Part shown: positions 1 to 64,000 of the stretch, in pieces
Layout: the number at the start of each line of letters is the position of its first letter
Numbering within the stretch: position 1 is the first letter of the stretch
Source: Giardia intestinalis
Taxonomy: Eukaryota
Length of the DNA stretch: 64,000 nucleotides
Reading direction: 5' to 3' (one strand)
Assembly: GCA_000002435.2 (NCBI GenBank)
Contig: CM018792.1
Notes under the pieces: generated by a model
Seen by the model: only the letters and a program-made list of their open reading frames with translations
Databases searched by the model: none
Told to the model about the DNA's origin: nothing
Position numbers and translations under genes: made by a program

Positions 1-1973
1 GCAACTCCTTCATGTACAAGGGCGGGTGCTATGAACGAGCAAAACCCCCTGGCAATGCCATGTGTCAAGCGGCAGATGCTGGTAAGTGCACAGAGGCTGT
101 CGCTGGAAATAAGTACTTTGTCCCGCCGGCAGATACAGACGACGCCCACGACTCTGTTGTTTCGTGCGGAGACGCGACGGGCGTAACACTTACTGGCGAT
201 AAGATATACACGGGGGTGGCTGGGTGCGCTACCTGTGAGAAACCAGAGCAACTATCAGCTAGTGGCACTAAGGCTGCCACATGCACTGCGTGCCAAGAAG
301 GTAAGTATCTGAAGACGGCTACAGATTCAGCCACCTCCTGCGTGACAGAAGAAGAGTGCACCGGCACCGAAGGGTTCTTCGTGAAAAATGGCGGCACCAA
401 AACCTGTGAGGCGTGTGATCCTGGTTGCAAGACCTGTAAGACCGAGGCTGCGAAGTGCACCTCCTGTAAGGACGACAAGCCGTACCTGAAGAAGGATAAT
501 GGCAGCGACACTGGCACGTGCGTCACCGAAACTGAGTGCAAGAATCAAAGCACCCACTACGCCGACGACACTGAGCCGAAGACGTGCAAGGCGTGCGCCG
601 AGGGGACCTCCAATGGATGCGCGACGTGCGAGAAGGGCGCCGATGGAGCAGTCGCCTGCAAGACGTGCGAAAACCAGAAGAAGGTCCAGCCAAACAAGAA
701 GGGGTGCGTTGAAAGCTGCCCCTTGAACTCCAACGAGGAAAAGACCTCTGGCGTTTGTGAGTGCGTTGAGGGCTACGTTCCCGAGGAGGCCGGCACCGGG
801 TGCATGAAGAAGTCCGACCCCCCTGCGGCGCCGTGCAACACCCCCGGCTGCAAGACGTGCAGTGAGCCGAAGACAAGCAAGGAGGTGTGCACAGAGTGCG
901 AGGGCACTAAGGCCCTCACGCCCACGGGCCAGTGCATCGATGCGTGCGGAGATCTGGGAGGCTACTACGCGGGCACCAACGAGGGGGGCAAGAAGGCCTG
1001 CAAGAAGTGCGAGGTCGAGAACTGCCTCCTGTGCAACGGGCAAGGACAGTGCGAGACCTGCAAGGACGGATACTACAAGAAAGAAACCGCCTGTGCCAAG
1101 TGCGATACCTCGTGCAAGACGTGCGCGAACGGGAACTCCAACGGGTGTACGAGCTGTGAGCCTAAGAAGGCCCTCAGCTACGAAGGAGAGGGCAACACGG
1201 GGACGTGCAAACCAGGATGCGAGCCAAATGCTAACAACTGCGAGAAGTGCGAGCTGACGGTCGATGGCACGGCCTACTGCTCCAAGTGCAAGGAAGCCGG
1301 CCAGTTTCCACAGAACGGAGTCTGCTCGGCGGCGGCCGGAAAGGCTATTACGTGCACTACCAAAGGGACTGGTGTCTGTGACAAATGCGCCAACGGGCTT
1401 CTTCGTATGAACGGGGGCTGCTATGAGACGACCAAGTTCCCCGGAAAGAGCGTCTGCTTAGCCGCAGCAGAAGCGAGCGATGCCTGTCAGACTCCGGCCG
1501 ACGGGTACAAGCTGAATAACGGCGCGCTCATCACTTGCTCGGCCGGATGTAAGACGTGCACCAGCCAGGACCAGTGCGACACGTGTAAGGCTGGATATGC
1601 TAAGACTGGCGGTAACACTAAGAAGTGTGTTCCCTGCGCCACTGAGTGCTCCGAGTGCAATGCGAACGACGCCACCAAGTGCACGGTGTGCGCTGCAGGG
1701 TACTACCCGTCCAAAGAAAAGTGTATAGCATGCGACAAGAGCGACGGGGGATCCATCACCGGCGTCGCCAACTGCGCTAGCTGCGCCCCTCCATCGGCTG
1801 GTAGTGGCTCCGTTCTCTGCTACCTCATGAACGGTGAAAGTACCGGGGGAAGCACGAATAAGAGCGGCCTTTCTACCGGTGCCATAGCAGGGATCTCTGT
1901 CGCGGCGGTTGTCATTGTGGCCGGCCTCGTCGGCTTCCTCTGCTGGTGGTTCATCTGCAGAGGGAAGGCGTAG
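1..1973 (+). CDS. Variant-specific surface protein (VSP), 5'-partial because it is cut by the left window edge. The frame opens at nt 3 and the stop is TAG at 1971-1973.
   Basis: Read from sequence: CXXC-rich throughout, with GGCY and KTC motifs. A hydrophobic TM helix ends in the invariant VSP tail GFLCWWFICRGKA. The internal FMYKGGCY motif lies at the very start, which shows the signal peptide and the first ~80 aa are missing upstream of the window. From family knowledge: the CRGKA tail is diagnostic of Giardia VSPs. Confidence 0.9.
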   Translation, partial: NSFMYKGGCYERAKPPGNAMCQAADAGKCTEAVAGNKYFVPPADTDDAHDSVVSCGDATGVTLTGDKIYTGVAGCATCEKPEQLSASGTKAATCTACQEGKYLKTATDSATSCVTEEECTGTEGFFVKNGGTKTCEACDPGCKTCKTEAAKCTSCKDDKPYLKKDNGSDTGTCVTETECKNQSTHYADDTEPKTCKACAEGTSNGCATCEKGADGAVACKTCENQKKVQPNKKGCVESCPLNSNEEKTSGVCECVEGYVPEEAGTGCMKKSDPPAAPCNTPGCKTCSEPKTSKEVCTECEGTKALTPTGQCIDACGDLGGYYAGTNEGGKKACKKCEVENCLLCNGQGQCETCKDGYYKKETACAKCDTSCKTCANGNSNGCTSCEPKKALSYEGEGNTGTCKPGCEPNANNCEKCELTVDGTAYCSKCKEAGQFPQNGVCSAAAGKAITCTTKGTGVCDKCANGLLRMNGGCYETTKFPGKSVCLAAAEASDACQTPADGYKLNNGALITCSAGCKTCTSQDQCDTCKAGYAKTGGNTKKCVPCATECSECNANDATKCTVCAAGYYPSKEKCIACDKSDGGSITGVANCASCAPPSAGSGSVLCYLMNGESTGGSTNKSGLSTGAIAGISVAAVVIVAGLVGFLCWWFICRGKA

Positions 1974-1975
1974 GT

Positions 1976-1990
1976 ACTTAGGTAGTAAAC
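1976..1990 (+). terminator. Extended VSP polyadenylation signal ACTTAGGTAGTAAAC
   Basis: The sequence acttaggtagtaaac lies 3 nt after the VSP stop codon. It contains the general Giardia poly(A) motif AGTRAAY (AGTAAAC). It also matches the longer VSP-specific consensus ACTYAGRTAGTRAAY that recurs at every cassette boundary in the 54.8-64 kb array. Confidence 0.7.
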
Positions 1991-3855
1991 GCATCTACTA
2001 TGTGTAGCCTGTGATACTCAGCCCACTGCGGACCCCTGCACAACGCGCAGGGAAGCAGAAAATCCAAAAACAAGCGGTGATGCCGCCCCATGCGCCTACT
2101 GCCTCGCGGCCAATCAGAGGACGGATCGGGTGCCTCTGCTGCGCCTAAGCCCCACTGCCAGCTCCTTTCCTGGTGGCTCTACATCCCTGGAGAGCCAGCC
2201 TCCACGCCTTCCCTGTACGAACCGGGTCTCTGCGGACCCCTGTGCATCGGCGCTCTCCTCTCAGCCTCTGTAGTACTCTCATCCCTTTGGATTATGTCTG
2301 CGACTCCCGGCTGTCGTGGGGGAATCGCACTCAAGGACAGTCCCTTGCGGGATCCCGAGAGAAGATTACAGTGATCGCTAGGGTCCATGAAAGGTGCGAA
2401 TCAGCATAGAGTAGCCTAGGAGACGTTCTGGTCTATTGGGAATGCATGGCGCTATTTCTGATCTTTTGTAATGAATACTTTAAGACACTCCATCACCTGA
2501 CAAGGTGCCAGGTGGGCTCAGAAGGCAGCCAGTCCTCCCAGATCTGGACAGGAGGGAAGCATTGCCCAAAGCGTGCTGTCTCCTGAGTTGATAGACCGGG
2601 ACTCCTGTCACCCCAGATCATCATAGTGCTACCGCTGTCCACTATGGAGGCGCTCTGACCCACAGTGCCTGAGGTTGTTGGTGCAGGCGACAAAGGGCTC
2701 TTCATAGTGGGCTACCATCAGTGGAAGGAACGGGAGCCTGGGTGTCGTGTCCCTCTGCCAGTGATCGGCACCCGTTGCTGTGGGTACTAGGGTGGCGGGA
2801 TCTCCCACCCGCTGACAAGGAGCCGGGCGATGCTCGCTTGTCATTGTCAACCCGGGCTGCGACTCGTCCTGGGCAGATAGACATGAGCACAGGGACCCCG
2901 TCCCCCGTCGTAAACCACGCCACACGGAGAGGGTGTGGTAGTTCGGTGCATCTCCCCACGCTGCACAACCAAAGAAGAACGGCCTTTTGATGCGTAGCTC
3001 TGGGAGCCTGCAGAGCCTGACTGATGGGACTACATCCTGGTGCTGACTTCTGATACGGTTCGGTAGCGGCCAGCTCGATGCTCGCAAGCTTGTGGGAAGC
3101 ACCAGGGCCGGCACATGCACCTGGACAGCAACGCAGGCACACATCTCGGACGCAACTCCGCTAAGGATCTTGCGAGGGGTCGGCTTGGGTCAGTGGTGGA
3201 AGGACTTTGCGCAAGCAGCTCTGTGGCCTGTTGGTCGCATTCTCCTCTGCCGTAAAGGACACCTACCAATGATCGTTACGAACTGGATGACCCCCGTCTG
3301 TCTTTGAGACTCACCAGTGTGCACAGTTGTCGATGAGGCGGAGTCGTCCACCAGTCACGCCCTGCTGGGCTAGTCACTGTCACCGGTGGCTAAGGAGCAG
3401 CAGGAGCCGTCTGCCTCCGCACGGAAGGCCTCGAGGGGTCGTGTTACGCTGGAAGCCGGTCACTGTTCCACATATCCGCTACCTAATTATGGGCAGGAGT
3501 ATCGGACACGAGAAGAGCTACGACAAGGACTCGCTGGGGTAAGCGTGCTCTGCAGCTCCTTTGGATGCCCCAGTCCCTTACGGCTCAGGCACTGGGGCCT
3601 CAATGCATCTGCCCCTTACTGGGTTCTCCACCGGCTAGTGCGACCTAGGCAGACACAGAGGAGTCCCGGCTCCTGTTCTGTGCAAGCTCGTCAGACCGGC
3701 CTGGTCGTGAGGTTTGGAGACACCTAGGTCGAGTACTCCCAGGTCCCTACTCCAGACAGGCAATCTTGTGGTGGGATCATTCACTCTAGAGGGTAGTCCA
3801 GAGCTACCAACAAAATAAACCCGATTATCCAATAACTTCCACCTTTTGAAAAATC

Positions 3856-4374
3856 ATGTCTGTCACGAGTCGTTTGATGCGTGAATACCAGAAGTTCTCG
3901 AAGACAGACATTCCAGGAGTCATGGCGCTGCCAGACCAAAAGGATGAGCGCTGTTGGAATTGCATAATTCTGGGGCCCGCCGGGACAGCTTGGGAGAATG
4001 GTAAGCTATGTATAAGGATGAAATTTCCCAACGAGTACCCTATCAAACCTCCTTCTGTACATTTCGTAACATCGATGTATCATCCAAACGTTTATACGGA
4101 CGGCTCGCTTTGTTTAGATATTTTGCAGTCACAGTGGTCTCCTTGCTTTACAATCTTGTCTGTCCTCCTTTCCATTCAGTCCCTTCTGACAGACCCGAAT
4201 CCATCATCTCCGGCCAATAGCGATGCCGCGCACAAATATAACTGTGATATAGATGCATACAATCGCGAAGTAAGAGCACGCATGGAAAGGTCGCAGAGCT
4301 TTATCAAAGAAGAGCCGTGGTGTAGAGTCTATGAGGCGCTTCAGAATAGAAAAGTAGCAGATAACACTTCATGA
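3856..4374 (+). CDS. Ubiquitin-conjugating enzyme E2, RAD6/UBE2A-like
   Basis: A UBC fold signature is present ([21 protein letters not shown], with the catalytic Cys in the HPN..G.ICLDIL context). C-terminal [23 protein letters not shown] closely parallels RAD6 [20 protein letters not shown]. The size of 172 aa fits the family. An AT-rich initiator (ttttgaaaaatcATG) abuts the start. Confidence 0.85.
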
Positions 4375-4551
4375 CCATACGCTGGCTTTCCAGCTATCGT
4401 TAAAATGTGGGATGAGCCTGCTTTGCTGTGGATCAGACGGTGACCGGTACTGTTCATCGTCTGCTGGCCCATTGGCGGAGACTATAGCAGAACAAGCCTT
4501 TTCGCAAAGGAGTGAATTGGGTACCTCTATCAGTAATAAAAACTACAAGCT

Positions 4552-7500
4552 ATGGCAAGCACAGAAATCAAAGGGTCATACACTGCTACAGGAGAGGTAA
4601 ATTTTGAAACAACGCTCACTGCCACAACGCTCATACAGCTAGCAGTGACAGCAGGGGTACTTCTTATTTTCTCCCTATTCAAGTATTTACTCCCAATGGT
4701 ATTTTGTCCGTTCTACATGCGGCGGCAAAGGAAATTTAGCATATGGTTTCTAGACGTATTTTGCCAGCCCATTTCGCAATACGCTAGATGTGGAAATGTG
4801 GCTGCCATATTTGTTTTGTATCAGACTATGGTGATTTCCTTATTCGGTATCATGTCTCTCTTTGGCTTAACAATCCTCATACCTGTCTATGTGGTGGGCG
4901 TAGACCAAGACTTTAACACAGACTATCGTACAGGCTGGTCGAAGATGTCTCTTACACACGTGGAAGCAGGCTCCTATGCCATTTTAGTTCCGACGGTCGT
5001 TGCGACAATCTACACATTCATGATGATGGAGTTCTATGATCAGTTCCACATCGTGTATATCTATTTCCGTCAACGTGCTCTACGTCGCTCGGCACCACAG
5101 AACTTCGTTGTCATGCTGGATCAGCTCCCCTCAGGCATAAGAACATATGGAGACCTTGCTAAGTCTCTTGAAGGCGTCTTTCAGCAGGGTGTCATACGCT
5201 ATATAATTCCCGTTCCCGAGCATTCTCTGAGCTTAACGTTCAAATACAAGAAGCTGCTAAAGCTAATTCTAAATCAGCATAAGACAGATCGGTTGGTGAA
5301 TTACTATGTAACGGAATTGGAGGCCTACATGAACAAAATAGGATTGCACGGACTTACATTGGCCGAAATAGACGATCCGACCGTGAAACAGCGTGTCCAG
5401 AAGATGCAGAATAAGATATCTAAGTCGCAAATGGCACTGATTCCTTTTAAGACTAAATCACGTCAACTAAAGTTAGAAATACTGGCGTATGCCCATGAAA
5501 TGAATATTGACCTCTCCCACCTTATCGGAATCAAGCATCTACCGCCGCCAATGCCTGCCAATGTTACATCTTTCAACAAGCTTACTACATGTACGCGGAT
5601 GACTGCTGAAGACGTTATTGCAGAACGGGATAACTTTGACATCGAACTTAATCTACCTAGCATTCAGACTCTTTCACGAGTGGGCTCCAACCTTACTGCC
5701 TTTCAAGGCCCTAGCAGGACTATGTTAACCAGGGATGAAGAGTCTCAAGATAGAAGCATTCCAGAGTCCAGTGACAGATCTGTTTCACAATTTAACAATA
5801 TATATGCGTCACTACCTACCTCAACGATGCAGCTCTCTAATCCTTCTAATGTGTTGATCTCTCCAAAGATTTCGCACGACCTGCGTGTCAACAATTTAAT
5901 TGGCCCACTGATAGGCATGGGTTCAGTTGATGGAATTCCAAGCGCTCCTCGAGTCGTCTCAGCAGGCAGGCAAGCTACCGAACCATTTCATCTCAGTACA
6001 ATCTATAGTGCACAAGAAGGAAGCTTTCGTGAGGCAGAAAGCGTGTCTGCAGGAGCCACGATGAAACCAGCTAGCTCTTCTAGCAGAACAGAGTATGCGT
6101 TATCCACACAACGACCCATCAGTGCAGAAGAGCGATATCGGGAGCAGCAGGCAACATTAGGCGAGGTCTCCACGAGGAGCTTAAGGCCAGTGCTTACAAA
6201 GTATCTCCTGGGTATACCCAAGAGTGTTGCAGAGGTAATAAGAACCACGTTTCCTGACCACGGGCTCGGGAAAATAGATGCTGCTACAATAAAAAGCAAG
6301 ACACGGCAGCAGCACAGGGCCCACATCGATACTCCGATCGGCCGGACCGCATTTGTGGTTTTCAACTCACAGATCGAAGCGACCCTTTGCTCTAATTCGC
6401 TACTTTATATGAACGCAACCGAGCCAAAGGTCGGATCTGCACCAGAGTATAATCAAATAATCTGGGGGAACACAGCATACTCAAAGAGGTTTAGATTAGT
6501 GATGCGCTCAATTTTCCTAGTTCTTCTCCTATCTCTTTTCATTGGCTACTTTGTTCCTCAGACATATATCTTAAACTTGGTTGCAAATAACAGTGAGCAA
6601 TGGTTTAATTCTTTCTATATTAGAATGTGTAAGCCAGGCCAAGGGCGCTACAAGTGTGCTCAGACGGTCTCTCTCACAAAAGGAACTGTAAGCGACGTTG
6701 GGGGAGTTGTCTGTTACATTTGCTATAAAACAGCGTCTATGAGCATTACCCTTCTTCCTGTCATAGTCCAAGTTATCTTTATGGCCCTCCTGCCCTTAGT
6801 TATAAAGTACCTTTCTATGCTTGCCTTTTGCACTAGCAACACAGAAAAAGCCAATCTCGAATACAGAATTAACTTTCTTTTTCTCATTTTTATTGTAGGA
6901 ATAATTCAGATCATGCTGACCTCCACCTTCAACGAGTATGGAACTATAGATTTTGAACAGCTAACAGGCCTAACGTTGAACGGACTGGTGGCCAATATTG
7001 GCCGCAATTTTCCTGCACAAATCTTTACATTTATTAACTACTTAATTACCAAGTATTTCCTTTTCTCTGTCCTCACGCTTCTACGGATTCCCGATTTGCT
7101 GCTGGGTCTGCTCAAGCTTATGATTACCAAAGACCCTATCGCTAAGAGGCGAATAGCTTACTACACAGGATTTCCTTACCTTAAACAATTAGCATATGGC
7201 TCTCACATGACGGTGATAGGCTTTATGTACTCAATCGTCGCACCTATATCCACGGTGTTTGTCTTTATCATTTACACCGTGTTTTCAATAGTCAACCGCT
7301 TTAATATTCTCTATGTGTATAGACCTCTCTCAGATTCCGAGATGTCCGCTGCCACAGACATTATTAAGTATGTTAGCGGAGATACTTATTTGGGATTTTT
7401 GCTAATGATGATAGCGACGATTGCATTTCTTATCGTTCTCAACGAAACCATCACGCTTGTCTGTGCGTACTTCCTCGCGACAATCATGATCATCGCGATA

Positions 7501-8055
7501 ATAAGAAAGGTGTACGTTGACTCTAAATTTAAGCGCGCTATGATGTCGATGCACTTGAGCGATTGGGGCGCCAAGACCATGTGCAAGATAAATCCATATC
7601 GTGAGAAGCGCAATCCCATTGAAGCTGACGATGGAATAGTAACATACGGGGAGGAGAAACACCTTAATGACCTCCTGGGCGCAAACGGTGCCGATCAGTG
7701 GGACAGGTACAAGGCAGACATAACCAGCATGGAAGTGGTTGATCAAACGCGACAAAAGCTCTCAAAAATATTTACTGAGAGAATGAGAATCAAACCAAAC
7801 ATTAACATGAATCACTTACAGAAGAATGAACTGACCGCCGCGCCCCTCAACCTGGCAGAACCACCTGTATCATACATGAGACGTACCTCAATTATTTTCG
7901 AAGATTTCCAGTGTGAGATTGCTAACGAACTGTCTATCAAGAACCATGAACTCACAGATGACGAAGTAAGGGCTATTGCCGCGATGTACACCCATCCAGC
8001 TTTTGCCCTCTCATATGTTTACGGGCCGAATAGGCCTGACGAAGACATACGTTAA
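4552..8055 (+). CDS. Multipass membrane protein of the CSC1/OSCA/TMEM63 (DUF221) family, a candidate mechanosensitive cation channel carrying large lineage-specific insertions
   Basis: N-terminal TM helices are present (LIQLAVTAGVLLIFSLFKYLL and others). A cytosolic block contains the family motif TAFVVFNSQIEATLC (compare S/TAFVTFKS....A) followed by EYNQIIWGNTAYSKRFRLVMRS (compare P.DIIWeNL....R). A cluster of further TM helices lies in the C-terminal half. The 1167 aa length exceeds the usual ~800 aa because of Ser/Thr-rich insertions. Confidence 0.55.
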   Translation: MASTEIKGSYTATGEVNFETTLTATTLIQLAVTAGVLLIFSLFKYLLPMVFCPFYMRRQRKFSIWFLDVFCQPISQYARCGNVAAIFVLYQTMVISLFGIMSLFGLTILIPVYVVGVDQDFNTDYRTGWSKMSLTHVEAGSYAILVPTVVATIYTFMMMEFYDQFHIVYIYFRQRALRRSAPQNFVVMLDQLPSGIRTYGDLAKSLEGVFQQGVIRYIIPVPEHSLSLTFKYKKLLKLILNQHKTDRLVNYYVTELEAYMNKIGLHGLTLAEIDDPTVKQRVQKMQNKISKSQMALIPFKTKSRQLKLEILAYAHEMNIDLSHLIGIKHLPPPMPANVTSFNKLTTCTRMTAEDVIAERDNFDIELNLPSIQTLSRVGSNLTAFQGPSRTMLTRDEESQDRSIPESSDRSVSQFNNIYASLPTSTMQLSNPSNVLISPKISHDLRVNNLIGPLIGMGSVDGIPSAPRVVSAGRQATEPFHLSTIYSAQEGSFREAESVSAGATMKPASSSSRTEYALSTQRPISAEERYREQQATLGEVSTRSLRPVLTKYLLGIPKSVAEVIRTTFPDHGLGKIDAATIKSKTRQQHRAHIDTPIGRTAFVVFNSQIEATLCSNSLLYMNATEPKVGSAPEYNQIIWGNTAYSKRFRLVMRSIFLVLLLSLFIGYFVPQTYILNLVANNSEQWFNSFYIRMCKPGQGRYKCAQTVSLTKGTVSDVGGVVCYICYKTASMSITLLPVIVQVIFMALLPLVIKYLSMLAFCTSNTEKANLEYRINFLFLIFIVGIIQIMLTSTFNEYGTIDFEQLTGLTLNGLVANIGRNFPAQIFTFINYLITKYFLFSVLTLLRIPDLLLGLLKLMITKDPIAKRRIAYYTGFPYLKQLAYGSHMTVIGFMYSIVAPISTVFVFIIYTVFSIVNRFNILYVYRPLSDSEMSAATDIIKYVSGDTYLGFLLMMIATIAFLIVLNETITLVCAYFLATIMIIAIIRKVYVDSKFKRAMMSMHLSDWGAKTMCKINPYREKRNPIEADDGIVTYGEEKHLNDLLGANGADQWDRYKADITSMEVVDQTRQKLSKIFTERMRIKPNINMNHLQKNELTAAPLNLAEPPVSYMRRTSIIFEDFQCEIANELSIKNHELTDDEVRAIAAMYTHPAFALSYVYGPNRPDEDIR

Positions 8056-8215
8056 CGATCACTTAGTTTGTTGCATTTTGAACATTACAAAAGGGACTCA
8101 CTAGCAGAAAGTATACGGAAGATATCTGAGCACAGAACTGAGGACATGTGCTGTACCTCAGAATCTGACTCAGGGTTAAGCTAAAAGTATCTAATAGAGT
8201 TGAAGTCTGTGAACA

Positions 8216-9685
8216 CTACTTTGCGCTCCACACGCGGAACACATTGTCAACCGAAGCACTGATAATTACAGAAGCGTCATATGAGATATCAAACGTTGCA
8301 ACTGCGTCCATATGACCATCTAAACGGGCAACCTCTGCGCAGCTCTTCTTCAGGTCCTCGGGACCACCCCAGACCCGTAGAGTTCTGTCATTGCTGCAGG
8401 TAACAATGCGATTACCGAACCCAGGCGCTAGAAATTTGACTAGGTTGACCTCTCCGATATGGCCGTGGAGCACACCTGCCAGTGAGTGTTGATCGTTGTC
8501 GATGACATAAACATCAACTTCTCCCTTCTTTCTCTTCTGTATCTTCTTTCTCTTTACCATATCGGGAAGAGATATGTTATCTCCTACACCGCCTTCCCCA
8601 TGCGAGACTGAGATCGCTGTGTACTGTTTGCTAAGTGACATAGAGCAAGACAAAACCTCGGATCCAAAGTTATGTTCATAGAGAGGAGACTCGGGAGCGC
8701 GCAAATCCGTGATTCTATAAAGTCCATCAGAGCTAGCGCTTATCACTGTTGTCAGGTTGGTATCCATGTCGATTGCTGTAATTTCGGCTGGGTGCTTAGT
8801 TAAAAGCTTACTCGATATTGATAAGTTAGCTGGCTCAGAGAGATGAGATCCAGACCTAAGGCTAGTACTAGTGCTACCAGACGCACTGACACCGAGTGGT
8901 ACGCGGAGGTCATGTACCTGGACTCCACCGTCAAAAGACGCACTTAGTAATCTGTGATCAGAACGGTGGTCAAAGTAGATAGAAATTACCTCCTCTGCAT
9001 GAATGTGAGGCAACGAGGCAAATGGATCATCGGGTCGGCAAACATCCCAGATATAAACCGAGCCAGACGCGTTTCCCGCAGCAAATAGCTTAGGACTCAC
9101 GCGAGAGAATGCCACTGAGAGAAACTCACAAACATCATCGGCCACCATAAGAACCCCCATGGGAGCTCCTGTGTCGGTGTTCCAAAGACGGCAGCTTCCA
9201 TCGAAGGAGGCTGTGCCACAGATAGCTGCATCAGGATAACTGAGCTCAGCGGTATATACTACGCCTTCGTGCCCTTCTAATATGCTTCTCTCCGATAAAC
9301 GAGCCTTGCTGGTCACAATGGAGGAGAGATCATAGATTTTCGCCGTCCTATCATGAGAAGTTACTACAGCGAGCTCTCCTGATTTATCTAGCTTGCAGGA
9401 GGTAATGGGTAGGAGCTCGCTTGTGACAACCGCCCTGGGTGCATATTTATATTTGAGGTTTACCTCCTGCGCAGCCAAGAGAGTAGACGCAACGTAATCT
9501 GTCTGTGCCTTGTAATGGGCCAAAAACCGGTTTGACTGTGCTAAATATTGCACACATGTATTGAGCGATGTCATACAGTGAGGAACAGCAACGGTTTCTG
9601 AAAGGACACTCTGAGTGTGCCTGCTTGTGTAGGAAATCGTTACAGAGGGTGGATAGTAAGTAAGCTCGATCTTGTCGAGCTTCAT
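8216..9685 (-). CDS. WD40-repeat protein, function unknown
   Basis: 489 aa with repeated beta-propeller blade signatures (GH...WD-like spacing, e.g. ILEGHEGVVYTAELS...CRLWNTDTG and LHGHIGEVNLVKF...RVWGG). It is the only long ORF across this interval. Confidence 0.6.
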   Translation of the reverse strand: MKLDKIELTYYPPSVTISYTSRHTQSVLSETVAVPHCMTSLNTCVQYLAQSNRFLAHYKAQTDYVASTLLAAQEVNLKYKYAPRAVVTSELLPITSCKLDKSGELAVVTSHDRTAKIYDLSSIVTSKARLSERSILEGHEGVVYTAELSYPDAAICGTASFDGSCRLWNTDTGAPMGVLMVADDVCEFLSVAFSRVSPKLFAAGNASGSVYIWDVCRPDDPFASLPHIHAEEVISIYFDHRSDHRLLSASFDGGVQVHDLRVPLGVSASGSTSTSLRSGSHLSEPANLSISSKLLTKHPAEITAIDMDTNLTTVISASSDGLYRITDLRAPESPLYEHNFGSEVLSCSMSLSKQYTAISVSHGEGGVGDNISLPDMVKRKKIQKRKKGEVDVYVIDNDQHSLAGVLHGHIGEVNLVKFLAPGFGNRIVTCSNDRTLRVWGGPEDLKKSCAEVARLDGHMDAVATFDISYDASVIISASVDNVFRVWSAK

Positions 9686-9788
9686 CAGAGAGCCTTTTTA
9701 ATGGCCATGCAAAATGGAAACTTTGGAAGGCTTAAAACCTTGAAATCCTTCCCCAAGTATTTTTTGTCTTCGTTTAGGTATTCCCAGG

Positions 9789-10196
9789 ATGTCATTAACA
9801 CAGCGCCTTCTGCCCTCTGACCATAAGTCTGTTGATGCGTCTCTTCAGGACCAGCAGATGATCAACACCTTTGCCCGGTTGCACATGGTTTATGTGGAGT
9901 TGGCAGAGCAGCGCAAGGTTCTCAAGAAGCGTCTCGATGACATAGAGAGCGCATCAGTTGCTCTTTTAGAGCTTGATGATACGGAGGTGAAGCCGATGCT
10001 CGCTATCGGGGCGGCTTTCTTCCCAAACGACTCCATGGACATTGATAACTCGCTGGAGGCTCTAAAGGCAACAGTCTCGCAAGAATACGAAGTCGTCTCT
10101 AATCGCTGTAGCAAGATAGAGGCCAAGCTCAATCAACTACGTGATGTGCTCCAACAGAAATTCAAGGGTTCGATAAACCTAGACTACGAAACCTAG
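9789..10196 (+). CDS. Prefoldin-like coiled-coil subunit (beta-type), 135 aa
   Basis: Two predicted coiled-coil helices flank a short beta-hairpin region (PMLAIGAAFFPNDSMDID) in the prefoldin beta arrangement. The size fits the family. Assignment rests on architecture only. Confidence 0.45.
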   Translation: MSLTQRLLPSDHKSVDASLQDQQMINTFARLHMVYVELAEQRKVLKKRLDDIESASVALLELDDTEVKPMLAIGAAFFPNDSMDIDNSLEALKATVSQEYEVVSNRCSKIEAKLNQLRDVLQQKFKGSINLDYET

Positions 10197-10317
10197 GGGC
10201 ATTTGCGTTAGTAAATTAGCAGTCCTAGCTCTCATTGCGGTCATAATCGCTGTGCACATGTGATTCGGCAGGAGTTATAGAAAGGAGCGGCACCTAAATT
10301 CAAAACCTGAACCAAAA

Positions 10318-13300
10318 ATGAAACTTCCATATCAGCTCATTTCATGGTGTTTACGACAAGGAATTGCTACTCAATTACGATCTCCCCGACAGGATCTACA
10401 CAATGGATATCTTATTGCTGAACTTTTGAGCAAGTTGTACCCAGAGCATTTCAAGATAGTGCAATTTGATAATCAGAGTTCTGCGACCGTGACATCAAAG
10501 AATTGGAATAGAATCGCTGCAGTTGCTCCCAAGATAAAACTTTCCCTCACTGATACAGAACTTGAGGCATGCAAAGCTGGAGACGAACAGGCTCTTGTTT
10601 CTATATTGAAACGTGTTCACACCTTGCACACGGGGAAAGATCTGGCAGAGAGCAAGCAATCGACAAGACCAGTATCAACAAATGAGGATAGGTCGCTGAC
10701 TAAGGGTCCTGTCTCTAAGCTTGGGGTGGCATTGAACGCCAACCATCAAAATCAGACCATCACTCAGGACCCTCTTAAATTTCTTGTAACGCGGAACCTC
10801 GATAACATACATCATACATCTGCTCATGAACAAACGACCTTTGCCACGGCAACGAACCTTTCAACCATCTTGGTCCATGGTGACGCAGATGGACTGAATG
10901 CTGCCAGCTCCAGACCAAACAACTCTATGCTGTCTATGCGACCATCCACGGCTGCCGTTGATAACGATGATATGGCCTTTAGGATGAATCCTGGTGCTAC
11001 AGGTACATCCAATGAAAATAAGCTGCCGAAGAATGTCCCCAAGTTTGTGCGAGGCGTATATATCTCGACACGAAGACTCCTCATGGAGTTGTCGACAGCC
11101 TGCAAGAATGCAATTACATCTCTTCCAGAACTTCAGAACATGCTTGAGATGATTGATCCACGGGTGGACACCATCTATCCATTTATTAATATATGTCTGC
11201 GCGTTCCTTCAGAAAATGCAGTCGAGCTTTTCGACGCCTTGATCCTTGAGCTGAAGCCGTTTACAACTCTCTTGGTTGATCAAATTTCCGCCAATCCATT
11301 TCTCTTTTGGGAACTCCTGAAGTTGCTTGTCTTATCCTCCATCAACTTGCGGAGGGTAACTGGCCCAAAAGCGGAATTTCCACGGCAGGCGACTGAATAC
11401 CTGTTGCACCTGATTGCAGAGCTAGGCCGGTCTTCTCCGTCATCTCTTGCATTGATCTTCAGTCACATAATTAAAACTAGATTGATGCACGTGATCGATT
11501 TGCGTGAGTTCGGACTTCACAACTTTGTGGATCTTTATATGGCATTTTTGCCGATCATGGAGCATGAATCGGCGTTAGACATAATAACAAATATTATACA
11601 GCTTGCTGACAATAATTTTAGAGAAAAGTCTGATGGCCAATATATGATCAATCCCAGCAAGTTGCGGCTTGCTGTTTTAACCTCTATAGTTTCTGTCATC
11701 TCCGGCTACTTCATCAAGTTCTCCCATGATCCACGCTTTATGCTATATGGAATGTTTGTGTTACCATTGAAGCAACATATTGGAGAAAGTAAAGATGACC
11801 GCAGCAAGTCCAGCAGCCCCGTTAGGTTTTCTGAGCGTGATAACATGCATGCAAGCACAGGAACTGCCCAGTCCTGCAGCGAGTATAGTGTTTCCACTGG
11901 ATATGGGGTCATGGTTCAAGGAGATAACGAAGAAGAGATGCTCTCTGGCAGAGAGCTTTTGGAGCAAATGTTATTAGATATTCTCTATGTGATTATCCGC
12001 GTTCTAGTGGGGTCTGAGAATTTATTGATAGATGAAAGAGTCATCGTTCTGGACCTTCTGTTCAGGTGCTGTGCAGCAAATCCCCAGGAGCTAATGCCCC
12101 ATGCAGAACCCACTATTCTTGTTATCTTTGAGTCCATTGTTAATCGCACAAAGCCATGTATTACGCTAGTCTCTGATAGTGACGATGTAGAAGGGAACAC
12201 ACGGTCTTCGCACCAGCCTTATAGAGTAGCCAACGTTGCTCCAAACTATGGAAGCACTAAACTGACATCTCTCTGCGCTGGGACTGACCTACAGACAATC
12301 CCAGAAGAGGGTAGTAAGAAAACCAGCCTATCTGGTGGTAATCCTGCTACCAAGACCCCAAGAAGAGCGTCAATTGCTTCGTTATCTGTTCCAGAGACTC
12401 ACGCTATAGTAGATGGTCTTCACTCCTCCACGCACACAGCCTCGCTCGGGCCGTCAGTTAGCGTAGGCGCCAGTCAAATAAGTATAGTACCAAGTGACCG
12501 CCACAGTCCAATTGCTGTGATGAACACGGTGGCATCGGAACGGAGTGCAACGGAAACATCGCCCGAGCATAGTGTGGAGGGCATGGTAAAGGTTGAGACG
12601 CATGGCATAAATTGTCAATATGATAATATACCCTACCTACATTATGAAATGCTCCTTTCTCTAGTGCTCATCCTCCGAAGATATGCATCTCTGTGTATCA
12701 AGGATCATTATGACACGCCCTTAGTCCTCGTCTCCTATGACTTGGAAAGAGCCATAATGGACTTTCATGAGCGTCTCTCTCCTGTTTCTCTCCTCATTGG
12801 GATCCTGAGCTCAACCGGTAGAAACATGGACATGATGAAGCACATTACTCCCTTCACAATACAGACCATTCTCGACGATCCGGAAAAGGCTGAGGCGTAC
12901 AATGAGACATTGCACGTCCTTAGGTGTATTATGAACGTTCTCATACAGTCTCCTGATATGACGGAGATTGTCTTTGCCGCCCTCGACGGCAAGGGAGACT
13001 TTGAGCAATCTATAGTTAGCTATCCACCCCATTGCTATCTAAAGATCGTACAGGCTCTATATCCCGGTAGTGAGCTTATGGAGATAGTACCTGCGTTGCT
13101 ATGTGTCGCCGTAACGTATTCAAAGGAATTCCTTGCCAACAAGAGTATCGATCCAAACAATTACTTCATAGCCATCGCACGTCTCATAGAATTCATCCCG
13201 GACATAAGCTGCTTCGTCTATGACCACCTCAGTGACGAGCTCTTCACCCAGATTACAGACCCTCGAGTAAGTGAGACAGCAAGCTCTCTGTTGACAGACC

Positions 13301-13608
13301 TCTTGATCGAGCTCGATAGCATGGTCGACGAGCAAGAACTACAAGCCAGTATACACGCGTTAATACAGTACGCTTTCAATAGCAACGAGGTCCTATTGCC
13401 TACCGCGCGAAAAGCGTTTTCTGGGAAGTTCATGGAAGAATGTCAGCAATCTGTAATAGCCTTTCTCAATTCACTGACAATGGTCCCGACGGCACTATCC
13501 CTGATGAAGGACATTCTCATCAAGACAGATTCCGAAGACTATGGAAACGTACACTTGGCCAAGTTCATTCGTTCAATCTTAGAAGAAAGCTCTGTTGGAG
13601 AAGACTGA
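10318..13608 (+). CDS. Large protein with an N-terminal DUF1042/calponin-homology domain (SPEF1/CLAMP-like), probably cytoskeletal or flagellar
   Basis: The N-terminal ~100 aa (LISWCLRQGIA...NGYLIAELLSKLYPEHFKIVQFDNQSSATVTSKNWNRIAAV) resemble the CH-like domain of sperm flagellar protein 1. The remaining ~1000 aa have no recognisable domain. Confidence 0.5.
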   Translation: MKLPYQLISWCLRQGIATQLRSPRQDLHNGYLIAELLSKLYPEHFKIVQFDNQSSATVTSKNWNRIAAVAPKIKLSLTDTELEACKAGDEQALVSILKRVHTLHTGKDLAESKQSTRPVSTNEDRSLTKGPVSKLGVALNANHQNQTITQDPLKFLVTRNLDNIHHTSAHEQTTFATATNLSTILVHGDADGLNAASSRPNNSMLSMRPSTAAVDNDDMAFRMNPGATGTSNENKLPKNVPKFVRGVYISTRRLLMELSTACKNAITSLPELQNMLEMIDPRVDTIYPFINICLRVPSENAVELFDALILELKPFTTLLVDQISANPFLFWELLKLLVLSSINLRRVTGPKAEFPRQATEYLLHLIAELGRSSPSSLALIFSHIIKTRLMHVIDLREFGLHNFVDLYMAFLPIMEHESALDIITNIIQLADNNFREKSDGQYMINPSKLRLAVLTSIVSVISGYFIKFSHDPRFMLYGMFVLPLKQHIGESKDDRSKSSSPVRFSERDNMHASTGTAQSCSEYSVSTGYGVMVQGDNEEEMLSGRELLEQMLLDILYVIIRVLVGSENLLIDERVIVLDLLFRCCAANPQELMPHAEPTILVIFESIVNRTKPCITLVSDSDDVEGNTRSSHQPYRVANVAPNYGSTKLTSLCAGTDLQTIPEEGSKKTSLSGGNPATKTPRRASIASLSVPETHAIVDGLHSSTHTASLGPSVSVGASQISIVPSDRHSPIAVMNTVASERSATETSPEHSVEGMVKVETHGINCQYDNIPYLHYEMLLSLVLILRRYASLCIKDHYDTPLVLVSYDLERAIMDFHERLSPVSLLIGILSSTGRNMDMMKHITPFTIQTILDDPEKAEAYNETLHVLRCIMNVLIQSPDMTEIVFAALDGKGDFEQSIVSYPPHCYLKIVQALYPGSELMEIVPALLCVAVTYSKEFLANKSIDPNNYFIAIARLIEFIPDISCFVYDHLSDELFTQITDPRVSETASSLLTDLLIELDSMVDEQELQASIHALIQYAFNSNEVLLPTARKAFSGKFMEECQQSVIAFLNSLTMVPTALSLMKDILIKTDSEDYGNVHLAKFIRSILEESSVGED

Positions 13609-13793
13609 GTTGTGCTGGCGCAATACACCAAGGAATTAGGTCGCTCTGCATTGTGTGCTACCTCCAGTGATGTGGCTTCTAATAAACTCTATAAGCCTAC
13701 TGCAGCATGGCATATAGCAGACAGTCTAATTGTTTACATACAGATAGGCTCAAGAGAAGTAAAGACATCAATGTGTGAGGAAGTCTCTCACCT

Positions 13794-13982
13794 CTATTGA
13801 CCTCCCTGCTCCCTTTTGCGAGCATCTGCTGCAGCTTGCTTTTGCCGCATGATCTCTGCATTGCGCTCCTTTGTCTCAGCTAGGTCAACGCCGGTGTGAG
13901 CACGGCTACGGCCGCCCTCATTTCGCTCCTTCCTTTTTCTTGCTCGTTCACGATCAACATCGCGCTGGTTACCCCGTGTCAT
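13794..13982 (-). CDS. Small EDRK-rich factor (SERF/4F5 family) micro-protein, ~62 aa
   Basis: A minus-strand ORF encodes MTRGNQRDVDRERARKRK......KERNAEIMRQKQAA. This matches the 4F5/SERF signature MTRGNQRE.AR...KK...(D/E)IMQQKQ. The family-typical start MTRGNQ is the second in-frame ATG (13982); the track's first ATG is 13991. Confidence 0.55.
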   Translation of the reverse strand: MTRGNQRDVDRERARKRKERNEGGRSRAHTGVDLAETKERNAEIMRQKQAAADARKREQGGQ

Positions 13983-14052
13983 CCAGGCCACAGTGGTTGC
14001 TTTTCAAAAAAACCGGCCAGGAAACTTTTGGCTAAATCTGCACTTTAGGCTT

Positions 14053-17000
14053 ATGGCATCCAAGAAGGTGGTTCCTCAGACGTCTGACCTACTCAGAGAG
14101 ATTAGTACTCTGGACCTTCAGAAGCAGCAGGCTTCTACAGAGCTAATGTCTTACACAACGTTGCTCGCTTCTCCCGCTGAGGCCCCTGTGGTTGTCGTAG
14201 ACATGGCGAACTTTATCAACTTCTCTAACTTAGGTGACAAGCTCACGGTTAAGCATCCATATTCCAACATCCCTGGAGACGTTAGGATGCAGCAAAAGTC
14301 TGGAACAAAAGGCCCCAGCTCATCGGGCCCATCTTCATCCCCTACAAATACTACCCAATTGATATTCCCGCCATTCGTTCAGTTTCAAAGTAACCTACGT
14401 ACTCTTTCGCTTATTTCTGGAGACGTCCCACCTCCCAGTTCCGCCCCTTCCATGGTTTCAGAAGCTGCTTTCATTTCTAGCTATGTGGTAGATACCTTTA
14501 CTAAACTATATAGCGAGCTTCTTGTCTATGATCCACAGGAGTCTCAGCTTCCTATCCCAGCGCAACTTCCCTACTCCTTGGCCTCATTCAGGGTGTACAC
14601 ACTGGTACCCTTTTTCCTCTCTCGCTTCAAACACTATTCTGTCTCAGTATATTTTCAAGGTAAAGACCCTTCGCGAGACTTGCTGGTTGCGTCTCCTCTG
14701 GAGACTCTGGTACCAGGCGTCAAAGAAAAGAGCTCTACCCTATTCACAGCGTTGAATATTGACAAGAATCCTCTATACATTCCAGTGACTAATTACACTA
14801 GGATAGAGCAAGGGTCGGAATCTGGAACTACGGGTACTGCTGATTCTACACCTACCAATGACGCAGAATCTTATTACTACCATCCCCATCTTGTGGATGT
14901 AGAGGCTGCTGGTGTAAAATATAGATCTACTGCCAATTGGGCTAGTGTACTTGCCATGGGGATGGACTGTATGGCTGTTAACCCGTACAGTTTCCTCCTT
15001 ACTCCGTTCTCATCGTTCGTGCAGATCTCAATTCCGTTCGATAAATCTTTTACTCCTGACGCCTTGCAGCTCTTCTTGCAATGTACAGATAAAGAGGTGT
15101 CTCCGAATATGGTGACGCTTATTGAGTTTCCTACGTTGTTTGGTGTTATACGCGATAGGATCCGGAAGCACTTCTTACTATCTGAGAACCAGGGCGCTGG
15201 TGTTCGAAGTCCTCTTCTTCATAGCCTTATAGACGACCTTAACAAGATAGACTCACCTAGCCCGAGCCAGGATTCACACAGAGGTTCATACAGAGAGTCC
15301 ATGCACAAAGACGATAGCTCTGTAGACGAGAATACAAAGCGTTACAGTATGAATTTAGGAGGCGACTCGTTCCAAGCTACCTCTAGTGTCAAAGCAACCT
15401 CTCTAACAGTGAAGGATACCTTTGCTTCTCTTTATGAGCCAAAACCTGGGGTTGAATCAACGTTTCTACTGGATCTCTTTGAGTCTGTCATTCAGGACGA
15501 AGCACGTCTACAAACGCCTCTTTCTCTCGGTGTCATAGATGTCCTTTCGATGGAAAAAGCTGAGTATAAGCCCAAGGAACTCTTTAGCAAACCGCCCTCA
15601 CGCTTCCTAGCAGATGAAAACATCCCTGCGCGTTCTGCCGATTCGCGACCGACAATTCTTTCTCGCAATGCATGCGCATCAGGAGCAGCCCCACGTTCTC
15701 TGCGCTCTCTCCTCAATTCCTCTGATTCATCCATGAACAGTTCTATGATGTCAGCAGACTCATCACCCTTTGATGCTTTAGAAGAATATAATCCAGACCT
15801 TATATTTGTCAAGCTTTGGGTGTCGGATCCCGTGCTGGCTGTGATCCTAAGTGACCAGTTTACAGACCATGAAGAGGACTTTCTACAAACATATGCAACT
15901 GAGCGCCAGCTAAAGCTCTATAGAATGCTTGAAAAGAAGCATCCGAGAAAGTACAATAACGGACGCTATAATGTGGGGTCCACAGAAGGAGCATCGGCTT
16001 CCGGTCCAATTATTATTGGAATGACAGCAACCGATATGTCTACAACTCAGGGTGGAATGGGCCGCGGCAGCTATCTTGGTGAAGCTGGTCATAATTGCTC
16101 ACTTCGTAATTCTGGAATCGGTGGAAACAGTGGAATCCCTGTCTCTCTGCAAAACAATAGTGTCATGCTTCCCCATCCTACACACGGGCCAACAGCATCT
16201 ATCTACACAGGGAAGACATCTCGGACGAGGATGACTGCCAAGGAAGCTGCCGAGCGCCGGCGCCTCCTTAAGTTAGAGCGTATGCGTTCCAAGATCTATG
16301 AGTGTAACCAGAACTATCTCCCTGGTAGAAAGCTTACCATGTATAAAGACTATGACCCAGCAAACTTTCCCCTTGGCAAACCAGAAGCCCCTTGGAACAG
16401 TGTAAACAAGGGCGAAACGGCCATAGACATACTTAAAGTCGACATGGCCACACTTAGAACAATGGATCGCAATGAGCTAACAGTCGCCTTGGATACCCAG
16501 GAAAAGATGATGAAAACGATTTCCTTGCTTCCGAGATTGAGGGAAGCTAGCGAAGCTAAGGCTAAGAGACTTCCAGACAAAAATAGTTCTGTTGGTAGTA
16601 GCATTATTGATAGAGAAGCATCTGCTCGTAGTGACAAACGGTGTACTCATCAAGAGTCAACGAAGGGACAACAACCCAACGATTGCCTGGCGCCTACTCC
16701 GAGACTTGGTGACAATCTTGCCAATTCTTCACAGGCTAATCCTTTGACAAGCCTCTTGGATGCTCCTGAGGTGCAAATAGGATCACGTATCGATGAAGAG
16801 GAAAAGCCGAAGAAGAGCAAGAAGAGTAAGTACATCCGCGGATATCGCGTGATAGATGAGACAGAAGCGTATGCTAACAAGAATCATGTCTATGAACAGG
16901 TTCATTGTGACGTGGGCTCAGAAGATTCTCTTTTCAACGACGATCAGCAGAGATCAACGGATATGAGCTACTGCGTTGTTCGACTTACAACCTTGCTGGA

Positions 17001-20000
17001 CCTGGCTAGTGGTGCATTAGTGCTAAACTTACAACAACTACCACGGTCTGTATGTGCATATGAGCCCTATATACCAGAATATCCTTCCCTGTATGGTGAT
17101 GCGAAAATAGTGGGGAAGCGTTCTCCATCGACCAATAAATTAGGCCAAGCAGCTACAAAACAAATAGACTTGCCCGAATCGAAGACAACTATGTCCGTGA
17201 AAGAGTCCGCCCATGCTAGCCAGCACCAGATTTTGTTTGAAGCAGCCACTACTGGACGTCCAGTATGGAGACCAAAGATTATATCTTATGATTCGTCACA
17301 GTCTAATGCAGATGTTAAGCAACAAGTAAAGCCTTCTGCAAACGCTGGATCTTTGGCTGGAGGTGCCAAGCGGCCACTAGAGCCAGCAAAACAGGCTGCA
17401 TTGAGTCAGCAAGAGTGTCCCTTACAGCAGGAAGATATAGAGTCTCAAGCCGATGGAGTAGGGTCAACACTTCTCCCACAGAGCAACATCTTAAATACAG
17501 CGGCTGTGTCTGTTATTGGCGAAAAGGATAAGACTTTTCTACCGACTATAAAGAAGATTCAAACAGCTTCAATGTTGCCAACACTCCAATTGTATCACTT
17601 TACCGCAACACTATTGAGAAAGAACACTAAGGACGTTAGCCTAAAGCAGGATACTCCGTCAGATGTGCACGGTGTGTCCCACGATATTAGTCCGCTTCAC
17701 ACATCTAATGTTGCGCTCCCCTCTCTTTGTATCAACGGTGTTAGTCAAGATGGTTGTTCTGAAAGATCTCAGCAGGATCCAGAGAACCTACTTTTAGAAC
17801 TATGCGATCCCAGCCCTGAGAGGCTTCTCAAGCCACGTAAGATCAAGTCCACCGGAAACATCCATTGGGATCTGGACAACTGGCTGAGCTCAGAAAGTCT
17901 TATTCTGACGTTTAATGCTGATTATCTTCCTGTTGTAGCCCAAACTTCTGAACTAACCTCTCAACGTGATAGTTCAGCTATATGCTTCATGGAAGTGGTC
18001 TTTTATTTTATGCAGAACGAGCGAGTTTTTGCCACACAGCGTAGGGGATTATCGGTCCTTACCGTTGATGTTATCAAGGAGTATTGCATGAATACGCGAC
18101 TGCCAGCAAACATCTCTGAACTTGATAGATATGACCTTACCCTGCTCTTTTCCATCAGCTTCCATTCTGTCCCGGTTCCACACCCGATGACCCTTTTAGC
18201 TCGCTTGGAAGAAGCATCAAAAACTCTGGAGGCAGTGGCGCCTTCGGCAACCAAACCATCAAGCCGCTCCGTTTCAGCAAGCTCCCAAGGAAAAGGATCT
18301 GCCACTGGGGTACAGGAACAAAATAGCTCTGATTACTGGATGATTGATGCCGTACAAGAGAGCAGGTTCTTATTAGAGAAGCAGCTGGATGTAGATTTGA
18401 TTGAGGCCAAATTTAGTTTGGACCTGCTTCCCTTTGTACAGAGCTCACACGGCGCAAATGTGTCTATTTCTGCTCTTCAGAGATACACAGGAGAAGTGGG
18501 AATCGCTAATTTAAAGCTCAAGTCATATGATCTTACAGACCAGAACCAAGGTAGTGATCCTTCAGAAAAGGTACGGCAGGACCAAGAGAACCACTCTCCT
18601 TGTTTGCAAGTTCAATCTATTGTTACTCAAGGTGTGCTTACGGGAATGATGGGGGTCGTTGCTCTTTTCGAAATAGACACATCTGGACCTCATTCTGCGC
18701 GTCCTGTACAGACACCCATTGCTGTTGCACCTACCAATGTATCAGCACCGATGTCTACTCAAGATCAGGTTGATCCATCAACTGGAAATGAAAAACCTAA
18801 CACAGGGGCCGATCCTGCCATCTCTTTCAATATCTCTAGCAGAGCAGATCACACGATTCTCTCGAAGGTCTCAGATACTACTTTTGTGCGCTTGATTCCT
18901 TGCTTCAGAGACGGAGTTCCTGCGGGGGCAACCATATACATTTACGCTTTGGATGATAATAGTGCCATTTTATATAAGAGAGTGCCGATTTGTATCAACG
19001 GGTCGCTTGTGCAATCCGTGGCAGATCTTATTATCCCGACTGAACACAAAACATTCATCATACTAGAAGGGTACAGTATTTTCCAAGCTGCCACAGATTT
19101 AAAAAGCAAGACACCAAGCCCATCTGGCCTTTTACCATTCAAGTTCTCTATGATAACCATTTCAGATAGTTATGTAGATATTCAGCCACTACGCATCAAC
19201 AGTAACCTCTTTCAGCTTCGAAGCCCGTTAAAGCTCAATGGTGATGACAAGTCAACTGTTGAACTGAAGTTCTCGATACCTGGAGGGTATTGCTTTGCGG
19301 AACTGGGGCTGGTAGCAATCCCATGTAAGCCTTCTAAGGTTGACGAGCAGCCCAACGCTGATGTCCCACCAGATGTAGACAATAATGTGGCCCCGTACAA
19401 CCCAATGACAGATGCACCTACCACTGGAGAAGTGTATCAATCTACAGAGGAAGATATTCTTCCTATAAATATATTCCACAAGCCTCTTCTTCCTGTATTT
19501 GAAACTACTCAAAATGCTCCGAGGTCCAAAGGATCTCCTCAGAAGAAGGTGGCTGAAGAGGATGTTAATGTGAAAGTCACTACTGATATTAGGGATGTAC
19601 TAAAGGATGACGCTACGCGAATGGCCGAATGCACGACAAAACTGATTCCATTTTTATGCTCTGGATGTCCTCTTAACAGTCGGAGAGTCTGTCTCATTAA
19701 CATCCCACCCAGCGGAGTTGTAGCGTTAAATGTCTTTGTTCCTGAGGAAGTTGGCATGAAGTATGAGGAGGTTAGCATGCACGTCCAAGCATTCACCTTT
19801 TTGGGAGCTAATGACGCCCCTCCGGCTCAAACAGACGCAAAGGGGAAGCTTGTAGATCCAGTGCCAAATGCAATCTCCGCATGTCAAGCTAATCTTAACG
19901 AGTGGATTTTGCAGCGTCTATGCACCAGTATCTGGAGCAGAACTCGCGTGCTCCAAGGCGAGGAGCTCTTAACACGTGCTAGCTACCTACAGAGCGCTGC

Positions 20001-20484
20001 ATCTGTCCTTCCTCAAATAACAACTCTCTCTACGTACTCATTTGTTCCCACCGACGAACTTGTTGCCTATCTTGAGCATAAGGAAGATACTGACCAGGCC
20101 AAAGCCAATACCGCTGACAAAGATAAGAAGGTAAAGGCACCCCCTCCAAAGAAGAAGGACGCCGAGCCTGTCGTTAAGACCGCGGAGCCCCTAGAGCTCA
20201 CACTGGAGGGAATGCAAGGCCAAGAAAGAGATGACCTATCCACTGTAATTGCAACAGAGATACAAGCCCTTCAAACATTTACGGTTTCAGTAGGAGCGCC
20301 AGCGTCCGAGCGCAAGCAGCCTGTGGTCAAGAAGACCGATTCAAAGAAAGATAAAAATGTGCCGGAGCCTGCCTCAACGATTATTGCCGCCTTTAAAGAC
20401 AAGCTAGTAGCCCCCCGTACACAGGCAGCCATAGAATACTTCGATATTGAAATGGTAAGCAAAAAACATAAAAATCAAGGCTGA
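14053..20484 (+). CDS. Very large hypothetical protein (~2140 aa from MASKKVV, or 2163 aa from the ATG at 13993) with a Ser/Thr-rich middle and a Lys-rich C-terminus
   Basis: A single uninterrupted ORF of 6.4 kb; no convincing domain recognised by eye. Start chosen at 14053 so it does not abut the divergent SERF gene, but 13993 is possible. Confidence 0.6.
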   Translation: MASKKVVPQTSDLLREISTLDLQKQQASTELMSYTTLLASPAEAPVVVVDMANFINFSNLGDKLTVKHPYSNIPGDVRMQQKSGTKGPSSSGPSSSPTNTTQLIFPPFVQFQSNLRTLSLISGDVPPPSSAPSMVSEAAFISSYVVDTFTKLYSELLVYDPQESQLPIPAQLPYSLASFRVYTLVPFFLSRFKHYSVSVYFQGKDPSRDLLVASPLETLVPGVKEKSSTLFTALNIDKNPLYIPVTNYTRIEQGSESGTTGTADSTPTNDAESYYYHPHLVDVEAAGVKYRSTANWASVLAMGMDCMAVNPYSFLLTPFSSFVQISIPFDKSFTPDALQLFLQCTDKEVSPNMVTLIEFPTLFGVIRDRIRKHFLLSENQGAGVRSPLLHSLIDDLNKIDSPSPSQDSHRGSYRESMHKDDSSVDENTKRYSMNLGGDSFQATSSVKATSLTVKDTFASLYEPKPGVESTFLLDLFESVIQDEARLQTPLSLGVIDVLSMEKAEYKPKELFSKPPSRFLADENIPARSADSRPTILSRNACASGAAPRSLRSLLNSSDSSMNSSMMSADSSPFDALEEYNPDLIFVKLWVSDPVLAVILSDQFTDHEEDFLQTYATERQLKLYRMLEKKHPRKYNNGRYNVGSTEGASASGPIIIGMTATDMSTTQGGMGRGSYLGEAGHNCSLRNSGIGGNSGIPVSLQNNSVMLPHPTHGPTASIYTGKTSRTRMTAKEAAERRRLLKLERMRSKIYECNQNYLPGRKLTMYKDYDPANFPLGKPEAPWNSVNKGETAIDILKVDMATLRTMDRNELTVALDTQEKMMKTISLLPRLREASEAKAKRLPDKNSSVGSSIIDREASARSDKRCTHQESTKGQQPNDCLAPTPRLGDNLANSSQANPLTSLLDAPEVQIGSRIDEEEKPKKSKKSKYIRGYRVIDETEAYANKNHVYEQVHCDVGSEDSLFNDDQQRSTDMSYCVVRLTTLLDLASGALVLNLQQLPRSVCAYEPYIPEYPSLYGDAKIVGKRSPSTNKLGQAATKQIDLPESKTTMSVKESAHASQHQILFEAATTGRPVWRPKIISYDSSQSNADVKQQVKPSANAGSLAGGAKRPLEPAKQAALSQQECPLQQEDIESQADGVGSTLLPQSNILNTAAVSVIGEKDKTFLPTIKKIQTASMLPTLQLYHFTATLLRKNTKDVSLKQDTPSDVHGVSHDISPLHTSNVALPSLCINGVSQDGCSERSQQDPENLLLELCDPSPERLLKPRKIKSTGNIHWDLDNWLSSESLILTFNADYLPVVAQTSELTSQRDSSAICFMEVVFYFMQNERVFATQRRGLSVLTVDVIKEYCMNTRLPANISELDRYDLTLLFSISFHSVPVPHPMTLLARLEEASKTLEAVAPSATKPSSRSVSASSQGKGSATGVQEQNSSDYWMIDAVQESRFLLEKQLDVDLIEAKFSLDLLPFVQSSHGANVSISALQRYTGEVGIANLKLKSYDLTDQNQGSDPSEKVRQDQENHSPCLQVQSIVTQGVLTGMMGVVALFEIDTSGPHSARPVQTPIAVAPTNVSAPMSTQDQVDPSTGNEKPNTGADPAISFNISSRADHTILSKVSDTTFVRLIPCFRDGVPAGATIYIYALDDNSAILYKRVPICINGSLVQSVADLIIPTEHKTFIILEGYSIFQAATDLKSKTPSPSGLLPFKFSMITISDSYVDIQPLRINSNLFQLRSPLKLNGDDKSTVELKFSIPGGYCFAELGLVAIPCKPSKVDEQPNADVPPDVDNNVAPYNPMTDAPTTGEVYQSTEEDILPINIFHKPLLPVFETTQNAPRSKGSPQKKVAEEDVNVKVTTDIRDVLKDDATRMAECTTKLIPFLCSGCPLNSRRVCLINIPPSGVVALNVFVPEEVGMKYEEVSMHVQAFTFLGANDAPPAQTDAKGKLVDPVPNAISACQANLNEWILQRLCTSIWSRTRVLQGEELLTRASYLQSAASVLPQITTLSTYSFVPTDELVAYLEHKEDTDQAKANTADKDKKVKAPPPKKKDAEPVVKTAEPLELTLEGMQGQERDDLSTVIATEIQALQTFTVSVGAPASERKQPVVKKTDSKKDKNVPEPASTIIAAFKDKLVAPRTQAAIEYFDIEMVSKKHKNQG

Positions 20485-20536
20485 AAACTTTGAGTCTTCA
20501 AGAGTATCTTCGAGATAGAAGTGTGCAGTTAGTACC

Positions 20537-21559
20537 ATGCTAACCACGCCTTCAGAGCTTACTATGCAGTCTGCAATTGATGTTTTCAACGAGCAGACAC
20601 GTGACTTGCCGAGGGACCAGATCTATGATGCAAAGGACTGCGATTCCGTGAGCTCCCATATCACCAGAGAAGTCCCTCTGGGCTCCATAAGAACAAATGG
20701 CCCTGCTTCATCCGCCTCTCAAGACGAGATCAGTGCCAAAGACCTGTGCAGTGCCATTTGTGGGTGTCTGTGGGTCTACAAGGCGCGGAGACTTGCACGA
20801 GCTGCTACTATAGAGAAGTATACTGATAAGGCGTCTGTTGTGACCAGGCCCCGTCCGCCTGCGAGGCTCATCCGACACATGGTCGACGAGCACAGGAAGT
20901 ATGCAGAGGAGCCTATCACTGCAACGTCTCCCCTCTTTACTGTTGGTAATGGTGTCGGAACTTGCGACTTGCCTCCTCAATTCGCCTATTTCTTCCAGTT
21001 TTCACATCTAAGCGCCACCAGAAACCTTCTCTGCCTGGATTTGGACGAGACCCTCGTGTGCTCCAAGCAACGGACTCCGCAGACCCGTGAGACTGAAGAC
21101 TTTTACGTCGTAGTAGAGCAGCGAGGGAAGCGCTACGAATTCTCCGTTATTAAGCGACCTGGACTGGATGTCTTCCTGGTCAGTTTGGCTGAGCTCTACG
21201 ACTTAGCAATTTTTACGTATGCCATCAAAGAGTATGGAGACAAGATTGTGAACATCATTGATCCGAACAGGCTAATTAAGTACAGAATGTACAGGCAGCA
21301 TTGCGTCAAGTATCTTGTCGATAAGCGACACGTCATTGTCAAGGATCTGAGTAGAGTAGGCAAGCCCCACAGCAGTATTCTTCTCATAGATAACAGTGCT
21401 AGTACAGGAATATGGCAGCGCAACAACTTTCTCTTGGTGCCGTCGTTCTATGGCGACGAACGGGACAAGGTGCTCTATGAACTCAAGGAGCTATTGGAGG
21501 GGATCAGTAAGTGCAAAGACTTTTATACAGAGATCCAGAGCCTTCGATCTGTCATGTAA
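20537..21559 (+). CDS. FCP1-homology / NIF-type (CTD small phosphatase / Dullard-like) HAD phosphatase
   Basis: Catalytic DXDX(T/V) motif in LCLDLDETLVCS. The downstream block VIKRPGLDVFL...YDLAIFTYAIKEYGDKIVNIIDP......KDLSRVG...ILLIDNSA.......NNFLLVPSF follows the NIF-domain pattern. Confidence 0.75.
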   Translation: MLTTPSELTMQSAIDVFNEQTRDLPRDQIYDAKDCDSVSSHITREVPLGSIRTNGPASSASQDEISAKDLCSAICGCLWVYKARRLARAATIEKYTDKASVVTRPRPPARLIRHMVDEHRKYAEEPITATSPLFTVGNGVGTCDLPPQFAYFFQFSHLSATRNLLCLDLDETLVCSKQRTPQTRETEDFYVVVEQRGKRYEFSVIKRPGLDVFLVSLAELYDLAIFTYAIKEYGDKIVNIIDPNRLIKYRMYRQHCVKYLVDKRHVIVKDLSRVGKPHSSILLIDNSASTGIWQRNNFLLVPSFYGDERDKVLYELKELLEGISKCKDFYTEIQSLRSVM

Positions 21560-21585
21560 ACCCTTAGCGAGCCCCAAATTAAAAA

Positions 21586-31198: not shown

Positions 31199-31651
31199 AT
31201 GGCCAGGAGGGTCTTCTTTGCTATCGAGGGCGTTGTGAGCCTTGGGGGCGCCCACGTGCTCACCCAGGTGGACACTGGTGCTGTCACAAGCTCTCTGAAT
31301 GCTCGGAACGTGTTTGTCGCCAGGAAGAGCACGGGATCCATGCCTCTATGCGTCAGCTTTACAATGATATCCCGCTTCGATGGCAAGGAAAGGGAATACG
31401 AATTCTTCGATGTCCCAGGTCGGTACTATAAGCAAAATGAGGTTATAGTTGTAATTCCTGCGGTGCTGTGTGATCTGACACCGGTCCCCTACGAAATCCA
31501 ACTATACACTAAACTTCGGGACCGCGCTTCTTCTGTGTATGATCTCAGCATAGGACTAGATGTGTTTAGCCAATTACAAACCCAGTATAAGGTCAGGCCT
31601 TTTCTTCAAGTCACCAATTCAACTGGTCAGATTAACGTCTCAGGGCATTAA
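31199..31651 (+). CDS. Hypothetical 150-aa protein with a retropepsin-like (A2/DDI1-type aspartic protease) signature
   Basis: AHVLTQVDTGAVTSSL near the N-terminus matches the retropepsin active-site pattern (hydrophobic-hydrophobic-DTGA-hydroxy). A later IGLDVFSQL stretch resembles the ILG.DFL flap-proximal motif. The size fits a single retropepsin domain. The ATG sits 1 nt after the cathepsin B AGTAAAT signal. Confidence 0.4.
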   Translation: MARRVFFAIEGVVSLGGAHVLTQVDTGAVTSSLNARNVFVARKSTGSMPLCVSFTMISRFDGKEREYEFFDVPGRYYKQNEVIVVIPAVLCDLTPVPYEIQLYTKLRDRASSVYDLSIGLDVFSQLQTQYKVRPFLQVTNSTGQINVSGH

Positions 31652-32182
31652 AAGCACTATATAGACCTTCCGTATAGATATATGGGGTCACAACTATTAA
31701 AGAGTGGCAATTTCCTTTACTACAAATCTGAAGGGAGCTTCAAACAGCACAAAACTGTCTATTTTCCTTTGATTCCCTACGGAATCTGTATGTCCATCCC
31801 ATTCGGAATATAGTGCCACGGATAGTAGCCCGATGCTCTAGATAGGTAGCTACAAAGCTCGATGAGCGTCTCTGATGTAGCTTAACGGAGGCTGTTGCAA
31901 TCATTGAGCCTCCTCCAGAGCAGCATCCCATTAAAGCATATCAAGACCTCCATAGTGCATGATAACCATGCGTTATAGATGCTCAAGCCACGCTGTACAA
32001 ATCATGATCTTTTCGATTTAGAACACTACAAAACGAAATATCTTTGGTTACAAGACAGATTGGTATTATCTTTTTATCAACATAAATATGTTTCTGGAAC
32101 ATTCATGTAGCGCTGCACTGACCTCTTTGTGTATCCGTGAAGGCTTCAGACCTTGGTAGGCGTGGCATTAGCAAACGACTCA

Positions 32183-33731
32183 ATGGTTGAGCATTAATGT
32201 CTTTATACTTCTGGTTGGCCTTGCGCTCCATCTGGCGACAGAGGAGTGCACACCCGTCTCTGGTGATCAGCCCGACGCTTGCAAGGCCTGTAGCGCCGTC
32301 ATCAACGGCAAGAAGTACTGCTCGCAGTGCAACAGCGGTGGGTCTCAATCTGCCCCGACGGACGGAGTGTGCTTACCAGACAACGCTGTGTGTAATGCAA
32401 AAGCAGAAGGAAAGTGCACCATGTGCACGGGAAGCTCCTTCATGTACAAGGGCGGATGCTATGTAACAACCAAGGCGCCTGGCAATGCAGCGTGTACACA
32501 AGCAGCTGCTGGAGTGTGCACACAAGCCGCGCAAGGATACTTCCTGCCACCCGATGCTGATAGAGATAATGCACACCAATCGGTTATACCATGTGGAGAT
32601 GTTGAAGAAGTGTTGGCTGGAAACAGCCACAAGTACAAGGGCGTGCCGCACTGCACTCGGTGTGACACGCCTGACGCAGCAACCGATGCTAACGCCAAGG
32701 CTGCCACGTGCACGGCATGTGAGGACGGGTACTTTGTAGATAGCAGTAAAGGGTGCACTGCCTGTGATAGTAGTTGTAAAACGTGTGAGGCCACAGGAGA
32801 TACTAAGTGCAAGTCGTGTAAGGATGGCTACTTCCTGGCCGCAGCAGATAATAATCCAGGCAAGTGCATATCATGTGGAGATGTTCAAGGCTCAAGTGGC
32901 TGGAAGGGGGTCGCTGGATGCGCCAAGTGCAACAAACCAGCTAATGCAAACACCCCTGCCACATGCACTGAGTGCCAGGAAGATAAGTATCTGAAGACAG
33001 GTGAGACATCCAGCTGTGTCAGTGTAGAGGAGTGTAAGGATGGATTCTTCCCCACGACTGATAAACAAGGCAAGAAGGTGTGTGCTAAGTGCAGCGATAC
33101 TGCCAATGGTGGCATAGAGGGCTATGCAAAGTGCTCTCTCAAGGCAGCGTCTGCAAGAGCAGGTCCAATAGTTACGTGCTCTGAGTGCACCACAAACAAC
33201 CTGAGCCCCCTGAAGGACGCGTGTCTAACAGTCTGCCCTGCCGGGATGCATGCCAACAGCAAGGTGTGCACCCCCTGCCACGAGTCGTGCGCCGGCTGCC
33301 AGACCGATGACAAGGAGACTTCCTGTACGGCCTGCTACCCCGGATTTATACTCGTACGTGCTGGGGCTACCGATAAGGGCACGTGCGTTAAGGAGTGTAC
33401 AGGAGCAGCTGGAGCTGGTTGTGAAAGCAACATGTGCAATGCCAAGATAGCAGGGTCCAATTACTGCTCCAAGTGCATTACGGGGCAGGCACCCATCAAC
33501 GGTATTTGTACATCCGTAACAAGGTCCGCGAGAGATGCAGTCGGTTGTGCTCCGAGTAATGGAAAATGCACAGCGTGTACAGGAGACTATTTCCTCCAGT
33601 TTGGTGGATGCTATGAAAAGACGCAGTTCCCGGGAAAGATGGTATGTGCAGATGTAGACTCACAAAGAAAGTGTAATAGTTGCTTAAAGTTTGTGATGTA
33701 CATTTTGACGTTGTTGCGGAGCTGGAAGTAG
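32183..33731 (+). pseudogene. VSP pseudogene: start codon followed by a 1-nt insertion, and a 3' truncation that removes the TM/CRGKA tail
   Basis: ATGgTTGAGCATTAATGTC gives M-V-E-H-stop. Deleting the single g restores MLSINVFILLVGLALHLA, a textbook VSP signal peptide, in frame with 514 aa of CXXC-rich VSP body (FMYKGGCY, KTC, GGCYEKTQFPGK). The body ends abruptly (..CNSCLKFVMYILTLLRSWK*) about 170 aa short of where paralogues place the TM helix and CRGKA, and runs into unrelated AT-richer sequence. Confidence 0.75.
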
Positions 33732-34173
33732 ACTGAGAAGATCGATTTGAGGAGATTGAGGCAGGATCCTTCTACACGACTAACATCTGTCTGCAAAATA
33801 TTAACAATAAGAATGTCGGCAATGGCAGATGCGAAAGCGCCTATACAGCGTTCAATATTCTGATCATTTTCTGTGGCACGCTCTTTGCTCTCGGACCCCT
33901 TACAATAGAGTAGTAGTATGGTCGGATAGGATCCTGCACCTGGGATGAGTCCCGCTGTAAGCCCCTTGGTCGTCTTTTGTCGGTCGTCATCTTCATCCAA
34001 CGCCTTGAGGCATGTTCCAAAGAGGTCGTTGAAGAGGGTTGACCTGCTATATGACTGGTCAAGAATAACGACACACGCATAATGAAGGGAGTCAGAGCTG
34101 GGATGCTCCGCGCAAGAGCCATATACTTCTTGCTACATGCGCCCTCGTCTGTAACAAAAGGAGCCTCTATTCT

Positions 34174-35257
34174 TCAATGAATAGGGTCGATACCACTGTC
34201 TTCCTCAGTAAGGTGTTCTTCAGCAGCTTCAACATTTGTACCACCGAAAAGATATACAAGTGGGGGCTTAGACATGTTCGTGGACGTAGAGGAAGTTAAA
34301 GAAACCGTAACATTTGTCGGAGTGGAGCGTTCTGCAAGATGTTCGGATTCCTTATGTTGATCCTCCGCTTTAATTGCAGGGCTATTGAGTGTTTGGAAAA
34401 AGCCAATGATCTTTCTGGTCGTGGGCTGCTCTGCCGGGTCCAGGATGAATATCTTCTCGATGACAGTTCTTACGAATTCATCTGTGATGGCGCCCAAATC
34501 AGGCCTCCACTCATTGTCAAAGACTGCTTTCGCATCCTCTGGCTCCCAAAGTGTGAAAAGCTCGGCAAGCTCATACATGACGACTCCAGAGGCTCAGATA
34601 TCCGAAGCGGTGCTCGTCTCGTATGAAGGTCTCGGGGGCCATGTATGCCGACGTTCCTGCAAAGGTGCCTCCACTATGCAGAGAGTCCTTGCAGGGCCCA
34701 AAGTCTGCGAGCACGATGCGCTAGCCGTCCCTATTCATCAGAGTTGGCGGGCCCGAGGTCCCCGTAGACGAGGCTGTAAGATAAGCTCCCGTCTTCGGCC
34801 GCCTTGCGAGGGTTGTGGGGGTAGGCGAGGGCGTCAGCCATCTGCTCTAGGAGAGGGAACATCAGCCCCTTGGGACTGGGTTTACGAGCTGCCCTGTAGG
34901 CAGTGATAAATTTCTGGAGATCCCTGTGGTGGCGGTCCATGATGACGAAGATGGGTCGTTGCTCCTGATCACCTGGTGATACTTGATGACGCTAGGCTGG
35001 GAGAGTCTTGTGACAGTTTTCAGTTCGCACTCTGTGAGCTTCTTCTCACTACGCTTGATCATCCTCTCCTCCACAGAAAGGCCTGGACACCCATCGATGG
35101 CGCGAACGGCACCGAAGGCCCCTTTGCCTAGCAGCTCGCCTTCGCGCTGATACAGCTCTTCGGGACTGAACATGGGGATGCTATCGGGGCCACTGCCAGC
35201 GCTCTCTGCAGCACGAGTGGGACTCTCACTGACCATGTCATGCGCAATTAGATTCAC
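34174..35257 (-). pseudogene. Protein kinase (NEK-like) pseudogene broken by at least two frameshifts
   Basis: Three consecutive minus-strand ORF pieces in different frames carry, in order: kinase subdomains I-IV (LGKGAFGAV...VIKYHQV) at 34862..35257; subdomains V-VIb (IFVIMD..HRDLQ...ALAYPHN...YGDLG) at 34731..34940; and subdomains IX-XI (MYELAELFTLWEPEDAKAVFDNEWRPDLG...FILDPAEQPT) at 34174..34578. No single frame is open across the whole domain. Confidence 0.65.
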
Positions 35258-37682
35258 GCTTTCTATTACGCCAAACTAACAATTACTGTACTGGGGCCAA
35301 TTTTCGCAGAATCTGTGGATAGATAGCAATCACGGATTCGGTGAGCCTCAGCCTTGCTACCTCCTGGTCGAACGCTTTTCCTGTGCCAGAGAGGGCCCCC
35401 ACCGCCCGAACAGACTAACCCCGATACCGAAGTGGAGCACGTCTAGGCCCGACGGTGGAGAACCCTGGACCCGTTCATCAACAGCAGCCGCCGCAGCCGG
35501 GTCACCTGCCCCTCAGGTATCCCCCCGCAAACGCAGCTCGCCGCCCGGGGCACGACTGTCCGTGGCGGCGGCCAGCCCTTCATCAAGGGGGCGCGGTACT
35601 CAACCATGAGACGGCGCAGACCATGACCTGCAGATGCCGACAGGCATCCGGTGCCCTGTGGCCTGCCATGGAGGAGGGTGCAGGTACCACGAGTCTGCGC
35701 CTTTTGCTAGTGGCCGCCGATGCCCCTCTGCCGGACTATGTTGGCACCTTCGCTGACTCGTGCTGCGTTAGACTCCGGATGCATGTACCGTGGGCTGACT
35801 ACCAAACGCGATCGCAGCCCACATGGAATAGACAAGGCCTGCCTTGCTGACAAGAGTGAACTTCCTCTTCTCGGGGGAGGAGTCCACCGCACGCCTGAGC
35901 AAGAACGTGCATGGCCACCCAGCTTCTTTTGTAGATCAAGCCCAGCGATGGGCGGGACTTGTCGCCGCCGGTCGGTGACGCCACCTCTTCTGTCCGCTTT
36001 CTGGGATGCCACTGGGGCTCAGAGGCAGCGGGCATGCGGGAGGGTCGCCCAACGCACGCTCCCTAGGCCGTGTTGCGGAGGCCGGTCATCACGTATGGAA
36101 GGGGTTCGCAACAGGGCGCCGACGTGGGCAACGCCATGGATACCGCTCTATCCATTTTCAGTAAGCGGCTTTATCCCAGCATATAGTATTCTATGGTCTA
36201 ATTGTCCCATAACAAACCATACAAAAGCAGACCTTGCACAACCATAATCACCCTTAGAATGCATCAGAGTCAACAGGATAGATTCCAAGGGCCCAGAAAT
36301 TCAGTACTCTTGGTGCCTCGTTGTAAAGGGATTGCCAAAAGTATCCACACCACTTAGCCCTTAGTCCTCACAGAGCACTGACGTGGAAATGCAGTGTGGC
36401 TTACCTTTATGGGCTGATCTCCGTTTTCTGGCTTATAGATTAGTAGGCCCAACTTTGTCGATATCCTTAATAACCTTCCTGAAACTCCTTTCTGGATCAC
36501 CACTCTTATGGTAGAATCACGCGTCTGTATGAGCTTTGTGCATCCAGGTCATTCGTGTCATCGGGTCCGAAGACAGGGCCGATAACACGCGCGGCCTGAA
36601 TCCACTTATCATTGACAAAGGATGTATGCCCAGGTGTGAAACCGTGCCACAGCTTTGCATCTGGTGGAAAAGGCAAGACAGCTTTCTCTCATATTGCATA
36701 GGCTCAACTCTCTAACATAGATAAGCACGCTTCAATGTCGTAGTGAGAATAAAAAGGGCCAGCTAGAGGCTCATGATTGCATTGGCCACGACACACACAG
36801 TTGCTATTCCCCAATAGGCATCAGATTTATTCTATTTCACTGAACCTGGGTTGCTAGCCTTTGTCTGAGTAAATCTCCTATGGAAACGCCACCGCACTGG
36901 GTGATCCTCATCCGAATATAGGGCGTTCCGGAGATTCTTGCACAGGCCTTCAGCGAGATCCTCAGCGCGATCCATAGGATGGGATGCGTGCTCTGTACGG
37001 TTCCGCCTGGCCCTTCCCCAAGGGCGAGGCAGGACAACCACGATCAGCAGACGATCATGATTTGCTCCACAAGACAGTTCCAAGGAGCTGCGTCGGGGCC
37101 TTCCTCCGGCTGGGACGCGCTGCACCCTTGGACTCGGTCCCTCGGGGCCCTGAGCATGCTTCTGTGCTGCGCGGGACAGAACCTGCTCGCCAGGAGCTGA
37201 GGAGAGACCCCGCTCATTGCCCATGTCGACGACGCACTTAGCTTCCATAGTAGCAACAGTGACGCGACGGGGCAGTCACAGAGGCGACAGGCCTGGTGAA
37301 GCAACATGGCTCGACGGTCAACACTGGGTGTAGGAGTACGGAGGGACAGGAGGCCTCTCTCCTGGCCGGTCTCAAGGAGCCCCCAGGGCAACCGAGGGCC
37401 GAAGCTAGTGATGGCACTAATCACTCGCCGTGCTGGTTGAGACGGACCCACACGTGACCTATGTGAATCCCTCGACAAGAAATAGGAGTTGGGGTGCTTG
37501 GCTGGCAGAGGCGGACTGATCCTGCCCGCACCGGAGAGTGGTGGCGGCTCACATGAGAGATCACTCAGGTAGTAGGTGACCTCACCCCGGTGACACGGAG
37601 AGTAAATTAGTATCCTAGCCAGATTAAGTATTTTCATTGTAACAATCTTAGTTTGAAAATAATTATAGATTGTACTTCGCAT

Positions 37683-40600
37683 TTACATTGTTAGGATCGC
37701 AGAAATATCCTCATCACTTAGAGCGCCTAGGAGATGTCGCCTATCGGATTCGTCTAATATTAACCCGCTTGTCGGTTCGTGGTATATGCGATTGGGGGCA
37801 GTGTCTTCTAAATTAGGATACTTTTCATATTGCTTGATCATGTAGTCTATGTTTCGTAGCTCGCTATTAACAGCGCGTTCTATAGAGCCTGGAAGCCGCG
37901 GAGAGATTGGTTCGCGGCTAGCTAGCATCGGGCCGGGATCAACTGGGGTTCTACTGAGAGTAAACGACCCCGCAGAATTGGATCGAGGTAACGGCCGGTC
38001 TTTTGCTGGGATGCGGTACTCTGAACCACTGGGCGTGTAGGGTGCACGCGCAGACTGTGGCCGCAGTGGCTGTGTTTGGAGGTCTACTCGTGGAGAAGGC
38101 TGTAGCGCAGGATGAGAGTGATATGCCTCGTGCTGCTTCTGTTGTTGTTGGATGGTTTGCTTGGCAGCTCGTAATTCTGAAACCAGCGTTCTGATCCTGC
38201 CTTTGGCCACAGTCAGCTCTTTGTTGAGGGCCTCCACTTCTTCGGCCTTAGCAAGTACAGCAGGGCTCTTTGTAGACGGCGTACTTCGTCGAGCATCGAG
38301 ATCCTTCTTGAGTCGGACTACGTCTGCATGTAGAGACTTGTTTTTCGCCTGCATCTTTTCGTTTGCCGCGACAACCCCTTCAAGGTTTTTCTGGAGCTCT
38401 GCGAGCTTCTTGTCCTTTTTGGCCAGCGAGTTAGCGTGTTCAGCCTTCAACATTGCTTGAATGTTGGACAGTGCACCTTCGTGAGAGCGCTCTCGCTCCT
38501 GCATATCGGCTATTTGCTGCATAAATCCTTGCACTTTAGCATTTTCGTCGCGTAAAAGCCGTTCTAGCATATTACACTTATCAACTTTCATCTGTATGCT
38601 TTCCATCGCAGACTCTAGCTTTGCCCTCACTTGCAGCAGTTCGCAATCTGCTTCCCTAGCTTTTATTTTCATTTCTTCCTTGAGTTCTTCCACTTCTATC
38701 TGAGCTGCAGTCAGCATATCTTGCATGTTTTTACAGTCTTGGCACTCAAACCGAGGGGTTTGGGTTCCGACCCCAGTAGCCATGGTTGTGATACTATCAG
38801 TATACAGGGACAATGCAACATCTGGAGGCATTGACGTGTTGACCTTGCTATTTAGTGCAGAGAGATTGTGCATCCTATTGGCCAAGTCTTCATATTCAAT
38901 TCGCGAGACAATATCCATGTGAGATAGTTCTGATTGGGAAGACTTGTAGGAGGTATGAACAATCATAGTCTGCACTGATACAGTTACCGTTTTATCAAAG
39001 GTGTCGCTCCTTCTTAGCGATGTAGGCGACCGCACGAAGTGGAGCATTGCAGGAGTTGTAATAGAGGAATCCATAGGGGCGTCTAAATTGACCAGACTAA
39101 CCTGACATCCAATGGAGCTGGCAGTGCGATCAGATTGACTTCCAGAGAACTCGGAGATCTGCTTCTTAGCAGACAACAGTTCTTCCTGGAGAAGCCTTAT
39201 CTTGTTCCGCATAAGATTCTGAACAGATGACGCGCTCATCGGTCCATTTGCAGTTTCTAACAGATCAAGAAATGATAAGCTAAGTTTCTCATCGCCAGTT
39301 GAATCAGAATACATCTGAAGGCTGCTAGACGGTCTTTCACCTAGATTATCCCCAACTTGATGCTGTTCGGCTTTGGTAGGCATGGAAGCTGAGAAAAGCT
39401 TTTCTCTCAGATCCTCATTCTCCTGCTGGAGTTGCAGTACTTTTTCACGTAATATAGTAAAGCGATCGGACATGCGACTAAATTTAGAGAAGACGCGTCC
39501 AAGAGTGTCTCCAAGCCGTACCTTACATGCCTCAGTAGCACCTTCCGGCTCTACACGAACGCCTGATAAAAGCAAGTCCTGTACATCAAATTGCCTCTCA
39601 GGACTTGATAGTTTAGCACTGGCACCTCTACCATGTTCAGTGGGTGTTGTATGAAGAGATTGGAGCCTATGGTACTGAATACACTTCTCAATGTCCACCG
39701 CATAGCTCTCAATAATTGCTTTACAACCTTGCGCAGACCCTGTGTAAGCATTATAAAGTTTCTGGAGCCGAACACGCAGACCAGCCATGTCTGTACATTC
39801 ATTGTGTAAGCTAGTGTTTTCAGCTTGCAAAGCCAGGACCTGGTCCATAAGCTCTTGCTTTTCGTCCTTTAATGTCTTAATTGAGGCAACTAACGCATCA
39901 TACTCAGCTCCTTGTAAAATGTCACACTGAACTGAAGCAGAAAAAGTTTCCTTTTTCGTAGAATATAACTGTAATTCCTTTTCTAGCTTTGTAGTTGTCT
40001 CTTTTGCTTCAATGAGCTGTTGACGAAGACTCTCTTCCGTAGCCTTGAAGGAACGTAGTGCCTGAGTATATAATGATCGAATGTTCGAAAGATTGGATCG
40101 GATTTTGTCCTTCTTGCAGCAGATAAAGCGAATTGCACCCAACTTAAGACTTAAGCGAGTAACCTCACGATAAATTCTATCAGCTAGCTCAGTATTAAGC
40201 TGCTCTAAGGTTGAGATCCTCCTCTCGCATGCGCTTACAATGCGCTTGCTAGATGAAAGAATGAGCATTCCATTCTCTTGGGTCCCCAACATGGAAACAT
40301 CCTCGTGCAGTGTGTGATGGAAAAACGAAGTACCAGCATTAGTGGTTGCTTGTGTAGAAGGAACTGTTAGCCTAGAAAAATCTCCTGTCATATTGTCTGT
40401 CAATGGAGGTAAGGTGATAATCTCTCCTAGTCCTTCGCAAAGGGAAGAGATTCGAGACTTCATCCCTTGAAGCCTTAATTTAAGAGCTTTTAGTTCAACT
40501 TTCTTATCATCTGCTGATAGATTATTGAATGCTTTGGATTCCGCAAAACATGCCTGAAGCTCAGCTTGGAGGCCCTCACTGGGGCGAATAATGACGCCAC

Positions 40601-43217
40601 CTTCGGCTCGGCCTTTCTGCCACGCTGACTGCTGGGTTAGAGACTTTCTTGCATGCTCGACAGCGGAAAGCTTTGTCGGGACAAAGTTGGGGCCGCTATT
40701 CTGGCCTGCCTGCTGCGGTGGGACCTCATCATATATGATACCTGCAGCAGCTAGTCTAGAACTATACTCTGTGGGCGTTTCACTTTCTAGGATGAGAGCT
40801 AGGCTGTTGCAAATACGATAAGATGCCTCTCCCTCCAGCAGTGCTTCTGCACATCGCTTTATACTTAGAAATGCCAGTTGTAGGCCTGCAGAGTCATGCT
40901 GGGAGCTGCTTCTAACCGAGATAGAGGATGTCTGGGTAGTCGACGATGCTTGCTTGCTAGTTTGAAGGATAGCCTTGGTCAGTAACAGATCGTTTTCCTC
41001 ATTAAATAGCCGCAAGGACTCTTCCATCTCTTTGCATCGAAGACCATGCCCCTGTAGTAGCAAGGAGGAATACATGGATGCTAAGCTCTCTGCAACCATG
41101 CATCTAGCATATAGAGCCTCTACTGAGTCCTCTTTGTCTAGCGATGACAAGTCTTGCAAACTGATCCTGGCTTGGAGATTCACCTGGCGCTGCAGAAGCT
41201 CATTTTCAGCTGTCAACTCATCAATCCGTTCAGCAAACATAATGATCCTGTTTCGCGCAGCAGTAAGATCGTTAATCAATAGAGAAAGTTCATGACTAGA
41301 TGACCAGCTGTCCTTCACACCTTGGTAAGGGAGACGGCCCTTAGAATAAAATTGCTCCAACACATTGTAGCATATACTGCGATAGCGGACTGCTGTATCA
41401 TAGAAGAATTCTGTTGTCTTTTTGGAATCAACCATGCTATTAAGTATCTTCAGTAGGTGTCCTCCGTGTCCGCTAGATAGCGGCGGATTGAGGATGGAGC
41501 TGATATGGGTGTTCATGCGGGATACTATCGCGCTATGCGTTGACAGGGTAGATGCATCAGAGGAGCCCTCAGCGGAAGTTTGGGACTTATTAACTGATGT
41601 AATAAGCTTTTGTTTCCCACGCGTATCTTTGTTATCCTTCACTAGCTTGTACATGCTATCCTGCTCAGTGATAATAGCATGAATATCTGCACACAATCGC
41701 GAATTCAAACGCTCAAGACGGTGGATCTCTGCCTCTAGCTCGTGTTGTCTCATCATCGCCTGATTGCATCTTATTTCCCAAAGACTATCGGGTATAGACA
41801 CTGGCAACAATGAAACAAGTGATTTAATTGCATTTCTATTGATATGTATCTCATTCTTTTCGTTATTTTTTAAGTCTGGTTGTTCTGTGTTGTCAACAGG
41901 TTTGTAATTTTGTGTTGTCAGCGCTCTCATTAGCTCTAGATCCTGCTCCCATAACCCGTCTCTATATGATTGTAATACAAGTGTTTCAACAACATTGCTA
42001 TTAAACAAGTCCGATTTTAGAATTTCATCTTGAACTGTGTTAACAATGCCCAGCCCCAGCTTTATCTTATAGATTTCTCGTATCTTGATGAGGAGGGCTC
42101 TCTTAAGCTCCATAATAAGATCTTTGTCATCCTCATTGCTCACTTGAAGGATCTTGTGGATTTTCAAGTTGTACTCAGTCTGAGTAGTCGCGTGGACAGG
42201 CTTTCTATGGATTGTCTCCTTAGTTATGTCATTGGATGATTCTGAGTCGGATTCTATATACTCATATTCAAGATCTGTAGCTGAAGCTGAGCCACCGTTA
42301 TCACTGGTAGACGTTCCAGAGTCTCCTAAGGAGACCTTCGATACCCGACGTCGGCGCTTCTTGAGTTCTTGTTGTCTTCTTTCAATGACACCGTTTTCTC
42401 CCTCTTCTATTACCTCTATGCGGGTCGAAAATCGAATAGACTTTTCCAGTGGAACATCGGGGCCCAGAGAGACAGAATTTGTAGCAACACGCTTATATAT
42501 CTCCAGATCCTCGGTTTGCTTGTCGCGGAGAGACTTCTCACCCATGTCTATGATGATGTTATGGAGCTCCTGTATCTTCGTGTCCTTTTCAACAAGCAGT
42601 GCTTCCATATTTGCCCGCTCTCTGATGCACGCATCTACTTTTGCTGACAGCGCTATTGCTTTCTCATTGATTTCATGCATGAGTTGAAGGTCCTTTTTCT
42701 GCTCAGCGACTTGCGCCTGGCTGGTTGCTATAACTCGATCTCTATCTGTGATTATTTCTTGAAGTCGACTAATTTCTTCATCCCGCTCTAGTAAGCATCT
42801 TTCTAACTTATCATAATTCTCTTGAAAGGCCTCATCCATTGTGGCGCTTTGAGTTTCCATAGTTTGCTTTAATAGGAGTAATTCTGTAGTTTTCGCCTCA
42901 TTCTGACTACGTAGATGCCGTAATTCCGTCTCCATTCTGCTTAGTTTAGCTTCGAGCGCATTCTGTGTTCGCTCTAACAGAAGCTCCTTTTCCGTTTGAT
43001 CCTTAAGCGCTGCCTCCATGGTTCCAAGGATGTGCTTGTGCTGTCGAACCTCTTGAACGTGTACTTCGCCCAAACTAATTAGTTGAACGCAGGCTTCTGG
43101 TAAGTCTCCTCGCTTCATCAGATCAATGCATTCACGATACTCCTCAGGAAGCTTCCTTACTCTTTGGGCCAAAATGACGGGATCAATCTGCTCCCCTGCA
43201 CTCCCTTCCCCTGCCAT
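37683..43217 (-). CDS. Very large coiled-coil protein (1844 aa), a probable cytoskeletal or basal-body structural protein
   Basis: A single 5.5 kb ORF dominated by heptad-like E/K/L/Q-rich segments along most of its length. No enzymatic motif recognised. Confidence 0.7.
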   Translation of the reverse strand: MAGEGSAGEQIDPVILAQRVRKLPEEYRECIDLMKRGDLPEACVQLISLGEVHVQEVRQHKHILGTMEAALKDQTEKELLLERTQNALEAKLSRMETELRHLRSQNEAKTTELLLLKQTMETQSATMDEAFQENYDKLERCLLERDEEISRLQEIITDRDRVIATSQAQVAEQKKDLQLMHEINEKAIALSAKVDACIRERANMEALLVEKDTKIQELHNIIIDMGEKSLRDKQTEDLEIYKRVATNSVSLGPDVPLEKSIRFSTRIEVIEEGENGVIERRQQELKKRRRRVSKVSLGDSGTSTSDNGGSASATDLEYEYIESDSESSNDITKETIHRKPVHATTQTEYNLKIHKILQVSNEDDKDLIMELKRALLIKIREIYKIKLGLGIVNTVQDEILKSDLFNSNVVETLVLQSYRDGLWEQDLELMRALTTQNYKPVDNTEQPDLKNNEKNEIHINRNAIKSLVSLLPVSIPDSLWEIRCNQAMMRQHELEAEIHRLERLNSRLCADIHAIITEQDSMYKLVKDNKDTRGKQKLITSVNKSQTSAEGSSDASTLSTHSAIVSRMNTHISSILNPPLSSGHGGHLLKILNSMVDSKKTTEFFYDTAVRYRSICYNVLEQFYSKGRLPYQGVKDSWSSSHELSLLINDLTAARNRIIMFAERIDELTAENELLQRQVNLQARISLQDLSSLDKEDSVEALYARCMVAESLASMYSSLLLQGHGLRCKEMEESLRLFNEENDLLLTKAILQTSKQASSTTQTSSISVRSSSQHDSAGLQLAFLSIKRCAEALLEGEASYRICNSLALILESETPTEYSSRLAAAGIIYDEVPPQQAGQNSGPNFVPTKLSAVEHARKSLTQQSAWQKGRAEGGVIIRPSEGLQAELQACFAESKAFNNLSADDKKVELKALKLRLQGMKSRISSLCEGLGEIITLPPLTDNMTGDFSRLTVPSTQATTNAGTSFFHHTLHEDVSMLGTQENGMLILSSSKRIVSACERRISTLEQLNTELADRIYREVTRLSLKLGAIRFICCKKDKIRSNLSNIRSLYTQALRSFKATEESLRQQLIEAKETTTKLEKELQLYSTKKETFSASVQCDILQGAEYDALVASIKTLKDEKQELMDQVLALQAENTSLHNECTDMAGLRVRLQKLYNAYTGSAQGCKAIIESYAVDIEKCIQYHRLQSLHTTPTEHGRGASAKLSSPERQFDVQDLLLSGVRVEPEGATEACKVRLGDTLGRVFSKFSRMSDRFTILREKVLQLQQENEDLREKLFSASMPTKAEQHQVGDNLGERPSSSLQMYSDSTGDEKLSLSFLDLLETANGPMSASSVQNLMRNKIRLLQEELLSAKKQISEFSGSQSDRTASSIGCQVSLVNLDAPMDSSITTPAMLHFVRSPTSLRRSDTFDKTVTVSVQTMIVHTSYKSSQSELSHMDIVSRIEYEDLANRMHNLSALNSKVNTSMPPDVALSLYTDSITTMATGVGTQTPRFECQDCKNMQDMLTAAQIEVEELKEEMKIKAREADCELLQVRAKLESAMESIQMKVDKCNMLERLLRDENAKVQGFMQQIADMQERERSHEGALSNIQAMLKAEHANSLAKKDKKLAELQKNLEGVVAANEKMQAKNKSLHADVVRLKKDLDARRSTPSTKSPAVLAKAEEVEALNKELTVAKGRIRTLVSELRAAKQTIQQQQKQHEAYHSHPALQPSPRVDLQTQPLRPQSARAPYTPSGSEYRIPAKDRPLPRSNSAGSFTLSRTPVDPGPMLASREPISPRLPGSIERAVNSELRNIDYMIKQYEKYPNLEDTAPNRIYHEPTSGLILDESDRRHLLGALSDEDISAILTM

Positions 43218-43318
43218 GTTTCTAGAAAGCTCTTATTTCAGCCAGGAACGCTCCTCTGAAATGTAAAAGATGGGAATTTTAATCATTTTTTGCTCCCATT
43301 CACTCAGCGGTTGACAGA

Positions 43319-45748
43319 ATGTCCGTTGACGAGTTTTCTAGAGACTTTGAGATAATAGAAGATATTGTCAACCGCCCCAGTGAGCGTCTCCTGAAAGTGC
43401 GCGGCAAAACCTCTGGTGCATATTATGCATGCAGGCAAATAGACGTATCAAAGCTCAAACAAGAACAGCAGCAGATGCTTGAAGCTGAAATACACCTGTT
43501 TCAACAGCTAGATGGAAAATTAACCACTCGTTACCTCAGGGTGCTGCGCAACAATAAGCCTAGCGTTATCCATTTGATCATGGAATACTGTGACGACGGG
43601 ACATTAGAAGACTTGTTTGTAAGAACTCGGGAAAGAAGAATACCTTGTACAGAGGAAAAGACACGAGCTATTGGGTCTCAGATAGCACATGCTTTGAGCG
43701 CTCTCCGCTCCTCGGCCTGTGGACTTGATGGGGCTACCGTTATGGGCGCTCTTACGCCGAAATCTGTCCTCTTACTCAGCACAGGAAAGATCAGACTTAA
43801 AGGACTTTGCTCATGGCATTCATCGGGACAGATTTCTATATCAACTCGAGCAGACTACATGATATCGTATACTGCACCCGAGGTGTTTACTAGTAACATT
43901 TATAATGAGCAATCGGAGGTGTGGGCTCTAGGATGCATTCTGTATGAGGCCCTTGCAGCAAGGAGATGCTTCTCCGCAGAAACGGGAGCTATTCTGAGGC
44001 ATAACATAATTAACTGCAAATATGCTCCACTTCCTAGCAGCGTCAGCGAAGGAATGAAGCTGCTAATTTCAGAAATGCTCAAGCCCGATTATAATTCCCG
44101 TCCGACTTTACTAGATGTTAGGTTATCCCTTCAACTGCTTAGCAATGCAGAAAAGACGCATCATTGGGACCCCGATATCATAACAGAGATCGCTGGCCAT
44201 CCAACACCAGTTGCGGACTCAATCAAGAAGCTGGTAGGGATGGTTAGTGGAGATATTGTCACATTCCTGCAGAATCCAAGCAGTCCAGTAGTTTCTGCAT
44301 ATATACACACTGATCTAAAGACATCTAAAGCCTCGGGAAACGTGCATCTCGCTGGTAAGGTTGTTCTTACAAAGTCCACGTATGCGGATGGTGCGACTAA
44401 CTGTGCTATCGACAGATCCAGACTACCTACCAGCGCAAGCATAGTGTACACGAGATCAAGCAGCAAAGGTAAAACGAGTTCCATTGTACACACCCCATCC
44501 ATGTCGAAGATGGCTAATACCATACGTCATGGAGCCAGATCGCATAGTAGTTTTTCATCCTCTGCGCTTCAAACTCCCAATTTAACCTGCAAACACGTGG
44601 TATCAAGTTTCAGAAAGTCTATCGGCTCAAATGGTATATTAAACAATAACAGTACTTCTGTTTCAAATACAGACTCATTAAGAAAAAAGCATGCTTCCGA
44701 TTGCAACGTGGACATGAACTCTGATAGCTTGACCCTTAGCAACCTAAATACTGGGCAAGATTGCTTACAACAAAAGCCACAGTTCTTAGAGCGCAATGGT
44801 GGAGGTTCTTCTGTTAGATCCGCTAGTGTAAGATTGCCATCCATGTCAATGACAACGAAACCCGCAAATCTGCAACTAATGGCCCTACACAACGCAGTAG
44901 GAGGTTCGTTTAACGCCCTGAGCAGAGACGTGACATTCAGTAAAACGCAAAGCTCGACCACAGATGTGTGTGGTACAACTGATTTGATGATTGCAGCAGT
45001 GAAAGGGAATGCTTCTCTTGTTGAACGTTACCTTGATACGCAGTCGGGGATGAGAAATTGCAATGGTATGACAGCACTGATGCTCGCAGCAGAGCGAGAC
45101 CATGAGGCTGTAGTCTTACTCCTGCTCGCCACAGAGGGGCGCATGCATGTCTTACTTCCGGACGGGCGCAAGGGAAAGACAGCACTTATGTTTGCCGCCA
45201 TCAACAATCATACAAGTACTGTACAACGTCTTTTGGAGACTGAGGCTGGCCAGCAAGATGAAAATGGCAACACAGCCTTAATGCTTGCTGTGAAGCACCG
45301 GTTTACAGACGTAGTGAAACAGTTGGTGCAGTGGGAAGGAAAGATGGCAAATGAGAGAGGAGAAACCGCCCTTATGATGGCTGCAGCAACTGGAGACGTA
45401 ACTAGCGTAGGGTTATTGATAGACACGGAAGCTGGCTCAGTAACGACGTATGGCTGGACTGCGCTATGCTTTGCTGTCATGAACCATCATGCTTTGGCAG
45501 CCGAGGCTCTTGCTCAACGAGAACTTGGGTTGCAATGTTTTCAACATGGTTGTAGTGGTGTGACTGCGTTTATGATAGCCGCTGAGGCAGGATACGTAGA
45601 TATAGCATCATTGCTGGTAGAAAAGGAGGTATTTCTTCGAAACAAGAACGGCGAAAAAGCACTGGATATAGCCATTAAAGCAGGTCAGGCAGATATGATT
45701 GCCTTCTTAGAGAATGCAGAAAGACTCCTAGAAGCAGATATGTGCTGA
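43319..45748 (+). CDS. NEK-like kinase-fold protein with eight C-terminal ankyrin repeats, a predicted pseudokinase
   Basis: The N-terminal ~280 aa follow the kinase-domain outline (beta3 Lys context, ...MEYCDDGTLEDL, APE-like TAPEVF, ...GCILYEAL) but have no GxGxxG, no HRD and no DFG. The C-terminus carries eight ankyrin-type repeats (G.TALM.AA..GH..VV..LL). Confidence 0.8.
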   Translation: MSVDEFSRDFEIIEDIVNRPSERLLKVRGKTSGAYYACRQIDVSKLKQEQQQMLEAEIHLFQQLDGKLTTRYLRVLRNNKPSVIHLIMEYCDDGTLEDLFVRTRERRIPCTEEKTRAIGSQIAHALSALRSSACGLDGATVMGALTPKSVLLLSTGKIRLKGLCSWHSSGQISISTRADYMISYTAPEVFTSNIYNEQSEVWALGCILYEALAARRCFSAETGAILRHNIINCKYAPLPSSVSEGMKLLISEMLKPDYNSRPTLLDVRLSLQLLSNAEKTHHWDPDIITEIAGHPTPVADSIKKLVGMVSGDIVTFLQNPSSPVVSAYIHTDLKTSKASGNVHLAGKVVLTKSTYADGATNCAIDRSRLPTSASIVYTRSSSKGKTSSIVHTPSMSKMANTIRHGARSHSSFSSSALQTPNLTCKHVVSSFRKSIGSNGILNNNSTSVSNTDSLRKKHASDCNVDMNSDSLTLSNLNTGQDCLQQKPQFLERNGGGSSVRSASVRLPSMSMTTKPANLQLMALHNAVGGSFNALSRDVTFSKTQSSTTDVCGTTDLMIAAVKGNASLVERYLDTQSGMRNCNGMTALMLAAERDHEAVVLLLLATEGRMHVLLPDGRKGKTALMFAAINNHTSTVQRLLETEAGQQDENGNTALMLAVKHRFTDVVKQLVQWEGKMANERGETALMMAAATGDVTSVGLLIDTEAGSVTTYGWTALCFAVMNHHALAAEALAQRELGLQCFQHGCSGVTAFMIAAEAGYVDIASLLVEKEVFLRNKNGEKALDIAIKAGQADMIAFLENAERLLEADMC

Positions 45749-45759
45749 TATCAAGTATC

Positions 45760-46623
45760 CTATAACCAATCAAGAGCTAGTGAAGACGACTCTTCGATTG
45801 AGGTTCCTCTTGAGCTTCCATATCTAAAGTAATTCAAAAGAGCAGATGCGCTTAAGCACTCTGCACTTTTGGGGTCTTTAACAAGTTTAAATTGCTCTAC
45901 AGCAGCTTCTGCCGCCTTTGCGCCGAGGGCTTGTCTGTTGCTTTCCTTATATAGTAGTGCTAAGCGGTAAAGGACTCGAGCTTGTGCTAATCCATAAACA
46001 GTCGGTTTCTTTTGAACTAAGTGCTGATACACTTGTAGGGCAGTCTTTAGGTGTTGCTCTGCTGGCTCGATCATGCGCATGGACAGGAGCAGTGATCCCA
46101 AATTATAGCTGGACTTTCCACAGGCATCACTATATGGATCTGTGCTCTTTCGCACTTTAACTGCACGCTCATAATAATCCTTTGCCGTCTTGTTGTCAAC
46201 TTGCATGTCTGCTGCATACCCCATTAGATGGTAGATGCTCCCTTGAAGAACGGCAGACGACTTCCCAGACAGATCTTTGTCTACAATGTTCTTGGCACGC
46301 TGGGCATAAGTAAGCGCCTTCACAGGATCAGATTGAGCCATGTATGCAATCCCCATATTGATGTAAACGGTTGCTAGAAAAGGAGACGTTGGACCATAGG
46401 CCTCCCGAAGGATTTGTTCTGCAGATTGGTAAGAGGTCATGCAACTATGGTAGGATTGGCAGCGCAACTGAGAAGAGCCAAGAAGTGTAAAGAACCTCGC
46501 CAAGACCAAAGGAGGGCATTGCTGATTCTGTAGAGAGTGACTGATGAGCTTAGATATCAATGCTTCTGCCTGGCGATAATCTCCTGCAGAATAGATTTCG
46601 AAACACTGTTCAAAAAGGTCCAT
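45760..46623 (-). CDS. TPR-repeat protein (287 aa)
   Basis: Repeated 34-aa helical-hairpin periodicity with the small/aromatic pattern of TPRs (e.g. AYMAQSDPVKALTYAQRAKNI, YYERAVKVRKS, LYRLALLYKESNRQALGAKAAEAAVEQF). Confidence 0.6.
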   Translation of the reverse strand: MDLFEQCFEIYSAGDYRQAEALISKLISHSLQNQQCPPLVLARFFTLLGSSQLRCQSYHSCMTSYQSAEQILREAYGPTSPFLATVYINMGIAYMAQSDPVKALTYAQRAKNIVDKDLSGKSSAVLQGSIYHLMGYAADMQVDNKTAKDYYERAVKVRKSTDPYSDACGKSSYNLGSLLLSMRMIEPAEQHLKTALQVYQHLVQKKPTVYGLAQARVLYRLALLYKESNRQALGAKAAEAAVEQFKLVKDPKSAECLSASALLNYFRYGSSRGTSIEESSSLALDWL

Positions 46624-49600
46624 ACAGTGGCGTGCAGTCCCGCAAAAATGGGAATTTTATATCCTCCGTGCCTCTTTCTTTTAATAAAACGCACACTCCA
46701 GGAAAGCAGTATAGTCAATTAGACGCAGAGCAATCGTTTAGCGAAGCGGTTTCCAATAACTGGCGGCGGAGCATGTTATCTACGAGCCTCTCAACTCCGT
46801 CGCTCGATTTGAACCGCGCTCCAGTCGGCCACGGGCAACGCGTCCTTATGCATAACCCAAATGAGTCGTACATTGAGCAGCACGAGAAAAAGCTTGAAAT
46901 GATGGGTGCCTCTGCTAAGGAGGTGCTTGCTCAGGCCACTCAGAGCATTAGCGATCATTTGTCGTCCATTATGAGCGCAGCTCTTCTGCAGCTGAAGTCC
47001 GACATAGCTAATCGGAAAATGTATGTCATGTTTGAGGAACTTCTTCACTGTGATGTCCGAACCGACCACACGCAGGCCCGGTCTGTCTTGCCTATCTTCG
47101 AGCCATTCATCGATAAGGCTGAATCCTTTTTGCAATCTTCGTTTTACCACTTCATTAAAAAAGAAGTTGAGTATTGTGTCGTGGATTGTATTTCAAAACA
47201 CATTCAGGAACATGAAAGCGATATGTCAAAGATTTTTGATCTCACGGTAGCCTTTGCACAATCACAGTTAATGAACAACATAAACGAATTAGCCAAAAAG
47301 TCTGTGGTCGACGCTAAATTGGCAGAGAAGACTAACTTTTTAACAGAGATTGTACGACTGAAGGAGATGCTCTTTCAGAAACAAAAGATTGGAGATATGT
47401 ATCTGGCAGAAACAGAGAAGTCTAAGAGGCTCTTGTTGAAGCTCATGCGTAGTGATTATGTTGAGTATGGGCAAACCTTGCATCTCAAAGACATACTACT
47501 TAGAGGCTCCGAGAAAAAGAGGGAGATAGAGGAGGCTGTATCCGCCATAGAGCTTGAGAAAACGGCCAAGGAAAGTCAGCAGCGATTGCAAATGTTGGCC
47601 GGGAATGACACTCTCTCCTCTCCTAGTAGCTCAGATGACCTCCATTGTGACGATCTAGATATCCGACAGACTCGTGGACAGCTCATGGATAAGCTTCAGC
47701 GGCGTAATGCCTACATCACGCAGCTAGAAGATTCGATGAAGATGCTTGAGTTCCTTAAGCAGGACCTGTCTAGTAAGACGAAAGAGCTCAATATGGCCCA
47801 TGAAGCCACGTTCAAGGCCAATTATAGAAAGGAAGAGCTGGAAAAATACCTCTACAAACTGACAGGTGTCGATATGCGCTCACCTCAGCGACAGAAAAAC
47901 AAGCCATACACAGAAGCTGATTTTGCAGAATTATCGGACAATTCACTACTTCAAAGCTTCTTATCTGGCGAGGCGCGGTCAGCTACGCCAGACAAGGTCA
48001 ACACTCAACCACTATCGGGCCAGACCCCGACCAATCTTTTTACTAAACGTTCAATATTTGAGCCAAAAGATCTGTTAATTGATAAGCTAAACGGTGATAT
48101 AAAGATTTTAGAATCTATGCTGAGCGGAGACAAGGAGGCCGTGTACGCTGAATTGCGCCGCTATCGCGCTAATGAGCTTCAACATAGACGCAAGATACTA
48201 ACGTACAAACGCTTCTTGGAATTTGATCACGGAAAGAGAGGCAGAGAACATCCTATGACCGGTTTTGAAACGCGAGCAACACCTTTGGCCATTGACAAGC
48301 AACTAGACATGCTCTACTGGATAAGGAAGGCACTGTTAAAAACATTTGGAATAAAAATAAAAGACTCAGACAGTGAACAGACGATATTAAAGCGTCTTGA
48401 CAGAACAATAGCTGAAAACTACATCAATCCGGAGCCGCAGGAGTTCAATAGTTCATTTGACAGTGATGGATCCATAGACTGGGAGGGGGATATTGCTGCA
48501 GAGAAGCGGCTCCAGCTCAATCCCTTACTTGATCCCAGTATGTACAGCAAAGGAAGCACTGCTTCTAGAAGTGCTTCAATGCGGACTCCTGGTCGTGGAT
48601 GGATGCCTAACCTTAATAGTATGTCTAACAGGTCAACTGTACATCGGAACTCAACACTAGCAGATCCTTCTCAACCAGACTTGCATGATACTCCAATTCG
48701 CTTTCAATCTACGTCTTATGGTCCGGACACTATGCAGAATGGAGGCGGATACTATGACGAGTTTGGCAATTTCCTTGGTACAGACATCTTTTGTCCCCAT
48801 TGTGGCAAATATGTGGACGCTACGGCCATTACATACAGTATAGATGATGGAGAGGAGGCAGAAGTGGACGAGAATGAGCATATGAACCTTGCTTCTGCAG
48901 CGCATAAAGGCAGCACTGACAAGCGATCCAGTGTCCAGGGTGAAACACCTTTTGTTACCCCTTCGGGTTCGAGAAAGCGTAGTATTTATGACAAAACAAC
49001 CAGCTTTACAGATAAGTCTCGCCGCAATTCCTCTCAGCATGCGCCGCATGGCCGCACCTTCAAAGGTTATATTCGCGATCCATCTATTGGTTCTCCTTCA
49101 CCAGCAATTTCAATGCGTGTGCGCTTCGGTGACAATTTAGCCTCTACTATCTCGATGGATCCCCTGACAATACCGCAACTGAAGTCGTCTCAACCACAGA
49201 TGAACATAGTCTTGGCCCCAGACGTCACGCAAATCTATACCCATCTATCCACCTCTGATAGGCAGCAGTTTGAGCACGCCTTATTCAAGCAGAATATAGC
49301 CAGGAAGGGCAATCCGAACCTTTGCCAGGAAATAGACAAAGACCTGACACCACTCTTGGTGTCGTCTCTTGCACCGCGGGAAGTAGATAGGATCCTTTCC
49401 ATTCCCTGTGCTGACCCAGATACGCCTACCAGATTCAAGTATGATAGTAGCCTTGATGATTCATTTATTAATTACATAGAGTATTCAGATAATTCTATAC
49501 ACGATTTAGAGTTTTCAGATGCCCACGATCCAGACCTATTCAATTATCTATACAATCAGAGTGCTAAAGTGATAAGCGATAAGGTCACGGTTCAAGTGGG

Positions 49601-52600
49601 TGACGATATTGCTAAGTCGTGCAAACAATCAGAAGTTGCTGTTCCAATTATTACTGAGGGCAACAAGGACGAAGCCTTCACACCACTAAGTCTCAGAAAT
49701 AGCACTGCCTCCGATGGATTTATTGCCATGAGTGGGAATTCTCATCACATTCCTATCTACAATCCTGCAGAGCTATTTAATACCCTATTATTGACAGATT
49801 CGTTTAGAGCATTCATTGAGTCGCGTAGCTTGGATCCACGGGTTGTTTGCGCTAAGGATGTACAAGCCTATATAGCGGCTAAAAGAATCCTTGATGTAAC
49901 TTCTTTCTACACGTCTTACTGCAAGGATACTCAAGCGATTGCTGACTTCGCCATTCTTCCTGAGCTTTCCGAAGAGCCTCAAGAGCTTGATCTGAGCTTC
50001 TCCTCAGATGAGTTTTATGTTGACATTTCCACACACCCTGATGGAGGTACAGAGGGTTGCTTTTTAGTTTCAAGGAAAACTAACACATATGAGCAGCATC
50101 AAGACACCGTCGTAATGCGGCAGCTGAAGCGCCCTTTCTCACATGCCGGGCATATCCACACGAGAGCTTCTGATGTTGAGGAGGTATGTCTTGATCCCTT
50201 ATCTCCAATGCAGAATAAGCCTAACCTGGAACCTCGTCCATCCTCCAGTCCTTGCTGTGGCTATGTTACAGTTAACGGTATAGATTTACAGCTCTCAAGG
50301 TCTAAAACCCAAATCGTTGATGAACAGCCTACATACACAGCATCTAGTCATGAATATTCTATTCGAAGCAGAGAGATTTTGAAGCGATATTTACCAATGA
50401 TTTATGAAGCTAACAACGGAGAGCCATCGTCTCTGAATACTGCTTCGTACAATGGTAATGGTATCATGAATAACATTAAGGTTCGGCCACTGTGCAAGAA
50501 TGTGGTGCAAGTCATTTCACGCGATCGTGCTGAAAGATTCCAAGAGTATCTTTTAAATGAAGTTAAAGAGTTTAAGCTCAACAGAGCAGTTAGGCTCTTC
50601 ATTCAGGAGCAGGTTCTGGAGCATCTTGTGTCCCTTAAGAGAGATCTTCAAAGAAGTCGCACAAGAGAACGCCTCATGCGAAACAAACGTCGAGTGTTGG
50701 CGGCAAAGAAGGCACTATTCGTTAAATACCTACAGAAAAATGGTCCAGGCAATCTTATTAGCTCCCTGGACACGTTAGAAAGTTATGCATCTCGTCTCAA
50801 GGAAAAAGTTGAATATGTTCCTGTATCAGTAGCAGCTAGCTGCACAGATGGCTGGATTGTTAATTTGGACATGTCAACCCTGATTAATAGAGCAGAGCCC
50901 GGTTCTGTGTGTGCATCAAGGGGAGCCTCAGAAGATCGCAAGTCAAGAACCAATGAACTGAGCTATCTGGTCAATCTAGTGGGCCCAGACCAATCTGTTT
51001 GCTCCACCGAACAGCCGCAACCTGCTGTAGGCACAGAGCAGCAAGATGACATCAATGTAGATAAGAGAATTGCAGTTGAAAAGGAGCTTGAAGATCTAGA
51101 CAAGACTGCTACTCTCGCACACCAGCTTTTAGAGCAAATCAAAACAGAAATACAGAAGGCTGTCAATCTGATTAATAAGGGAATTCAATCGCCCCAAGGG
51201 CTTGTTGATGAGGAAGATTTCGACAAATATGCTTCAGAACGGACGCGAAAGAAGGAGGAGGTAGCAATTGAAATAGCAAACACTCTTCTTAAGAAGAGTG
51301 GCCTTACAGCCAACGGCTTTCTCTTTACAAATTTGCCACTGAAGCCAGCAGATATACGGAACATAGATGACGTATACCAGCGTCTTTACGACGAGGCTGC
51401 AATTATAAACGAGAAGATGAATAGTCGACGGATCCAATGTATGCAAAAGCTGAGTGACCACTATAGTAGACTTCATGACTCTATTACGCGTCCTTCAGAG
51501 ATAACTGAATTTTTACGAATAAAATACTATGGCCGTGAAGAACCTGTCTCACGATATAACTACCACCATCACGGCATGTTTATGAATTCTCTGAATAAGT
51601 CCCTCCACGGTCTAACGATTTCCAAGCGTCCTCTCAATGGTGGGTTGACAACCAGCGAGCTTGAATTGCTTGAGCGTACAAATGTCCTTGAAAGAGGAAT
51701 ACAAATTAATGAAAAAACTTCCAATATAATCAACGTTATTTTTGGCAATCTTTATAGATCAAAGTCGACCGGAAATCGTGACCCTGAGACAGGTCAAAAG
51801 AGTCTCATGATGGGACCCGGCAAGTTCATTAGTTGGCAAGAAGCAAACGCAGAGCTGCAGGAAATCATTAATATAAATAATAGGTATTCCTTGAGTGCTC
51901 GGGGCTATCACTCCATGGAGCTAGTGACACCAGCCAATTTAGGCACCATAGGCCGCAGTGCCATTGAGCTTCCGCCTAATTTAACAGATGAGCAACTACA
52001 ACAGATTGCCACTGAGGGAAATTGCTGCCTTGTTGCTGATGTGGATGCAAATCAAGATTCTAAACTGGATGGAGCACATGAAATGTGCTCAACTTGCGAT
52101 GCTGATCCGCCTACGGCCATGCCTCTCAACAGTTCATTAATTAACGAGACCAATAGCTCTCAACATAAATCGCATTCTGGCCCTACTCAGGACTACGGGT
52201 CCAGCATTAACAACTTATCAACACTTTACGAAAAGGATGACTCTGCTCGAGCTAGTAACACCAACAATAACTCTGAAAGTCGTCCTGCTTCCAGCTCTCT
52301 GTTCACCGCCATAACTCCTTTAACTTCTACTGTTGAGTGTCTTGACCAAACAGCACAATATGCAGACCTCTCTAATCTTCCTACTACACGATCTATAGAC
52401 AAGTTGCTGCCATCTTCCTTCTCAACCCCGGTGCAGCGGCAGCTGATTACACAGAGGGTCAACTTAACCCCTACCCTTGAGACTACGCCAGTAATCCCAC
52501 TTGACACACCAAAAAAGGGAAAAAGCCAAGGCCTTTCGTCCAGAAAAATTATTCAAGCTATTCAAGCCAACATCAAGCCACCGTCTACCAACAGGGATGG

Positions 52601-64000: not shown

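Follow-up and report, generated by a model that had tools for sequence, protein, structure and literature searches.

The analysed window, a stretch of 64 kb of Giardia intestinalis DNA read on one strand, contains at positions 31199-31651 on the plus strand a complete coding sequence of 150 amino acids plus stop, whose product is a homologue of the RimB-like (PF05618) aspartic peptidases with a retropepsin fold. The reading frame is uninterrupted over its 150 codons, opens with ATG and closes with TAA, and an extension in the 5' direction is impossible because an in-frame TAA (31193-31195) lies one codon before the ATG. Its product is 100% identical to GL50803_7620 (XP_001704583.1) of Giardia intestinalis WB, which is annotated as "hypothetical protein", and the base composition of the gene is host-like (GC 0.494, GC3 0.543; window 0.485). 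The predicted catalytic Asp motif D25-T26-G27-A28, which lies within AHVLTQVDTGAVTSSL and which is equivalent to D31 of RimB and to the DTG of RloA, is encoded at 31271-31282 (+). The codon of R109, which is part of the 'DR' motif of the family and which corresponds by spacing to R137 of RloA(Pa), a modelled polyglutamate contact, is found at 31523-31525 (+). The codons of I118-G119-L120-D121 follow at 31550-31561 (+), those of G119-L120-D121 occupying 31553-31561 within the segment SIGLDVF, and they are aligned with the C-terminal hydrophobic-hydrophobic-Gly motif of the family, which reads LLGR in bacteria. A sequence-only reading of this DNA had pointed to a 150-aa frame with DTGA and a later IGLD, placed directly behind a cathepsin B gene and with its ATG one nucleotide past the poly(A) motif of that gene, and this description of the locus was borne out in all parts, with the motifs at residues 25-28 and 118-121.

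The upstream neighbour is a cathepsin B-type cysteine protease gene of the papain family (30276-31172, +; Pfam Peptidase_C1, E 4.9e-61), which stands outside the RimB-like family. The GC3 of this gene is 0.80 compared to 0.42-0.58 in 12 other measured genes of the window, a pronounced codon bias such as is usually seen in highly expressed genes; in the RimB-like gene beside it, GC3 is unremarkable at 0.54. The stop of the cathepsin B gene and the ATG of the RimB-like gene are separated by an intergenic spacer of 26 nt (31173-31198, +), which comprises AGTAAAT and an AT-rich stretch and which ends in ...AGTAAATC-ATG. The AGTAAAT at 31191-31197 fits the Giardia poly(A) consensus AGTRAAY and is placed one base before the ATG of GL50803_7620. 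Matches to this 7-mer do not exceed expectation in the window (26 observed compared to 32.7 expected), so that the copy in the spacer owes its significance to where it lies and to being conserved in other assemblages. On three divergent assemblage contigs, the ATG of the orthologue is likewise preceded, at exactly 26 nt, by the end of a Peptidase_C1 gene, and in a contig of assemblage B type (L002) a near-identical spacer of 25 nt follows the 3' end of an upstream reading frame. The spacer copies (window 31173-31198; L004 1695-1720; L006 614-639; L007 674-699; L002 ~95-119) are 85-96% identical and follow the pattern GTGAATCCATTT.A.AGTAAATC. Since the synonymous sites flanking the spacer differ at 65-68% between the same G. 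duodenalis assemblages and are thereby near saturation, this conservation argues for selection on the spacer itself. Promoters and 5' UTRs of Giardia are very short. We infer that the 26 nt may fulfil a dual role, as poly(A) signal of the cathepsin B gene and as initiator of the RimB-like gene, and the arrangement suggests that 3'-end and initiator signals overlap in this spacer. The RimB-like gene, for which the sequence-only reading had considered read-through or a very compact promoter, would then have a very short AT-rich initiator of its own, overlapping with the poly(A) signal of the cathepsin B gene.

Elsewhere in the window, several genes of the VSP family are present. A full-length VSP is encoded at 12-1973 (+). 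A VSP-family ORF at 32187-33731 (+) matches the Pfam VSP profile with an E-value of 4e-51 over profile positions 1-244 of 397 only; it opens with TTG instead of ATG at a signal-peptide-like N-terminus and ends in KFVMYILTLLRSWK and not in the CRGKA of VSPs. This ORF is probably truncated or pseudogenised. At the 3' end of the window, six VSP-family ORFs are arranged head-to-tail on the minus strand between 55257 and 63851 (55257-56735, 56748-58631, 58644-59651, 59893-60552, 60565-62358, and 62436-63851), several of them separated by gaps of only ~12 nt, and for two of the six the program-made list of ORFs gives GTG as the first codon.

Orthologues of GL50803_7620 exist in five G. duodenalis lineages and in two G. 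muris-type genomes, and thereby in all sampled Giardia lineages; the sequence-only reading had proposed to look for homologues in other diplomonads. Those of assemblage A2, P15 (assemblage E), GS (assemblage B) and two more divergent G. duodenalis-type lineages show 97-67% identity. The G. muris orthologue GMRT_12476, named "Retroviral aspartyl protease" in UniRef, shares 34% identity (BLASTP E 8e-24), and the identity of GMRT_12476 and the second G. muris-type orthologue (P0036) to the window protein amounts to 30-34%. The latter matches the Giardia profile with an E-value of 6e-45, and its gene lies in a compact eukaryotic neighbourhood. According to the Nei-Gojobori method, the dN/dS values are 0.07-0.16 within the lineages of G. 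duodenalis and 0.13 for the pair of muris-type sequences, and dS ranges from 0.6 to more than 2. The reading frame is thus under strong purifying selection, and it is intact in seven independent lineages.

The adjacency to cathepsin B is kept in the G. duodenalis assemblages and is absent from the G. muris-type loci. On a G. muris-type contig (L001, SRR30592944), the RimB-like gene is flanked by a WD40 gene upstream and a Kelch gene downstream. Homologues of 11 of the 18 genes on this contig are found in the window at 3.8-31.6 kb, and the shared genes include UQ_con, RSN1, WD40, SERF, two Tctex, a kinase/EGF-rich pair and the RimB-like gene. The synteny between L001 1-18015 and window 3.8-31.6 kb is extensive but rearranged. 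An ORF of 98 aa is likewise common to both regions, and small homologues of L001 genes, of a size that usually escapes annotation, are located at window positions 9801-10187, 13815-13982, 21586-22340 and 22497-22790. Moreover, the RimB-like gene on L001 (10001-10456, +) and the convergent Kelch-repeat gene (10451-11443, -) overlap by 6 nt at their 3' ends, which is another case of extreme gene packing. The RimB-like gene thus lies in an orthologous chromosomal region and descends vertically from the common Giardia ancestor, and the cathepsin B adjacency alone is specific to G. duodenalis. GL50803_7620 is a genuine conserved gene.

The family to which the protein can be assigned by profile comparison is PF05618, the RimB-like family comprising RimB, RloA and Lpg0085, which was formerly named DUF785 or "Zn_protease" and which was biochemically characterised in 2025 (PMC11957791, PMC12239564). 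The idea of the sequence-only reading that the ORF might derive from something not catalogued is therefore wrong. Taken by itself, the window protein matches PF05618 with 14 bits and E 0.049, below the gathering score of 27, and the NCBIfam models for retropepsin-like RloA3, RloA2 and RloA at sub-threshold E-values of 0.002-0.09; PDB entry 9g58 is also a sub-threshold match in the single-sequence search. These single-sequence matches around DTGA in Pfam, NCBIfam and PDB were taken as leads and not as evidence. PF05618 is the sole Pfam family that is matched by all six of the six scanned G. duodenalis-lineage sequences, and it is matched by both G. muris-type orthologues as well. GMRT_12476 reaches 19.5 bits (E 9e-4; residues 18-119 to profile positions 17-121 of 138), and P0036 reaches 32.5 bits (E 9e-8; residues 14-118, profile 13-120 of 138), which exceeds the gathering cut-off of 27; P0036 was already tagged with PF05618 in the precomputed Pfam data of the protein collection. 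As the window protein stays below the Pfam cut-off, its family membership rests on this transitive evidence and on profile-profile comparison.

For the latter, 114 bacterial PF05618 proteins were used with their domains cut out, a set which was recruited via one Vibrionaceae-like seed (P0037) and which is taxonomically biased. In hhalign, the alignment of eight Giardia sequences matched the bacterial alignment over 104 columns (Giardia 16-127, bacteria 15-132) with a probability of 98.2% and E 6.2e-14, the G. duodenalis sequences only with 96.8% and E 2.3e-10, and the window protein alone with 94.9% and E 4.4e-8; twenty column-shuffled controls and one reversed control gave at most 2.9% and E-values of at least 0.016. 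Furthermore, when an HMM built from Giardia sequences only was run against all PDB sequences, the top three were solved members of the RimB-like family, i.e., RloA (9g58, E 1.8e-4), Lpg0085 (2pma, E 9.2e-4 over the full domain) and RloA2 (9g59, E 9.5e-3). PDB matches to VP10, ribosomal L1P and diaminopimelate epimerase had E-values of 0.16-0.7 and were rejected as chance. The equivalog cut-offs of the NCBIfam models for RimB and RloA1-3 (NF052261-NF052264) are not reached, with 12-27 bits compared to 200-280, which makes the protein a member of the PF05618 family but no orthologue of a characterised enzyme. On these profile comparisons, GL50803_7620 is a divergent RimB-like member of PF05618, a family otherwise known from bacteria.

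An exhaustive phmmer search returned candidates that were rejected as repeat-inflated, namely tandem-repeat translations (P0027 and P0030) and archaeal-type PKD-repeat proteins matching 'PLTVQFTDLSTG' (P0029 and P0031-33). The phmmer E-values for P0027 and P0029-P0033 go down to 2e-17, as many weak repeated matches of 'PLTVQFTDLSTG' to 'VLTQVDTGAVTS' add up. Multi-stretch matches to repetitive proteins thus inflate significance.

The predicted structure is consistent with the family assignment. An AF2 model computed on the six-sequence Giardia alignment had a pLDDT of 40 and was discarded. With the alignment of 122 sequences (eight from Giardia and 114 from bacteria), AF2 gave a pLDDT of 80.3 and a pTM of 0.75 for a fold of approximately eleven beta-strands and one C-terminal helix. 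In a Foldseek search against the PDB with this model, the top six chains are RloA2, Lpg0085 (DUF785) and RloA with E-values from 5e-6 to 3e-4 and TM scores up to 0.74, followed at lower ranks by FIV and HIV protease at E-values of about 0.02-0.1 and then by the RVP domains of Ddi1 at 0.16-0.7. As bacterial PF05618 sequences make up most of this alignment, the match in fold does not count as evidence independent of the homology in sequence. The model predicts that GL50803_7620 is a retropepsin (clan AA) half-barrel closest to Lpg0085 and RloA; the half-barrel with the Asp of DTGA at the canonical position, for which the sequence-only reading had suggested to look in a predicted structure, is thereby found in a model from a bacteria-dominated alignment.

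Five residues, D25, G27, S31, R109 and G119, do not vary in the alignment of 122 sequences, and T26 and A28 reach a conservation of at least 97%. The DTGA of the Giardia protein, behind which comes the TS-S-L segment conserved in the family, is in register with that of 9g58, 9g59 and 2pma. In chain 9g58_A the partner of R109 is R117, found 89 residues past the catalytic Asp, a distance that K46 and R137 of RloA(Pa) imply as well. IGLD, aligned with the bacterial LLGR motif, is probably the counterpart of the GRN/GLD motif of retropepsins. The basic residues of the family are kept only in part. Two residues before the catalytic Asp, the position that by spacing corresponds to K46 of RloA(Pa), all sequences of the bacterial set carry K or R and all three PDB proteins carry K, and every Giardia sequence has Q23. 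Arg occupies position 120 in 99% of the bacterial sequences, compared to L, M or T in Giardia, and R81, likewise near-universal in the sampled bacterial proteins, is replaced by E in every Giardia sequence. R75 and R109 are the basic positions kept in Giardia; the mapping of R75 to R114 of RloA(Pa) is uncertain. At the N-terminus, the domain starts at approximately residue 5, and E10 and V12 fit the N-terminal strand that is conserved in the family. A signal peptide could not be accommodated before it; in this the protein is RimB-like rather than RloA-like, and its location is probably cytosolic.

RimB is a homodimeric aspartic endopeptidase that removes Glu from polyglutamylated RpsF, and the exchange D31E in its DTG motif abolishes activity (PMC11957791). 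RloA and RloA2 cleave polyE, and their crystals contain C2 dimers, in which the DTG motifs are located at the interface under flexible flaps and in which DTG is followed by Ala (PMC12239564). In an AF2 complex model of RloA(Pa), polyE contacts K46, R114 and R137, which were reported to be conserved in RimB (PMC12239564). The RloA proteins have signal peptides, a conserved disulfide and an rloABC operon (PMC12239564). Compared to RimB of Pseudomonas fluorescens (PFLU_0262; NF052261), the Giardia protein is alike in being a single domain of ~150 aa without signal peptide, with an N-terminal DTGA, a C-terminal DR...hhG motif and a (predicted) retropepsin fold. It is unlike RimB in its score of 12-22 bits on the RimB equivalog model (cut-off 200), in the Gln instead of K/R at position -2 and the replacement of two more conserved Arg, in the eukaryotic host, and in the missing rimK-type ATP-grasp gene next to it. 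Among the 22 large ORFs scanned in the 64-kb window, no ATP-grasp domain of the RimK/RloC type was found. An operon-type linkage to an ATP-grasp ligase is not expected in a eukaryote. Pseudomonas RloA, RloA2 and RloA3 (9g58, 9g59) carry signal peptides, whereas the Giardia protein has none, and compared to RloA and Lpg0085 (2pma) the predicted flap region is shorter in the Giardia protein.

These data allow to weigh alternative explanations for the ORF. A chance ORF or an annotation artefact in the 3' region of the cathepsin B gene, with a fortuitous DTGA, might be suspected for a frame that is short with its 150 aa, annotated as hypothetical, without literature and only 26 nt away from the upstream stop. 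It is refuted by the low dN/dS at the dS values listed above, the frame kept intact in seven lineages, the synteny, and the homology over the full domain to a characterised family. The sequence-only reading had regarded the ORF as a stand-alone domain of retropepsin or DDI1 type, and more specifically as an A2-like domain that would be a domesticated gene or a retroelement remnant. The D-T-G-A motif and the predicted clan AA half-barrel are shared with the retroviral retropepsins (MEROPS A2; HIV-1, FIV), and by analogy homodimeric catalysis would be expected for GL50803_7620. However, it is highly improbable that the ORF encodes a retroelement protease (MEROPS A2), be it domesticated or decayed, that stems from an LTR element not yet catalogued, as RVP and RVP_2 gave no match at E<=10 in the Pfam scans of the Giardia sequences, the only other clan-AA match was gag-asp_proteas with E 0.058 in one of six members, LTRs, repeats and ORFs for RT or integrase are absent from the vicinity, and the protein is far closer to PF05618. 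A similarly low probability applies to a Giardia DDI1 orthologue that has been cut down to its RVP domain (MEROPS A28) and that serves ubiquitin-dependent proteolysis. The RVP domain of Ddi1/DDI2 is alike in being a eukaryotic cellular retropepsin fold, GL50803_7620 recalls its GLD-type C-terminal motif, and the dimer platform of the RimB/RloA family is described as Ddi1-like; however, no match to the DDI1 family of Pfam (Asp_protease, PF09668) was obtained at E<=10. From the earlier proposal, the free-standing single domain with the clan AA fold thus stands, and the A2 or DDI1 class is replaced by PF05618.

A further explanation accepts the family and questions the activity. The RimB-like fold might be kept in Giardia as an inactive binding module or regulator, comparable to RimB acting on RimK. 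RimB is described as bifunctional and as stimulating the poly-glutamate synthesis of RimK independently of cleavage (PMC11957791), and in Giardia several of the basic residues that contact the substrate are lost. However, D-T-G-A, S31, R109 and G119 are invariant across lineages that are saturated at synonymous sites, the pattern expected if catalysis was kept, and we regard an inactive module as unlikely. The preferred explanation, which we consider likely, is a functional Giardia gene for a divergent single-domain RimB-like/PF05618 aspartic peptidase with retropepsin fold, which would be a homodimeric cytosolic endopeptidase of bacterial origin.

By analogy to RimB and RloA, two molecules of GL50803_7620 would form a homodimer, in which the two D25 build the catalytic dyad under flexible flaps, and this dimer would act as an endopeptidase in the cytosol. 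The replacement of three conserved basic positions, one of them by an acidic residue, implies that the substrate is probably not simply polyglutamate and probably differs from the polyglutamate tails that RimB and RloA cut. A more specific idea, which we judge to be quite doubtful, is that the enzyme may trim acidic polyglutamate-like tails that are added by eukaryotic TTLL-type ATP-grasp ligases to, e.g., tubulin, cytoskeletal or 14-3-3-type substrates; Giardia has kept the catalytic core and two of the conserved basic positions, and it has lost three others. If true, Giardia would possess a eukaryotic counterpart to RimK and RimB as writer and eraser, in which an aspartic protease does the job of metallocarboxypeptidases in other eukaryotes, and it would represent a parasite-specific protease without host counterpart.

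Regarding its origin, the ancestor of the RimB-like gene was most likely gained from bacteria before the split of G. muris and G. duodenalis. The sequence hits of the family are mostly bacterial, with 58% from Proteobacteria, 20% from Bacteroidota and 7% from Actinomycetota according to the RloA study (PMC12239564). Giardia-type relatives were not found with Giardia-specific motif patterns in 185k prokaryotic genomes or in JGI metagenomes. No other eukaryote was hit in the exhaustive phmmer search with a single sequence, and since the same search also missed the bacterial homologues, the absence from other eukaryotes is weak evidence. The bacterial phyla listed for the family, together with the lack of another eukaryotic hit and of a Giardia-type variant in these prokaryotes, are the basis for the proposed transfer.

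In the literature that was searched, nothing was found on GL50803_7620 and nothing that ties Giardia to RimB, RloA or DUF785. The G. intestinalis database entries are still "hypothetical", and the G. muris orthologue is already automatically labelled as an aspartyl protease. The analysis gives GL50803_7620, in place of this annotation, a concrete and testable identity. It extends the RimB/RloA family, which has been described as bacterial, into a eukaryote, where it has been kept since before the split of G. muris and G. duodenalis, and it adds a probable transfer from a bacterium to Giardia as well as a candidate aspartic protease to the protease repertoire of the parasite. The finding overturns no principle. 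The altered basic residues represent a natural experiment on substrate specificity in the RimB/RloA family, and as the mammalian host is without a homologue of the RimB/RloA subfamily, the protein could matter as a drug or diagnostic target.

Follow-up and report, generated by a model that had tools for sequence, protein, structure and literature searches.

Pseudogenes of variant-specific surface proteins (VSPs) account for a few percent of the Giardia intestinalis WB genome and have been catalogued. Two forms of them matter here, both among the sub-types of VSP pseudogenes (pVSPs) in bioRxiv 10.1101/2022.03.07.483299: those whose signal peptide lies in another frame, and those whose C-terminus is truncated and lacks the transmembrane domain (TMD) and CT. 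The initiator of the family is well defined, as 135 of 136 WB VSPs carry the Kozak-like motif PyAATGTT according to the same source. Adam et al. 2010 reported vsp pseudogenes of WB that have an internal location and no ATG, and no SAGE tags were recorded for the WB pseudogenes listed in the paper on isolate P15 (PMC3091692), a list in which the present locus may not figure. Recombination among vsp genes is documented, and VSP switching in Giardia is ascribed to epigenetic or post-transcriptional mechanisms and not to recombination (PMC2996952).

The window analyzed here, a stretch of 64,000 nucleotides, contains a VSP-like open reading frame (ORF 32187-33731) for which an inactivated state had been proposed in a preliminary description. 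Five proteins flanking this ORF match Giardia intestinalis WB (assemblage AI) exactly (KAE8304502-18). To its left lie a cathepsin B gene, which clusters with CP3 at 90% identity or more, and then the gene for the 150-aa hypothetical protein GL50803_007620; to its right is that for the 1844-aa GL50803_00112787. The two hypothetical proteins bear consecutive accession numbers (KAE8304516 and KAE8304517), so the 6 kb between them hold no CDS in the current WB annotation. In the annotation of 2007, a "VSP" fragment of 99 aa was listed there (XP_001704584.1), which corresponds to the last 99 codons of the ORF. Separately, the gene for GL50803_007620 (31199-31651, plus strand, 150 aa) has a pN/pS of ~1.1 between WB and isolate DH (7 non-synonymous and 2 synonymous changes), and its ORF is conserved across at least four Giardia lineages.

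We conclude that ORF 32187-33731 is very probably a non-functional relic, specific to assemblage A, of a normal VSP that was damaged twice before the AI/AII split. Its coding body is the following.

32187-33683, plus strand: Cys-rich, VSP-homologous body of 499 open codons, with 19 CXXC and 2 GGCY motifs

The frame runs over 514 codons, from a TTG at 32187 to a stop at 33731; another stop in the same frame precedes it by 5 codons, and the first Met that it encodes is at codon 79 (32421). The Pfam VSP family PF03302 matches the ORF with an E value of 3.7e-51 over profile positions 1-244 of 397, and 11.3% of its residues are Cys. A protein database search returned 219 VSP matches, the best 120 of which are all PF03302 proteins. 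The Cys-rich ectodomain with CXXC and GGCY motifs that a functional VSP requires is thus present. An in-frame, ATG-initiated signal peptide is not, as the ATGs at 32183 and 32197 are both out of frame, and the ORF encodes no C-terminal transmembrane domain followed by CRGKA. The Met start and predicted signal peptide of a secreted Cys-rich protein (SCRP) are likewise missing, the sequence from codon 79 (MCTGSSFMYKGG...) not being hydrophobic. Within 200 nt past 33731, no poly(A) signal of the basic form AGT[AG]AA (as distinct from the extended VSP-specific form) was found. Lacking an in-frame ATG upstream of codon 79, a transmembrane domain, CRGKA and an intact initiator, the ORF is therefore a VSP pseudogene, and the proposal that it lacks a usable start and a membrane anchor holds for what is otherwise a real VSP body. 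It falls into the pVSP class because it is most similar to VSPs and lacks the obligatory start, TMD and CT, of which the lack of any one would have sufficed. This class is already described, and the locus is an ordinary member of it.

The best database match of the ORF is a 515-aa protein of isolate DH (assemblage AII), ESU37381.1 (GCA_000498715.1; L001 10001-11548), which is annotated "Variant-specific surface protein" and whose initial Met is a TTG. Being the same pseudogene read from a TTG, this entry is an annotation artefact, and it is propagating into UniRef. The same 515-codon gene model is called in every assemblage A copy examined: the WB ORF, DH, and the copies L010 and L011 from the ENA assemblies ERZ19219916 and ERZ27317378. 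The bases of the start region were aligned in three assemblies (WB, DH and L010), while L011 contributes the gene call only. Three features in this region bear on how the start was lost.

32183-32185, plus strand: first ATG, the start assumed in the preliminary description; out of frame with the VSP body, it opens a reading frame of 4 codons (MVEH, then a stop)

32186, plus strand: the "extra g", shared without change by WB, by DH and by the ENA assembly L010

32197-32199, plus strand: second ATG, in the context TAATGTc, the positional orthologue of the intact VSP start of assemblage E

Positions 32180-32199 read tcaATGgTTGagcattaATG, and the start region as found at the locus is tcaATGgTTGagcattaATGtctttatac. 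Neither ATG stands in a PyAATGTT motif, the two contexts being CAATGGT and TAATGTC, and no exact YAATGTT occurs across 29689-38449. From the second ATG, which is shifted by +1 relative to the frame of the body, a junk ORF of 89 codons (32197-32466) can be read. Since the two upstream AUGs yield only MVEH and an 89-aa junk peptide, no VSP protein would be made by normal Giardia initiation, and the locus is probably not expressed as a VSP.

What the start looked like before it was damaged can be judged from assemblage E. In P15 (assemblage E), the syntenic VSP (P0040; contig ACVC01000163) directly follows the cathepsin B and 150-aa genes; it is intact, encodes 583 aa, and has the initiator CAATGTT, the N-terminus MFYTLLWIGLVLQLVRA, a TMD and CRGKA. 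A second assemblage E sample likewise has an intact syntenic VSP with the same start as P15. The expectation that other isolates might hold an intact full-length VSP at this position is thus borne out for assemblage E, and fails for the other assemblage A isolates compared, none of which has one. At the DNA level, WB and P15 are 69.5% identical over the upstream region and the first ~550 nt, beyond which the bodies cannot be aligned. In these alignments, the start codon of both E samples pairs with the WB ATG at 32197, and assemblage E has CTA where WB has the ATG at 32183. Between ATG 32197 and the mature N-terminus, WB differs from E by +1 and -5 nt, so that the VSP body is shifted by a net 4 nt relative to this ATG. 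Deleting c32201 in silico gives ATG TTT TAT ACT (MFYT), and the signal peptides of this type among the best 120 VSP matches all begin MFY(T/A). The ancestral start was therefore probably the second ATG and not the one at 32183, the ancestral signal-peptide coding sequence being deduced from P15 loci and from protein N-termini. A 14-nt tandem duplication was also considered as the source of both ATG contexts and was rejected (6/14 matches by eye).

An alternative, and the one favored by the preliminary description, is that the gene began at ATG 32183 (MLSINVF...) until a single g, inserted recently, inactivated it. The repair that this implies is formally valid: deletion of g32186 in silico yields MLSINVFILLVGLALHLATEEC, a plausible signal peptide in frame with the 514-aa body, and only this deletion turns the context CAATGgT into the perfect VSP initiator CAATGTT. 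The g is, however, fixed in the AI and AII assemblies and in L010, so the lesion is not recent; with start bases identical in WB, DH and L010, and the same call in L011, it predates the AI/AII split and is no read error. The N-terminus MLSIN is, moreover, absent from the relatives among the best 120 VSP matches, none of which starts in this way, the "MSINVF" of the DH protein being the same TTG annotated as Met. Together with the CTA in assemblage E and the alignment of the E start to 32197, these observations make the single-g reading unlikely: a 1-nt insertion after the first ATG is probably both the wrong event and the wrong ATG. An initiator at 32197 that was lost through several small indels remains our preferred account of the 5' lesion.

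The second lesion lies at the 3' end, where four features meet.

33684-33712, no strand assigned: junction interval of 29 nt and ambiguous origin, between ..KCNSC (VSP) and ..FQLRN (GTPase, minus strand)

33684-33731, plus strand: non-VSP tail of the ORF, 15 codons (LKFVMYILTLLRSWK, then a stop), which spans the junction and continues into the antisense strand of the GTPase fragment

33713-34120, minus strand: fragment of an RHD3/Sey1-type GTPase, the N-terminal half of the G domain, recognized by Pfam, PDB and P0164 similarity

34381-35236, minus strand (34381 approximate): remnant of a NEK-type kinase domain, its start ATG at 35236 kept

When four full-length VSPs were used in tblastn, VSP homology ended at 33683 for three of them and at 33701 for P0004. 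The corresponding end residues are 498/635 (the closest WB paralogue), 522/650, 448/583 and 539/672, that is, 128-137 residues short of the CRGKA ends; therefore, ~135 aa are missing. The membrane anchor is indeed absent, as had been noted, with no CRGK encoded downstream or nearby on the plus strand, and the loss is smaller than the ~170 aa first estimated. Nor did tblastn with full-length VSPs reveal a hidden VSP C-terminus in any frame of 31-38 kb. The 3' end had been described as a recombination or deletion breakpoint that continues into unrelated sequence. The breakpoint is real, as VSP homology stops and the antisense of another gene follows, while the sequence beyond it can be identified: it corresponds to the opposite strand of an RHD3/Sey1-type GTPase segment in a convergent kinase-GTPase-ankyrin pseudogene. 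Since VSP homology ends at 33683 and GTPase homology at 33713, the two convergent genes meet tail-to-tail within 29 nt. The tail LKFVMYILTLLRSWK is identical in the DH protein (P0001), and the same junction and tail are found in DH, L010 and L011, which rules out a mis-assembly.

The partner gene on the minus strand is itself in decay. Its minus-strand ORF 33614-34132 overlaps the VSP tail and matches Pfam PF05879 with an E value of 1.8e-21 over profile positions 4-130 of 245; the fragment also matches the Sey1p structure 5ca8 in the PDB (E = 2e-13) and is 66-67% identical to residues 382-519 of P0164. This is not a complete G domain, and its P-loop is degenerate: in place of GxxxxGKS/T it reads LDQSYSRST, against GPQSSGKST in Giardia relatives. 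The kinase remnant, which was missed by tblastn with two NEK kinases of the window (E<1e-3) and surfaced through stop-to-stop ORFs and a database search, contains at least two frameshifts and at least three in-frame stops. It is orthologous to the P15 NEK protein P0157, and the tblastn alignment of the two needs two frames and crosses at least three stop codons. No uninterrupted kinase-domain frame is left, an out-of-frame stretch replacing HRDLKPAN. The adjacent kinase pseudogene of the preliminary description, and the decaying block that it was said to form with the VSP, are confirmed by these frameshifts and stops. P0164 is a 2044-aa protein from an ENA metagenome scaffold (L014 194-6328) that combines a kinase, an RHD3 GTPase, a coiled coil and ankyrin repeats. 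The WB kinase and GTPase pieces are collinear with its residues 1-518 and are therefore one pseudogene (35236 to 33713, minus strand), which is cut after ...SIFSVYFQLRN at 33713. We found nothing relevant in a literature search for Giardia RHD3/Sey1, nor a description of the kinase-RHD3 GTPase-ankyrin combination in Giardia. Proteins of 945 aa with an RHD3-type G domain occur in multiple copies in G. muris.

In P15, contig ACVC01000074 (L004 10001-11674) encodes a 326-aa NEK followed by a 190-aa ankyrin ORF, and these match residues 1-295 and ~1190-2035 of P0164, respectively. P15 therefore has an internal-deletion derivative of this gene, annotated as two genes. At first taken for the "intact" form of the neighbor, the 326-aa NEK is itself a deletion derivative of the kinase-GTPase-ankyrin gene. 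The P15 deletion, in which the kinase is directly followed by the ankyrin repeats, is, on the sequences compared, an event independent of the one in WB.

These observations suggest the following history. The ancestor would have been a normal VSP at the same chromosomal position, as in assemblage E, which began with an MFYT... signal peptide and ended in a transmembrane domain and CRGKA. In assemblage A, before AI and AII separated, small indels in the early codons (net -4 nt relative to E) would have put the body out of frame and broken the initiator/Kozak motif. Also before this separation, a deletion or rearrangement would have removed the last ~135 VSP codons and the poly(A) region, and fused the VSP, tail-to-tail, with the convergent kinase-RHD3 GTPase-ankyrin gene at codon ~520 of the latter, killing both. 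The simplest history would be one deletion or rearrangement that took both 3' ends. The order and exact nature of these events are inferred, as is the single tail-to-tail event, since the P15 contig ACVC01000163 stops 411 bp past its VSP; other genes lie beyond the P15 kinase remnant.

Against a pseudogene speak the 514-codon frame, which is open in all assemblage A copies seen, and a pN/pS below 1 (see below). We attribute the persistence of this open interior to the little time elapsed and to gene conversion from live paralogues, which would still be overwriting it. The affected tract is delimited as follows.

32304-32945, plus strand: mosaic interior, in which WB and DH are 62-98% identical per 60-nt block and whose flanks differ by 1-3%

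Across ~32300-33150, divergence between the WB and DH alleles rises to as much as 35%; the edges of this region are sharp, it encloses one island of identity, and all of its indels are multiples of three. The most divergent blocks of the mosaic are ~62-67% identical. A paralogous VSP at another locus, recovered from a different sample (L013), shares 92-100% identity with the DH allele in most 60-nt blocks of 32304-32945 (83-88% at 32652-32768) and 58-90% with WB; in one block, WB is nearer to the E orthologue. The pseudogene of the DH lineage was therefore overwritten by gene conversion. Two AII-like alleles (L010 4989-6536 and L001 10001-11548) are 98-100% identical outside one 60-nt block, equivalent to WB 32592-32651, in which they share 72% identity; this block is best read as a very recent small conversion patch.

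Such exchange raises the question of whether the open cassette is retained because segmental gene conversion diversifies expressed VSPs and draws on it as a reservoir, be it as donor or as acceptor, by analogy with trypanosome VSG pseudogenes. The ~650-bp tract, in which the DH allele so closely resembles a VSP from elsewhere while WB and DH fall to 62% identity, the further patch that differs between the two AII-like alleles, and the vsp recombination documented in PMC2996952 would all fit this reading. What they attest is exchange, and selective retention goes beyond it. The block in which WB is nearer to E points to the pseudogene as acceptor and not donor, and by our estimate a long open frame is not improbable at ~2% divergence per lineage with conversion refreshing the middle. 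We therefore regard retention as a reservoir as distinctly improbable; if true, it would add a recombinational layer to Giardia antigen diversification.

The open frame could also be taken to encode a functional, anchorless, secreted Cys-rich protein similar to SCRPs, made from a non-AUG start such as the TTG at 32187, as the DH annotation implies. Giardia does have secreted Cys-rich proteins without a TMD (bioRxiv 10.1101/2022.03.07.483299), the 515-codon model recurs in WB, DH, L010 and L011, and pN/pS between WB and DH at the unconverted VSP ends is below 1 (0.43-0.50), a value that is based on few changes (27 and 8) and to which imported paralogue sequence may have contributed. These same ends, however, differ by 5.0-5.7% at the nucleotide level, against 0.4-2.0% for the functional neighbors and ~3-5% for the kinase pseudogene and the non-coding stretch, which places them at a neutral level of divergence. 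The DH copy has lost a CXXC cysteine (KVCTPC to KVYTPC). Two out-of-frame AUGs, neither with an intact initiator motif, precede the frame, its C-terminal 15 residues are antisense junk of another gene, and its stop is not followed by an AGTRAA poly(A) signal within 200 nt. The ORF has also been dropped from the current WB annotation, and under the decision tree of bioRxiv 10.1101/2022.03.07.483299, an ORF without a signal peptide from any Met is a pseudogene. A secreted product is hence highly unlikely. That the frameshift is false or the join at 33684-33712 chimeric, as sequencing or assembly errors, can be given practically no weight: homopolymer-type errors are frequent in old 454 assemblies (PMC3091692), but the same model and junction partner recur in four assemblies that were produced independently and by different technologies (the chromosome-scale one of WB, DH, ERZ19219916 and ERZ27317378).

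The doubly damaged VSP relic lies, with the kinase-GTPase pseudogene, in a 6-kb block that includes one further feature.

35237-37682, no strand assigned: GC-rich stretch (52-56% GC), the "ORF desert" of the preliminary description, ~96% conserved with DH

No coding homology, Pfam or Rfam match, or P15 counterpart was found for these 2.4 kb; an Rfam scan of 31-38 kb (E≤0.1) was also without a match, and a tandem repeat search detected only a trivial 12-mer in two copies. In a Logan contig (SRR25011044; L007 120-2740), the orthologues of WB 31199-31651 and 37683-43217 are just 170 bp apart: the 150-aa gene adjoins the 3' end of the 1844-aa gene, with no VSP, kinase or GTPase between them. This contig, whose proteins are ~80% identical to those of WB, is probably from assemblage B. 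A more distant contig has an ankyrin protein where WB has the 6-kb VSP/kinase-GTPase block. In WB, the block therefore constitutes a variable island of lineage-specific occurrence, a reading that fits the reported association of synteny breaks with VSPs, NEK kinases, Protein 21.1 and "GTP-binding proteins" (PMC3091692). Elsewhere in the window (54800-63900, minus strand), there are tandem VSP-like ORFs, several with a terminal CRGKA, that start with GTG or with a repeated non-signal sequence (MLYSDSDSAMWCGGDSDSMRLLFMGGCY, three copies) and have no YAATGTT initiator nearby; they are probably VSP pseudogenes or partial duplications.

On its own, the locus matters little, as both of its lesion types have already been described. 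It does yield three by-products. One is an annotation correction, ESU37381.1 of DH being the same pseudogene with a TTG start. Another is a dated and well-delimited case of decay in a Giardia variable island, whose VSP is intact in E and doubly damaged and fixed in A, and which is missing altogether from a contig of probable B. The third is a clean gene conversion into a pseudogene, which bears on how the VSP repertoire diversifies.

Among known systems, the silent, defective members of the Trypanosoma brucei VSG pseudogene archive resemble the locus in exchanging internal segments with paralogues; that archive feeds mosaic VSGs, whereas here the segments were not seen reaching an expressed gene. 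P15 P0040 shares its chromosomal position, with homologous upstream sequence and first ~550 nt, and differs in its intact initiator, TMD and CRGKA. The locus shares with the pseudogenes of Adam et al. 2010 an internal position in a large contig and the lack of an in-frame ATG, and in neither case is there a hint of mis-assembly; unlike it, the three pseudogenes in that report keep the CRGKA 3' end and span 224-902 bp, against a 1.5-kb body with its 3' end lost. The closest match is with the pVSPs of bioRxiv 10.1101/2022.03.07.483299, although the protein sequence of the ORF was not found in the text supplementary files of that work. As in pVSPs, a VSP-homologous, Cys-rich ORF lacks a Met-initiated in-frame signal peptide, a TMD and CRGKA, and a signal-peptide-like start can be recovered at the locus by a change of frame. 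Unlike any single pVSP sub-type, the locus combines both types of lesion, and its 3' truncation has a partner that could be identified, a convergent kinase-GTPase-ankyrin pseudogene.

Follow-up and report, generated by a model that had tools for sequence, protein, structure and literature searches.

The window analysed here, a 64,000-nt stretch of DNA, is from Giardia duodenalis WB (assemblage A1), as identified by exact protein matches to GL50803_7620, to a NEK kinase and to GL50803_7632, an old gene model. Between GL50803_7620 and an intact coiled-coil gene of 1844 aa (37683-43217, - strand) lies an assemblage-A-specific island of ~5.9 kb, i.e., roughly 6 kb (31652-37606; boundaries approximate). 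The island contains a truncated VSP pseudogene (32187-33731, + strand) that matched positions 1-244 of 397 in the Pfam VSP profile (E = 3.7e-51) and has neither a TM/CRGKA tail nor the extended VSP poly(A) motif. It is followed by a fragment of an RHD3/Sey1-like GTPase gene (33611-34000, - strand; Pfam PF05879, E = 4e-15, profile positions 23-130 of 245) and by a frameshifted kinase-like pseudogene (34174-35257, - strand) in three ORF pieces, each in a different frame. The kinase-like remnant was recognised only by its motifs and by weak, colinear matches to protein kinases in the PDB (E 0.009-0.6), Pfam being negative, and 28 gap columns separate WB from isolate DHA2 in the 250-nt bin that starts at window position 34500, within this pseudogene. 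In the 2020 annotation, KAE8304516 and KAE8304518 are separated by a single protein accession, which presumably belongs to the coiled-coil gene.

The initial annotation had described the 2.4 kb at 35258-37682 as a GC-rich ORF desert abutting kinase and VSP pseudogenes. Its GC content is indeed 55.5% (0.555) vs. 48.5% (0.485) for the whole window, and 0.576 for the 1977-3855 stretch to which it had been likened; the G/C-rich runs that had been quoted lie at 35482-35512 and 35563-35579. The kinase-like remnant directly adjoins the desert, whereas the VSP ORF is 1.5 kb away. Composition is tripartite rather than uniform, with 64.5% GC at 35340-36130, 45.9% at 36131-36899 and 61.2% at 36900-37590, and AT-richer edges. 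The right-hand edge is the AT-rich 3' flank of the coiled-coil gene (37607-37682, 29% GC).

The longest ORFs of the desert measure 212, 175, 138 and 131 aa. An ATG-initiated ORF of 212 aa was attained in 1.8% of composition-preserving shuffles and a stop-free run of that length in 9%; the ORFs are therefore near what composition alone would produce, as had been proposed, although a length of 212 aa, exceeding that in 98% of the shuffles, counts somewhat against a non-coding reading. No 3-base periodicity was detected in any 300-nt window of the desert (P > 0.08 throughout), whereas most windows of the flanking VSP and coiled-coil genes are periodic, and variable sites within the desert show no phase bias. 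Pfam searches of all six frames returned no match at E <= 1, Rfam gave none at the gathering threshold over the whole window and none at E <= 1 over 35000-37900, and a tRNA search found none. A retroelement or bacterial-gene remnant was rejected on the empty six-frame Pfam search, and a spliced gene on the lack of Giardia-type splice signals, neither GTATGT nor the extended 3' splice motif being present on either strand; rDNA was likewise sought and not found. CCCTA-type 7-mers expected of a telomerase-RNA template were absent, and direct, inverted and tandem repeats internal to the desert amounted to nothing meaningful. When the desert ORFs were concatenated as a single protein query, nothing was returned; that query missed even an identical database entry, making its negative result uninformative.

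A derivation of the desert itself from VSP or kinase genes, which had also been suggested, found no support. Matches by tblastn of all window proteins to the desert were no more than those to a shuffled control, and the desert was rejected as a decayed paralogue of window genes on that ground. The sequence at 37562-37578 (ACTCAGGTAGTAGGTGA) agrees with the VSP poly(A) motif ACTTAGGTAGTRAAYGC at 13 of 17 positions, and a VSP 3' end there was rejected as unsupported, as real VSP 3' ends aligned to the desert no better than shuffled controls; these nucleotides are part of the terminal arm of a dispersed repeat (see below), not a VSP tail. The suggested search for degenerate repeats shared with 1977-3855 was extended to all other parts of the window and found none, a dot-plot (blastn, word size 7) giving chance matches only.

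What had been surmised to be a larger decayed segment corresponds to the island as a whole. The island was found in four assemblage-A assemblies and is missing from contig L002, which represents a more divergent Giardia lineage. There, an AT-rich spacer of 188 bp is all that lies between the GL50803_7620 homologue and the coiled-coil gene, as measured from the homologue of 31080-31643 to that of 37682-43996. In two further contigs (L003 and L005), the coiled-coil gene is followed by AT-rich sequence, as it is in L002, and not by the GC-rich repeat. From this one clean empty site and two short contig ends, the island would appear to be an insertion in assemblage A rather than a deletion elsewhere.

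A transcribed and polyadenylated segment

Six short Logan contigs map to the desert and all are confined to 35353-36878 (+ strand), a unit of unique sequence that is transcribed, polyadenylated and apparently non-coding. The source of one of these, L009, is a documented WB1B RNA-seq run (SRR2642197), while the RNA nature of the other source runs was deduced from the contig bounds and one poly(A) tail. This tail is at the end of contig L010, which terminates in CTT followed by a run of 24 or more non-templated A residues just past the Giardia poly(A) signal AGTAAAT (36868-36874, + strand), placing cleavage at ~36878, ~4 nt past the end of the signal. The signal is kept in the genomic copies represented by L006 and L007. 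The 5'-most RNA-seq contig begins at 35353, immediately to the right of an AT-richer spacer (35258-35352, ~41% GC) that we presume to be a divergent promoter region, most likely serving both the + strand transcript and, head-to-head with it, the kinase-like pseudogene. At the other end, a short unique spacer with only 2 variable sites (36879-37009) separates the poly(A) site from the repeat copy. Transcription and polyadenylation of this ~1.5 kb had been overlooked in the initial annotation. A further contig feature concerns L008, whose 5' end carries 183 nt of foreign sequence joined at 35506; a splice signal is absent from the junction, and we took the foreign sequence to reflect either a chimeric assembly or a rearrangement peculiar to one isolate.

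Within the transcribed segment is a 175-aa ORF (35720-36247, + strand) that matches XP_001704589.1 exactly and was formerly the hypothetical protein GL50803_7632. Were this a real, young, assemblage-A-specific gene, 35353-36878 would be its mRNA. Its position within a polyadenylated RNA would suit a gene, as would its annotation in both the 2007 WB genome and DHA2, and its frame stays open, with no stop and no indel, in all 4 of the assemblage-A sequences compared. However, its differences among isolates comprise 13 non-synonymous and 2 synonymous changes (omega 2.2-3.7), and the ATG is GTG in the three other isolates. The ORF shows no periodicity and contains no domain, no homologue was found outside its own cluster among 5.8 billion proteins, and no accession for it was found in the 2020 annotation. 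Moreover, the 3' UTR would measure 630 nt, which is long for a Giardia mRNA. We therefore judged the ORF spurious and a coding gene very unlikely, and these data support removing GL50803_7632 from the gene annotation.

Divergence between WB and DHA2, pooled over 35353-36878, was 62 of 1526 sites (4.1%), compared with a dS of 4.6% in the neighbouring gene. Considering this neutral rate of evolution and that the only ORF of note is the spurious one of 175 aa, the polyadenylated RNA, negative in all coding tests, is most readily interpreted as a sterile transcript. A segment located within a VSP island, with stable transcription in several data sets, could also be imagined to yield a functional long non-coding RNA or a precursor of small RNAs acting in VSP control. 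Divergence of the 35720-36247 segment, at 2.8%, is somewhat under the neighbour's dS, so weak constraint on it is possible, and in fold tests of 150-nt windows one, at 35558-35707, folded better than its shuffles (z = -3.4). Yet that window is a marginal outlier, one among 62 tests, the mean z being approximately -0.3, and a structured RNA was rejected on these values. There was also no Rfam match even at E <= 1 and no complementarity to the VSP genes of the window, divergence is neutral overall, and the locus is missing from another lineage. We consider such a regulatory role improbable, though slightly less so than a coding gene, and retain the sterile-transcript reading.

A copy of a dispersed repeat at 37010-37606

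The suggestion that the desert might harbour an inserted element proved apt for its right-hand part, where 37010-37606 (- strand) belongs to a dispersed, non-coding repeat family whose ends are inverted repeats. This copy is truncated, having two internal deletions and lacking the far arm. A phmmer search yielded 21 related ORF clusters at other Giardia assemblage A loci, and isolate DHA2 alone carries at least 11 dispersed copies, some of them between housekeeping genes; two pattern scans of JGI metagenomes added no further copies. Alignment of the window copy to three paralogues (L014, L015 and L016) showed 77-86% DNA identity. Elsewhere in the family, inverted arms of ~45-140 nt surround a non-coding core of 0.9-1.4 kb. 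The longest copy, L014, has arms of ~140 nt each (9785-9925 and 11015-11155), those of L015 are shorter, and the window copy retains one only, a near-terminal arm at 37535-37606 (- strand) that matches L014 9763-9837; the L014 arm to which it corresponds pairs with 11015-11155. An outward-facing AGTAAAT on the + strand (37601-37607) is found at this arm. The window copy and L015 occupy gene-poor, near-VSP settings and show deletions of the microhomology-mediated type; L014 and L016 are surrounded by housekeeping genes.

The repeat family codes no protein. Variable sites among copies are spread evenly over codon positions (52/47/45), and Pfam gave no match at E <= 1 for the six frames of the window desert, the L014 copy or four family ORFs. 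A family of "hypothetical proteins" annotated in WB and DHA2, with GL50803_31391, _120021, _26631 and _99326, and DHA2_150057 and _152313, among its members, is flagged by these results as translations of a non-coding repeat.

Copies are 79-85% alike and variable in structure, and one 47-bp indel is bordered by direct repeats of CCGTCG. The WB copy shares 87% identity with its positional orthologue and, across 37250-37399, 96% with the paralogue L014. A hot spot of divergence between A1 and A2 coincides with the repeat, which we attribute to sequence exchange among the copies. Ectopic gene conversion would be the mechanism of this exchange, and GC-biased conversion may be the cause of the high GC content.

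As to where the family came from, one possibility is GilD (Genie 2), reportedly a "dead" non-LTR retrotransposon family of Giardia, of which 37010-37606 would be a deleted remnant and the desert a graveyard. For Genie 2 copies, inverted repeats as long as ~172 bp have been described, with which the ~140-nt arms of L014 may be compared. The repeat resembles GilD, as described, in being dispersed and degenerate, and may do so in the gene-poor site of the window copy near a VSP (one paralogue is 350 nt downstream of a VSP) and in its deletions between short direct repeats, such as the internal deletion of the window copy bordered by CCGTCG. Also in favour, the 3' UTRs of retroelements in Giardia are unusually long (PMC5537684). 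Unlike GilD, however, the repeat has no detectable reverse-transcriptase or endonuclease remnant, whichever frame was searched in the window copy, L014 or the family ORFs; its copies reach only 0.6-1.4 kb, and those between housekeeping genes (L014 and L016) are not beside VSPs. The comparison was with the description of GilD, and we regard this origin as possible but less likely than not.

The inverted terminal arms bounding a short non-coding core, together with the many dispersed copies, some between housekeeping genes, are also what a MITE-like, non-autonomous DNA transposon, mobile now or formerly in assemblage A, would look like. Such elements differ in having target-site duplications, sharp termini and a partner transposase. 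Among the three to five copies examined, no duplicated flank was seen at the ends of L014 or L015 and the arm boundaries are fuzzy; no transposase was found and, to our knowledge, none is known. The divergence and heterogeneity of the copies mark them as old, with no sign of recent transposition, and a transposon of this kind thus seems unlikely.

A broader and similarly doubtful proposal, to which we give only marginally more credence, is that the repeat, at 0.9-1.4 kb and apparently confined to assemblage A, could be an undescribed non-autonomous mobile element, either MITE-like or a foldback derived from Genie 2. Ectopic conversion would still be keeping its copies alike, the copies would give rise to breaks in synteny, and its outward-facing poly(A) signals might act as terminators shielding neighbours from read-through. 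If it were a mobile element, it would join the very short list of transposable elements in Giardia.

The desert as part of a VSP-associated island

We estimate a probability of roughly three in four that the desert is non-coding DNA, made up of a transcribed segment and a repeat copy, that has built up in an assemblage-A island associated with VSPs and prone to recombination. By this account, the unique 1.5-kb segment (35353-36878, + strand) is transcribed, with the AT-rich spacer common to it and the kinase-like pseudogene as the most likely promoter, giving an RNA that is polyadenylated ~4 nt past its AGTAAAT, evolves neutrally and is probably sterile. The 0.6-kb repeat copy (37010-37606, - strand) would exchange sequence with others through ectopic gene conversion, and the copies would shed segments by deletion between short direct repeats.

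VSPs are already known to lie in regions that are poor in genes, rich in GC and subject to rearrangement, and the desert is ordinary for such a region. VSP islands are GC-rich, of atypical composition and located at synteny breaks (Jerlstrom-Hultqvist et al., 2010; PMC3091692), and around VSPs genes are sparse and mapped reads reveal more variation in allelic sequence (Xu et al., 2020; PMC7000408). The island described here similarly combines a synteny break between assemblages, GC above the genome average (blocks of 0.61-0.65) and an atypical trinucleotide pattern. It holds VSP, NEK-like, GTP-binding and "hypothetical" remnants of variable families, and has a low coding density and raised variation between isolates. 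Those papers treat the class genome-wide, whereas here a single island is dissected, yielding a unique segment that is transcribed and a specific dispersed repeat.

Bidirectional and cryptic promoters of Giardia yield sterile, polyadenylated transcripts, as related by Franzen et al. (2013; PMC3610916), citing Teodorovic et al. (2007). The 35353-36878 RNA is like these transcripts from AT-rich promoters in being polyadenylated and non-coding, in ending ~4 nt past an AGTRAAY-type signal and in starting beside a head-to-head (pseudo)gene. Most of the cases described are antisense to genes, whereas this RNA crosses 1.5 kb of intergenic DNA from a putative promoter.

These findings leave current understanding unchanged. 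They provide one dissected example of how a VSP island may be built from gene fragments, a sequence-exchanging dispersed repeat and promiscuous transcription and, for annotation, they account for a 2.4-kb gap in a genome that is more than 80% coding.

Composition and coding content of the desert

The initial annotation had described 35258-37682 as a GC-rich desert of ORFs, and this description was borne out: the stretch is real and conceals no conventional gene. Both of the G/C-rich strings quoted for it were found in the sequence, and its GC fraction was 0.555, compared with 0.485 for the whole window and 0.576 for the first desert (1977-3855). In GC content the desert is tripartite, with high-GC blocks at 35340-36130 (64.5%) and 36900-37590 (61.2%) separated by a middle block at 36131-36899 (45.9%), and its edges are AT-richer. 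The longest ORFs were of 212, 175, 138, and 131 aa; an ATG-initiated ORF of 212 aa was reached in 1.8% of block shuffles and an equally long stop-free run in 9%. Three-base periodicity was absent from every 300-nt window of the desert but evident in most of those taken from the VSP and coiled-coil genes that flank it.

Searches for other identities gave no candidates. Pfam matched none of the desert's six frames at E <= 1, and Rfam returned no family at the gathering threshold for the whole window, nor any at E <= 1 for 35000-37900. Within the desert there were no tRNAs, no tandem or internal repeats of note, no GTATGT or Giardia 3' splice motif, and no telomere-template motif. Fold energies in sliding windows were not below those of dinucleotide shuffles (mean z of -0.3 on the plus strand and -0.1 on the minus strand); the sole 150-nt window that folded clearly better, 35558-35707 (+; z = -3.4), holds a perfect GATGCC/GGCATC hairpin and is marginal given the 62 windows tested. 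Degenerate repeats common to the desert and 1977-3855, a possibility raised in the initial annotation, did not materialize, as blastn (word size 7) against the whole window found no similarity between the two stretches, nor any between the desert and the VSP array. Similarly, tblastn of all long window ORFs against the desert gave no excess over a shuffled control, and alignment of VSP 3' ends to it did not rise above chance. A concatenated multi-ORF protein query returned no matches despite an identical 175-aa database entry; such negatives are untrustworthy, and the word-based candidate list is apparently overwhelmed when low-complexity queries are concatenated.

The surrounding lineage-specific island

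The window ORF at 31199-31651 (+) is identical to protein GL50803_7620 of Giardia lamblia/duodenalis strain WB (ATCC 50803, assemblage A1), that at 43319-45748 to a NEK kinase of WB, and the 175-aa ORF inside the desert (35720-36247, +) to the WB "hypothetical protein GL50803_7632" (hereafter ORF7632). Bordering the desert, an 1844-aa ORF (37683-43217, -) shows 98% identity to coiled-coil protein DHA2_112787. We compared contigs carrying orthologues of this coiled-coil gene and found the layout in DHA2 (assemblage A2; L001) to be the same as in WB. On a more divergent contig, L002, the coiled-coil gene is 82% (protein) and 77% (DNA) identical to that of WB, the level given for assemblage A versus B (PMC3610916), and is followed by a 188-bp AT-rich spacer and then the GL50803_7620 homologue. 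Since the flanking genes are only 188 bp apart there, nothing in L002 corresponds to the ~31.7-37.6 kb block. On two other divergent contigs, L003 and L005, the coiled-coil gene is followed by AT-rich sequence for at least 260 nt and not by the GC-rich block. GL50803_7620 itself (150 aa, hypothetical) is well conserved in the L002 lineage; its WB/DHA2 omega of ~1.1 comes from 7 non-synonymous and 2 synonymous differences, too few to interpret.

Besides the desert, the island contains a truncated VSP (32187-33731), which covers only positions 1-244 of 397 of the Pfam VSP profile and lacks both a CRGKA tail and the extended VSP poly(A) motif, an RHD3-like GTPase fragment, and a frameshifted kinase-like remnant (34174-35257, -) with weak but colinear PDB kinase matches and no Pfam match. 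The GTPase fragment, a third gene fragment absent from the initial annotation, lies between the other two as a 129-aa ORF (33611-34000, -) matching positions 23-130 of 245 of the RHD3/Sey1-like domain PF05879 (E = 4e-15). The island thereby fits what has been documented for VSP regions of Giardia: GC-rich islands whose composition is atypical, located where synteny breaks and containing VSP, NEK, GTP-binding, and hypothetical genes (PMC3091692). Such regions are also poor in genes, and mapped reads show increased allelic sequence variation in them (PMC7000408). Indeed, all of our observations fit known properties of such islands, and what is new is detail rather than kind, namely a polyadenylated, presumably sterile RNA that underlies a deprecated gene model, and a dispersed repeat family whose ends are inverted repeats. 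The suggestion of a larger decayed segment or inserted element holds in that the desert lies within a decayed, inserted, lineage-specific segment absent from L002; its proposed origin as a former VSP-kinase neighborhood is unsupported, as nothing pointed to VSP or kinase genes as the source of the desert. Every intact VSP 3' end in the window is cleanly marked by the extended VSP poly(A) motif, ACTTAGGTAGTRAAYGC (PMC3091692). This motif coincides exactly with the 3' ends of five VSP ORFs (1976-1992 on the plus strand; 56732, 58628, 60549, and 62420 on the minus strand) and recurs once, at 54816-54832 (-), as a degenerate version carrying 3 mismatches; chance alone would yield 0.34 matches.

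A polyadenylated RNA spanning ORF7632

Most of the desert is transcribed, and on this point our reading differs from the initial annotation. ORF7632 is encoded by six short Logan contigs (1.0-1.5 kb; 99.6-100% identity to the window), all within 35353-36878, in the left two-thirds of the desert. The source run of one (L009), SRR2642197, is an Illumina RNA-seq data set from WB1B trophozoites (PMC5224939, Table 1). Another (L010) tracks the genome to 36878 and continues as CTT plus at least 24 A; the sequence of three genomic versions at this position is TATGGAAAC. The Giardia poly(A) signal, AGTAAAT, occupies 36868-36874 (+) and is among only three AGTRAAY matches on the plus strand, with zero on the minus strand. 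Taken together, the contig bounds, the RNA-seq run, the poly(A) tail, and the AGTAAAT signal indicate that an RNA of ~1.5 kb is made from the plus strand and polyadenylated. One contig (L008, from SRR3568100) begins with 183 unrelated nt (1-183) upstream of a junction at 35506 that bears no splice signal; it represents either a chimeric assembly or a rearrangement within the GC-rich block that is specific to one isolate. A 9-column indel among four genomic sequences falls in the 100-nt bin 35451-35550.

The transcribed unit shows no coding signature. Among four assemblage A sequences (WB, DHA2, and the ENA metagenome contigs L006 and L007), ORF7632 had 15 variable sites, distributed 4/9/2 by codon position, and no other frame gave a consistent phase bias. 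WB and DHA2 differ in it by 13 non-synonymous and 2 synonymous changes, and omega was 2.2-3.7 in three comparisons, compared with 0.15 for the coiled-coil gene. Its start codon is ATG in WB and GTG in the other three sequences, and a protein database search found no relatives beyond its own cluster. Pooled over 35353-36878, WB-DHA2 divergence was 62/1526 sites (4.1%), similar to the 4.6% seen at synonymous sites of the neighboring gene. The 5'-most contig end, 35353, lies directly past a 95-bp spacer (41% GC), on the far side of which the kinase-like pseudogene runs in the opposite direction. Giardia promoters are short, AT-rich, and bidirectional, with many sterile polyadenylated RNAs as a result (PMC3610916). 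Considering this behavior and the spacer next to a head-to-head pseudogene, we infer that the transcript would be a sterile by-product of a bidirectional AT-rich promoter.

A dispersed repeat at 37010-37606

With the 212-aa ORF (37044-37682, -) as query, exhaustive phmmer retrieved 21 clusters of related ORFs (52-89% identity), the named members all being "hypothetical proteins" of other assemblage A loci: GL50803_31391, GL50803_120021 (two entries), GL50803_26631, and GL50803_99326 in WB, and 11 models on 11 different contigs in DHA2. The family is nevertheless non-coding. By codon position in the ORF frame, variable sites between copies numbered 52/47/45, the open frame differs from copy to copy, and Pfam gave no match; a repeat has thus been translated into a dozen "hypothetical proteins."

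DNA alignment with three paralogous loci (L014, L015, and L016) defined a core of ~830 nt, over which L014, taken as the reference, shares 77-86% identity with the other copies. In L014 the element is ~1.4 kb long, lies between housekeeping genes, and is bounded by inverted arms of ~140 nt each (9785-9925 and 11015-11155). The L015 copy, located 350 nt downstream of a VSP, has shorter inverted arms. Of the two arms, the window copy (37010-37606), in the right quarter of the desert, retains only that at 37535-37606, and compared with L014 it is also missing two internal segments. At the outer arm end is an outward-facing AGTAAAT (37601-37607, +), and two paralogues have similar poly(A) signals at matching positions. 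A MITE-like element would be another reading of this arrangement, but neither a target-site duplication nor a sharp terminus was seen. Copies of Genie 2 have reportedly been described with inverted repeats of up to ~172 bp. Beyond its repeat copy, at 6990-7356, L015 (DHA2 AHGT01000010) runs straight into what appears by eye to be the middle of an Obg/YchF-like GTP-binding reading frame and then ends; this is possibly a further gene fragment next to a repeat copy.

The repeat explains a sharp WB/DHA2 divergence hot spot, with 72-82% identity and a 47-bp indel between genes that are 98-99% identical. Identity of the WB copy across the shared core is 87.0% with its positional orthologue and 84-85% with paralogues; at 37250-37399 it is 96% with the L014 paralogue but only 88% with the orthologue. 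This mosaic pattern of sequence identity indicates probable ectopic conversion between copies. The 47-bp indel recurs among paralogues and is flanked by CCGTCG direct repeats, and therefore fits deletion between microhomologies. The dead non-LTR family GilD is reported from gene-poor sites beside VSPs and with microhomology-mediated deletions (PMC2861651). No reverse transcriptase or endonuclease remnant was detectable in the repeat, and we do not claim membership in GilD for it. A second WB/DHA2 hot spot lies in the VSP pseudogene body at 32250-33250, where identity is only 72-84% compared with 97-99% in the flanks, presumably also from exchange with paralogues.
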